Shown here: positions 1 to 64,000 of the stretch, one piece after another
How the letters are laid out: every line of letters starts with the position of its first letter
Numbering within the stretch: the stretch's first letter is position 1
Source of the DNA: Cenococcum geophilum
Taxonomy: Eukaryota
Length of the DNA: 64,000 nt
Assembly: GCA_050273025.1 (NCBI GenBank)
Contig: CP158635.1
Coordinates: forward strand, 16,182,001 to 16,246,000
Direction of reading: 5' to 3'
Translations under genes and position numbers: made by a program
The notes under the pieces: generated by a model
Told to the model about the DNA's origin: nothing
The model's input: only the letters and a program-made list of their open reading frames with translations
The model's database searches: none

Positions 1-587
1 AGCTAAGCTTAGTTATTTAAAGAAGTATACTATAGGGTATAATACTCTATCTTTATTATATTAAGATAGGATGCCTCTAGTAATATAGCTAGATAAATTA
101 GCTTCTATAACACTTATTTAGTTTAGGTTAAAGTATTAGAGTATAGGTATAGTAGTAAATATAACTTTTAAATAAGTAAAGGCCTTATATTCCTTATTAA
201 AGATAAAGGCTTTATTCTTTTAGGTTTAAGCTATAAGGGGTAAAACTAAGGCGGGAAAGTTATTAATAAGCTATTAGTAGAAATTAGCAAATCCTATAAA
301 AGCTCTTACATCCTTAATATTTTTAGGCTATTAAGAATTTATAATTACTTTAACCTTCTTTAGGTCTATTTATATACTATTTATAGAAATAAGGAGTCTA
401 AGGTATTGAACTTCCGTTTTATAAATTTTATATTTATCTATATCTAATTATAGACTAGCTCCGTATAGTGCTTATAAAATAAGATTAATATATTTCCGGT
501 ATTTAGTTAGGTTATTACTATATATTAAGATATTGTTAATATAAGTAGTATAGAAGATGTCTAGGTAGGGATATAGGGTATTACTTA
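1..587 (-). mobile_element. RIP-degraded Ty3/Gypsy reverse transcriptase (C-terminal half), truncated by the window edge
   Basis: Minus strand reads LYPYLDIFYTTYINNILIYS (RIP-altered YIDD box), then EVQYL and DVRAFIGFANFY, which are typical fungal Gypsy RT/connector motifs. Many TAA/TAG stops and TpA excess. Confidence 0.85.
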
Positions 588-3500
588 TTGACCCGAGGTA
601 CGAGTGGTCTATATTTTCGGGTCCTAGATTTTAAACTTTGCTAAGCCAGCTTTTGATTGGTTTAAAAAATGTTGCGCGCGGTAAGTTATGGCAGAATCCA
701 CGTGACGAATATCAAAATATTATGAACATTAAAATATCCTAGTATTACGCCTTCCTTTTTGTTGACACCTCTATTTATACCAATATATATATTGTAAATA
801 TGGCAGATCCTACTGTGATTGAGTGCAGCAAGTGCCATATCTATAAGCCTCGCCTTAACTTTGTTAAAGACGGCCCTTCAAAGAAGCTTTTAAAGCTATA
901 CCAGTTATATCGGTCAAAGGCACGTCTTCCCTATATACTACTTCTACCTCTGCTTACTTTTCTAGGCCTCTAAATATGTTTTAAATAAGCGGAGAGCTCT
1001 TGCAGAGCCAGGTTCTGCTACTAAGAGTCGTCCTACAAGGCGCCAGTAAATTGCTTTACCTGAAAACGATACCGAGAACGCCTTCTTGCCTCGCGGCCAG
1101 AATAGCCAAGATACCCCTAAAATAGCTCAACGGCGGAAGACAATTAGGGCAATACAAAGGGAGCACCGCATTCTTAATCGGCGGGGTAAGGCTTACTCGC
1201 CTACTCCTCCGCTATACACTATAGACGAAGCTCCGTGCAGCAGAAGAGGCACTCCAGATGGCCCAAATACGTCCTTGCCGGGGCTAGCTCCTATGCCTAC
1301 TCTACCGCCAATACCTACTCCGGCTACGGCCACACCACTACCCGTTTCGGCTGTTGATTGGGAGCGAATCAAGAAGTTTAGGAGTATACTACAGGCTAAA
1401 TATATGGAGACGTGCAGTTGTTACAAGGAGCGGTGGTTCTAAATGGGCCTAGCTACGGAGGGTGATAATATAGGTGTATATAAAGCCTGCATTAAGGACG
1501 CCGATAGCCTTAAAGATCTAACCCTTCCTCCCCTATTTAGTAAAAGCAACGGGCTCGATCCGGGGCCTATTCCTGGCTTCCTACCTATACTTACCGCGGT
1601 GGAGGAGCTTCTAATTGCGCGCGTATATATTTATCTGCAAGTCATGCGTATACGCGGCTAGTAATATCGCTATACTGGCCACGTCTGCTGCTTTGGCTAA
1701 AATATACTAAAGACTTAGAGGCAGCTACCACGGCTACCTACTAAACTCGATATACTGGTCGTGAGGCCTACGGCAGTAGAGGGTAGCGAATACCTAAGTC
1801 GGCGGTTTACCAAGCGGTATACTATAAGGCGCTCTACTATAGCACAGTGGCTTTACTTTCTAAAGGTCAATTATCCTAATTATTGTGACGTTAAAATATA
1901 CAGCACCCGGCTTACCAGCTTACCCGAAAATAGCTCTATATTAGATTAGCTACCTTATATTAACGAGTTAAAGTCTAATTCTAGTAGCCCAACGGCTTAC
2001 CCTACTGCTCCTATACAATGTCCTCCTGCTATTAATCTTCTACCTACTAAACTTAGCAGTAATATACCGGACGGTGAATTTGATAATAATATACTGGATA
2101 CTTTGGTTCCTAATCTAGTGCCTAACCTTAGTAAATTAGAGCTTTTAGGTCGCAAGGTTTAACACTAATAAGACCTACGAACGGGCCTAGAGGTTCCTAC
2201 TATGCGATAGATACCTCTCTCTAAGCGATCAGCTAGTTTTATTATACGCGGCGCCTTTCTTACTCTATTTCCTTATGGCAAAGCTAATTTTAACATGCCA
2301 CGAAGCCGTACGGTTACCCTGGCTGCGTACGCTAAGCATATGCTTAAGTATCAGGACGGTCGGTTTGGCCGCCACCCCTTATTTTGCTACTATGTGTTTA
2401 ATCGGATTATAAGAGAGCAAGCCCTTAACGCCACCCGCTTTCTCTACAGCCGATTAAATAAAAATAGTCTGTCTTTAGATAAGCTTAGTAATCTTATAAA
2501 TGGCAATAGGGGTGGCTAGTTGCTAAATAAGATTATACGGTATATACGGAACCTTAAGGGCACTAGACCTTACTGGAGGCAGAAGAGGAATAAGCTTACA
2601 GCTTATGCTAAGAATATTAAGAGCGGGTCTCTATTCTTTATACTTAGCGCTACTAATTTATATTGGTATGATCTATACTCTTATATACCTCTATTTAACA
2701 AATATAAGGCTGCTAATAAGGCTTAGCGCTACCGGATTGCTTCTTAGAATCTTAACAATAATCCGCATATTGCTACTTACTGGCTGCATTGCCGCTTTGA
2801 TCTGTTTAGGAAGCACGTACTTATAGGCCTATTTAATAGCACTGACTTTTGGTCCCGATATAAGTAGTAGGTATAAGGTAGCGGCTATATATATAGCTTC
2901 TTATAGAGTTCAACAGCCCTAAGGCCAGATCCGTCAGCTATTGAATTAAGGGCGGCTTTTGCTAAGTACTGGGCTACTTTTATATCTGCAATCAATCCTA
3001 ATCAATCTAGGCCTCCCGATCTCTGACATCCTTCTACTCTTAGCTATAAAGAACAGCTTAATACTAGTAAGCTTCTTACTGCCTACCTTAATTGATTTTA
3101 ACGGCACCGTAATTGCACCGAATCTTACTGCTTATGATTAAAGAAAGGCTCTACTAGAGTAAAGGAGTGCCGCTTCTATTTTCCACGCTCTCTCCGCAAT
3201 AAGGCCGCTGTATTAAAGGATTAAAATCTATATTACTAAACATTCTGTCCGTAGCGTAATAATAAGCTTCTTAATGGTTATAATGCAGCTATAATATTAG
3301 CGTAGATGGCGAATATTAATATGTCACCCGCTATAAGCATATTAGTAATAGTTAACTATATAGGTAAGTATTGCAGCAAGGAAGAGAAGAAATCGACTTC
3401 CTACTAGGAGTTACTCTAATTAGTACAGCCGTACGCCAATAGCCTTTATGCCTTTAGTTCGGTCGTGGCTAGGTTTATAAATAAGCTTATTACTAAATGC

Positions 3501-6230
3501 GATTAGTTAGCGCAGAAGGTATACTATCTGCTTCTTAACATTCCCCTTTATAAAGGCTCTAGGAATATAGTAACTTTAGACTACTACTAAGAGGATGATT
3601 GAAGCGCTATATATAAGCTTAATAATGGGCAACTAAGAGGGTGCAGACTGTCTGACTATAAGAAGTATAAGCGCCGCCTAAATGGGGTAGAGGACGTTAC
3701 TTTCCTCAATTTTCTACTCTATTTTAATTACTCTACTTATAAGCGTCGGCTAAGAGCAAGGCCTTAAGTTATATTATACTTTCCGCGATATAACGGCGAT
3801 CGTTCTTATCCGCAGTATCCTAAGTTCTACCGCGTAAAGCTTATTCTTTATTACCCGTAGAGGGAGTATAAGGAAGTAGCTACTTATACTAATAGATTTA
3901 AGGCTCCTGATTATATAACTTCCTATTAGGCTTATATTAACTCTTATTAGCATCTACCCAACTACTTCTGTAATTGGAAACTAGAGGAAGGTCGCAAAAC
4001 TGCTAATAATATTAATAAGTTTAAGGGCGATTTCGTAGACGACTTAGAGCTATACCAGTCCTTTAAGGCCCTATATACCTACGTTTAAAATACTAACGGA
4101 GTTAAAATTAAGGATCCTAACAGGCTTAGTAATAGGGAGCTTAATTATAACTACGACTAGAGTACGCATTAGGGTACGTACCCGCAGCTTAATAAGAGGA
4201 CTTATTGGCAGGAAGTACGGCTATAGCCTCTACCGTAGAGCCGCCTATCCTAAATAGCAACTCCGTCCTCCTTATAACTAGGTCAGCGTTATATCTATAA
4301 TATCGTAGTTAATTACTACAGGCAGATCTAATTAGGCCTTATCCCCCCCCTACTACGGATTAATATTAATGGAGAGGCGGGAACCGGCGGGTTATATCTT
4401 ATTACTATTCTATCTACTACGCTTTATAATATAGCCATGTCTAATAGTAAGCCGTCGCCATTAGTTCGAGCCGCCCCTACTAGAGTAGCTGCCTTTAATA
4501 TTAACGGTAGAACTACGTACAAACTATTAAGGTTGCCAGTAAATCGCCCCTTTAAGGAATTGCCTACTGCCAGTCTTACGCCTCTATAACAAGCTTTTAA
4601 GGATATTCACTATCTTATCCTTAACGAGAAATCTATAATCGGGCAAGTATATCTAGCCTAAATTAATCGCCGCCTCGGTTAGATCTACCCTACGCGTAAT
4701 AACAACTACTTTAGAGGCTTAAACATCTTACTAGTAGGCGATTTCCATCAGCTTCCCCCTATAGGTTAGGCGGCCTTATACAGCAATCTATCCGCTAGGC
4801 CGTTAGAGCTCGCCAGCTATAGAAAGGGAGCCTATAAAGCAATTAACCGAACTACTGTCCTAGATTAAGTTATATAGCAAGGCGGTAATAACGCTAAGAG
4901 CTTTATATTTAGGACCGCCCTTACAAAGCTACGTAGTGATTCTATAAGTAATTTAACCTAGAAGCTTCTTTTAACTAGGCGTAAGTAGGGCCTATTTACC
5001 GGTAAGGTTACGGGCTTTAACAACGCAATTCGGCTATATAGTATACGCGCTACTATAGGTAAGTATAACACTATTTAGCTTCGCAACCTTTTACAGCTAG
5101 TGGTAGCTATTAAGTTAGTTAACACTAGTATAGGTGCACGGAAAGTTACTCCTAATTAGTGCGATACTATAGAGAAACTAGCCCTATATATTGGCGCGAA
5201 AGTAATACTAATATATAATATCTGGGTTAAACTAGGCTTAGTAAACGGTACTACTGGTATAATTAAAGATATCGTATAGAAGGGACACGCAGATATTAAA
5301 AAGGATTAGCCTTAGTCACTACTAATTGCAGTAGATAGGTATAACGGACCTACCCTATTCACTCGGCAGGATGGTAAAAAAGTCGTCCCTATATTTTCCG
5401 TGCTTCATAAGTAGGAGGGTATAAGAGGCTCTTGCTTACGGCGTCAATTTTTAATTACTCTAGCTTTTACTCTTACTATATATAAAAGCCAGGGCCTAAT
5501 ACTTAACTAGGTAGTTCTAGATATTAAAGAAAAGGATAAGACAGCTAGGCTAACCTATATAGCAATCTTACGAGTTAAGAAGCTTTTAGGGCTTATATTT
5601 AAACGTAGGTTTAATATAAAACGGTTTCAGTTATCTATAAATAAGACTAAAGAGGTATAATAAGAAGATTTTACACGGAGGCAGTAGCAACTACTTATAA
5701 ACAACTTTTCCTAATTAGGAAATTATATACTAGCTTAAAGGTAAGCGGAGAATGCAGCATTTGTCTTAGTTTCCTAACTTTTAAATAGCTTAACCGCGAA
5801 ATCCAATTTTCTAAATTTTAACCCCCCTATCCGTCCTACCTTCTTACCACTTTTAGAGCTGTTAGATATACATACAATAGTATATAGGGAGAATTAGCAG
5901 TACTACCAGATCAATATTACTACTGTCTATAGCGTTAATCAATTTTTAAAAAATTTCAATTTTTTTTAAAGGGCGGAAATGTTGCTTATATAAGAAGTCA
6001 CGTGACCTCTAAGAATACTTAGGACCCTATATTAGCAGCCACGACTTCTCTACACTATAGTTAAGATTTTATATATACCGCACCTGGAGCTACTTATAAT
6101 AACTATTACCTATAAATCTGCCAATTTACAAATCAAAAATTAGACGTGGTTAGAGCTGTTAGTAGGGGTCATTAATCGCGCTCCCCATGACAAAATTTTA
6201 GATTTTAGTGATCCAAACTAACGAATTAAA
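588..6230 (+). mobile_element. Helitron-like rolling-circle transposon (Helentron/HLE2-type), RIP-inactivated; termini approximate
   Basis: Contains a degraded Rep-helicase ORF. The left edge coincides with the break in the Gypsy RT and carries a GACCCGA...TCGGGTC inverted repeat (~590-623). The right non-coding end (~6060-6210) is homologous to 7920-8060. Confidence 0.85.
800..5714 (+). pseudogene. Helitron RepHel transposase (Zn knuckle, DUF6570-like, HUH/Y2 Rep, PIF1 helicase) with many RIP stops
   Basis: MADPTVIECSKCH start; LTAVEELLIARV..YTGHVCCF; DGRFGRHPLF, GTRPYW; degraded RYEWQxRGSGHxH (~2857-2905); YIGKYCSK (~3357-3380); Walker A region GEAGTG (~4371); APTxVAAFNINGRT; LILNEKS (DEKS); GDFHQLPP; GLVNGTTG; YKSQGL (HKSQG); LTYIAILRV. 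Confidence 0.92.
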
Positions 6231-6239
6231 TTAAAAGTT

Positions 6240-6690
6240 TGGAACGTCTAAATAAGGTTCTGCTAAAACGCTAGCTAGACCCTAACCTAGACCCTTCCTG
6301 ACCTATTAAATTCTAAAAATAACAACCTTTACCGAATTAAAAATTAACCTTATCCTTAACAAGCTATCTAATTAGATTTAATGGTTCTTTATTATCTAAG
6401 ACATAGCTAAAACTAACAAGGTATAGTAGTATATCGACCTATCTAAGAAAAAAGACGATCTTCTAAAGCTAGAACTACTAAATCGGCCTACACCAAGGGA
6501 CATACTACTTACGGCTATATTAATAGCAAAGCTAGACCTAAACTAGCTTACTGCCTATAACTAGCTCTACGCTAAATATAAGGACGATCTACGCGTATAC
6601 TAAAAGCAAAAACAGGCTATAAATAATATTAACAACTACATCGTTCGCACCACATCGGTAGCCTACCTTTTACTTATTAACAGCCTTAGT
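6240..6690 (+). mobile_element. Probable Ty1/Copia gag fragment, RIP-degraded
   Basis: Reads YAKYKDDLRVY*KQKQAINNINNYIVRTTS, resembling fungal Copia gag N-termini as I recall them. No catalytic motif is present. Confidence 0.45.
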
Positions 6691-6699
6691 AGTTAGTAC

Positions 6700-8065
6700 A
6701 TCAAATATTTAAGGCGTCTCTACCACTATAGTAGTCACTGCAGTGATAGAGATACCCTATATTTTGGTAAGTAATCAAGCCCATCTTATACGAGAATCTC
6801 ATGCTATTAGTACTTACCAAATTACGTACTCGCAGGGCCTCCTCCCGTCTATAAATACTCCCTCCTCTATACCTTCCTCTCTTCTTCTTTCTTCTTCCTT
6901 ATAAGAGCTAGAGGTGCTCTAATACCCCTCCCCAGTCCCTACTAAGGGATTTATTAGTTAATATAGCAATATAGATAGTATCGGACAACAAGACAGGCGA
7001 GAGAGGATAGGAAGGACGGAGGAGCCTCTGGTATGTGTTAGTCAAGCAACATTACTAGCTATATTATAGCTGCCTAATCTCCTATACTTGCAGGCCTCCT
7101 CCCGTCTATAAATACTCCCTCCTTTATACCTTTCTCTCTTCTTTTTTTCTTCCTTATAAGAGCTAGAGGTGCTCTAATACTCTTCCCTAGTCCCTACTGA
7201 GGGATCTATTAGTTAACGTAGCGATATAAATAGTATCTGACGAGGAGACGGGTAAGAGAGGAGATAGGAAGGATAGAGGGGCGTCTAGTAGGTGTTAGTC
7301 GAGTAACATTAATGTCTATATTATGGCTGCCTAATCTCCTATACTCGCAGGCCTCCTCCCATCTATAAATACTCCCTCCTCTATACCTTCCTTTCTTCTT
7401 TTCTTCTTCCTTATAAGAGCTAGAGGTGCTCTAATACTCCTCCCTAGTCCCCACTAAGGGATCTATTAGTCGACGTAGTGATATAAACAGCATCTAACGA
7501 GGAGACGGGTAAGAGAGGAGATAGGAAGGACGGAGGGGCGTCTGGTAGGTGTTAGTCGAGCAATGTTAATATCTATATTATGGCTGCCTAATCTCCCGTT
7601 CATAGGCCTCCTTCCGTCTATAAATACTCCCTCCTTTATACCTTCCTCTCTTCTTCTTTCTTCTTCCTTATAAGAGCTAGAGGCGCTCTAATACCCCTCC
7701 CTAGTCTCCACTAAGGGATCTATTAGTTAATATAGCGATATAGATAGTATCGGACAAAGAGACGGGTAAGAGAGGAGATAGGAAGGACAGAGGAACCTCC
7801 GGTAGGTGTTAGTCGAGCAATATTAACGGCGGTTTTTATTACCCAAAAATTACGTCATGTGACGACATTTAGGAACGCAAATATGTACCCCCGTCCCATA
7901 CTTACACCACTACTAAATATTCTAGATTTTACACTTGGAGCTGCTTATAATAGGCATTCCTAGGAGATCTGCTGGTTTAAAGCTCTATAATTAAACGTTG
8001 TTAACGTTTTATATAGGGGTTATCAATTAAGCTTCCGGGACACGATTTTTAAAGTTTAATACCAC
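6700..8065 (+). mobile_element. Putative non-autonomous Helitron-like element containing the tandem array
   Basis: Left hairpin TCTCTACCACTATAGT/ACTGCAGTGATAGAGA (6716-6752). The right end (7920-8060) aligns with the 3' region of the autonomous element (6060-6210). Confidence 0.5.
6831..7826. repeat. Tandem array of 4 x ~257-bp units
   Basis: Units start at ~6831, 7089, 7346 and 7601. Each has GGCCTCCTCCCGTCTATAAATACTCCCTCC, a CT-rich tract, TATAAGAGCTAGAGG and a GA-rich tract. Copies differ mostly by transitions. Confidence 0.95.
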
Positions 8066-8070
8066 ACCAA

Positions 8071-9112
8071 TATTACGACCTTCTTGCAGTGGCCAAGCCA
8101 CCCCCAATCTCCTTCCCCTCCTCCCCCCTCCCATTACTCGGCGCCGAGCTATTACGTCGTCACCAAGCCATCGCGTTGTCGTACGTCCGAACTGGGTGGG
8201 TAATGACGTTACTTAATTATGTCAGACGTCTCTGTATACAGTTATATCTCTTCCTACACGCGTATTTAATCGAGTTGGGGTAGTAAACTTACTTTAATTC
8301 CAGCTATGCGGCGATTTAGTTATTAGGTATTAAAAATATTTAGTATATAAAGCTTTAAATTGGAATCATAATCTACTATATCAGATCCTACGTAGAGGGC
8401 TCTGTATTAAGCTCTGCAGTCCAAATATATACTAGATTTGTGACCAATATAATCCTTAAGCCTAGCTTAAGTAGGGCGCCTCGGTTACTATAGTAGATCC
8501 TTACCTAGCAGTGACCAAGGCGCCTTAATCTTACTACTACTTCTAAATTAAGCAAAAGCTCTATATAGGGGGGTCCCAGGGGGTCTCCCCCTGGAAAACC
8601 TTATCTCTATATATATTAATTAAAGTCTATATAATAAAGCTCTAAAATTGATTGGCTTATTACTTATAAACTCGGGTTAAAATTTACGTTGGGGGATTAA
8701 CGTTCCGCATGTTATTATTAAAACGAGCTTAGGGCGTTTATAAGGCTAAATAGTATTACTAAGTATTTAAATAATCTATACTGGGTATAGAATATAGTAA
8801 GCTATTTATCTCCCTTTATAATATAAAGGCGGTTAAACGCGAAGATAATATTAAGCTTATAAGGGATCTTTTGGCCCCTTACTGGCTGCATCGCCTAGGA
8901 GCTCTTAGGGGTAGCCAAGGCCTAGCCGAAGGCTAGGCTTGGCACCTCCTTATAAGCTCCTCGGGCTTGCAGCCCTTCCCTCCTCATCGGTTCGTCTCCG
9001 TACGAGGCTATTGCCTACCCTTATTACCATATCGTCCTCTTCCATCGACTCTCCTTGTAACTCATGCTCGGCTTACCTACTCCCTATCGTATACCCTAGC
9101 AATGTGCCTTAC
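8071..9112. mobile_element. Unclassified RIP-affected transposon/LTR-like remnants
   Basis: TATTACGACC (possibly TGTTACG LTR start after RIP) at 8071; hairpins at ~8474-8525 and ~8915-8942; AT-rich with TpA excess; no recognisable protein motif. Confidence 0.35.
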
Positions 9113-10340
9113 AAAGCTTTATATAGTAGCGAGCTTTACTTAATCGGTTTAGCGTCTTTTATATTAACGGGATTGGATACTAGTTCTTAATAGTAACGGC
9201 ATTAAAAGCTTAGTAGTCTATGTAAAAGCGTAAACTACTGCTAAGTTTCTTAATAAAGATTACTAGTACGGCTATAGGCGAAGAGCTTGCTCTAATAAAT
9301 CATTTACTTAGGTTTTCGTCTAAATACCTTTATAGTACTTAGAGTTCGTTTTAGAACATTCTATATAGAGACCTAAATCTAGGCTACTTTCCTTCTTTAA
9401 ATATAATCTTATAGTCGTATAGTTGGTATTTTAGTAGCTTATTAGCTTCCTTTTATAAGAATGCATCTAGGCGTTTATAATACTCTACTAGGACCTTTAC
9501 AGCAGGGTTAGTATACTTCCTTAATGCTAAAGCCCTCTTAATATTAGCTATTATAACGGCGAAGATCGTATATTTAGGTTTTTTAGTAAGTTAAGCTAGT
9601 GGAGTAGCTCTAATTATGTGGATATTTAGGGTGTTAAGCTTACTTAAATTGTCTATAGTTTCTTATATAGTTTCTTATTTGGCTTTAGGTTCTTTAAGCA
9701 TCCTTTTTATAGTAAAGTACTAGTTCTTCTGATACTTTTATATACTAAGCTTAAGCTTCTACTTAGGTTGGGGCGGCGTAATAGTTAGGGTTGTTTTATA
9801 TAGTTTAGTAGGATTTCTAAGCCTCTAGTAGACGTCGGCGGAAATTTTAGACTAGTAGATCCTGGTAGCTTTTTTAGGTTTTAGTTTAGAGTCTAAATAG
9901 TAAGTTATAATGCACTTCTACTTATAATAAGAGGTAGTAAATAAAAGCTAAAGGTTGTTTTAATTAATAGTTACCTTATATAGTTTTATCTAGGGTTATC
10001 TAAGGATTACTAGGTAACTTAGGGTAGTTATAAAGAGCTTAATCAATTCTTTATAGTTTAGGTATTGGAGTCTTAGGGCCGCTATATAAGTAATACGGCC
10101 TAAGACAGTGCGTTTACTATTAAATCCAAATACGTTAATATGCCGGTTAAGGGGTATTAAGGTAAAACCATTATCCTATATAAAGATCTTATTAATAAAT
10201 CCTATGCCGCTAGCTTTTATATTAATTAGGACTCGAGCATTAGCCTATTAACCTTTCTACTAAAGACGGTAGTTAACGGTTATACTATATGTAAGGGCGC
10301 GAAGAGACTTCGGGGAAGATTCGAAGGAACGATATAAATT
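9113..10340 (-). mobile_element. Ty3/Gypsy pol: aspartic protease and RT N-terminal half, RIP-degraded
   Basis: VLINIKASGIGFIN (degraded LIDTGAS protease motif, ~10195-10235); YLDENLSK*FIRASSSP..VIFIKK..LRFYIDY*AFNAVTIKN*YPIPLI..LNRLSKARYYIKL. Confidence 0.9.
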
Positions 10341-10359
10341 CTATCTAAATCTAAGGGTA

Positions 10360-10633
10360 TATAGTTCTCGCTAAGAACAAGACGTTGCGTAAAGAAGAGA
10401 AAGGAATAATAAGAGAGTCATATATTAAATAGTCAGGGGTCTTGGTGGTCGATGCGTGCGCACGTGCGTACGCGGTCTTCGACTGACTTCGGTAGAATTC
10501 GGTGGATCTAGCAGAACTTGGCAGAAGTCGATCAAGCTGGCAGAATTCGGTAGAATTTGGTCAAAGCGTCGGAATTCATCTGTCGAGTGTTTCACCGAGA
10601 CATTCCTACTGTAACTGGGCTAGTCCCGTTACA
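10360..10633 (-). mobile_element. LTR-like segment (probable solo LTR of a related family) between gag and pol
   Basis: Ends TGTAACTGGGCTAGTCCCGTTACA (TG start on the minus strand) and has ~10-bp GGCAGAACTT-type repeats like the LTR at 11815-12134. TSD not confirmed. Confidence 0.55.
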
Positions 10634-10639
10634 CTATAA

Positions 10640-11760
10640 TCCTAAGAGCTAGGGTCTATAATATCTAATACATTTAATAAAATCCTATAATACTAGTATA
10701 GCTGTCTTAAAAAGCGACTTAACTCTAAAATATACCTTTAAGTAGTAAGTAGAAAGGGGTTCCTATAGAATATTGGTTATAGCTTTATCCTTATAAGTAG
10801 TGCTTACTAAATATAGGGCTAGAACTAGATAAAAATCGTAAACGGTAACCAGAAGATTAATGCGATAAACGGCCGCTAGTATTAACCGTTTATAAATTGT
10901 ATTAGGGTATAAGAATAGAGTAGTATTTTAAAATATAAGCCTTGCTTTTATATTTAAAATAAAGGCCTAGCTTAATATATTAGTAGGGTATACTCTAGGG
11001 TTCTAGAGTTAATGTCTATAGCATTAGGGTACTTAAGCTAAGAAGATAACTTAATTTTAGTTTAGGGCTTAGGGATTTAATAAGGCTATTAATTAGTGCG
11101 GAGTTATTCTAGCCTATTTCCCTTATATAATAGTTAAATTTGGAGAAGTATACTAGGAAACTTTTTCTTTCTTAAGCTATATAGTTTATCTTCCTTTAAG
11201 CGGTGGCTTAGCGGTTTAGGTTACTATATATAGCTTTAAGAAGTCTAACTAGGCTTTATACTAAGTTTAGCTAATAAAGTTTAATAAAGTTAGCTACCTC
11301 TCCTCCTAATTAACTTAAGGCGTAGTAAAGTTAGTTAGCTTTAATTAGGTAGTAGTTAGTATTACTAATTAGCTTGGTTTTAAGCCGGCTTAAAAATAAC
11401 TAAAGCTTTTATTATTTACTAGTAAATATAAGGGGGTCTAATAGTTTTTTAGATTATTATATTATAGTAGTTAGTTTAGGGTAAATAACCATTACTGGTT
11501 TAGGGCTTATGTTCCATATATAGGCCTCTAGGGATAGTATTTAGTCTTAAAACCCTAGCGTAGGTATCTTAAGGATGTGGATTTCTTCTTAGAGGGCTTT
11601 AATTAATTATTAGTATTAGGCCTTTTATTCTGCAAGGGTGTTTATAAAGGACGTCTATAAACCTACTATCTGCTCTTTAAGCACGGTAAGTATATCAGCT
11701 GCTGTTATAGGAGCTTTAGGTACGTTCTGCATTCTAATAGTAGTATAGGTAGTTAACGTA
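10640..11760 (-). mobile_element. Ty3/Gypsy gag, RIP-degraded
   Basis: KKLLDPLIFTSK..LFLSRLKTKLISNTNYY..LYYALS*LGGEVA, matching the fungal Gypsy gag pattern KxPDPxxFxG...YAxSRLxGxA. Confidence 0.8.
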
Positions 11761-11814
11761 ACGTAATATTATGGAATAAGTATAAGCGACAATAATATAT
11801 AGCGAGGTAGATAT

Positions 11815-12134
11815 TATTAAACTATATATATAAACTATATAATAAGGTTAAGACATTACCTAAGGAAAGAAAGTAAAAAAAAGGGAAGAAAGGGTATATA
11901 TTGTTAACTTGGTTGCTTAGTTAATATATACACGAAGCAGAATAGGATTCGGGTAGTGGTCCTAGCAGAACTTAGCAGGACTTGGTGGAACTTGGCGGAA
12001 TATGGCAGAATACGGTAGATTGCCATTAGATTGCCATAGATTGCGGCAAATTGCGGTCTCGTGGTCGGTCTCTAATTTCTAAGTCGGTGGGAACAGGTGG
12101 ACGTGTATAAGGTGTCACGGGGTGTCCCGTGACA
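11815..12134 (-). mobile_element. 5' LTR of the Gypsy element
   Basis: Directly upstream of gag. The minus strand starts TGTCACGGG and has internal ~10-bp repeats and a TATA-like tract. The inner boundary is approximate. Confidence 0.65.
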
Positions 12135-12762
12135 CTGTTGTGTCAAGGCATAGAGCGTAGAGAGCCATTGCTATATAGAGCTTGGGTGGCGATTAATCGA
12201 CACGCTAGTGTTAATTTTGGCAGTGACAAAGGTACGTGCACCTTTGTTTAATCGTGTAGCAGCTTGCGAGTTATATAGGGGTAAGGGAGTATTGGCGAAC
12301 ATTACATTTATATGGCTTTTACTAGTAAAATAGGTGCCCGAGTAGTGCCTTGGCTACCCTTACCGCCTGCTGGGCCGCCGCTGATCAAAAGATTCGGGCA
12401 GTAAAGTTACTGCCAAGAGTTACTGCCCGGATCCTGTCCGTATGTTAAGCACGGGGACTGCAAAAAAGCGGGTCTTCGGCATGCATAAACCCAACTCCAC
12501 TGACGAAAGCTTAGAACTATAAGAATAACAACAATCGGGACCTAATGAAGCCGCGGATCTGCCATGGCGATATCCGAACTATAAATGTAGGGGGGGAGTA
12601 ATATAATTTTCTCATTGGTACTATAGATGTTGGTCTAAAGTTCATTTACATGTTACAAATGTTGCGTGTGCACGTGTGGGAAACGTACTAGAGGAAAAAT
12701 TTAATCTATATTATCTAAATATCCTCTCTGATACAAATAAAAATACAAATGCATGAATTAAC

Positions 12763-15573
12763 CTAATGCATCATGACGCCTGTACCTCCCCCAACCGATT
12801 TTTCCTCGAGCTGGACCTCCTCATATCCCCCTCGGCTTATCACATAAATCTCCTCAGGGTCCGCCTTGTGTATTAACACCGGCTTCCTGAGCCCTTTCCT
12901 ATGGAATAAATGGCGGCGGATGAACCATGATAGCTGTGATAAACCGTATGCGATGTGCTCACGCGTCGGGATGCGGAAGACTTCATCGAGTTGCTCAAGA
13001 GTTAAGTCTTTTGTTTCAGGGACAAAGCTACGGACAAGGTAAGTTAGCATGGAGAAGACCTGCAGAGTTTAAGGAGTTGTAAGGAACTGGAAAGGACGTG
13101 CAAAGATATGTAGAGCAGCGTTTGGGGGAAAACTAACAGCAAGATCATCCACCAGCCAATAACACACCAACAAGCGTACCAGCCAAATGCCCCGCTTGCG
13201 GTAAAAGCAGAAAGAAATTTTGGCCAGGTGATTGAGATGAAGAAGTTGAAGAACCAGTTTATTGAGGTAACGATGCCCATTCCTAATTATGGCGCATGAG
13301 CAGAGCAATCCTAATGTGGCTATTGTGTTCAGACTTACCAAAATCACGATTGTATAACGGCATTGATTCTGCGGAGTAGACCTGCGCATGGCGTGTTAGC
13401 CGGTTGTGGTGATCCGCACTATTTGCTAGGAACTTACAAAAGGCACCGGTCCCTCTCCCGGAGAGTACGCTACCCCAAATAAGTACATCCCTATAATTAC
13501 TAAAACAGTCTGAGCGGTCGAACGGGCTCTGAGGAGGAAGGCAATGCACATAAAGAGTTGGAAGAGGGCCATGAATGGAAACGTAAAGAGGAGCAAATTA
13601 CGCCTTCCAAACGAGTCGATGGTCCAGACCGCTGGAAATGCGAAGAAGAAATTGATGATCCCAAAGCCCATCGAGATCTACAATACTTAGTATGAGATGA
13701 TCCAAGATTGAGTCGTGTCTCTTACTAGGAGAGCCCTTCTGTGTGAAAACGAGGCTTCTGTGACGAGAATAGAACTAGAATAATATGCTGTGACGTTTAC
13801 ACCGCAGAACTAGACAAGATATTAGTGAATGTTCACAAAAGCAGTATTTCAAAATGAGATATTATAGAAAATGAATGATAAAACATGGTGGCTTGCCTGC
13901 TGTAGGAACATAGTTATAACACTAGCTGTTAAGGCGCGTCTATTTCTACCCAGTGTGAAAAGCTCGGTAAAGGGTCTTTGCTGTTGCATAATTTCTTCCT
14001 CGCCTAGATGTAGATATATAAATCCCTGATTCTCACATTTGCAGAACGGTTCTGAATACCTTTCAAAAGATGATTGATCAAGAAAAGATCTCTGGCTGCT
14101 TGTAGTTTGGTGTGTCGTAACTTGGAATCACAGTTAGCTAACTTTCTCCCATTGCAAGACAAAGTACTCTCTTGGCTTATCGCATACTTTGCAAAGGGAA
14201 AGAAACGCCTCCTCATATTTAGCTTTATTTCCCTTCCTTGCTTTGAGGAGCAGCCACCGAGGAGATTCAGGTAGAGTGTAGACGTAAGCGACGACTACGA
14301 GAGGTAGTATCATCTATGGATGTAATCAGTGACATAGAGGTAATTGTCACAAGAGTTGTTTTCACTTACTGGACTTGCGAGCATCAAACGCCAATTCAAA
14401 CTACATTTAGAGCTAAGAAGTCTTGCTCTACTATAGTTTGGTTTAGTTGGATCAGTAACGCATATGGAGGAATCATTGCCGTTTCCAACTCCAGCCAGAA
14501 CAACCCCGGCTATGTAACCACACATAATACCTGTTTGAATGTGAGGATGTTTCAATATTGCTCAGTATCGAATGAGTCTGCTTACCAAAAGCGGTCCACA
14601 TTTGCCACATCATGACCAATGCGCCACGAATATTAGCAGGAGCCGCCTCTGCGGCGTAGACAGGAATGGTTGCACTATGATATAATCATTAGCCATAGGC
14701 CACTAAAGCCGAGGGTTTGTTTTATACATACCTTTTGGGCCCAATCCCAAGTCCAAGGAGCAGTCGCGCAACAAATAGATGCTAGGGTTTCCTTAGTACC
14801 CGTCTATTAAGGAATAGGAAATACTAAAAGCATGTAGCTAGGGAAGGTTTTATACCTGCCACGACTGTGGGAACGCCTGCCCAAGACAAGTTACAGAGCT
14901 TATCAGACATGTTAAAAAGATGACTCCTCTCCGACCCAATATCTTATTCATGGGATAGTTCAACCTTGAAATGGGAGTTAGTATTATTTCGGTCGAGTCT
15001 GCGTGGTTATGCCTGTCTCTTACCAGCACGATAGAGCACAGCAAAGGTATGGAGCACTGTTAACAAGTCCTATGAGCCCATCTTTACCTCTAATACCAAG
15101 AGCATCTGGATAGAAAACCTGAGCTGTGTCGAGGCAATTAGTAACAGAATTGAGTCAAATGAATACTTCTACCACGCACCTCCATTAACTGCTGTCTCAT
15201 CCATTCCTTGGACCGCTGCACCTAGAGAACAGCATCCAACCAAAGCATACAATCTCCATGGTTGCTTGAATTTGTCGATTCTCCTTGTGCTGTATTCCAA
15301 GTCTAGATATTGACGTTCCACTGGTTTGAGAGACAGGCCATCATCTCGAACTCTATCGGAAGGAAATGCAGCCTTAGACTGAGCTAGAAATGCGCCTCGA
15401 CGAAAGTAATCAGCATAATCGTCCAGTCCTGACTCCAAAAGGAAAGTTTCTATGCTCTCTGTCATTTGCTTGTGAGTCCAGCCGGAGAAGGGCTGAGCTA
15501 GCTTCCGATCGGGGCGCCCTGGAGAGGGGCCACGACGGCCCACCTCTTCTGGATCTGAAATTCGGAGAGCCAT
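12763..15573 (-). CDS. MFS sugar-porter family transporter (myo-inositol/hexose-like), multi-exon
   Basis: Exon translations: [111 protein letters not shown] introns are visible. Confidence 0.93.
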
Positions 15574-15798
15574 GGTGGTTCGGAGACTTCAGAAAATAGG
15601 ATAGTAGGGCACATGAGCATTCTTAACAAAGGCCGCGTAAGGATGAGTAGGTGGGTCAAAATGCAGGGCAAAGGCACGAAGACTCTCGACTGGATGGACT
15701 TGGACTCCGGTGACATACACCACTCATTGTAAGGCGTGTTGATCGTGCCGATCAAACTGCGCGGAATTATACCTAAAATGGTTGTGCCCGGTACAAGT

Positions 15799-16147
15799 AC
15801 GGGGCAGACGCCCTTCCTGCTAGTATGCTAGCGGAATAATACAGCTGAACCATTTTGCAAGGGCTCGCTTATTTTGAAAATATACTAGCAGGGAGGGCGT
15901 CAGGCAGGGGCAAATAAGTCGTGGCACACTTTTTTTGGCCTATACGAAGAACAACTAAGATTTAACAACTACACTTTAAATAAAATCTTCTAAAAATTCA
16001 TATATAAAGCCCATTAATAACTTTATACCTAGCATAAATTTTTTTAAATTCTTTCTCTTACCAGCTTTGTAGAATTTTACTTTAAAGAAGCTGCTTAGTA
16101 AGAAAGTGTGCCACGACTTATTTACCCATGCCTGGCGTCTGCCCCGT
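15799..16147. mobile_element. Small inverted-repeat element (28-bp arms) whose right arm is split by a nested MITE
   Basis: Left arm ACGGGGCAGACGCCCTTCCTGCTAGTAT (15799-15826). The right arm, rebuilt from 15882-15900 plus 16139-16147, matches 27/28. Confidence 0.75.
15901..16134. mobile_element. 234-bp MITE with 32-bp TIRs and AT-rich core
   Basis: CAGGCAGGGGCAAATAAGTCGTGGCACACTTT versus AAAGTGTGCCACGACTTATTTACCCATGCCTG (30/32). Flanked by a GCGT direct repeat. Confidence 0.85.
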
Positions 16148-16663
16148 TCATGGTACCCCCATGAAATTATGCCGTTTGATCGCCAAATGGCGCTTACAAC
16201 AAGATGTAAAGAGGCGGTGAACAGTCTAGGCAGCAAGGCGCAGTTAATCCTCCACTTCCCTATTTTGCATCAGGTGTGTAAGATCACTATGTCGCGCATA
16301 CGCAGCCTCGCACCTGTGACTGACTTTTCCGCTCTGCTCTAGCCCCGTAATTTCTTGGGGGGAAAGCTGTCTCAGCGCCATCCAGGGCGAACACGAATTG
16401 TCCCGTCGCGTGTGGCGCGCGAGTCCTGAGGAGGCCTAGGGGCTTAATTTGCTAATGTAGGGCCGTGCGGGGGAGCTGACAAGATAGTGAGGCGGGCAGG
16501 CAGAGGTACATCATCTTGCGCAAGCCCCATTTCGTATGTCAGCAGTTGCTCTGACGCTTTTTTGCGCTCTCACCATAATATCGTCGAACATACTCGACCG
16601 AACAACTTTGGCTGATGTCAAACTCCAAGCGTCGTCGGATTAAGCTCGAAATCCGGGGAAGAA

Positions 16664-19600
16664 ATGGATCGCGAAGACATCGAAGAGCTTCTAGCCCATT
16701 GGATACCAAAAGCTCCACTCCCCCCGTTCATCGATGACACCGTGTTCCTTGAAATTGCAAACCTTCTCAGGCAGCACCCCGATGCATTCATTCAGCGATG
16801 GAGCGCCAACCCGCGAACTTATACCCTCCTGCGCATGCTCGGTTATGATGAGCATAGTACTGTCTTCGCCGTATTCGACCGTGAGCAAATTGGCGACGTG
16901 CTGCTTCCCCTCGCAGCATCGTATATCTCATCACTCGAACCCAGCGGGTTATCAATACCTGACTTCCGTAAAATGCAGCCCCATGTGCTCTCTGAACCGC
17001 AGTCGATGAACGAGGCCAATTTTCTCTCACATGTTCACTCACACAGGTACATAATCGGCGGGAGAGCACATTTCGAGGAACTAGAGCAACTTGGAGCTGG
17101 TGGGTCTGCGCAAGTGGGAAGGGTTCGGCATAGGCTATCTGGGAAATGCTTTGCTTGCAAGCGCATAGTGCGGGGCAAAACTCTCAAGGAGCAGAAGAAA
17201 CAGCTGGTTGAGTTTGAGCAAGAACTATCTGTAATACAGCGAGTGCGCCATAAACACCTCGTTGCTTACGTTGGTAGCTACTCCGATTTCGAATCATTTT
17301 CTCTCATCTTGAGCCCAGTGGCCGATCAGGTATTGAAAACTCTGCTCTCGGATCATGATAAGCATGATCCGCTCTCCTCTCAAGACATCTTCTGTCTCCA
17401 TAATGCTTTTGGTTGCCTTGCTACTGCTCTTTCTTACCTTCACGACCAGCGAGTGCGCCACAAAGACATTAAACCCGGGAATATTCTACTTAGTGGAGGA
17501 AGGATTATTCTCTGTGACTTTGGTATCTCGCGAGACTGGTCAAATGATGATCATAGCACAACTGAAGGCGAAGTCTACAGGTATACTCGGAGGTATTGCG
17601 CTCCTGAGGTGATCGGCCAAGGTAGCAGAAACAAATCTTCGGATATCTGGTCACTAGGTTGCGTCTTCCTGGAAATGATCACTGTCGTTAAAGGCTTTTC
17701 ACTCGATGAAATGAATGACTTTCTACTGGAGAAAAGTGAAGGTCTCAGCGCCCATGGGCTGTGGTCAGCTCCAAAAGCTATCAAGATTTGGCTTGATAGG
17801 ATTCGCAACCAGTCTGCCGACGATAAACCCTTAGACTGGATTACCGCGATGGTACGTGTTCACATAATCCTATCATCGTTTCTACTTTCAGATACTAACA
17901 TATATCTAGATCTCTGAAGATTCGAACAAGCGACCCACCGCCGAAGAGATCATGGAGATGATTGAAAAAGATTACCGTGGGAATTCGACTTCGGTTGCTT
18001 TCATCGGTAATTGCTGTACAAGGTTTGATAGTGTAGTCTCTAGCAATCCAGCGGATAGTCCTACTTTACATCTAGAACCTATACCTGGTCTGGGAATTTC
18101 CAACGTTTCTCCAAATGAAAGCTACCTGAAAGTTACCAAAAGACCAAGCCCGGGCACGGTTGATGGAACACAATTCTTTCATAATCAATCAGTGTCCCCA
18201 ACAGGCATCCAAGAACACACCCATGACGATAGCGGAGTTGATACAATCACTATACCGCATACTCCCAATTACCTCAACCCTGAGTCGTCTTCCGGGCACA
18301 TCTCCAGTATCTCCCGCCAAAGCTCAAGAACATCCCAAAGTCAGTCTATTCCACAACCAAGGCAATCAGTTGTGTCGTTTGAGCCAGCTCCAGTTCCTCC
18401 TCCCGCATCCTTTGAGCTATACTGCCTTTGCGGCGCACAAGCCAAGGAGCGTCATATATTTAACGCTGAAATTATCTCACTGTCTGCCAACATAAATGTT
18501 CCCACTGCCCAAACACACGAGCAGTGTATGATTCCAGAACTCCGAGTGCAGGTCTATGAAAGCATGCCCGAGGATTCAATGGAGGGTGCCAGTCAACCTT
18601 CTATAGCAGACGTGCCGATCCCAAAAATATGGTGGATAACACGACGCCTAGTAGTTAGCTATCGGACAGAAAACCCCACCCGGCGACATTGCAGCTCTTT
18701 TTGTGAGGCCTCCATATGTCTAGTTAGGCATCTACTAATACAATTTACTCGTAGGGCTGCCACTTGCAGACCTCCAGTTTGAAACGAAACCTGACGAAGT
18801 CACCCTCATTTGGTCTGATTGCAATCAAATGACCCAAAAAACTTCAGGTAAGGCAGTTTCAATTTCCCCTAGATTCAAAGTCTCCTATCTCTTCTAGCTG
18901 ACATGTTTGCTTCTCAATGTTTCTCAATGAACGATGATCCGCTAATGTTACCGCAGGGAATTACGGCCAATATTGCGATTGGGTAAGCAATGATCAAATC
19001 TTCACCTTCCCTGAAAATTCTAACGACGCCAGATCTACGATCCCTCAAAGCCAAACAATCGAGTCACTCTACAGTTCACTAGTCCTGCTGGTATAATGAT
19101 TTTCTATCGACATATCATGACATATTTTGCTAATTGCTCTTAGACGCGTCATCATTTGTGAACTGTGTTCGATTCCCTTACGAGGATGGCATAAGAATTC
19201 GCAACTCACTACGAGTCCAGATTTCAGAAACAGAAGAAGCTCAACTGTATGACGTTGGCAGAAAAGCTGCTGTCGGCAAGATCCTTGACTACAGGGTCAT
19301 GGTTGTAACCTACTACTCATCTACCGACTCATTTTCGTCCAAGCTTTATATTCGTTGGCCTGATCTCGATTTGGATATGCGAATATATGACGCCGAAACG
19401 GATCCTCGTTCTACAACACCCTCATTGCGTATGGCTGTCAAGCTCGACAATATAGCGACACCGACCTATCACTCTGACGTCCGTGGGCAACCGGCCGTTG
19501 ATTATGCAAAGATCGCAAGATTTGAGACCGCTCTTCAACTCAGATCATCCGCTGCATTAACATTCACTGTCGGGCGGAGGCATTCCTTGTTGAGGCCGCC

Positions 19601-20387
19601 TGAAGGTTAATATACCCAAGGTTATCGTCGTTGCCTAAGTTAACTAATTCTTATCTAGGAGTTGTGGCACTGCTAGCTGGGCTGACAGGTTGGACCTTAA
19701 GCTTTTTTGCGATTGTATCCAAAATCAAATCTAGGAACCGGCGGCTTGGATCCAAAAAATACGGCCCAGCAGACATCATGCTTTGGGAGAAGGACCTAGA
19801 AAGTGGTCAAAACAGGAGAAGGGTGGCTCAATTGACCTTTCGAAGTCATGGGGATACTGAGAAGCATTGGACAAGCGGCACTGGTATGTTCAACCACCTA
19901 GATTTTGCTCATAGAAAGAGTCTGAACGATAACAGTGAATCCCTCGAGCACTCTCTCGACATTCTCGAATGCGGACGCTACAATTTCTATTTCTCAGAAG
20001 ACCCGAGGCACTTTGCTCGATGTAGTAAAGATGACAGCCACAGTTCCAGAAGACCCAGGACATGAACCAAGAGCCACACGACATCGTCCGACCCAAAATG
20101 AGGAACAATCGGAAATTACCCTTACCTTTGAAGATGGAAGATGTATGTCGACGTGAACATTATGCTCTTATATGTTGTGCTAATTCTTCATAGATCGCCT
20201 TGAGTTTTATAATCTTATTGAAAATTTCAAAAACGCCACGGCTAGACATTCATCAACGGTGATGCGGAGGTCCACATCATCGGGACAATACGAACCTCCT
20301 CGCCGGGTAAACAGCTACGCCTCCACTGAAGTTTCACCACCAATGCGGACGGGGAGTTCAGTTTTCCAGAGAAGTCCATTGACTTAG
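16664..20387 (+). CDS. Fungal Ser/Thr protein kinase with a long unrecognised C-terminal region, multi-exon
   Basis: LGAGGSAQV, FACK, HKDIKPGNIL, DFG, YCAPE, SDIWSLG in exon 1 (16664-17851). First intron 17852-17909. Further coding blocks, a ~26-nt microexon near 18957-18982, and a last exon ending TAG at 20385-20387. Downstream exon joins are less certain. Confidence 0.88.
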
Positions 20388-20723
20388 GATTTATGCATGA
20401 TATTCTTGATACCCATCCGTTCTTTTGTTCTTCAATAGCGTTGTGATGATAGAGGTTAGATAAACGCAACGAGAAGAGATCCCCTATACCTTATCGAAAT
20501 ACTAATAGTCGTATCTTTGTCTCCTGCGCCTTGTTCGACATTTCATATCACTCAAATCTACTAATTGCTCCAATGACGCAACAGATGCGTCCGGATTGAA
20601 AGAGAGTCTTACGGAGAGCCACGTTCGTTCATTCTCTGTTCGCGCTCCATAGCAAATACATCCAACTAGGGTACTCCACCTTAGCTCCAACCCAGGTCTC
20701 GCTGGGTTCAGTTCATCGTCCTG

Positions 20724-20867
20724 TATCCCTTAACTCGTCAGGACTGCATTGAGTAAGGTCCGTGCACGAACATTACGCGTTGTTCGGCGCGGGGCCTTGA
20801 TCTAATTGATCCAGTTGGCTAGCCCTTATCGATAAACCGTACGACCCATTTTGACGGGTAAGGGATA
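20724..20867 (+). mobile_element. MITE family A, copy 1
   Basis: TATCCCTTAAC...GGTAAGGGATA termini and internal TTGGCTAGCCCTTATCGATAA. Homologues at 50215, 53813 and 60288. Confidence 0.85.
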
Positions 20868-22774
20868 GACATGGCTCTTTTTCTCTCAATAGCACTGCGG
20901 CAAATCAGTGTCATATTTCGAAGGAGTACACATGGCCTGAGGGGTAACTGGCTCGCTAGCCAGCGTTTCCTATGCTGTTGGCTCTTTTCTAAAAGCCATA
21001 TAGAGAAACATTATGTTAGCTCGCTGGACTGCGAACAATCTACCACACAGGGTCAGAGACGATTCAACATCAAAGTTTTGAGGGATGAATCCCGTGGTAC
21101 TACTTTATCAAACAGGCTGCAAGGGCCTGCTTTTGAAATTGGTGGGTTGTGAGGATGAAACCAAGCTCCAATTAAAGAATAATTAAACAATTTACTGTCT
21201 TTTCGCTATTAGTTCAAATATTTCGATGTTTACAAGCTTCTTGCCATCTATCTGATCATCTGATATCTGCAAGACAAACCATCGCAACTTTTATAAATTG
21301 GTTTAGAGGCTTTAGAGTTATGAGAAACATTCAAAAAATAAAACCTTGCGTGTGGCATTGTGTGTGACATTGCGAAGGAGCTACATCCACACGGTTTCAA
21401 AGCAAGCCCAAAAAGGTATCACCTCGTAGCTCATATCCTACTGAAGAATCCCACGACAAACACCACCAAGCTGAGAGAAGGTTGATCAGTCCCGGAGAAA
21501 TCTGAAAAGAAGCATCTTCTTGACACGACAACAAGCTCTTCCATTCACGCACCTGTGCTCTGCGAAACCATTCCCTAAACCTTCGATAAACATGAAGCAG
21601 CTTTCGGACTGATCACGGGACCCAGACCCATTGCATCGCTCGATGCACGTCGCCACGGTCACAGTGCCCTAGGCCTGCAAGATTTCCCCTGAGCAGCAAC
21701 AGCATCTCGCGCACAGCTGTCAATCCCGCATGCTAATCGCAATTACCAGCAGCGATCCAATCCTCTGCAGCAGCATGCCTTTCAGCTCCGCCATCGTTCT
21801 CGGTATTTTATTTTTCTTGCCTTCCTACCCCTCGCTGCGCATCACAACCCAGCGGCTCGGAACACGATCCGCGAAACTGCCTTTTGCTTTTTTTTTCGCC
21901 ACACGGCAAGCCACGCCTACCGCTCGTCGGCGTTTTCCACGCCTCCCTGCCTTTTCTCCGGCACTCTGCAGTGCTCGGTGGCACGTAATCGGCTTGCGAG
22001 CAGCACGGCCAATGACGGCATACAGAAATCATTATGAGGCGCCTTGTTCGAGGCATGCAGGGAAAACCTGCTCTTTTTGATTGTGGCCTGTTTTATTTTT
22101 CCGGGGGGAAGGAAGGAAGGGGGGGCAAGGTGCAAGGTGCAAGGTGCGAGGTGCGCAGGGCTTCTGCCCTTCCTAGAGGGGCCGCGAGCGCCGTTATTGG
22201 ACCCTGGACAGCTGCAGCTGGATATGCAGATCTCAACATGCAGATGCGGGTTCGTGTTCGGGTGGGATGCAGATCTGGCGCTAGGGAAATTTTGCCCGGC
22301 TGAGATTGGGAGAGGGGGAACCTTAGATCCAGTGACGTCAGGGCCGAGTGCAAGATTGACGTCGGCCATGTCCGATAGATGCTGCTGCGTCTAAGTTTTC
22401 TAAGGTACGGCTGTGCGAGCTTTCACCACCATTATCAGTGGCGCGCCCTGAACTTGACTTCATTTTGCGAGTGTGGCGGGAGAGTCCGAGGCGATGCGTC
22501 AGGTCAATGGCCAGATGATTGGTCACCGCCTTTAGCTCGTCATGCAAGCTGCAATCGTGAACCTCAACCCTTGACAACTTCTCCACGGAAGTAGAACTTC
22601 CTCCTAACTTCTAAATTTACTGCATTTGCGTTCTACTCCAGTCGTTTGGAAAAAGACAATTCGCTCTGCATGCGCGTCCATTTTCGAGTCAACTCGACAG
22701 CGTCGGTTTTGGTGCAATCGGCCTGCAGAACCACTCACGTTGTAGTAACCACCCCCCTAGTCTATTTATTCCCA

Positions 22775-23995
22775 ATGTCAGCAGCGAAGTTTCGTGTCTA
22801 AGAGCATACTATCTACGGCCAACACATTCGCGAGTATCCTAACGCGACCCGTCTCCACCGGGAAGCCCGACATCAGCAATGCATTCCCCACGAACTGGTA
22901 CCCCACGATGAAGAAGCGGTGACCATTATCGTGGGCCATGCGAATGGATTGCTCTAGGGGACGTACGAACCGCTTTGGGATGGCTTGATGGAAACTGCGC
23001 AGAAAAGCAATAGCACTGGCGGCAGAGAGTAGAAGATAAGGAGCTAGGTTGCGGACATGGCGCATCAGGGCGCCAGCGGAGTGGCGAATGAGCACCTGCT
23101 TGGGGATGACCGTGAGTATAGTTCAAGTAGCCTGTCTATAGAGTTAATCCTACGATACGATTCGGCGTGGTTGGTGGCGTCCAACTAGACATCGGATCCC
23201 CCCCTCTGCTATGCTGAGGCTCCACGGGGAGTGAAGCTGCTCGAACTGGCTGCGATTAGCGTCATGCTTCGACCACTCTCGCGGCCTTTTACACATGGTA
23301 AACCACTTTCGCCATCAGATGCCTAGGCCAATCATCGGCGTGACACATAGGATGGGCTTTGCTCAATTGTGTGTTGATCCTTTTCTTTGCTCACGTCCCA
23401 TTTTCTCCTCATTCCGATGGCCTCCCGTCCCTTTCGGCGGTCTCGTATGCTGCTCGTGGAGCTACGCTCAATCAAAACACGCTCCTCAGCCGCTTCCAGA
23501 GCATAGAGCCGCGCTGCAATTATCTTGAGTTCTGCCAGCCCACTTTCCCACCTCAAGAGAAAGCCTAGAGCCATAGGAACTTCAGTCCCGCTGGCTCCAG
23601 CTCCTCAAGCACCATCACCACCACCGCTCACACCACTCTCTCCTCCACCCCCGCCCCCTCTCAACCCTCGTCCTCTGCGAACCCGTCATCCAAACCGACT
23701 CGCAGCCCAGCCCCAACGCCGCCCTCCCCTCGACCCTCCGACCGAACCTCTGGCCCAACCTCGACGCCGCCGCGACCGCCGTGCGCAAGAATAAGTTCTT
23801 TTAGTCCTGGGATCGCGCATGCGTGACGCTTACATCGTGCATGCCTTCCGCGCGACCCCGACGCGGGTCTACCCACTGGCTGACGACGACGGTAGCACCA
23901 GCAGCACCAGCAGCATCAGCGCCACCCTTGCCACGACATCAAAGCACCAGGAAGCGTGGTCTCGCGTCCACCCGTGGCGGCTGGAGGGCTCGAAA
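22775..23995 (+). pseudogene. Alpha/beta-hydrolase pseudogene (fungal Abhydrolase_6, 'toxin biosynthesis protein'/MpaH-like family)
   Basis: Fragments MSAAKFRV*EHTIYGQHIREYPNAT, VTIIVGHANGLL*GTYEPLWD, VADMAHQGASGVANE, FDHSRGLLHMVNHFRHQMPRPIIGVTHRMG, LVLCEPVIQ, LWPNLDAA, TTSKHQE. Several stops and frameshifts; no C-terminal part seen. Confidence 0.85.
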
Positions 23996-26900
23996 CTTTG
24001 AGATGCGTGAGTGCTGACGGCTGAGAAGTCTCCTTTGGAAGGGGGGGTTTGCATGCGTAGGTTAGCTCAAATGCTTTTTGTTCACTAGTTCTTGCGTTAC
24101 GATAGCTGACTTTTTCTTTTTTTGGTCTGCGGTCTCGAATGTCTCCGTTGAGGTCCGTTGTACATGCTGGGTTGTTGGTATCGTCTAGGAGGTCTCACCG
24201 AAAATACAAGCTGCGAGGATGAGGAGTTCTTTGCCGTTCGACCTGGCTAGCGAATACTCGAATGACCAGGCCAGGTAATACTCTAACAACCGGACCGGGT
24301 AACAATCGGGCCGGGTAATAGTCTAACAACTACGCTAGACAACACTCTAACAATCAGGCTGTGGTGATATTGACGCAGAATGGGGTTGGTAGGCGGGTTG
24401 ACTTCACAACAAGCGGTGAGCTTGGATTTAGAGCTCGAGAGCACAGTCTGCAACCTAGTAACATGTCACCCTTTGTTGGTGTTTCATAAACACAGACTCT
24501 ATCAATTTTCAAATCGGAAGATCCCGATTCTGGAGTTGCAGTCCGATCAAAGCTCCTTGGAACTGAAACCAACGCTCGGGCATCACAAGAGTCAGGATGG
24601 CATGTAGGTTAGAACGCAAATACCAACTTGTAGTATGCAGAGGCACTAGTGGATCGGTGCTTTCCTTGCATCCATTTCAAATTTGCCAGGGAATCCTTGG
24701 CAGGCAGCAGGCAGCAGATAGCAGACAATAGACAGCAGACTCTGTTTAATTGATGAAAATGCATGAAAAAGGGGTTTTGGGCGTTGTTGTGACGGCTAAA
24801 ATGGAGAGGTCCTATTTTTAAAGGTCGAGACAGAAGCCAGAGACCCTTTGGCGCTAGCGCGTAGTTAGCCTTGTGTCGATTGTGCACTTGGGCCAAGACT
24901 CTTCTGCCACCAATAGGATTACTCAGAATCCCTGAGGTGGTAGGCGAGAGACTAATAAATCTGTTCTGTAATGCCTTAATAATACAACAGCAGAAGCTAT
25001 AGAAGTCTAGAAAAGGTAGTAATCTAATTAAGGATCGTGGTTTACGTACCCCAGAGTATGTAATAAGTTTTATTTGATTAATGTGGTTAATTGCATACGG
25101 ATCTGAGCTATCCTGATGATGTGGCACGTGATTGATCATAATACGAGCCATCTAGTATCTTCCATGCCGACGGATTTTAGTCTTGAGTGTACACTACAAC
25201 GGGAAGTGATCGACGGGCGTTAGGGAAAATAAAATCTGATTCCAGAGGATGGGGATCGGGTTCATGAGAGTCGCAGCCAATAAAGGCAGACTAATGCGCG
25301 GAGTGGGAGTGAATTTTGGGTTGAGATCTGGCTAGCACGAAGATCGCCGTTGGGTCTCGGACTTCGAAAAGTGCCTAAGTGCCAAGTTTTGATGGTTCTA
25401 AGCATGACGGCATACTAGGGCGATTTCCGGCCTCAAGCGAATCAAGACCGGCCAAATTAATCTCCGTAGTCGAGGGGCTTAAACTCTTGTGCGTGGGCGC
25501 TACTCAAAACGTGCTTAACTCGTTTGCTTGGTGCCGATCTGCTCTACAACTGTTCCTCGTAAGCGACTGATTTCCCATTTCTACCGTCGCCATGTCTGCC
25601 CAAATCCGTGCTCCGGCGGATCGTTCGCCAACCTCACCCTGTCATATGATGTATACGTAGAACCCAACCCTGTGCCACTCCGCCATTTTTTTAATTTTCT
25701 ATTTTTTTCTATTTTTATTTTCTTTCCTGCTGTGTCATTGGACCCTGCTCGTGACCAAGTCACGTAACGGGTTTCTGCATGTTCCGCAGCGGACTGCGAC
25801 CCGGATACCAGACTACGACCCGGATACCGGGCCTACGTTTCTGCCGTGGACGGTTAATGGGACTGTTAATGCGATTCACTTTACCCACGAGCAGCACCTA
25901 CGGATTGAGTAAAATTGGAACTCGGGTGATGGCACGGTCCTGCAGTACTTTGCACACGAGTTTTCGGGTTTGGGAATGGGACTCGTCACCGTGTATGGAA
26001 AACAAGTCTGCAATTGACGATCAATGGCGGTAAATGTCTTAGAATTTTTTTGTTGAGAAAGAATGTCGAGTAACGCTTCACGGGCTTGTACCCAGCTTTT
26101 CGCACCGCTGTAGTTTGGGGTGTTTTTGTAGCACAAATATTACCGCCTCGCCTTCTCATCCTCGTCTGGACATTGTATGCTAGCACTTTATGTTCCCGAC
26201 ACTGTAAGGATTGCTAGTGATGTTCAACTCTCTTCCTTTTGTTGCCGTTCAAATCAAGCTATGACGGGCAAGCCGTCTCACGGATAGTGGCGTAAAGGTT
26301 GTACATCAAGTTCACAATTGCAAAATCCGCTGTCGTGGCATCCAGAAGCCCTCTGAAGGCTATACGGTCCAGATCTTCGGTCATCGCTTGACGGCGGCGC
26401 CTGAGGACTGCTGCTCTTTGCTTCTTCCGTAGCATCAAGCAGCCCCATCGTTCGGCATTTCTAAAATGGGCTCGTTTATGTTAAGGTTACTTTCGGTAGC
26501 TGAAAAGAATATCCCGGTATGTTCGAATACATGAAGCAGGGTGTCCCTGGCACGCAGACAAGCGATTTGGAAAATGCCCACAGATCCGGCTGGTGGTACG
26601 GCGACTGCCATGAGACCGTCCTGAAGCATGGTTTCGAACACAAGATGGCGTTGGTGGCTTGATCTTGTCCCGCGACGCTTTTCGAGCAAACGTAGGTAGG
26701 ATCACCCTCCGCAGAGGGCATGGTGCAAGGCAGTCCTAATCCTCATCGAAGCCACAAGGGGTTTGAGGGTCCTCGTCCCGTGCCGTGTCATACGTGAGTG
26801 TCCCAAGCTGTTAAATTCACAACCGACCAAGGCCCAGGCCAGGCTCTGGCAGTGCTTGCTTGGCGGTGTTGATTCTGCGCCAGGTGGAGATATGGCGCTA

Positions 26901-28761
26901 CGGTCTTTTGACAGGTAATGCGAGATGATGGCGCAAGAGCAGCGGCCCTGGCATGCATCGCAGATGGTGAAGTCCCAGGCACACCTCAGGATGAATGACG
27001 GGGCTGTCACCGCTCAAGCTACTACCGTGACGCTGGAGCAGCTTCGAGAACTAGCTCTGCAGTGTCGCATTGCAGGGCTGTAGATATGCAACCCATCTCT
27101 AGTGATCGAGCGAAGGGGAAAAATAGAGGCCTTATTAACACCTCCCGTCAATGCATCCCGAAGATTAGGTTGAATGATCGGGGGATGGCCCGGAGCGTAA
27201 AAGGTATGTTCCCCGTCCGTGGACATGCCCGGGGAAAGACAGCACAGCAGACATTGGCCAGGCCGCCTGCCGCACAAGCCCTGCGACCCAGCCCATGCGT
27301 CGGCCAATTAAAAGAAGTTCTTGGCGCGCCCGGAACGCCTACCGAAGGCTGATGTTTGCCGCGGCCGCCACAACCCAGGAGCGACGGAGCGATCACTGAA
27401 AAGGCGGAGGAGGTTCGTGTAGTGTGCTGGTGGTTTGCTGGTAGCCCGGCAACAGCCCGTTCGCGGCCTAAGAGGCTGCTCGATTCGGTAATCGAGATGG
27501 CGCGGATCGCCAGGCGGGCCTCGCGGGCAGCTACGGCGGTGGGTAAGTTTGACGTCCCTGGCCAGAGTGTGTCCGAGAGCTCGGATGGACCCGATGGACG
27601 GGGTCCTTTGTGCGGGAGTAGGCTGGCTTGCTCGGTTGATTGCTTGCTCGCTGGTTGCTGGTTGCCGACTGTTGGCTGATTCCTGGCTGATGGCTCATGG
27701 GTTCGTTCAAGGTTCGTCCAGGCTGCTGGCACCAGAGCGACGGCGGCTGCGAACAAGCAACCGCAACGGGGGCGGGACGCTGCAAGGAAACAATAAATCT
27801 AGATGGACTCTTACAGCCAGTTGGTACTTGAGCATGGCCCCGGGTTAGCTGCTGCTGCTGGTGATGCTGACAGCGTGATGGCAGATGGGGAAACATGGGC
27901 ACGCTGACGGACACAATGGGGTGATGGGTGATGTCGCTGATCGCCCAGCGATGGCGACGGGGATTTTCTTAGTGGCGTACAGAAGGAAGCAACCCTGCGC
28001 CTATCGTCGCGTTCTCTTCAACCTCCACCAACTGCCCTCCCACAGAAACGACATCAGCAATGTGGATCTCGGCGCCGGTGTCAAGCAACTGTCAGCATCG
28101 GTGAAAGGGGGGGGAGCGGGCCCATTGGTGTATTGGCCCTTTTTCGCTCTTTTGCCCATTGGCTCGCTGCTGAAATTTCTGCTGGCCCGCCCGGCGAATT
28201 TGCCCTTCCTGTCCGCACGTGTGGGTGTTAGACCTGCGTAGGTCTCTGTAGGTCTGCGTAGGCTTGTGTACTAAGGCGCAAGTACCTAGCCAAACATGTA
28301 TGATACTGACTTGTAGCTTCCTAGGTGTCTAGGTACGTCTCTCCTCCTCGGTCCCCCAAAAGCTCCATGCCCCATGCTCCATGCTCCGTGATCCAAGCTC
28401 CCAGCTTTCATGCACCAAAGCTAAGCTCCAATGCTCCGAGCCCCATTCTCCATACTGCCCGTCATGCTGGATGCTGCTATGGCTTTCATGCGAGTCCAAA
28501 AACAGAGCTCTCATCTCCGCCCTGTACTGCGCGGCTCCCCTCTGCCCTTGTCTACCTTTTCACTGTCGATCATCCGCAGTAAGAGTGGGGAGTCTTTCCA
28601 GTTGCTGTTCCTATGCTATTTTCGTGCAACCAGTCTGGCGCCTACTTCCCTTCTCAATCCCGCTGCTGCGAGGCTAGGTCAGATATCGCAGCCTTTGGAC
28701 TCGAGAGAACAGCGACACCGAGGCAAACGGTCCCGCGTCCTGCACCAAAGATAAATCTGGA

Positions 28762-28803
28762 TGTCTACCGTGTCTACCGTGTCTACCGTGTCCACCGTGT
28801 CTA
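28762..28803. repeat. 9-bp tandem repeat (TGTCTACCG) x ~4.5
   Basis: Directly visible. Confidence 0.9.
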
Positions 28804-30609
28804 TCCACACGTATGCACTAAAACCAGCCGTCAGGGGTTTAACGGCATTTAGCCCGCGCCCATGCAGCCTGCACCGAGAACCAGATCCAGAACCAGAGCA
28901 AGGTCCAGAGCCAGCGTAATTTATAGGGCCACTCACATGCTTGAGGCATTAACGCCTCACAGCAGGCCAGGTATAGCAAGCAGGCCTGGTACAGCAATAG
29001 TAGTATTACTTCATCCAGCTGCCTCCCGATTCATTTTGGGACCAGCTAGCTGCAATTGACCAGATACAGCTCTCAAGCCATCCTACCTCGCAACGTGGAG
29101 TTTTATTTTCCCTGGTAGGTATCATTCACGATATTCTCGAGCTCCCTGTTATAAGCAATTATTGGCGCTGTGCGACGGCTGTTTGGCCAAAGATCCAACG
29201 CGCAATTTCGACGCTTCCAGCTCCAACAGTTGGTCCTCGCTCGTGCCGGGTGTGGCGATTACGATGACGCTTGTTTCACTTGGTAGGATTCCAAAAGCAG
29301 CTTCCTGCGGCTGCTGAATAAGGCTTGCTGGGGCGTGAGTGCTTTGCTGCAGCGTAGGGCTGTATATGCGTGGGAGCAGTCGGCAGCCACACAGGCGCGG
29401 GCTTGACAATTTAATCTCCTGCTCGTCAATCATAAGCCACGCGGCCAGCTCGATCCGAACCTGGGTGTTGCTGATCCCGTTGTCTTGGCTCGTCTGGCGA
29501 TGAATGCATTCACCTGTCAGATTAAGCATATCGAATCCATCGAGGCAGCGCAGCGAAGGAAAGACCGGGCGGGGGGTTTGTACTCCCCCCTGCGCGGTCG
29601 GCGGCGAGTCAGTTGGGAGGGTGGAGGGCGATCTGCGTTTGCAGTCCTGGGTTGGCAGAGTGGCAGTTTTGCGACTTGGGGCCACTCTTTGGGGTAGCAA
29701 ACCGACGCGCAGGGAGGTAGGGACAGCAGGAAGGGGTGGGTGGGCAGGGAGGCAGGGCGGCAGGGAGGGCATCTGTGGCTGCGGGCCTTCCATCGCATGC
29801 ATCGCGGCATCGCGGGCGCTGCAGGTTGCTTCACTCCACAACGACCAACGCTAAGGCGTGCTCGTGCCTTCGTGGAGTGCCGACCTCTCGGAGAATAGAG
29901 ACCAAACCTTAAGGGCAAGCCCAGTCAGCTGTCAGAAGCTCAGACACGGGCCTGGCACGCCGGATTACCCTGCCAGTTTAGCAGCTTAGCAGCTAAGCAG
30001 CTTAGTAGCTTAGGGCTCTTGCCGCCATCGACGACGCCTCCCTTGTCGAGAGTGCGTCTTCGCCGTCCTGCCTGCCTACATCTACCTACATAGTCGCGAT
30101 CTTTTACCTGTGGAGAAAGGGTAGTTGCGCTCGATCGCTGCGACGCTGCTTCACATCCTTCCCCCGCCACGACGCACATAGCTGTACGCGGACAAGAGCA
30201 TTATTAACGTCCAACTGTTATCGAACCCGTTGCAGCCATCCTGGGTCGAGACCACAGCCCACAAAACCACACACAGTAATCTTCTCCCGGATATCCCCTC
30301 AATCCCCATCGTTGGATAGACTTGCTCCCCACCACTGCCGCCGCTGTTGTTGCTTTCTCTACGCTTTATTCTTCGTTTCCCAACGCTCATCATCTTTACG
30401 CTTTAACTTTCGGTGAGTAAACTCTCATGCCTTCTACTCTTCGCTTCTAGCCCGACAGCCTGGCAGGCCGGACATACTCCACTACAGACTTTCAATAGTG
30501 TCAACCATCCTGTTTAACTTTCTCGGCGCCTGGTTTGCCATGGTCACATCAACAGACAAGTTTTGCTCAGTCAAACTGACCGAGTACTTATAGCTCATGC
30601 CATCGCCCC

Positions 30610-32269
30610 ATGGAGTATCTCACCCTCCATGATATTCCACATCGATACAGTTCTTTAATTCCAAGTACCATGACTGGCCGAGAATCAGGCGATCCCAAGA
30701 GGGATCCGTCTCATTCCAGCATAGCCACAGTACGTAGTAATCCTTGTCCGATTTGTCAATGCTCCCCCAAATCTTCCCATCAGCCCTGTCCAGAACCTCT
30801 AGAAATAGAGAACTCGGCAGTGCGATTCTCTTCTCCCCTTCCACCGCCCAAACGCAAGTTTCCTTCCATCGAGGAACTTGGATTGAACAGAATGAATGAC
30901 CTGTGCCATCAGGGAAATGGCAATCCTCTCCGCCATTCCCCGCCGTACCAAAATGGCGAGCGCCGGAATTCCATGCAACTACCGTCGTTTTCAACGGTAA
31001 GTCCTCTAGTTCTCGCCCAAACGCTCAGTCCAGCCTTCTGACGGGCGAGTTCGCAGTTGCTGCAAGCGGTAGAGCCCTCACCTCCGAGTACGCCTGCTCG
31101 AATGCAAGCTTCCATGGAAAGCTCTCCTATAGATCGCTCCATACCTAAACCGTGCTTCGACGACCCACTATGGATTGTTGATCCTAAGCGGAGAAGGGTG
31201 GACAGGGCCTCGGAGAACAGCTTGAGTCGGTTGCCGAATGATTCGATCGACTATCAGCCGTTGGACGGTCGGCGTTCGAGTGCCAGATCGGATTTGTTTG
31301 ATCCGAGCATGACCCCTAACTATGATTCTCCCAGGACTTCAAGTTCTTCGTCCGGTGGCCAGAGTTCCCTTCGTTCGTTTCATCATCGGCCTAGTTTTGG
31401 GCATGCTCCTTCCTCGACGCTATCGTACTCTCGACAACCGTCGCCTACCATGTACCAAAGACAGCCTTTATTGCAGCAACGACCGCTTGGAGCACCATAT
31501 GGGCCACCACCATTACCACCGCCAGGACACGTCGGTGAGGGTCTCGTTCCGCACAGGCAGAGTTTTAGCTACGAGGATCCGCAGCAGTACGACAAAAATA
31601 CGGCTCGTCACGACACGCACCGGCAAGGGGACGATCGTAGATATTCGCTCATGCCTGATCAGCGACATCTGCCAGATCCCGGTTTCTACCAGCATCAAAA
31701 CTACAATCAGTACACGTTCCAGTCGTCTTCGGGAGTCAATGATGGCCAGTTCCAACGGAAACGCAGAGGCAACCTACCGAAGGAGGCGACCAGTCAACTG
31801 AAGGCTTGGTTCAACGCACATCGAGACTCTCCTTATCCATCGGAAGACGAGAAATATGCACTTTGCTCGTCGACTGGGTTAACGCTGAATCAGGTACGTA
31901 AGGTTTCCATTTTTTAGGAGCTCCAGGTCCCAATCAAGCCTCAGCTGTCGTTCAACCGTCTCTCAGACGTCTTTCAACTATCCTTCAGTCGAACCACCTG
32001 TCTGTCTTGTTCAATTGCATCTAACAGTTATCCCTCTTTCACGAGCCATCTTTCGCATCCCATGTCAATGTCATCCAACTCGTGCTGACTTTTCCAAGGT
32101 CAGTAATTGGTTCATCAATGCGCGGCGTCGCAATCCTGCAGGTGAAAACCGTCAACGTGATGGTGCCGTCAGTGACGATCCTGCTGGGCCACCCGACCTG
32201 GAGAACACGGGGTCTCGGGAGCATAGGCAAGAAAATGGCAACCTGGCTTCCAAATACTTCTCTGCCTAG
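30610..32269 (+). CDS. TALE-class (Homeobox_KN) homeodomain transcription factor, Cup9/Tos8-like
   Basis: Exons 30610-30996, 31057-31893 and 32099-32269 give RKRRGNLPKEATSQLKAWFNAHRDSPYPSEDEK...LTLNQVSNWFINARRR, with the PYP loop and WFINARRR. Probable 5'UTR intron at ~30413-30592. Confidence 0.93.
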
Positions 32270-33456
32270 CCAACTCCGACGTTTTAAACTGCGTCCAGAA
32301 ACATTTACTCGTATGATTTGATCGAGATGAAAGCCGGGTTCCACCAGCGATGGGTTCATGCAACATTCCAGCAAACTCTGTGACGGAAATTTTTCGAGAA
32401 GCGGGCCTTCTTATACTATGGTTATGGAAGGAGCGTTTGGTTTGAGGGAATTTACTGAGATACCCTCTGGTTATAATTTCAGTCTATGGTGAATGGAGTG
32501 GATAGCAGGACAGCAACTGCTAGACTCGTTCGACCTTTCCTTCGACGAGGGAGTTATTGGACATTCACTCATGCGGGAATGTCGGATATTTCTCAAAGGC
32601 CACACAGCATGGGTAAAGATGGTTGGGCATCATTCTCGGACGCATGGTTAGACCCTCGCTATACAGCGATAGAACTGTGTTTTTTTTTAGAATTCTACGA
32701 CGAGAGCTGGTGTCTCAGGGCCCCATGGATATGTGGAGCCATAGAAGAATGGCTGAATGGATTTCATCATTTAAGATTTTCCTACACTTTATACCTTCAT
32801 TTCAGCACATGGCCGGGAGAACGGGCTTGTTGTACCGCATCCACTCGGCATCATCACGGCGTTATATGGCATGGTTACGGCGCATGACTATGGATATGGA
32901 ACTCTGTATATACCCCACCGACTGTGTTAGTATAATGTATATTCTTATTCAACAAATGCAGGTCATTAGTTTCATGGAGCACGGCTGAATTGGACGGGTG
33001 ACCCGGCAAATGCAGATTTCAATATCAACAGCATTCGATGAATGATGGGAATCCATGTCAATTATGAAGATACATGACTGTCATGGCTTTGGATTTCAGC
33101 GCGTGGGATTAAGCGACATGGCCGTGGCGTCGGTATCCAGTTTTTTATTCAGTCTGACTCGGAGATTCTCGGGTATCAGTTTAGGTAAGGTTCAACCAAG
33201 GTTCCTGTCCTCAGCACACCCGAATCGGGGCATATGGACGTCCGAGATTACGTCGTACTGACATGCTTTCACAGACCCACCGAAGTGAATATTTTAGCAC
33301 AACCGATGCACAAAGTCAAAGATTGTTGATCCAATGACTCCTTACTCAACCATCTACCAACAAAACCATAAGTCCATCCTACGTACCATGGCCGTAGCAT
33401 ATCGCCACCATTGTTGCTTAAGGTTAACTTTTCAAACCTCGAAACTAACCGGGGCG

Positions 33457-33507
33457 GCTCTGGCCAGAACAGCTCTGGCCGAGACAGCTCTGGCCGAGAC
33501 AGCTCTG
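33457..33507. repeat. 15-bp tandem repeat (GCTCTGGCCGAGACA) x ~3.5, possibly a DNA-transposon subterminal remnant
   Basis: The repeat is directly visible; the transposon origin is inference. Confidence 0.6.
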
Positions 33508-34938
33508 ACCTTCAGCATACAATCTGGTTGTTATCATAAACTCATCATCGACCGAAAGAGGAATTGTTGCACGACAAGATAGTATTACATTCTGATACCT
33601 GACAGGCTATTTCCGGAAAATCACTGACGGATACCCGCTGAATGTCATACGACACTCACCCGGCTATCCAGGGCACAGTCGCGCAACTTCAATTTGTCCG
33701 TGCCCAGTTTGGCCTTGGTCTTCTATACAACGATCCTTGACTCGTTTATTGTTTTGGGCTAACGAAGAAAACGAAAAGGAAAAGGCGAAGAAAGAGGGCG
33801 GTCTTTGCACCTCTTAACAACTAATGTCTACCGCATTCAACATCACCATGACTGCCTGGTAATTCCGTCAACCTCAGATTACAATCGGGCTTCCATCTTG
33901 TCATTCAATCTCACAGTAAAGCTCCTCCGTGGCGCAAACTCCACCATCGAGCACTTACCGAGCCAAAAGGGTGCCGATCGTCAAGCCTGATTATAATTCT
34001 CCGACACCACCTTATCAGATCCTACCCCTGAGCCACCCTCAGCACCGACCTCCAACCAAGAAGAAGCAAACACGACTCCCCCGATCATGCCCATCACCAA
34101 GCAAATTCCTCTTATCCTCAACTCCAAACCCTGCACCTCATCCAGGCACTCAAACCCCTTCCCCAGCCTACCGCCAAGCCCACTCGGCCCCTTCAGCTCC
34201 ACCCTCCTCACCAGGCAACCCTCCTAGCCCAACAGCCTCACGAAACCTATGCGCTCGAAATAAGGTTTTCCGAATCAGGACGTCCGATCTACAGCGCCGG
34301 ATACAAGCGAGGGGGGGGTAGCACAGCCCAGCCCACACCCCGCACCCCACACTCCCCTTCTTCCCCCGCCTTTCCGGCGGGGACCCCTTGCATGAAGCTT
34401 AAGTCGACGTCTTTCACGGACGGAACTTGGGGGAGGGTTTCACATGCGCTTTGCCGGGGTTCTTTCCGGGAGGCTAGAACCGGTGCCGAGGTCACGTTAT
34501 TGGGTGGTCTGATATTCTCCGGGTCTGATATTCTCCGATATTCTGCTGGCCTGATAATTCTCCGAGGGGGGCTTCTTGCGGGGTTGACTATGTGCGAGTG
34601 CAGTGGGGGTGGTGACGAGAGTGGTGGGTGCGGGAATGCAGCGGGATGAGGGATGATAGTGGGAATATAGCGAATTCACTGATTATTGCGGATATATAGC
34701 GGGATGAATATCCCTAGTATGTATTCGACTTGGCCTTTATGTGCAAAAAAAAACTTTTAAATATTAACACGGAAACCAGGATCGCTAGTCCCGATTTCGT
34801 TGCATGTACATGGCCCGACCCATCCATCCGCACGCCGTCGTGTCTTTGTATCATCGCGAGCACATCCGCTCCGTATCACAGCAGCACTGCCGCTCTCTCT
34901 AACCCGCCCTCCTCCCCATTCCCCCAACCTAACGCAAT

Positions 34939-37190
34939 CTACTCCCCATCCCTCACCCCGCTCCTCCTCCTCCACTTCCACCTCTTCTTCCCCCCCTCTC
35001 CCCCTCCCTCCCCATCCCCATCCCTCCCCCCTTCCCTCCCCCCACCAAACCCCATCCCCACCGCCTCTCCCCTCATAACCCCGCCCACGGGCCTCCCCAT
35101 CCCAACCTGAATCCCCTTCTCCCCAAACCGCCCCTCCACCCCGATCCCGATCCCGCTGTGCCCGCTCTCGAAGCTCGCCCGCGCCGGCGACGACCGCTCC
35201 GTCCCCGCCACCTCATCGCTGCTCCACCAGCCCTCAGGCCGCGAGGTCGACGTCTGGTTTGTCGCGTGGCTGTGGCTGTGGCTGTGGCTGTGGCTGTGCA
35301 GAGCCGAGTGCGCGGGGGAAGCGGCAGCGGTAGCGGGAGGGACCGTCTCACGAGCAGGCGCGTGGCTGGATCCGCCGGCGGAGGCGAGGAGCGCGCGCGG
35401 GGGCGTCGTGGGCGGGGTCGTGGAGGCTGCGTGCTCGCGCGGATTGGCCTGCCATCCGTCCAGCGATGCGGCGGTGGCGGTGGTGGCGGGGGTATGGCTG
35501 ACCTTCCTTGCGCGGAAGGCTGTCGGGCTGCTCGAGCTCTCGTCGTCGTCGTCGTCGTCGTCGCTGGCGGGCAGGGCGCCGGAGTCCGGGAGGCTGAATT
35601 TGGCTGGGGCATAGTGGTCCCTCCTTCTGCCCGATTTGTGCGACGGGTCGTGAGGGGTGTTGGTGCTGCCGCCGTTCCCGCTGCCGCCGCCGGAGTCGCT
35701 GGCGGCGTACTCGTCTAGCGCGTCGAAGACGTGCGGGAACACGAGCTCGTCGACCGTGCTGGCCCACAGGAAGTCGAGGTGCTCGTAGTGCGGGATCTCC
35801 TTGGCCTGCGTGTGGCGCGGCAGCTCCTTCAGCATCACGTCGATGTCGACCAGGCTGTCCGAGCCGCCATACACGAGCACGATGGGCGTCTTGATGTTGC
35901 GCGTCGGGAACTTGGCGATCTTGTAGTACTTGTTCCGGTTCGTGAGGGCCAGCGGCGCTTCGTCGTCGTACATTTGGAACACGCCGTTGCGGATGATTTG
36001 GAACCAGTGGACCACGCTTTTGGTGGACGTGAAGGAGTAGAGGTGCGGGTATGCCGCTAGCTTCTGATGCGGGCTGATGTTGTGGGCTTGCCAGCCGAAG
36101 AGGAAGGAGAGGGATATATCGATTAGCCGGATGAAGATGGGCGGATAGAGGATTGCCTGCCACATCGTCGCTGATCCTAGAATTGCCCTACGACCGAATG
36201 CGAGGAAGAGAACTTCGGGTGAGGCTTTGACGAAGGAGTCGACGATTGTGGACGTAAGGCCTTTGGGAGACATGGCGGGTGCGAGTGCTATAAAGACGTC
36301 GACTTTGTCGTTAAGGGTTGGGTGGATAGAGAGGGTGGCGAAAGCTTGCGCTGTACCTTGCGAGAAGCCAATGTACGATAGAGAAGGTTGACTAGTAGTG
36401 CTGAGAATGTAGTTGATGGAGTCGGGAATATCATGAAACGCGAACTGGTCCATGGAAAAATTCCAGAAGGCGGTGGATGTCGGGGCACAGTGGACACATT
36501 TTTTGGAATATTTATTACCCCGATTATTCCCAAGCTGGAGAAACGTTAGCACGGATATCCAAAGCTAGTGGATTCAATAATGTATTTTGGGGACACGTAG
36601 GAATACATTAAATGTGCAAATTTTAAAGCAGTACTGCGTCATGTATGAAGACAATTAGAGCAGTATTGAAGAGTAATACTCACCCAAACATCGTACCCTC
36701 TCTCCACCAGCAAAAAGGGCAAACACCTCTCCCTCTCCGTTATGCACACCCAAACCTCACTATTCATGAGTAGACCATGATGTAGGTACACAACCTTCTT
36801 CTTCAAACTTCCCGGCCCGCTATTAACCCTCATATCTTCCTCCCCTCTCCTCCATCCTAACCTATGGAGCCCGAGCAAATACCCGTCACCTGTCTGTACT
36901 ACATGCTCTTCCGCATAGTAACCAAACAGCTCGCAAAGCTCCGAGAAGTCTGATGCAGTAGCAATGGAGGAGGAAATGGCCTTTTTCTTATTGCGTGAAC
37001 GACGACCCTGGGGAGACGAGAGGTAGTTGAAAGCGCTACGGGTGGCGCGATAGCAGAGCTTGATTACCGGCGGAGGGAGCGCAAGCGTGATGATACTAAT
37101 TAGGGATTCAAGACCGATAAGGATGAAGGAGACAAGTAAGGCGAGATATTCACGGATGTGCAGGCGGCCGAGGAAGGGGACACGCGCCAT
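34939..37190 (-). CDS. AB-hydrolase lipase / sterol esterase (Tgl1/Yeh1-like)
   Basis: Exons 37190-36684 and 36534-34939. EEHVVQTGDGYLLGLHR, YLHHGLLMNSEVW, GYDVW-LGNNRGNKYS, GFSQG nucleophile, GGSDSLV, YEHLDF; N-terminal hydrophobic anchor; low-complexity tail. Confidence 0.95.
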
Positions 37191-37703
37191 GGTGGTACAT
37201 AAGGGGGTAGATGGATGCGTGGAGTGATAATAGAGGCAGGAATTGAGGTTAGTGTGCTGGAGGATTTGTTCGGTATCGTACGTGCAGTCAAGAAAGTAGG
37301 GGAGGGATTATGGTTTTTGTAGGTTAAGCAAGACAGAAGCTTAAGGTGACGGCATGTTCATATATGCAAGCGGCAAGACAATTGAGCTATGAGAACAAGA
37401 GGTAAGGGTGGAAGTAAGGTGGTTGAGGACATGGATAGGGCTGGGGTTGGTGTTGAGCATCTCTTCCCCACCGAACAACGGCCCCCTTAAACGCTTTGAA
37501 GGTTCGTCATGGAAACTGACTGACATGTGACGACTAGGTCGGTGGCTATGAGGCTCTGCGGCACGGAAAAATGCCGGAACAAGCTCGCATGGCTTCCCTT
37601 GTCCAATCCGAAATCTTCCCTCTCTCTAAAACTACTACACCGTACACGAGTACCTTCGTCTCCCTCCAATGCAGCCGTGATATCTATCGCAATAAGGCTT
37701 GTC

Positions 37704-38148
37704 ATGCCATCTTCTTGCAAGGACATCCGTACGCGCCTCTCCAACTCCATCATCACTACTGTCTTCTTGCTGACAGCTCGCCGAGCGTACAGGCGCCGCC
37801 TTGGCTGCGTGCCTTCAAAATTCTGATTGTATCATGGTGGAGCGCAACAGTCCTAGTGATTGCCTTCGGCCACCCCTCAACTCAACTCTACCTACGAGGT
37901 GTCAGCAGTTACAAAAGGGCTACGGAGAATGCAAGCGTGGGATGGTCGATATGCGCAAAAGATTTCGCGGCAATCGACCTGTAGCAACGAGCACTGAGTT
38001 GGAGGGGTCGGGAGGTGGAGACGCCAACGCAGGGACCATCGAAGAGAAGGGTTATATGCTTTATGCCGGAAAACCGGCAGCTGGTATTAGAGCTACCAGC
38101 GGGAATGAAGGAGAGCAAGGGGAATACGGCGTTGACAAAAAAGCATGA
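37704..38148 (+). CDS. PET191: Cytochrome c oxidase assembly factor Pet191/COA5 (twin-Cx9C type)
   Basis: Exon 1 37704-37728 (MPSSCKDI), intron 37729-37792 (GTACGC..CTGAC..TACAG), exon 2 RAALAACLQNSDCIMVERNSPSDCL...CQQLQKGYGECKRGMVDMRKRFRGN. Confidence 0.93.
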
Positions 38149-39612
38149 GATATGACAGGAGGGGAGGAGAGACTGGGCTCCAACAGAGCTGGAGAGGAAT
38201 GACGGAAAATATTCCTCGGATAGGTTGGTTTCCATTGTTGAAGAAGCAGAGAAGCGTGGAGCAAACCCTGGATTGTTGAACGAAAGACCCGCATGGGGAA
38301 GGTAAAAATGGGCCGAACAGGGCATTTGTGTGATTTCCAAGGCGCCGGTGATACAGCTGCAGGAGCAAATATGTGCCCGAGCTTGTGTGGAGCCGAAGGT
38401 GTGGTGGGGGGCGGGGCATTATCATACGGCCGTTTTTTGATATTGGATGCATGGATGTGATTGTGCAACGGACTTCGCCGCTTTCTCATACGTCAGGCAT
38501 ATTGTACATAATTATCTACGTAAATACGCAGCTCTAAATCTATGCATCTATTTGCACACACAAATATTCGTCTGTGCGCTCCTGAGCACTGCTAGCGTTG
38601 CTGCCTACGGGCGCTGAAGTCAAAATTTAGTTTGAGACCATCGCCCTCCGCATCGTCCATCTTACCCCTTTTTTGACAATGAAGGACAACAGCGGTGTAG
38701 GGTTCTAAATCCAAGCCACGCAGGCTCCGTTGGGCAGTGGAAAGGTGCGCAAAGGGCAAAGGGCAAAGGTAGCCAACAATGGAGGGCGAGGTGACGTTTG
38801 AATAAAGCCGATTCGCAGGGCGCACATCAGCTGCAAGCCCAAGAGCCGCTCCGGTGAGGCTGGCCGCCCTAAAGTTTTGCTTGCAAATTGGGTTTTCTCA
38901 AGGCAGTTTTTCCCGGCTGCACCGCAGTGCGTAAAGCCACAGCCGCCGGTTGGCTTACTTGTTTCACAAGGACGACAGCTCGCAAAAGTACTGGTAATTC
39001 ATCATTTAGTAATTCTAACGTATTATTTGCGCTACAAAGTGCTAAAAATGTGAACACCCAACCCATAGCCAAGGTAGGAGACCCAAGTCTCACGGCAGAT
39101 CCAAAACAGCACATGCCGCCGCCGTACTTCGGGTAAAGAAAGGTGCCTCCACATGATAACGTTGAAGAAAAAAAAGAGCAGACAAAGGTAGGGTAACTGA
39201 GCAGCCTTCGCCGAAAGGAAACAACACAGAGTAACGAGCAATACGGAATATAACCTTAGAAGCCGGAAAAAAATTGGCATATTGGAGAAGAAGAAAGGGG
39301 CGGCGGCATAGGTGAAGAATAAGTAGAAGATCAGTAATGAAGCCCCAGAACAAATTTCCTATTAATTAAGATGTGTCTCCAAGAAAGTTTTTCAGGCCCC
39401 TATACTTGTCTTCTGCGAGGGACTCTGTTCGTAATAGTGTTTCGACGGTGAGGCAGGTTGTAAGGGGCAGCATGAAGATCCATGAAAATGCTCTAATTAA
39501 GTGGGCTAGTCTGTAGTATATGTTAGTTATCATCCTTGGAACTTTATTGGGATGGGCTATGAAACGAACCGGAATGAGCATGTTATTTTCTAGACTCGAT
39601 AGCGCAGCTGCA

Positions 39613-39798
39613 TTACAACCCAGAGGCTCCCTCAACTGCTTCTGCATTGCATGTTGAACAGCCCTGATGGCCGCAGTTGATGCATGCTGCGTACAATGCT
39701 AGCAGCATCGGTCCGTAGTGACAGGAGCAGCAGTAGAAGTACGCTGAATCAGGACCGGAGGTATGGGGGCCGGAAGAGGGATGGAGTGCTGGAATCAT
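39613..39798 (-). CDS. Small Cys/His-motif protein, single domain (61 aa); probably an internally deleted paralog
   Basis: FYCCSCHYGPMLLALYAACINCGHQGCSTC; paralogous to the genes at 40793 and 43048. Confidence 0.65.
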   Translation of the reverse strand: MIPALHPSSGPHTSGPDSAYFYCCSCHYGPMLLALYAACINCGHQGCSTCNAEAVEGASGL

Positions 39799-40792
39799 GA
39801 TTGATTTTTGGATTTATGAGACTTGAGATGTTGAGGAAGGTTAGTGGCTCGGAAATATATGAATTGAATAGTGCGCTTGAAACTACACCGGCAGTGCGGC
39901 CTGGATACTTGTACTTGGATAACTACGGCATGGCAGTGCAAAAGCTAGGCATAAAATTATAGCCCAAGGAAATTAAAAAGCCTTAAAGCTACTGAGGCCG
40001 CCTTCCGGGTGCTCATCAGGTGAAAGAGGGCGGAGGGCGAAGGGCGAATGGGGCGATGCCAGGATACACTGCAATGCGTAAAGCCAGAGCCGTTAGTCGT
40101 CTTACGTGTTTCACTTAATTGCCCTTACAAGAAAGACTGCTCGCCAAAGTGCTAATAGAATCACCATTTGGTAATCTAACGTATGATTTGTGGGTAAAGT
40201 GCTCGGAGTGGTAGGATAATGATTTCGATTCGTTACTTGCACTAAGACAAGCAAATCTATCGCAATACATAACCAGGGCGAGACGCAAGTCCCACAGCAA
40301 CATCTAGAACAGCAAACGTGGCCGCCATAAATGCTCGCTGTAAATGCTGGGAGTGATGCCAAAGTATCTCCACAGAAAACGGTTGAAAGGAAGAGTAACA
40401 AAGACCAAGCAAATGAACCTTCATCACTAAAGATCGACAGTACAAGACGGAGAACCATATAAAACAGAAATCTAATAGCTAAAGGGTATGTGCTGCATGA
40501 AAGGAAAAGAGAGGCCTGGAGAAGAGGTGAAGAATAGGTAGAAGACCAGTAAGGAAACGCGAGAGCAAATGCCTTGGAAATAGAGGTGTGCCACCCAGAA
40601 CAGCCATTCAAGCCCTGTAGTTGTCTTCGAGAAATTCTGATTGTGAGAGTTTTCGGACGGTGAGGCAGGGTGTAAGACTGGCATGGAGGATCTGTGAATT
40701 GACCTGTGGTCCTTGTAAGCCAACCAGCTTTACAGCTGCGTTAATATGGATAGCAACAGACCTGAAGCCATATGAATTGATCCATTGCTAGA

Positions 40793-41263
40793 TTACTTCC
40801 TAGCATTCTCATCGCAGTGGATACATTTCCGGTGGTCGCACATACAGCACGCTGGGTTATTGGCAGTAGTCTTTGGGCCATCTCCGCAGCCGCAGCAATA
40901 CCAGTAGGTCTCTCCATCAGTTAGTGCCTGGTTGCTGAAAGTTTCGTGGATGGTGTTTGTCTGGGAAGGGTTGTCTCGGCAAAATGTTGTCAAAGATGCG
41001 GTCGAAGACGGTTGTATTATTGCGTCGTCTGTAGTCGAGGGAGCACCCATGAGGATCGCGGTGGGTTCTGGCTCGGAAGCCGTTGGAAGGGAGATACTCT
41101 CCATCGCTTCCGCAACACAATAAGAACAGCCGTAATGACCGCAGTTGATGCAGGATGGGTGCAATGCCAATGACATTGGTCCGAACTTACAGCAACAGCA
41201 GTAGAAGGTCTGTGGAGGATCACAGGTCTTGGGGTTAAAGGTTGGATTCTGCAAGGAAACCAT
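40793..41263 (-). CDS. 156-aa protein with two CCxCxxGP-x8-CxxCxHxxCxxC putative zinc-binding domains
   Basis: Intronless ORF with the motif at both ends; TATATAAATA ~140 bp upstream (41402-41411); no signal peptide. Confidence 0.85.
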   Translation of the reverse strand: MVSLQNPTFNPKTCDPPQTFYCCCCKFGPMSLALHPSCINCGHYGCSYCVAEAMESISLPTASEPEPTAILMGAPSTTDDAIIQPSSTASLTTFCRDNPSQTNTIHETFSNQALTDGETYWYCCGCGDGPKTTANNPACCMCDHRKCIHCDENARK

Positions 41264-43047
41264 GACTGCGGTTTTGAATTTAATGGAACTTGAAATGCTT
41301 GACGAAGATGTTGTGGGAAGTCAAGAATATTTAAAGTGATTAATAGGCAAGCTTGGCAGTATGGCTGAGACAATGATGACAGGATTTGCTCTGGTTACTA
41401 GTATTTATATAGTATGAGATGGCTGTGCAAAAGTCAGACATAAATGCCTGGGCTGCGCCTAGGGTAGCTGAAGGAAATTATCTGCCTTTCTAAGACCACC
41501 GAGGCCGCCTTTTGTGTTCTAACGGTCGAAGAGAGGGCGAAGGGCGAATGGGGCGCTCTTTGAGGATCAGCGCGAGCATAGAGGCCATGTAAGGGCAAAA
41601 ACTACCCAGGAGCGAATGTGCTGCAGTAATGGAGGTGAAGAAAGCTGACCGCTGAGGGCGTGCTCCAAGGGGCGTGAGAACGCCTAAGGGATTAGGTGAT
41701 CGAGGACCATAGTCGACGGGGGAGCAGACAGACGATGTTGAAGGCACCAACGGTTGCATAGCGAACTGTTGTCGAGGGCATTCCCCTACTCGCCGGGCAC
41801 TAGCTTATGCCCAGAGCTGAGACCTAGTCGATCAGGGGAAGCGCAACAGAAGCGCAAGTATGAGTAACTCGATGTCATACTTTGGGTGAATTAAGGCAGT
41901 GCACTGCTTCGCTTGGCAGCAGATATTTATCCGTCGTTAAGTGAGGCCTGGGCCGCCGGTAAGCCGTTGCTAGGCGGGGACGGAGGACACCGCAGGCAGG
42001 TAAGGCTTCTCCGAAGTACCTTCGCCGGGGAGGGACAGAGAACTAAGACATGACTAGGAAAAGGACGTCCGGTGGGCGAATCTGAACAGCGGTGGAATTA
42101 GCACGGTTGGAAGAAGGAAGACTTATATCAAGGGACAGTCATGTGCTCAAAGTCTTTGCCTTTTGTACCTTAGCCCTGACGTTTGAACAGGGCCGATTCG
42201 CAGGATGTATATCAGCTGCGGGCGCAAGAGCCGCGCCAGCGAGGCTGGCCAGCCCTGAATTTCGCGTGTAAATTGAATTTTTGCAAGGCAGTGTTTTCCG
42301 GCTGCATTGCAGTGCGTGACGCCACAGCCGTCAGCCGGCTTATATGTTTCACTTTAATGCCTTTAAGGAGGACGGTACCTCGCTAAAAAGCTGATAGAAT
42401 GCACCGCTTGATAATTCCAACGTATGATTTGTGCCTGAAGTGTTACAGAATGAAAGGATATCGACCCCGATGCATTACATGCACTGCCTACCCATCGGAA
42501 TCGATAACCAAGAGACGCGAATCTCACAGCAAAATCCAGATTGGCATAATGCGCCGCCCGTAAATGCTTGCTGAAATGCTGGGAGTAATGGTAGAGTACC
42601 TCCATAGAACAGAGTTGAAGAAAAGACAAGACAAAGGCTAAGAAGACAAGCCGCCATCCTAAAGAACAACAACGCAAAACGGAGATCTCTATGAATAAAA
42701 CTACTGCAGCTGAAGGGTATGCGCCATGTAAGAAAAAAAAGAGAGGGCTGGGGGGGGGGGGAGAAGGTGAAGAGTAGGTGGAAGACCAGTAGTGAATCCC
42801 AAGAGCAACTGCCTGGTAAATAAAGATGCGCCGTCTAGAAAAGTCTTTCAGGGCCCTATATTTGTCTTCTGCGAGGGGCTCTGTTCGTAACAGTGTTTAG
42901 AAGCTGAGGCAGGTTGTAATAGCGGCAAGGAAGATCTGTGGATTGACCTGCGGATCATATAAGCAAATCGGCCTTACAGCTGCGTTAATATGGACCGCAA
43001 CAAACCTAAAACCACATGAATTGATTTTTCATTTTTTCAATTGAAGG

Positions 43048-43518
43048 TCATTTGCCACCCTCCACAGAACACATCTCACATCTCCAGTGCCCACACTCGC
43101 AGCACCCCGCGTTGTTGGCGGTACCCATTGGACCATCCCCACAACTACAGCAATACCAAGTGAAATGCTCGCTATCGTTCGCCTCTTCATCGAAGATAAG
43201 CCCGTGTATATTGGTACCTTCAAGGCGAGTTGTGGCGAAAGCTGTGGGAGAAGGACGTTGAAATGTCAAGTTGACATCGGAGGAGACGTCTGTAAAATCG
43301 ACTCTCTCTACCGTCGTGGCACTTGCGCCTATTTCTCGGCCAGAAATTCCCTCCGTTGCGTCAGATTCGCAACTTGAACAGCCGGTATGGCCGCAATTAA
43401 TGCACTTGGGGCACATATTTATTGACTGTGGCCCAAATCCACAGCCGCAGCAGTAGTAATCGGTCGGCCCGCCGAGGGTATTGAAGGAGGGTGTAGACGC
43501 ACTGTCGGTGAGAGACAT
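43048..43518 (-). CDS. 156-aa protein with two CCxCxxGP-x8-CxxCxHxxCxxC putative zinc-binding domains
   Basis: Start taken at the ATG at 43518 (CAAAATGTC context), which gives the same length as the paralog; TATATATA at ~43623-43630. Confidence 0.85.
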   Translation of the reverse strand: MSLTDSASTPSFNTLGGPTDYYCCGCGFGPQSINMCPKCINCGHTGCSSCESDATEGISGREIGASATTVERVDFTDVSSDVNLTFQRPSPTAFATTRLEGTNIHGLIFDEEANDSEHFTWYCCSCGDGPMGTANNAGCCECGHWRCEMCSVEGGK

Positions 43519-46197
43519 TTTGAAGTGATGGACGAGGGATCGTGTTGTTGAAGAATATGTTTGTGGTTTGTCAGACTGTCGGATTAAAAAGAATTGACTC
43601 TCTCGTAGTGGAGGCGAGTGAGTATATATACACTCATATTGCCTAGGACGGCAGTGCACGGCGGGCAAAAGTACTTTGCGCAGCCACAGGGAAAGCTGAA
43701 GACGCCTTCCTGAGGCCATACCCGACCGCCCTGACTGCCAACTAGCTGAAAGAGGGCGAAGGGCGACGGGGCGATGTCGGGGCCGGCGATATCACAGAAC
43801 CATCCATGCAAGAGCTAAATGGTTAGCAGCGAATTGGCACCGTCAGGGCGAATAAGAGGACCGTGCTGAGGGCGTGATCATAAAGGGACGAGAGGGCCTG
43901 AGGGATTGGCTCTCGTGAGGACCCATTGTTGACAAGGTATCAGGCCAACAGATTGGAAAGGCACCAACGGTGGCACAGAAAACCATTGTTAAGGACATCA
44001 CCCCTAATCGTTGGGCACCCGTCGACACCTGGAGCTGAGACCTAGGCCAGTCAGGAGAAGCACAACAGATATGCAAGTATGAGTGACTCGATATGATACT
44101 ATGTGGTTAGGTGAGGCCTCGGCCACCGGCGAGCCGTTGTTGGCCGGGACGGAGGAGGACATTGCAGCAGGAAGGCTGACCCGAAGTTTTGCCAAGAGGG
44201 ATTGAAAGCTAAGACACAACTGGGAAGAGGAAGGAAGACTTACATAAAGGACAGTCATATGCTCAGTCTCTGCCTTTTGTGCCTCAGCGCCTAAGCGGTA
44301 TGGGGGGTCTATACGGGTGAGAGACCTTTATCCTCTTGAGGAATATTCGATACGGTACCTTTCATACTAAAGGCTTGTCCCAAAGTCAGTAACAAATTTC
44401 AGGTAAGGAAGCGTTGTTTTAATAATGCGGGACGAGATGCTCAGCTGCCCATTTATGACGAAGCATGTTGCCGATAGCCTGAGTAATGCTGCTAACTAGA
44501 TGGATATTCAGACTGGCGTCCAGTCCACTGATTGGCTGAGATGGTAAAGCTAAGATTGGCTAGTATCAAAAAGTTACAATACGAGAAATACGTAAAATAA
44601 TCATTCAGATGACGTATGATTGATTCCAATTTTCGCAAACAAAATACAAAGAGACTATAGTGACAGATATCTGAGACATAGACCCTAGCTTTGGCCTTCT
44701 ACGGCGACTTGATGAAGGATCGAAGTCTAATTAATGCTGAGACAAAAGTGTTAGGGGGCTCGTTGGGCGGCGGCTCGTTGGGCGGGCTCTGCGCTTGGAG
44801 GAACGGCCCCTGGTGAACCTTAGGTCAATATAGTGCAGCGATTCGCTACGACAGGTGAGATATGGCGGCCAGTAAGCCTCGCAAAGCTCACATTAGAGGC
44901 CTTTGTGCCTACAATGACTTTTTGTGCTCAACTACGGGTTGAGATTGATATTGTTCTTAGAAGCACTGCGGCCAGGCGTAATCCCTGACGGGCAAGTGGG
45001 TTTGTTATCCTCAGTCTGCCTGCCCTGATTCCGGTCTGCTTGTGATGTGTTCCCGGCCCTTGCAGAGCCACAACAGGAAGCCTGGGCGTGTTTATGAGGA
45101 AAAAGAAGTGGAGATTCAGTCGAGTAGAGTACAAGGCAGACAGAAGAGCTCGGGCTCAGCCTCTGGCCTAGGGCTTGCCATCTTCCTGGCAGAATACTTT
45201 CCGGTAGCATTAGTGCTAGTTTCTTCCTGTATGGACAAAACGTACCAAAGTGCTCTGATAAGCACCCGACTCTGTTGGCCCTCCGAGTTTGGCGGTCGCC
45301 CCGCCGACGGCCCTTCCGGCGACCGTGCCGGCTTCTCGCGCCCTCAGGGTTGAGATCTGCCCGCACAGCGACGAGCCAGCCAAGGGGGGAGAGTGCACGG
45401 TGAAGTGGCCGGTCGGCTGCTGGAGAGGGGAGGCGCAGCTCGTTCTTATAATCGGGTTATGGTTAGAAAGGCTAGATTTAACTCTGCCAACACACCATGA
45501 AGCAGTCCGCCCTGCATTTGAGGCAGAGAGAGAGGATGCCAGTTAATGGTGTTTCGATCCGAGAAGTGTGGACAATCTGATCAGGCTGTGATCCAAAAAG
45601 ACGGGCGGCATTGACGTGTAACGCAAGGCTAGGATTTAGGGCGTTTGCCTCATTTCCGAGAGGATTTGCCTTTTCAATGAGGGTATGGAAAAAGAGCCTC
45701 AGGAGGGCCGCGTGACGCAGGCTTAGAACGAAGGACAGAAAAGCCCTGTCTCCTCAGGTGCCCGCCGGTGAAGAGTGAGGTATTAAGGAATCAGGGCGAG
45801 AGCGAGGCTTAAAGCCGGGGCGTCGAGGTGAGGGCGCTGGGCGCTGGGGAGCTTACTTGGCGTTACAGTGTGACGCGAATTTGCTAAGCGGCAGGCAATT
45901 GGAGGCGCTGACGCAGCAACTGGTCTTCCCTATTCTTCTGCCAAACCCTGTCAGTCTTCTGGAGAACATTGGCATTTTCGAAACATGAAGAGACGATGAA
46001 GGAACGATGAATTGGCGATGGACTGACGATGAAGACAAGTTGCCGGGAGACCCCGCATCGATCAGATAACTTAATCGAGCTTGGTCCAATCAGCATATGA
46101 TCCCCATCACGTGATAACACGTGACTTATCTTTCCCGCGAATGAGGCTGAGCTCCGCAAAGGACATGGCCCTGTCAGCAACATCCACTTTTCCATCT

Positions 46198-47748
46198 ATG
46201 GCGACTCCACGGAGTGAGAGGACCATCAATAGGTCTGCTGCTGCTGTCATTCCTCTCTTTATGATAGCTGCCGTTGTATATGTTACTTGGGTAATCGTAG
46301 TTAAAGTCACAGGTGCGCCTCTGGCCTTAATTGCTTCAAATGTGATATTGACCCTTCGCAGTGGAATATCTCATCCATCCATCCAGAGAACTCCGGCAAC
46401 TGGGTATTTATCCTCGTCATGGCGCTGCCATTGCGATCCTAGTCCTATACTTTATCCTCGTACTACCTATGGCGTTTTGTTACTTTAGAACCCTTCAAAT
46501 TATCTGGACCGACCCAGGATATACTCCTCTTGGGCAAGGTGTAGGGAAAGACACGGCCCCGGGCTTGGAACAATTTTATACCAAGGATGTCTTCGTGTGC
46601 GATCCCCAAGGCAAGCCTATATGGTGTGACAAATGTAAGAACTGGAAACTAGATCGAACCCATCATTGTAGCCAGATTGGACGCTGCGTTCATAGGATGG
46701 ATCATTTCTGCCCGTGGGTAGGAGGTATAGTCTCTGAGAACAACCTTAAATTCTTTATCCAATTCAATTCGTATGGAGCGCTCTACACAAGCTTTGTAAT
46801 GATAGTTATGGCCGTTCTATTAGCGGAGCGGAAGCGAAAGGTTGGTTTTTCTCGCCTTTTAATTGTCAATCTGCATTTTCTTTTGCCTTTGGAATCTGCC
46901 TGCTCGTTATGGCGCTACCATCCCTCTTCTTTCATCCTTTCTCTTCCCCAGCGTATGAATTATATGCAGCGTGCAGCGCAGGTTTCTTGGCAGTAAAATA
47001 TTCCTATAGTTCCGCACGCTGTCCCTTTATTCTTCTTTCATTGGAATCCTTATTCGAGAATCTCGTAGAGTATCCTGGCTCCAACGCTCGCCCGCGCTGA
47101 GCCTTTTCTTCAACTAATTATATTCGTACGAACCAACTGACATCCTCTATTTAGACTGCCGATGTACAGGCTACCTGGGCTGTTGCTCTTGCATTAGCTA
47201 CTATGTTCTGTCTTTTCTCGGTCGGAATGGCTGCGAGTACGCTTCAACTTACCTCGCAAAATCTCACAACTATTGAGAACCTTGATAAGGGGAATGCCGT
47301 GTACTACCTTGCGGCACTAGTGGATTCTTCAGGGCCGGTAAGGTCGCCACTGAGCAGGCTCGGATATGGGCCTGGTGTTGTTACATACCCCAATCAAGCT
47401 CAGCAACCGCAGCCTCTCCAAGATCCAGGCGACCGTACGCATACGCGTGATTATGTTATCCTTCAAACAGAACCTGGGGACAACCCTTGGGATGTTGGTC
47501 CACTTCGCAATTTAAAGAGCGTTCTTGGGGATACATGGTACGATTGGTTGCTTCCTGTTAAATATAGTCCTTGCACGAAGCATGATCGGGATGATAGCCA
47601 CTTCGAGTTTGGGCCAGTGGTAGAGAAGTTAAAGCGTCAAGCAGGCTTATTACCTGGCTACGCTACGGAGAAACTGGACCGACGTTGGCATAAAAGACGG
47701 CACAGGAGGCATAAGAGCGGAGCTAGCAACGGCGAACCCGAGGGATGA
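46198..47748 (+). CDS. PFA5: DHHC palmitoyltransferase, Pfa5-like
   Basis: Exons 46198-46312, 46362-46840 and 47155-47748. FYTKDVFVCD, WCDKCKNWKLDRTHHCSQIGRCVHRMDHFCPWVGG (DHFC variant), NLTTIE, NPWDVG..N.KSVLG..DWLLP. In-frame upstream ATGs at 46141 and 46165. Confidence 0.9.
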
Positions 47749-48834
47749 GAGGATAATACAGAGCAAAGAGTAAGGGAAGAGGGACATACCTGATAGGTCA
47801 CAATAACTCGTATACGGAAATACTTCGAGTTACTAGGGCTGTATGGAAAGTGTCAACGGATTTACCTTCGAAATGTCATTCCAGGAGACCATCTTTGTAC
47901 TTTGGGGGGTCAGCTAAACATAGCCCTCCAGTGTACGTGGCATTCTGAGATGGTTCGCCTTTCGACTAAAACATACAAAGTTTCTGATTGGCTATTAAGT
48001 AGCCGACTAACTAGAAAGCTCATCAGAGGCATTCTATCGCCTTGAATCACCAACCTCCAATTCCAGGATTGGTGGAAAGTAGTAGGGCATACAGACATGC
48101 CATGGAAGTTTCTGCCCAAAACATGCAATAAATGGGGCACTTACTCCAGGGTTGTGGCCCTTCGATTAGGCCGCAATGCCCAACCTCTAAGCTAGCCGAT
48201 CAATTTAAACTTCATAAAATACGGCTGCAAATCTTCATGAGGCGGGGCGTAGGTGTCTTGGGGTTGGAATGGTTATTGGAATGTTTCGTGTTTCAGCCAA
48301 CTTTTTATAATCTTGGTTTTGGATGTTTTTCCAAGTCTGCGTTGCGCTTGTTGGATTGTTTTGGTCTCTTGTATACTTACTTTGTAATGATAGTTCTACC
48401 ATAGATATCGATCCAATCAATATCTGAAAATTAACTACCTAATGCCTGCGCTAGTATAAATTATCGTTCTTATATCATTCATGTTGTTTCTTACGTGAGA
48501 TTCCTTCGACGCGGCCTGTTCAGCCACCCCTGGCAATATCGTATTACATATCGTATTTCTCTTTTCACCGGGGCGGCTGGCAATTGTTGCTATGTTGCTC
48601 TATTGGAGAATAATACTCTCACTAAAAGCTTATTGATAATCTTGATCCGCTAGCAAATACAGATTTTGAAAGTCCGAAATTTTATTCCTGTTGTCTTTTT
48701 CACATGGCAGAGACAGTAATCTCTGATAACTAAGGCTTCCACATACATCTACTTTAGTACTTTCGTTTAGTGTTACTTAGCCTCCTGGCAAGCCAGACTG
48801 AGGCTGGCATCGTCACAGATATATCGCTCGAAGT

Positions 48835-48985
48835 CAGACTTGATAAGAAGCAAGCTGTCAAGCCCGCATGGACAAGTATATGGTAAGTGCACCGGTGCAA
48901 GGCACTTCTAGAGAGGTCCGTGATGATGTGCAAGGTGCTCGTAGTAGTCAAAGCGGGCTTGACAGCTTGCTTGTTACCAAGTCTG
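48835..48985. mobile_element. MITE-like inverted repeat (33-bp arms, 85-bp spacer)
   Basis: CAGACTTGATAAGAAGCAAGCTGTCAAGCCCGC versus GCGGGCTTGACAGCTTGCTTGTTACCAAGTCTG (31/33). Confidence 0.75.
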
Positions 48986-50073
48986 GCCCGGCCGAATCGT
49001 TTGTCGATGTCATACGTTAGATTTTGAGACAGGTTCACAAACACGCCTAAGCCGGTCGAAATCCTAAGAAAAAGGCAAAATCCTCGGGGTTATTTGTCAG
49101 TCAGCAACATTAAAGTGTCTCAAGTGTCTCTGCTGCCTTTCTAAAAGGCTAGGCAGGCGTTGCCTTACTCTAGTCACGCCTGCTGTTCATCTTTCTTAGG
49201 CGTCTAGTAAGTGCCAAGGGGATAGTTTCTTTCCGTCTCCGTAGATGAGTGGCGCTAAGTATCGCCCTACTCCTAGGTCTTATGGATATGTATTGTCTAT
49301 GTCCTCTGGATTGGAAATTTGTTAGTCCCTTTGCTGCGTGAGCGCGAGAATTAAGACTCCATAGAATTGGCAATCTTGTTGAACCCACTCCAATATCTCT
49401 TTACCGCTAAAGTTGCGGTGCTCGCCTTAACACGGGATTTAAATATAGCCTCATAGGAACTCTGTGAGAAGTACTATATACTTGGTTTCGGAAGTATAGG
49501 GCTAGTTTATTTCACGGTGGCCTAATAACTGGCTCTGAATATACGGGGTAGGTTAGGCTAAGGCCTGCAATAAAATGTCTCAAAATTTGTAGAGGGATTA
49601 TAGCCACGTAGGGGTCTGTGAAAGGGGTCCTCGTATCTCTAACCAGGATTGGCAGGTTAAGGGGTGGATTGGCAACTAAGTGGAGTTCGCGAGCTCTAAT
49701 AAATGACACAAATCAAGGCTGCCCACTTCTCCTAGATATTTGTATGAAACAGAATTATGATACTTGAATCGAAATTAAAATGCCTAGGCACTCATGAGCG
49801 AGAGGGGACATTTCGCTGGGGAAATTAACACCCAAAGCAGAAAGTCAGTACGTAGCGAACTCCGTATAAACTTATGCCGAGCCCCGAATTCCTTCGATAA
49901 CGCGTACGGCAAAACGTAGACCTGGCAGGAATGGCCACAACTAGCGGTTTCAACATGACTGCCTCCGCCATTGCTCTCTCTTACCACGTTGACCCAATAT
50001 ACTTGTTAAATACAGTCTTGCAGCAACAACTCTATTGTACATGTCACTCGTTTTTTCTTCATTAGAAGCTGTC

Positions 50074-52191
50074 ATGTGAGAAGCCAACACATCCCAACGA
50101 CGCGATACTGCGGATGAAACTTCTCCCTTGTTCCCTCAGTCCAACACCATTGCTACGTGGCAACTCCGCGTCATCGAAGCCATGGATCCTCATCGTTGCC
50201 CTGCTCGCGTCTGTTATCCCTTAACCCACTGGCGTCCACGAAGTAAGTGGTCCGTGCGGAACACTAGAATCCAAACACGCGTACAGTCGATTGCGTTGAT
50301 CTAATTGGCTGGTTCCTATGGATAATGCATGGGAAGTTCAGCGGGTTAAGGGATAGCTACTACCGATATAGGTGCGCTCCTAGCTCAGCCACCCGGGACG
50401 CATATACGAATCTGTCGTATGTCTTGATTACTACAAGCGAGCGGACCCGAGCAAGATACAGAACAATGGGCGGTTCTGGAAGAGCTGTGTAAGGTCAATA
50501 CCGTCCAAGATACGGCGACAATACTGTTCAGGTGGCAGGACCTTTGGGATTCTGTTCCAGGAATCTTTCTTGTAGTCCCGTACGGTGCACTGGCCGATAA
50601 GAAGATGGATTCTTACTCTTGGACTTGCTGGCGCTAAGTGTACGATGCTATGGATCATATTCGTCTGTATGGTGTCCAGCATTGAAATTTCGAGTTCCTC
50701 GACCAATCTCTAACGGGAAAGCGCAGGCCACTTCCAACTGCCACTCAAGCTGACTTGGTTCTCTTCGGTATTTATAGTTATCTGTGGGGGCCCTACAGTA
50801 GCGGTTGCAGTTGTTTTCACGATGGTGTCCGATGTCGTTCCCACGGAAAACCGGTGGGGGTGTACTTTTCCGTTCAGATTTTCCACTGACTCTGGCGTAG
50901 AACAACTGTTTTTCCTTTATGTTACGGCAAGCGTGTTGGTAGCGGAACTAATCGCACCGGCGCTCAGTTCCATTCCTATGACAAACGGATTGTGGTCGCC
51001 GATTATACTGGGCGCTGTCATTGAAGGATTTTCTATTGTAATCGCTCTGTTCATCCCGGAGACTCTTCATTTGCGCAATGCAAAACCTCTGGAACCTTCC
51101 GAGATGAAAGAACAGCGCTCGATGGACATGGCTTCCCAGTGCTCGTCGAAGCAAGAAGGATATGGCTTTAAGGCTCAGATGCAGAGACTTCGAGACATGA
51201 TGCAATTTTTGAAGCGCGGCATAAACCCTACCTTGGTCGTATTTACATTCCTGGTAAATCGGTTGGGAAGGCAACCTACCTACCTACTACTCCGATATTC
51301 ATGGAAGAGGTGCCATTGGACTATGTAAAAGGCCAGTGTTGCTTTTGATACGATTAATTTTATTTTCTCACATTTCCTTATATAACATAGGCCACTTTGC
51401 TGCTTTTATTTCAGCTGGCTTGAATCTGGTCACACTACCAGTTTTACTGTTATAAGCATGATCATGCTCCGATGGCTTTCGGTCTCCCCGCAGAGAACAG
51501 ATATGTTGGCTGCATGTGGCAGTGTTATTTTTACAGTTTTGGGTTTTCCATCATTGGGTTTTCAGTATTGTTGGTGGGAGGTAAGAGCTTGCCGTCCCAT
51601 CAATGCAACCTTCCACTTTCCTAATTCCATATAGGACTAGTTCTGTACACATTTGGCACTAGATTTGCGGCAGCTATGTGCAGCGTTGCAATTTCCATGA
51701 TTGGCGGACAAACCAGCCGTGATATTGCTCGACTTTTTGCCACGATCGCCATTATGGAAGCCTTGGGAGTGTTGCTCTCTTGACCTCTTCTCTCACTCGC
51801 ATTCCGCTGGGGGATGAAACTCGGAGATGCGTGGCTAGGAGTACCGTTCCTTTTATGTGGGATACTGTTTGCTCTTATCATGATCATCACTTTCACTGTC
51901 TCTCTACGTGACCTAAGCATCCTACAAACGGAGGACGACGAAGTCATTGCATCCGCAGATGTAACTCAACCAATGCTCTTGGTTACAGAGGAGCCCCTCG
52001 TTCCCGGACATTTCCCCCTGAGATCTTGGAAGGCCAGCGGCTTCCCAACTCGAACATCACGGGCTTTTCTGATGAACGCAGTGCGGCGAGATAATATAGC
52101 GACTGCCTCCAGCGCGCTACTCTCACTAGAAACTTCGGGCAAGATTAGCAATACTTCATGCGCGACTACTCAACCAGAAGTTACTCCATAA
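50074..52191 (+). pseudogene. MFS efflux-type transporter pseudogene
   Basis: ATG immediately followed by TGA; ESVVCLDYYK..ELCKVNTVQ, PGIFLVVPYGALAD, FTMVSDVVP, ELIAPALS, FIPETL, WLGVPFL. Frameshifts, in-frame stops (e.g. TGA at 51781) and a MITE in exon 1. Confidence 0.85.
50215..50355 (+). mobile_element. MITE family A, copy 2, inserted in the MFS pseudogene exon
   Basis: TATCCCTTAACCC...GGGTTAAGGGATA perfect termini; internal GATCTAATTGGCTGG. Confidence 0.9.
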
Positions 52192-52400
52192 CTCCCAGGT
52201 GCTCCCGTATGATCCCGAAATGCTCCGAAGCATGAGACCATTACACGTGAGTTGTCCCGTCTCACTTACGAGAACTTCTGCATGCAAAAATGAACGAGGT
52301 ATCTCTACTAAAAAAAGAGATACGAACGGATATACATTTACCTCTCACATCATAAACCCAGGGTCCGTCCCGGCCAGTCAGGATGGTTCGCCAAGATACT

Positions 52401-53500
52401 TCACAAATTCTTCATTAGCTCCGATGCGAATTCCGGACAATCCATAACCATTTCCTTCAGTCCATCCATTTGCTTTAGGTCCCTGAACCTTCTCTTAGCC
52501 GACTTGAGCAAACTGTCCTTCAATTCCCGAATAGTGTCGCAACTCCCTTGCTGCCGTTCTATCTCATGGATGCAAGGCAACATCTCAGCCTTCCATGTTT
52601 CAGACCGCAATCGCTTTTCGAATTTTTCCTTGGCGACTTCGAGAAGAGGCGGAATTCCGAAGCGATGGCCTGCGAGGCACATTTTGGCGTGCAAGACGAG
52701 CTCATTAGGTTGACTACCTGGGTCGGCGTGCACAGTGTGTGTTGAGGTATTGTCGGGCGATGATGAGCTCGCGGCCGGCGTTGGCAACGGTGATCCTTCC
52801 CTGCTCGTTGCTGGACGTGATTCGTTTTCTGATTCAGCGGGCGTGGGCGAAGATATGCTTCCCTGACATCCATCTTCTGGAGGTGGCGGCGCATGGCCCT
52901 CAGCACCAGAGTCGTGAGAGAAAAGACTACTCCGGTCGTGGGGGAGGCCGAACGAGAGCTGGGGCCCGCTATCGGCGTAGTCGAGTGTGTAGAGGAATGT
53001 AAGTACGGCGGCGATGACGTCAGGTTCCTCGTCTGAATCGAGCCATATTTTCATGGGAGAGGCTGGAGAGCTCTGGCGATATCATTAGCGAGTCTGGCCG
53101 TTGTGCCTTCTACTTATGGATGGTTGGCCTAGAGATGAGAGGGAGGCGGAGCCGTTGGTGAGATTTACATAGTCAAGATATTGAAGGGCTGGTTCACATT
53201 TATCCTCGAACCAGGTCGAGCGCGGACACACAATGGCGCGATGAACTGGGTAGCGGTCGCTGCCGCAAATAACAAGAAGATCTGAGTATTTGTTCTTTTC
53301 GATCAGGCTGCGAAGTGTTAGGCGTAGTTGAGAACAGGAAGCGGCGAGACAGACCTCACTACACCGTCATAATGAGCCCTATGCGATGAATTTAATTTGA
53401 TGCTGGTTGCATTGTCTGGATGTCCGTAGGGTTTGATGGATTTTGTGTGACCGTCTTCTGCGGGTTTGCTCTCATCGGGCTTGCTCCCAGCCGATCCCAT
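52401..53500 (-). CDS. BTB/POZ-domain protein, 3 exons
   Basis: MGSAGSK exon 1; exon 2 (~53171-53307) KYSDLLVICGSDRYPVHRAIVCPRSTWF; exon 3 DEEPDVIAAVLTFLYTLDY...LHAKMCLAGHRFGIPPLLEVAKEKF...CPEFASEL. Confidence 0.9.
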
Positions 53501-53812
53501 GGCCGTGCGTTTGAGTAGCTAAAGTCGTGTACAACTACTGTGAGCTACTACAGAAGGATTAATTGTGATTGGAATAATGCTGAATTCACGTCAATCCGGA
53601 CAATATATAGTCCTGAGAGGTTGTTGCCTGTTTCTATGCGATGACCCCTCGTGCGCCGCCATGGAAGGCCGAGGAAAGGCCGAGGAAAGGCTGAAGTCTC
53701 AAGAAAGGGAAGTCGACCTTCGTCCTCGAGTCTGAAGCTCGTCTAACCTTTCATACCGCAAAGCAGCGGGAAGAGTGACCTCTAGATATTGTAATGCTTA
53801 CTTCGACCCCAT

Positions 53813-53957
53813 TATCCCTTGATCCGTCATGGCCGAATTGAGGAAGATCCGTGCACGAACATCAGAATCAAAACAACGGGTGGGGTCTTGATCTTATTGA
53901 TCTAATTGGCTAGCCCTTATCGATAACCGTTCGACCAGTTTTAACGGGTTAAGGATA
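53813..53957 (+). mobile_element. MITE family A, copy 3
   Basis: TATCCCTTGATCCGT...ACGGGTTAAGGATA; internal GATCTAATTGGCTAGCCCTTATCGATAA. Confidence 0.85.
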
Positions 53958-54431
53958 ATTCATCCCCAGATGTCACGCACGTGTCCCTTTCTTTGATTGG
54001 CAGCCACGAGTGCAGATCCGCAGCGTGCACCTGAAGCTAAACGCGGCGCGACAGAAACGTCCAAGGCATTGCGCGTCGTGTCTCGGAGATATGTAACTCA
54101 ACTTCTCACCATCACACTGCCGCATTTGATGCGCTCTTGCCTGCAGAGAGTTGCAGACAATGAGAGGCAATGACAGCAAGCATGACCTTCAATTGCGCTA
54201 AGGTAGTCACGATTCGGCCTTGTTTGTTTGTTTCTGTTCTTCCAGTCGTCCGATTTTCCTATGATGAGCTTTTCTTCTTTTCAAACTTCATCCCCACCGG
54301 CACCGTGTCTTGGCGTATTGTTGTCCAAGCCTTGATCAGCCTTGATCAGCCTTGACTATACGGCATCTTCCCCGAACTGCTAGTTGCAGCAATACTCGTA
54401 TCTCCTCCAAATTGCCTGATTGTAGCTTTCG

Positions 54432-57400
54432 ATGCCCGCCTGTGCTTCCAGCAATGCCAGAACCCGCCTTAGTCGGTCAAAATCGACCCCGACGGTTCAC
54501 CAACGAGCCGTAGGGGTCACCCCAGAGCTAATGGATCCAGACGTGGCCCAAAAACATGCCTTAGTTGCAGCTACAACAGCCTACGCGAGGGCTCATGCAA
54601 CGGACATAGCCGAGAGGTCAAAGAGCCGCGATTCTGGCATGCGGATGTCGAAAAGCAATGCAAGTAGGAAGCCTGAGGGCCGCCATTTTCCGCCCCGGGA
54701 ATCCAGTCTCCGCTTCTCTCAGTCCGAAAAAGGCGGGTACATGTCTAGCGTTCCTCACCATCAGCGTAGCACAGCTAGTAAAAACGTCCCGCTAGTTCAT
54801 AGAGCAGGACTGGGGGAGACGGTGATCTCTCCGCCTTCATTGGCTGGCAGTGAGAACACTCGACCTGGAACGCAGGCCCGCAATCAGTGGAATGTCATAT
54901 CTTCCCCAACTGCAACCGATCATATCCGCAAGGTGCGGTCGATGTATTACGCAAGCAGCGTTCAAGCTGGTTCACCAATCGGCCAACCACCAGCGAAATA
55001 CCTTACGGCACCTCGCACCGCAAATCCTGTGCCTGAACGCTGCAGGTCCTTGCTTTCTGACCTTGGCGTGGTAAGCATACCGGCAGCGACAGCACACCCC
55101 CCTGCAACAATATCTGGCAATGAGTCCCTCGACAAGGCCCGTGACAGATGCCTCCAGGACTTTCAGAACCGGAAACTTCGCGAGAGACCCTCTTTCATTA
55201 TGGCTCCGTTCAAGAAACGGCATAAAAAGGCCACGAAAAAACTCACAAAGCCACAGGTCGGAAAGGTGACATACGATAATAATATGCCGTCGAGTGGCAT
55301 CGATGAGGATGTGAAGAAGCCGTTAAGTGGGCTAGAGAAACCGAAAAGGTCAATTTCCAACTCACTTAGAAACAAGATCAAACGCGTCTTCCACAGGCCG
55401 TCGAATGCTTCCACCACACTTCCAGTCCAGCATGTTGAGGCTAGCAGAGAGTATTTCGGCAATCACGGCTCGCGCTCCCTAGTCGTTCCTTCAAGCTTCG
55501 AGAATATCCCTGGCCACGATAAAGAAACGCTGTCGCGTGCCCGATCACGGGCTTCTTCTCTTGAAATACCACCCTCATTAGCCTGTGCGAAATCGGGGGA
55601 AAGTAGCACTGCTGCTAGAAGCGAAGTTGATGCTAGTGAGCCAGGATCTCGAGTGACGAGTTGGACAAACTCATCTGCCGGGAACACAGTCACGACCAGA
55701 GACACCAAGCGGCTATCTGTTATTCATGAAGCCAATCCTAGCATAACCAGCGCTGCGAGTGTCGCATTAGCTTCATCAAATTATCAGTCACCTCCTGTCC
55801 CTAGATTAATGGCTTTCCGAAATCCTATGTCTATAGAAGGCGTTGTGGAGGAAGCTCCTGCGACTATCGATCCTCAAAGAGTCTTTTCCGCTTTGATGAA
55901 GGAGATAAATGGTGTCAACCCGGAGATAGAGGATGATACAGATGAGGGGACCGAAAATGATGTTTTCGTCTCTAGCAGGGGCACTCACAGCCAAACAGCC
56001 TCTACATTAACTATGCAGAGCCGGATGAACTCGACTACGTCCGGCCTCAATCGTGCTACCAAAGCTACCATCAAGAATGTCACCCCAGATCAGCCAAAGA
56101 CTCCGGTTAGGACAACCAGCGTTCGTGGAGCTGTGCGCATCCCAAGGGCAGATCCGTCATATAGTTCCACGAATGAGGAGTCTGGTTCTCAGGGCAGCGG
56201 CAAGTCTGGCAGTCAAATCACCGTTCGGCGGAAGAGGAGTGGCAGTTCTCAGCCTCGCAATCGTCCCCAACAAATTCCAAAGGCTACACCACCTACTGCC
56301 GAACAAATTTCCAGCCGGGTTGAGAGGTCAAAAGGCAGATGGAAGACTCCGCTTGAGGAAGACAGCTTCCCTTTCTTCCCAAAATCCACGAAGCGCGCTT
56401 ATACCGTGACAAAGCTAGCAAGAAGCATTTCACGGAAGCCATCAGTTAAGAGGTCACCATCTTTCAAGCAATCTGGTTCAAGAGCACAGACGCCTGCCCT
56501 CCAGAAGGGATCTAAAAATGGCCCTTGGCTACTTCCAGGAGGCGTCACGTCTCCCCTCTCACCGAGCGTCTATTCGCAAGCTAGTGATGAACAGTCAGTC
56601 AAACCGAATGATAGTGCCGTCTCTCTTGTCGAATCTGAGACCGGTGAGACTGGCACTGCTGTTATCATTACTAGCCACCCAGTCAAAAGCTATGTCATTG
56701 GTGCACCCTACTCAAAACCTCGAATTGTCAACCATTCTGCTCGATCTAGTAAGGACTGGAAAGACTGGCTATCTCGAGAGGTTTCCGAACTCGAGCACCC
56801 TCAGCAAGAAGATTTGGCAATCAACGGCCGATATGCAAATACCGGTTATCACCGCAAACCAGTCCAGATTGTAGAAAGCGAAGATGTCACCATTGGCGGG
56901 TCCGAAAGCGGCATTAGGAAAGCCTCTGGCCTTCTTGCAAGATACCATCGCCCGAAACTTGTCGAAAACCCTCCAAGCCGGGCTAAAAATCATTCGTCGA
57001 GTAGACCGAAGTTAGAGCGTCGATCATCAAGTAGAATGAACGACCGCTTCCCTATGATTGATACAGGACGAAAATTCAGCAATCAAAGCAACAGCCCCAA
57101 AACGTTGCGAATTCGCAGGACACCAGAAACTGACACGCCTCCAACGAGATTCTCGCCGAGCCCAAAGCTGAAAGTATATTCAGATTACACCTCACCACTC
57201 CCTGAGAAACCCACACGCTCTGAACAAACTCCCACACCAAGCGAGGTAGATAAAGGAAAAGAGAAGAAAGACAACAAAAAGGAAAATATTCAGACCTCCA
57301 CATCAACCAAATCCCTCTGCATCGCTCCCCAGCGCCTGACCCATCCCCAGACCTCCCAGGCCCTAGATTTCTCCATCTGGGCTCGCAGTAATTCCGGTCT

Positions 57401-58019
57401 CGCCCACTACACTACCTCCACTGCTGACCCGCACATCCGCCCCTCTGAATCCCCAGCCACGCCGCCCCGCCCCAGCCTGCGCGCTTCTAACAGCTCCTCC
57501 AGCAAAATCGCCAGCAGACCCAAATCCGCGATCGACCTCCGCAGCCCTAATGCTCATGGTCTTCCCGCTTCTTCTGCGACCGTGGGAGGAGTTGAGAAGA
57601 GGAGGAGTGGCCCCGCCGGCCATCCAATAACTCACGTCCGCCGCAAACCCATCACTGGCCGTGCGCTCGAAGGCGACACACTCCAGATGATTCTTGCCGG
57701 GCCTTACTCCGCCACTGCTGTTACTGCGGCGTGCCCCAGCCCACCGTCTCGCTCCCCACCCGCTCCATACGCGCTGCGTAAGGTTGCACTAGGCACTAGC
57801 TCGAGCGATCTGGCTCTCGACAAGGAACCAGACCCCGGCTTCGAGGCGGGTTGGGGCATTGAGAGTGCGCTTGGGGAGCCTGTTGCTACTTTGAGAAGTG
57901 TTGAGAGTGCGGCAGGACCGGTCACCCCGACGACAGGGCAGAGGATGGCGGAAAGGTTTTTAAGGGAGAGGAGTGCGGAGAGTGAAACTCCTGTCAGATT
58001 GACGCCGGCTTTTCTGTAG
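54432..58019 (+). CDS. 1195-aa Ser/Pro/Arg-rich, probably disordered hypothetical protein
   Basis: Uninterrupted 3.6-kb ORF with short motif-like islands (LPVQHVEASREYFG, SRVTSWTNS, IDPQRVFSALMK, SKDWKDWLS, SRMNDRFP). No domain recognised. Confidence 0.88.
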   Translation: MPACASSNARTRLSRSKSTPTVHQRAVGVTPELMDPDVAQKHALVAATTAYARAHATDIAERSKSRDSGMRMSKSNASRKPEGRHFPPRESSLRFSQSEKGGYMSSVPHHQRSTASKNVPLVHRAGLGETVISPPSLAGSENTRPGTQARNQWNVISSPTATDHIRKVRSMYYASSVQAGSPIGQPPAKYLTAPRTANPVPERCRSLLSDLGVVSIPAATAHPPATISGNESLDKARDRCLQDFQNRKLRERPSFIMAPFKKRHKKATKKLTKPQVGKVTYDNNMPSSGIDEDVKKPLSGLEKPKRSISNSLRNKIKRVFHRPSNASTTLPVQHVEASREYFGNHGSRSLVVPSSFENIPGHDKETLSRARSRASSLEIPPSLACAKSGESSTAARSEVDASEPGSRVTSWTNSSAGNTVTTRDTKRLSVIHEANPSITSAASVALASSNYQSPPVPRLMAFRNPMSIEGVVEEAPATIDPQRVFSALMKEINGVNPEIEDDTDEGTENDVFVSSRGTHSQTASTLTMQSRMNSTTSGLNRATKATIKNVTPDQPKTPVRTTSVRGAVRIPRADPSYSSTNEESGSQGSGKSGSQITVRRKRSGSSQPRNRPQQIPKATPPTAEQISSRVERSKGRWKTPLEEDSFPFFPKSTKRAYTVTKLARSISRKPSVKRSPSFKQSGSRAQTPALQKGSKNGPWLLPGGVTSPLSPSVYSQASDEQSVKPNDSAVSLVESETGETGTAVIITSHPVKSYVIGAPYSKPRIVNHSARSSKDWKDWLSREVSELEHPQQEDLAINGRYANTGYHRKPVQIVESEDVTIGGSESGIRKASGLLARYHRPKLVENPPSRAKNHSSSRPKLERRSSSRMNDRFPMIDTGRKFSNQSNSPKTLRIRRTPETDTPPTRFSPSPKLKVYSDYTSPLPEKPTRSEQTPTPSEVDKGKEKKDNKKENIQTSTSTKSLCIAPQRLTHPQTSQALDFSIWARSNSGLAHYTTSTADPHIRPSESPATPPRPSLRASNSSSSKIASRPKSAIDLRSPNAHGLPASSATVGGVEKRRSGPAGHPITHVRRKPITGRALEGDTLQMILAGPYSATAVTAACPSPPSRSPPAPYALRKVALGTSSSDLALDKEPDPGFEAGWGIESALGEPVATLRSVESAAGPVTPTTGQRMAERFLRERSAESETPVRLTPAFL

Positions 58020-58689
58020 TGGGTTTTGGATTGGCAACGGGTTAACATCAAGGTTTGCGAATGTGGCTTATTATCACTGCATCGATTACAAGGCGGGCTG
58101 GGATATGGTCTTATTGTGTATTCTTGGCTGGTTGGAAAATGGTGGATTTGGGATTGTCTGGCTGAGTCTGGGCTTTGGGTCTACGTCCGTTTGAAGCTGA
58201 ACGGATGATGCTGGTACGATAGGTCTGGGCTGTCTTTCATTGAGTATGAATTGATGAGATATGTCTATACTGTATATAATGACCGTCCCACTTGATGGAA
58301 TGTTTAACTGGCATTTTAGCTGGCTGCATGGACGTTAGGTTCAAAATTAAAAACATTAGGAATTACATTTTAAGAAATAGCTAGGGTATTTCTCGATGCG
58401 GGCGAACCTCAGAAGGGCATATCATAATAAGATCATTCTAATTTCTCTTCACGTATTAATCTCTTCGGTAGTCTTCCTATGTCCTCGCACATTGAAGTCA
58501 TACTATCCCACGCAAGGAAGAAAGGCATGTTGTGAAGAGCGACAATGGGGAGCCGCCTTAGCCCGTATGTCTTCCAGTTCCCCCACCTGCTGTTATCTTC
58601 AACTGGAAAATCCAATACTCTCCGGGCTCCAGTCCCGAAACGCATCCAGTAATACCCCATTATTAAACGTAAGTCAGCCTTGAATTTCA

Positions 58690-60050
58690 GTGAATAGACC
58701 AGTTAGAATTATCCACGTAATAATTCAAATAGATAGGGGGATATTCGGCGATGTCACGATAACCCAACCAATCAAACCCGATGAGCCAAAACATTCTCAG
58801 AACAAGCCGAACCGATGGTATCCGATGCACTCGAAGACACCAGTCGTGGTAGTACGGCTTTGCTAATATCACAATATTTCTTTCCTTGTTGGAAATCGAA
58901 ACATCCGGGAGAGGATACTCATAGATAAGAGAGATGAGGTGAATTGAATTCAGGGCTTGCACTTCAGTGTCGAAAGTGCCCCAGCCTAGCCTATCCCCGG
59001 AGTCATCGAAGATCACACATGTTGGCCTGCAAGCCTACCGATAACGCGGTGGGACCTAGAGATTTATCGTGGAGAAACTCCCTATCTTCGCTGCTCAGCC
59101 AATAGGAGTTGCCCTCATGGTCCATGTACCCTAAGGGACAGCTGAAGCTGTCGTCCCAGTTGGGGACTGCACATTTGACCTCTGCTGCGGGTTTCATTCT
59201 CACTGTTGTGGATAGCTTGACGGCATGACGGTGATTGGGCCGCACGTTCGTTCCAGGAGATGGGAGTAGATGGAATACTTCACCCACGGTGGATGCCCAC
59301 GACCAGGATACCGCCCCCGCTGAGACAGCAGCTATCGTCGCGCATTTTCTGGTGCTCTCTTGCCAAGCCCTCGAGCGCAGTTAGCCGGTCCGTATCATAT
59401 GTGAGATAGCGCTTGGAGAATTGCTCGATTATCGAGTCCCATCATGTTTCTCGAGCGGCACTGAAAACGGGATCGCTTGGGCCTGTTTCGTCCGATTCAA
59501 CGGTTTTGCATGCCCAATAGATTGTGCTCTTCAAAATGTGTATCATCCTGGGTGAGAGCAACCATTCTTGAGTCGTCCAGCCTCGCGTGTTTGGGGTAGT
59601 GGTGTCCAGGATTAAGTCCAGAGAATTTAGATCTTCCCCATCTATGCCCTAGCTTAATTTTAGTGAGATAAAGGAACCGCTGGAATCCTCGCAGCTTTGG
59701 GTTGTAAATGTTATTTCTATTAGAGCGGGAAGTGAGGGATGATCAAAATATAGCCTTTGAGTGGAATGCTCAGCGTCTAAAGCCGCGACTGTCACTGCTG
59801 GTATGTGGTTCCCATTACAGTAGACTCCCGTAGCTAGTCATCGTTATCATCTTGGATGATACAAAGCGAATCTATCCAGAGATACCGGATATTAACTGTA
59901 CAGGTGACAAGTATTGCATCACGAAAGCTCCTAGATAGCAGTGATCTATTGGACCGGAGCTGATTTGGCGCGTTTAGCTGGAGCCAATTTTCATGGCGGT
60001 GGATCCGGTGATTTGATTGGTAGATTTTGAGGCTCTGGAGCTCTTAGTCG
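58690..60050 (-). pseudogene. HET-domain (heterokaryon incompatibility) protein pseudogene
   Basis: RSFRDAILVT..IRYLWIDSLCIIQDDNDD*LRESTVMGTTY, TRGWTTQEWLLSPRMIH, WDSIIEQFSKRYLTYDTDRLTALEGLA, SWSWAS. A stop, deletions and frameshifts; the 5' limit is uncertain. Confidence 0.9.
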
Positions 60051-60287
60051 CGGACGATTTCTACATATGTCAGCATCTTCTTAAGGCGCTGACTAATGCC
60101 GGAAGAGGCGTTTCAAAACGCCGGGCTGCGCGCCGACCCTGAGGCGTGCTTCGTTAAAACTCGTACTGCATATGCGCAGCACGTTCATCGCTGGCTGTGC
60201 GGTTCTCTGATGATAACTTCAGTTTTCTGGGGTGGTCTGACGACTCTCTGCCCTTGAGGCGGTTTTCATTGCACAGTTTCTTTATTG

Positions 60288-60391
60288 TATCCCTTAACCC
60301 GCTGGCGTCCACGGCGTACGGTCGATTGCGTTGATCTAATTGGCTGGTTCTTATCGATAACGCGTGGACGAATTTCAGCGGGCTAAGGATA
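60288..60391 (+). mobile_element. MITE family A, copy 4 (internally deleted)
   Basis: TATCCCTTAACCCGCTG...CAGCGGGCTAAGGATA; most similar to copy 2. Confidence 0.88.
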
Positions 60392-60568
60392 GTGTTTCAT
60401 AAAAATCAGACGTGCAAATATTCCGTCCCGCCTTGATTGTTAATTCATCGGCCCCTTGATATAGCATCCGGCTACGACATGTACCGGTTCCGTGTTCTGG
60501 TATTTTTCTGCCTCACAGCATTCGTCATGGGCCTCATACTGCAAAAGGAATTTGCACTGCTGTCAATC

Positions 60569-61461
60569 ATGTCTACTAATCTACTGAAAAACTCCTTACA
60601 AATCGTCGAAAGACTCCCGCTTCAGTTCCGTCTAGGAAGCCAATACAAAAGCAATGGCCTTGCTTCTGCTGGAGCAATTAGCTCTACAATTCATTCACCT
60701 ACTCCTCGCATATCCAATCCCCTCTTCCCTCCGTCTACTCGTAACTTTTCGTCTACCAAAACAGCCATGACATCCTCTAAAAGTTTCTTCAATGCAGTGA
60801 AAGACCGCCGCTCGATTTATGCGCTTAACAAAGAATCTCCAGTCTCAGACGAGGCGATTGAGGAACTTGTTAAGCAGACCATCCTCCATGCTCCCAGCTT
60901 CTTTAATACCCAGAGTGCCCGCTTGGTAGTTCTTCTGAAGAAAGAGCATGACGTTTTCTGGGATATGGTGAAGGAGGTGCTGAAGCCCGTGGTTCCTGAG
61001 GACCAATTTGCCGCAACCGAGCAAAGACTAAGTATGTTCCGCGGTGGCTATGGCACGGTAAGTCTCTATCAAACCCTTTTCCTTCCACTTTACCGCCGCC
61101 GCACAATTTGAAGCAGTCAAGCTTATGCCTTCCAAATATCCAGATCCTCTTCTTTGAAGACCCGGCTCCAGTCAACGATCTCATGGCAAAGTATCCTATC
61201 TACGCAGACAACATGCCGGCCTGGTCTCAACATGGCTCTGCGATGCACCAATATGTCCTCTGGGCTGGTCTCGAGGCTGAAGGCTTTGGCGCCAACCTTC
61301 AGCATTACAACCCGGTCATTGATCAAAAGGCACAGAACCATTGGAACATCCCGCTGGAGTGGAGCTTGAAGGCCCAACTAGTCTTCGGTGGCAAAGCGGG
61401 TGAGCCGAACGAGAAGACATACAAGCCGGTGGAAGAGAGAATGTTTGTCTATGGGAAATAA
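60569..61461 (+). CDS. Nitroreductase-family protein (Hbn1/Frm2-like)
   Basis: RRSIYAL, HAPSFFNTQSAR, GYGT-ILFFED across intron 61058-61143, GFGANLQHYNP, WSLKAQLVFG. Alternative start at 60767. Confidence 0.93.
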
Positions 61462-62399
61462 GGGATGCTCCAATGGGTGTTGGATGTATTGCCATAGAGC
61501 TTTTGGATCATCCAGCGTTGGCGTTTTAGAGGCATGTGGTATAGGCATAGAATACGAACATTGGGCTGCTTTCTAGCTTGTAGCACAATAGAGGAAAGAT
61601 ACAGTCTGCATTGTTGAATATGAGTTGATATTTCACTTAATTTACTATACTAAGAGCAGGAAGTGAGACCTAACGTACAGAACGAGGATGAAGATAGAGA
61701 GACAGAGTTTACTGCATCGCATATCCATATGTGCACCTGTTATGCAATGGATTCGTATTTTATGAACTTGGAAGCAGCGATCTTGTTGGATTGGCGGCAA
61801 TATGGCGTGGATGGCTGGATCTAGTTTGCTTTGGGGTGGATCCACTGATTTAATCGGTGGCGCGAAGTGGATCTTAAAGCTTTGGAGCTCCTGGAGCGCC
61901 AGTTTTATACCCAATTAGGAGAGGGGGGCTGGGAAGGAAGGATTAATAAGGTATTAAAGCATGGTGTTAAGCCAACCAGTAGAGCTCTACGATGACTCGG
62001 AGTTTAAAAATAGGAGTGTTTTCCATACAATCTAGGAAGCCCGCCCACCTTACTTTCCTTTCCGTATCCTTCCTCCATAACACAATCGCGCTATAGCTCT
62101 ACACCACCCTGGCGCATCCGGTTGAAAGCGCGTGTTGATCACGCTAATCAAAATGCGTAAATTTATACCTAAACAAAGGTAAAAACATGTTGAAGGCCGT
62201 GCGTATTACTTCCGACCGGAGATGACCCATGACTGTAGCTAGGGTGCCTATAGCATGCTAGCCCAGGCGGGAGCGCCCAAAGCGCCCAATACGTAAAGCC
62301 CGTTCTGCCACACAAAGGGATAGGGAAAATTATAAAAAGTGTTGCATTTCTTAATAAATGTTGGAAAACTGCCTCAGACGTGGTTAGCTTGCTGATCGA

Positions 62400-62730
62400 A
62401 AATCCGCTCACGGAATCACGTCTGAGATTGCTTGAGGTAACGTTGTAGGAGTTAATCGCTACTCGTGTTAGTGTGCAATTCGTCGTGGTATCTTTGCCAT
62501 TTAATCGATCGTTAAAAGTTAACGGAGGGACACCGTACGTGCGCGCAGCTTTACTGCCGAATTCGAATTTGCCAGCTCTGAAATCGGCGATAACTAGTTG
62601 CAAGTTCTGCTCCTTTTAGTTATGTAAAAAATGGGGGGGACAAATCGGCGGTTTTATTTTGATTTGGTAGCGGGTTCAGTGGGTAGCCAGGTTCTAGGGG
62701 TCCGAGCTTAAGGGATGAGCCGCCGCCTAA
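62400..62730 (-). mobile_element. pogo/Fot1 (Tc1-mariner) transposon 5' remnant
   Basis: LQLVIADFRAGKFEFGSKAARTYGVPPLTFNDRLNG resembles the Psq-type HTH at the N-terminus of Fot1-like transposases. No DDE core seen. Confidence 0.65.
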
Positions 62731-63192
62731 GAGAGAAGACCTACAAATAGACAAATCCTGTGTACTAGGTTAATAATTGATAAAACTGCTGATTAAATAT
62801 GTTCTTTTAAGCAGATGGTCAGAGATTATGCAATCCCTCGCGTACTGTCGTGGCAGAATATAAGAGGCACTTATCTTATGACATGCCGGGTGCGTGCCAG
62901 CGAGCAGCGCCAAAAAAAAGGCGGGGTAACGTCCGCGCAGCTTCTATAAACATGATTGGCTCCAGCTAGCGGTGCGAGTGCACATGCCTCGCCCCAGCGA
63001 TTGCGACCGTTAGCTATTTATGACGCTAAAGTGAAAGACGTGCAGCTATTACTCATGCCTGCGAACGTCTCTGAAATCTCCACATATCCACTACTCAAGC
63101 TTTTCTTCGCTCTTTGATACTAGCGGTAGATACCCTCAATCCATTAGGCGACCTGAGTGCTACCTGTTCTGTTATGTTAATGTCGTATTGCA

Positions 63193-64000
63193 ATGCCGGG
63201 TAAAAAAACCGCTGGTCGAAGCAGTAAGCTCCGGACTTTGTTTAGCAAAGTGCTGACTGGGAAAGAAAACATCACATCAAGTAATTCGAAGCAGTTCCTT
63301 GAGGCAATATGTGACCAGCCAGAGCCCGCTATATGTATCCAGCGGCTTGTCGGAAGCTGCCACGGCTGCCCCGCTCTGCAATCTTCATTGAGTTCTAATA
63401 CGCTACCAGCCTTTTTGAACGGTCCCACATCTGCTTTCATTAACTACCTCCAGGCCCATGAACTGAAGACGATCTGTGGCGGTGAAGTCCTGCGTCAGAT
63501 AATATTAAAAGTTGTTGATACACCACTTACATGGGACGCTTTTCTCGAAGCCGCGAGGTCTCAGAAGCTCACAGAGCATGGAGCCGAAGCCTTTTCGTGG
63601 CTTTTACTAGAGTTGCTCTCTTTACCAATGGAAAAAGCAATCACCTATGCTGCCGTCGCGCAGGATCCAAGCATACATAAACAGCTTTTACAGGGCCCCT
63701 CAGTTGAAGTCCGGCTGCGAGCACAACGAATCGTACATATAACTAGCAACCTCACAGCTAAGCACAAAAATGATGCCGGCGGTCCCGGTGGACGGCATGA
63801 TAACGACTTTGCCGACATACGACAGATATCTATTCTTCCAACTCCGGACGAACTCGCATCGAAGGACCCATATCTGCCTCGAGCTAATGAGATGGATAAT
63901 TCTCATAACAGCCGTGAAGGCCTTGCATTCCACATCGATGCTCAATTCAGATTGTTACGCGAGGACATGCTGCGTGATCTACGCGAAGAAATACAGATCG
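63193..64000 (+). CDS. ZNFX1/Hrr1-like UPF1-family helicase, N-terminal part (runs off the window)
   Basis: Open frame from ATG 63193 to the window end with GPGGRHDNDFADIRQISILPTPDEL and HIDAQFRLLREDM, characteristic of the N-terminus of fungal NFX1-type Zn-finger/AAA helicases. Confidence 0.85.
   Translation, partial: MPGKKTAGRSSKLRTLFSKVLTGKENITSSNSKQFLEAICDQPEPAICIQRLVGSCHGCPALQSSLSSNTLPAFLNGPTSAFINYLQAHELKTICGGEVLRQIILKVVDTPLTWDAFLEAARSQKLTEHGAEAFSWLLLELLSLPMEKAITYAAVAQDPSIHKQLLQGPSVEVRLRAQRIVHITSNLTAKHKNDAGGPGGRHDNDFADIRQISILPTPDELASKDPYLPRANEMDNSHNSREGLAFHIDAQFRLLREDMLRDLREEIQI

Follow-up and report, generated by a model that had tools for sequence, protein, structure and literature searches.

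Old cores and younger flanks in a tandem array of small zinc-module genes of Cenococcum geophilum

Introduction

How can the DNA surrounding tandem genes be more alike than the genes themselves? The window analysed here, a stretch of 64,000 nucleotides whose host is Cenococcum geophilum or its species complex, raises this question at a tandem array with a unit of ~2.1 kb, lying between the genes for a lipase and a DHHC palmitoyltransferase. A sequence-only reading had offered two explanations, exchange or conversion that leaves shared flanks around variable cores, or conservation of the flanks for RNA structure or regulation. A literature search returned no publication on this zinc-module family or the locus.

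Results

Layout of the array

The array consists of three minus-strand genes side by side, c1, c2 and c3, encoding a small zinc-binding protein. The c3 protein carries two CCxC-GP-CxxCxHxxCxxC zinc modules (fingers 1 and 2) joined by a low-complexity linker, and c2 is 38–39% identical to it in protein sequence. The features are as follows, in window positions.

43048..43518, minus strand: c3 CDS, 156 aa, occupying the array's first slot; spliced RNA contigs cover it
40793..41263, minus strand: c2 CDS, 156 aa, c3-like layout, with RNA contigs
39613..39798, minus strand: c1 CDS, 61 aa, first finger only; transcription persists
42177..43047, minus strand: c3 3′ flank, 3′UTR and read-through, common to the units
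40060..40792, minus strand: c2 3′ flank, lacking the unit's final ~125 bp at the c2/c1 junction
38792..39612, minus strand: c1 3′ flank, holding a remnant of the final codons of the full-length gene
43770..44290, minus strand: c3 distal 5′ flank, within the transcribed leader
41560..42176, minus strand: c2 distal 5′ flank, the duplicated second half of the leader; intron donor lost, unspliced
43519..43751, minus strand: c3 proximal promoter, TATA-like at -112, in the divergent core
41264..41532, minus strand: c2 proximal promoter, TATA-like at -148, in the divergent core
39799..40032, minus strand: c1 proximal promoter; RNA 5′ ends near 39826–39859 despite the missing distal flank

The truncation of c1 is an internal deletion of ~290 bp near 39611–39623; three related contigs (L017, L018 and L019) carry a full-length c1. 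An assembly artefact was ruled out as the source of this arrangement, because a DNA contig from another sample (X5) matches 39454–40318 without difference and thus crosses both the c2/c1 junction and the c1 deletion unchanged.

Divergence of c2 and c3 in cores and flanks

Comparison of c2 with c3 bore out the similarity that had been noted by eye around the two genes. A gap-free block of 158 columns (40624–40781 and 42868–43025), beginning 11 and 22 nt past the stops, is 77.2% identical; the whole 3′ flank reaches 75.7% over 717 columns (K2P 0.30, 21 gap openings; BLAST E 2.5e-99), and the distal upstream segment 75.6% over 505 columns. The coding sequences are far less alike, at 58.6% against a shuffled baseline of 55.6%. 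Poor identity in the linker is partly usual for a disordered linker. Silent sites at identical residues frequently differ, as had also been claimed: 15/23 four-fold sites (p = 4e-5 against the flank rate) and 14/31 two-fold sites (p = 1e-4), or 7/12 (p = 0.012) and 10/24 (p = 0.003), respectively, in the fingers only. Silent sites are thus near saturation, whereas flank divergence is p ~0.24, and we conclude that the cores are old and the flanks young; flank divergence of the duplicates below silent divergence is also what is described for a divergence peak.

The division into coding and non-coding sequence held only in part. The flanks are indeed more alike than the CDS, but the ~250-bp proximal promoter is non-coding and yet matches the linker in divergence (c2/c3 p 0.52), so the division lies between core and distal flank. 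Divergence between c2 and c3 ramps gradually rather than abruptly. Each unit consists of a core of old lineage, comprising the proximal promoter, the small double zinc-module gene and often the beginning of the 3′UTR, together with much younger distal flanks; several very old core lineages exist.

Transcription and short shared sequences

RNA contigs revealed that the flanks are transcribed, with introns and further elements at these positions.

42948..43005, minus strand: c3 3′UTR intron, 58 nt, GT-AG, 42 nt past the stop, containing a 21-mer at 42974–42994
40704..40761, minus strand: c2 3′UTR intron, 58 nt, 31 nt past the stop, containing the 21-mer at 40730–40750
39511..39569, minus strand: c1 3′UTR intron, 59 nt, equivalent position, only ~55% like the c2/c3 intron
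43752..43766, minus strand: 15-mer TCGCCCTTCGCCCTC close to the core's 5′ edge, a candidate upstream element
44244..45380, minus strand: single-copy upstream part of the long leader, with an intron at 45197–45245; 5′ end judged from the extent of an RNA contig

The perfect 21-mer shared by the c2 and c3 flanks is present as described; it lies within the 58-nt intron, spliced in both RNA-contig runs (2/2), and 0.5–0.9 such exact runs are expected by chance at 75.7% identity. We rejected it as a motif, since it is intronic, at chance level, altered in L019A, and missing from c1 and from the B and X core types. The 3′UTR intron itself, 15–43 nt after the stop, is spliced in all three copies of the window, and it is also predicted in the other core types for which sequence exists, B and X included; between c1 alleles it differs at 0–2 of 73 aligned sites. 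At other loci the intron pattern occurs in 1/8 modules against a background of 6% (191/3000), so the result does not show a family-wide 3′UTR intron; the pattern also overlooked the RNA-proven c2 and c3 introns and that of L019A and is therefore insensitive. The 15-mer is exact in all three copies (also at 41533–41547 and 40033–40047) and occurs nowhere else in the genome, and variants of it are found in related contigs.

The long leader measures ~1.6 kb when spliced and contains 17 upstream ATGs. The c3 leader intron (44042–44243) is spliced, and the internal copies have lost the leader splice sites. A protein encoded in the leader was rejected, as only short ORFs occur there and run X21 carries indels of 1, 2 and 11 bases. 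Contig depths in X11 were 1742, 43 and 56 for the copies, depth being a poor measure of expression. A short c3 isoform may accompany the long-leader transcript, contigs being unable to reveal start sites. Reads of X21 fail to map on the c2 and c3 cores, and runs X22–X24 contain next to no words of the locus.

Core types and mosaic units in related haplotypes

Among 17 metagenome loci, five are haplotypes of the array locus, one (L026) matches an ectopic fragment, and 11 are other family members or weak matches. These five related contigs, all from metagenome assemblies, which can be chimeric, differ from the window in core type and copy number and contain mosaic units. The first slot alone holds four core types in four haplotypes (window c3, L016, L019A and L020X), and the nine located full-length proteins fall into six clusters at 60% identity. 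The closest match of the X type in the present genome is the array itself. Identity to the related contigs is 94–100% outside the array and 59–98% inside; highly divergent alternatives thus occupy a syntenic site with a narrow footprint, as at het-type loci.

Distances along the units shift from one partner to another. L019A lies at 0.07–0.11 from c3 in the 3′ flank, at 0.20 from c2 in the linker, and at 0.34–0.57 from all others in the promoter and finger 1; L020X lies at 0.10 from L019A in the distal leader and at 0.41–0.67 from all in the core. Windows between c2 and L019A run from 0.43 through 0.12–0.16 to 0.40. Distal 5′ distances for c1, which lacks that segment, are misalignments and were ignored. 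Max-chi analysis placed breakpoints at p = 0.001 in five of six triplets and none in the remaining one (p = 0.45), the window-only trio c1/c2/c3 is heterogeneous (p = 2e-6), these permutation tests ignoring rate variation, and trees of separate segments disagree. The breakpoints fall at varied places (5′ flank, finger 1, linker end and 3′ flank), although in several pairs the 5′ edge of the core is fairly sharp near the shared 15-mer. The notion of exchange or conversion with shared flanks around variable cores is thus upheld, since units are mosaic, cores have been replaced and copy number varies; fixed, enzyme-made cassette boundaries are not supported, because breakpoints differ among haplotypes and the units lack bracketing inverted repeats, the only pairs being 18 short ones that look like chance.

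Module shuffling is also visible in independent protein records. Finger 2 of c3 is 97% identical to record P0007, and its finger 1 and linker are nearest P0004/P0005; c2 and P0159 share 59/71 linker residues and only 9/21 in finger 1. The contrast between finger and linker was significant in 10/25 pairs, picked for similar linkers, which favours this result.

Divergence, selection and RIP

The flanks are not a dispersed transposon: genome-wide matches all lie within the array (3/3 and 4/4). They diverge from related contigs by 3–18% (13 comparisons, introns apart), against 1–5% for outside non-coding DNA (8 comparisons) and 2.2% and 3.3% at four-fold sites of the lipase (two exon-1 rows left out) and DHHC genes. 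The array flanks, diverging faster than background, are young rather than constrained. Conservation for structure or regulation found no support, given this faster divergence, many indels, large deletions and no covariation or Rfam signal. Consensus folds were weak, at -42 kcal/mol for 620 columns and -43 kcal/mol for 859 columns, with covariation terms of +3.8 and -2.5, respectively, in a test of low power owing to few, related sequences, and an Rfam search of the flanks gave no match at E ≤ 1. Minus-strand ORFs of 128–209 codons in the 3′ flanks were rejected as a hidden protein, with no Pfam match and an alignment full of frameshifting indels.

Among c1 alleles, finger 2 shows amino-acid variation at 11/30 codons and silent-only variation at one, against four and six in finger 1. 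Omega is 1.8 in finger 2 and 0.64 in the remaining gene; finger 2, chosen after looking, changes faster (p = 0.005), and its omega is not significantly above 1 (p = 0.11; 0.60 with ligand codons). Between core types, dN/dS is below 1 where computable. The c1 alleles differ at 11–17% of four-fold sites, against 2–3% in neighbouring genes.

CpA transitions were elevated in array flanks (104/441) relative to outside (43/1066), with CpT at 44/477 and 53/1089, in comparisons that all share the window sequence and in which CpG changes are raised too. CpA changes in the CDS (5/67, 8/65, 10/42 and 10/50) did not exceed those at other C sites. Co-resident units reach at most 66–72% over their best 400 columns in all three multi-unit haplotypes.

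The zinc-module family

From their sequences, the array proteins appear to be uncharacterised ascomycete proteins of a double zinc-ribbon-like type, with variable and shuffled finger residues. The family comprises 443 representative relatives at E ≤ 0.001; its sole Glonium homologue (P0024) forms a long branch in an open fork of the tree. A structure model has confident fingers and a low-confidence linker (pTM 0.31); Foldseek gave no match at E ≤ 0.001, and the model fingers weakly match NZF/RanBP2 fingers (Z 2.1–2.8), with VIA at Z 3.5 at most. The nearest Atlas clusters, a lead, are ascomycete 'RanBP2-type' (0.93) and PF26652 (0.84, 0.77). RanBP2/NZF zinc ribbons and Pfam Zn_ribbon_double (PF26652) share with the array module a W/Y-x-C-x2-C knuckle followed by further CxxC pairs. 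The RanBP2 zinc-finger pattern includes an Asn; the array module lacks it and, unlike RanBP2/NZF, has eight ligands (CCxC-GP-x7/8-CxxCxHxxCxxC).

Pfam detected only the lipase and DHHC domains among the array proteins, flank ORFs and two neighbours, with no HET, NACHT, HeLo or similar domain; known het/NLR domains are usual, not obligatory, at het loci. The 112 aligned members gave no RanBP2/NZF/PF26652-type match at E ≤ 0.01, PF26652 possibly postdating the library copy, and no Wtf-related family. Longer fused forms numbered 0 of 7999 candidates, which is weak evidence, and some longer module-bearing proteins do appear; 13 of these gave nothing above the Pfam cut-off and thus do not establish a link to NLR-type proteins.

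Discussion

Old cores, younger flanks, mosaic units, unlike cores in one slot and varying copy number are observed at this locus. They are probably explained by unequal crossover and gene conversion around diversity-selected old cores, giving arrays of unlike cores. Exchange through the homologous flanks would set different old cores side by side and replace them, and would likewise swap blocks of promoter-finger 1, linker and finger 2, while selection for difference, balancing or diversifying and probably acting on non-ligand finger residues, would prevent homogenisation of the cores. RIP would affect the shared flanks to a light degree and would eliminate duplicates whose cores are nearly identical, which may be why arrays of unlike cores persist.

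The same recombination history could have run without selection for difference, with old subfunctionalised paralogues too divergent to convert, neutral losses, moves and splicing, and RIP alone removing near-identical duplicates. The non-significant omega, the broken c1 of the window haplotype, the unequal X11 contig depths of the copies and the RIP-like footprint in the flanks are compatible with it, and RIP is described as widespread in C. geophilum (PMC12910237). We regard it as unlikely, because the disordered linker stays alike between fingers that differ (c2/L019A, c2/P0159), four core types share one slot, and finger 2 of c1 outpaces its gene. Local hypermutation of the cores, by RIP or another mutator acting on the CDS, might account for the four-fold excess among c1 alleles, but CpA sites in the CDS are not preferred targets, reading frames and zinc ligands are intact, and the non-coding proximal promoter is equally divergent; it is the explanation to which we give the least credence.

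Purifying selection on RNA structure or regulatory sequence, keeping the flanks alike while proteins drift or diversify, would fit flanks that are transcribed and spliced, the recurring 3′UTR intron with its near invariance between c1 alleles, and the exact 15-mer. It would explain a few short elements, but not 0.5–0.85 kb of similarity in flanks that outpace their non-coding neighbours, fold weakly without Rfam matches, and are often interrupted by indels. In addition, c1 has no distal flank left, and the internal copies lack the leader splice sites. For most of the flank sequence this reading is largely refuted and, overall, it is very unlikely. Swapping of cores by a programmed or site-specific cassette mechanism, or their carriage on a mobile element, would agree with the fairly sharp 5′ core edge and with the AT-rich, RIP-type DNA adjoining the array in L018 and L020. 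The scattered breakpoints, gradual c2/c3 divergence, confinement of the flanks to the array, lack of bracketing or terminal inverted repeats, and failure to notice a recombinase-like ORF among the ORFs adjoining the array make it more improbable still.

The favoured reading, exchange around diversity-selected cores, resembles the divergence peak described for duplicated genes under gene conversion (Teshima and Innan 2008), in which, as in opsin exon 5, a selected core is highly divergent and its flanks are homogenised by conversion (PMC3924837). Exchange between copies is seen here as mosaic tracts in DNA and as protein modules. Unlike that model, the array has many core types, variable copy number, near-saturated cores of ~0.7 kb including the promoter, flanks only 70–90% alike, and RIP acting on shared parts. 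The hetA–D loci of Aspergillus fumigatus, as presented in PMC11138114, similarly place divergent alternatives at one syntenic position, with a narrow balancing-selection footprint and divergence within a few hundred bases around the CDS; that account gives two or three alleles for hetA, C and D, and a tested incompatibility phenotype. The present locus, known from sequence alone, differs in being tandemly arrayed, in having six or more types with shuffled modules, and in showing no known het domain. The wtf clusters of Schizosaccharomyces pombe, in the description of PMC5478263, likewise show shared upstream sequence before divergent genes, ectopic conversion, cluster neighbours that are always very distinct, and proposed long and short transcripts, as proposed for the array. 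They belong to a dispersed, LTR-flanked spore-killer family of 25 members (PMC5478263), whereas the array occupies a single locus, its small zinc-module proteins are unrelated to Wtf, and no in-frame coding exon was found in its long leader.

The locus is best read as showing the divergence-peak signature known from het loci and wtf clusters, here carried by an unstudied family. The array would most likely act as a module for recognition or specificity in an interaction under frequency dependence, either self/non-self or with a virus or selfish element as target, and a self/non-self or conflict function is plausible. A new fungal self/non-self or defence locus, with identity residing in two small zinc modules, specificities made by block shuffling among tandem ancient alleles, RIP filtering for unlike cores and a uATG-rich leader tuning the first copy, is a speculative possibility that we rate as rather doubtful.

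In fungi, genes of recognition or conflict have often been found behind such a footprint, and mapping of short reads is reported to miss such loci (PMC11138114), as it did here for the X21 reads on the c2 and c3 cores. The array pinpoints specific residues and swappable modules in a family of several hundred relatives, and it is a compact test case for tandem-family growth in a strongly RIP-affected genome, duplication normally being penalised in such genomes according to PMC12543289. If the locus is a zinc-module recognition locus, this ascomycete zinc-module family, widespread and unstudied, would gain its first function, and a dominant ectomycorrhizal fungus its first recognition locus.

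Organization of the array and its products

In the source genome (178 Mb in 7 contigs), the array comprises three minus-strand genes, with genes for a lipase and a DHHC palmitoyltransferase as its neighbours:

43048–43518, minus strand: c3 CDS, 156 aa, two modules and a linker
40793–41263, minus strand: c2 CDS, 156 aa, two modules and a linker
39613–39798, minus strand: c1 CDS, about 290 bp lost, first module alone kept

The c1 gene is whole in three related contigs. A DNA contig from X5, a sequencing run of another sample, crosses the c2/c1 junction with zero differences, so misassembly does not account for the arrangement.

Both c2 and c3 carry the module pattern CCxC-xx-GP-x7/8-CxxCxHxxCxxC twice per protein, with a low-complexity linker, and the invariance of the Cys/His pattern suggests that these proteins bind zinc. 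The family is wide, with 443 representatives at E ≤ 0.001; Penicillium, Paecilomyces and Coccidioides each have named proteins belonging to it, and the Atlas contains clusters of it from ascomycetes. A named C. geophilum protein at NCBI is 99% identical to c2, and a Glonium stellatum homologue is more distant; on this basis the source is taken to be C. geophilum or a member of its species complex. Pfam gave no relevant match among 112 family members, and literature searches, at the level of search results, turned up no publication about the family or the locus. In the predicted structure both fingers are confident and the linker has low confidence; fold searches with this model returned weak matches to NZF/RanBP2 and ribosomal zinc ribbons and nothing stronger. 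No signal peptide was apparent in the array protein sequence. The public c2 gene model P0160 (40793–40850) removes the stop and the last part of finger 2 as intron, and looks wrong because RNA contigs show a 58-nt intron after the stop and no other there.

Further zinc-module copies lie elsewhere in the genome (L007, L008, L009, L010, L038 and L041), standalone or on unrelated longer proteins; none shares the array flanks. The window also contains AT-rich, strongly RIP-type DNA at 1–12000 (TpA/ApT 1.69), in which a 257-bp tandem repeat occupies 6836–7825, MITE-like small inverted-repeat elements at 15807–16144 (45-nt arms) and 48835–48985 (44-nt arms), and a dispersed repeat family of 45–54 nt at four sites (20791, 50279, 53880 and 60314).

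Similarity of flanks and divergence of cores

The sequence-only reading held that the flanks of the unit are more alike than its genes, and comparison of c2 with c3 agreed. The 158 columns just past the stops align gap-free at 77.2% identity, matching the three-quarters judged by eye, and the 3' flank (75.7%, 717 columns) and distal upstream sequence (75.6%, 505 columns) align over about the 0.7–0.85 kb and 0.5 kb proposed, whereas the CDS reached 58.6% against a shuffled baseline of 55.6%. Silent sites in the CDS, also said to differ often even in conserved Cys/Gly codons, exceeded the flank rate at identical residues: 15/23 four-fold sites (p = 4e-5) and 14/31 two-fold third positions (p = 1e-4) differed, and in the fingers alone 7/12 (p = 0.012) and 10/24 (p = 0.003), respectively. 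The similarity of non-coding DNA does not extend to the proximal ~250 bp of promoter, where divergence matches that of the linker (c2/c3 p-distance 0.52). A perfect 21-mer is indeed common to c2 and c3, but it is unremarkable: 0.5–0.9 such runs are expected by chance, and it sits within the 3'UTR intron. Close to the 5' edge of the core, a 15-mer is exact in c1, c2 and c3 and found nowhere else in the genome. Genome-wide searches with flank sequences placed 3/3 and 4/4 matches in the array and none elsewhere, which argues against dispersed transposon DNA.

Exchange between units

Among 17 metagenome loci examined, five (L016–L020) are haplotypes of the array locus, with 94–100% identity to the window outside the array and 59–98% inside it, the minimum falling over the c2 and c3 genes. 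Units in these haplotypes, which come from metagenome contigs that can be chimeric, switch partners along their length (distances in parentheses). L019A resembles c2 in its distal leader (0.12) and again in its linker (0.20), and c3 in its 3' flank (0.07–0.11); its promoter and finger 1 resemble those of no other unit (0.34–0.57). L020B is c2-like through the end of finger 1 (0.11–0.17), then unlike all, with a c1-like far 3' end (0.08–0.11). The core of L020X differs from every other (0.41–0.67), with a distal leader 0.10 from L019A; a search of this genome with its type X protein found nothing closer than the array's own copies.

Max-chi breakpoint tests gave p = 0.001 in 5/6 triplets and p = 0.45 in one, and the relationships within the c1/c2/c3 trio of the window vary along the unit (p = 2e-6); these tests ignore rate variation. 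Segment trees of units disagree. Homologous protein records from other sources show the same pattern: c3 shares 97% identity with P0007 in finger 2 but is closest to P0004/P0005 in finger 1 and the linker, and P0157 combines finger 1 of the c2 type with finger 2 of the P0008 type. The first slot holds four types in four haplotypes (c3, L016, L019A and L020X). Copy number varies as well: L019 has two units vs three in the window between the same neighbour genes. In X21, a run from a divergent strain, 80 reads link the single-copy leader directly to a c2-type distal flank. Nine full-length proteins placed at the locus form 6 clusters at 60% identity; adding 14 unlocated records, which may derive from other loci or species, gives 8 clusters plus the Glonium protein. 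The partner switches, breakpoints, replaced cores and copy-number change support the proposal of exchange or conversion around variable cores.

A fragment of the array also occurs ectopically. On another contig, an unrelated site (L011:1502–1653, G000 contig C3) carries an insertion of 154 bp from the 5' end of c2 (41136–41289) at 91% identity, and this insertion is common to strains, since L026 has the same site. An X5 DNA contig joining array pieces (39908; 40019/42119) on opposite strands and continuing into unlike sequence is perhaps another such fragment.

Flank age, constraint and RIP

The alternative proposal, that RNA structure or regulation holds the flanks alike, predicts constraint. 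Non-coding DNA outside the array showed 1–5% differences from related contigs (8 comparisons), and four-fold sites differed by 2.2% in the lipase gene (leaving out two rows read in the wrong frame) and 3.3% in the DHHC gene. Array flanks differed from their nearest counterparts by 3–18% in 13 comparisons, the majority exceeding 6%, and contained many indels; since this tops the outside non-coding divergence, constraint on the flanks is not unusual. Consensus folding was weak and Rfam returned no match at E ≤ 1, which further disfavors this alternative. Short exceptions are the c1 3'UTR intron (0–2 of 73 sites differ between alleles), the intron position 15–43 nt after the stop, which is also predicted for core types B and X despite their great divergence, and the 15-mer. 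The inverted conservation therefore reflects old cores within younger flanks; that old cores sit in recombining flanks is highly probable, whatever maintains the cores.

RIP is reported to be extensive in C. geophilum (PMC12910237) and to act as a brake on gene duplication (PMC12543289). C-to-T changes at CpA numbered 104/441 in array flanks vs 43/1066 outside, and at CpT 44/477 vs 53/1089; the CpA share was higher in flanks (odds ratio 2.2, p = 2e-4), in comparisons that are not independent and with CpG raised too. No CpA excess was found in the array CDS, and thus RIP did not cause the core divergence. RIP requires about 80% identity between duplicates. Co-resident units were just 66–72% identical in their best 400 columns in 3/3 multi-unit haplotypes, below this requirement. 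RIP may filter the array so that unlike cores persist together.

Selection on the fingers

In three full-length c1 alleles, amino-acid variation occurred in 11/30 codons of finger 2, with silent-only variation in 1, compared with 4 and 6 codons in finger 1 and 18 and 11 in the remaining 84 codons. Omega at non-ligand codons of finger 2, which was picked after inspection, was 1.8 vs 0.64 elsewhere (p = 0.005); its excess over 1 was not significant in the three alleles (p = 0.11). Non-ligand finger residues were less alike than the linker in 10/25 pairs at p < 0.05, among pairs picked for similar linkers and so biased toward this result. Between core types, dN/dS was below 1. In c2/L019A, c2/P0158 and c2/P0159, divergent fingers flank a shared disordered linker, a pattern that drift alone would hardly produce. 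The evidence of selection for difference at the fingers is suggestive.

Transcription and the leader

Four of 24 sequencing runs were compared with the window, and they show that the array flanks are transcribed. RNA contigs from runs X6 and X11 showed a spliced 58–59-nt GT-AG intron shortly 3' of all three stops and two introns upstream of c3 (44042–44243 and 45197–45245). Provided that the contig represents a single transcript, which contigs cannot prove, c3 has a ~1.6-kb leader containing 17 upstream ATGs. Such a long spliced leader with upstream ATGs resembles long undecoded transcript isoforms; c3 also has a proximal TATA-like box in the leader region (43519–45380). X21 raw reads over the leader and c1 lie nearly all in one orientation, consistent with minus-strand RNA, and fail to align at 85% to the core of either c2 or c3. 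The distal flank of c1 is gone, yet RNA 5' ends lie near 39826–39859, suggesting that the proximal promoter suffices. The leader intron donor is kept in 4/4 first-slot units and lost in 3/4 internal units having that segment; in internal units, the distal flank looks like a duplicate of one half of the leader that is decaying. One X6 RNA contig (40149–44041) crosses both c3 and c2 and has the 3'UTR intron of each removed, which suggests either read-through or transcripts that overlap. High-depth RNA contig cover at 37800–38919, upstream of the lipase gene, suggests a long leader there likewise.

Relation to known systems

The array works like duplicates showing a divergence peak under gene conversion (PMC3924837), and resembles Aspergillus het genes in its narrow divergence footprint (PMC11138114) and wtf clusters in combining unlike neighbours with shared upstream sequence (PMC5478263). 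Pfam found no domain known from het systems in the array proteins, flank ORFs or two neighbour genes, and no Wtf family among the 112 family members. We consider it unlikely that the array would be a recognition or defence system. Recombination around diversity-selected cores is, on balance, the probable explanation of the array. Its evolutionary signature is already known; the novelty lies in finding it in a RIP-affected fungus, in a tandem array that has multiple core types and shuffles modules, and whose zinc-module family is unstudied.
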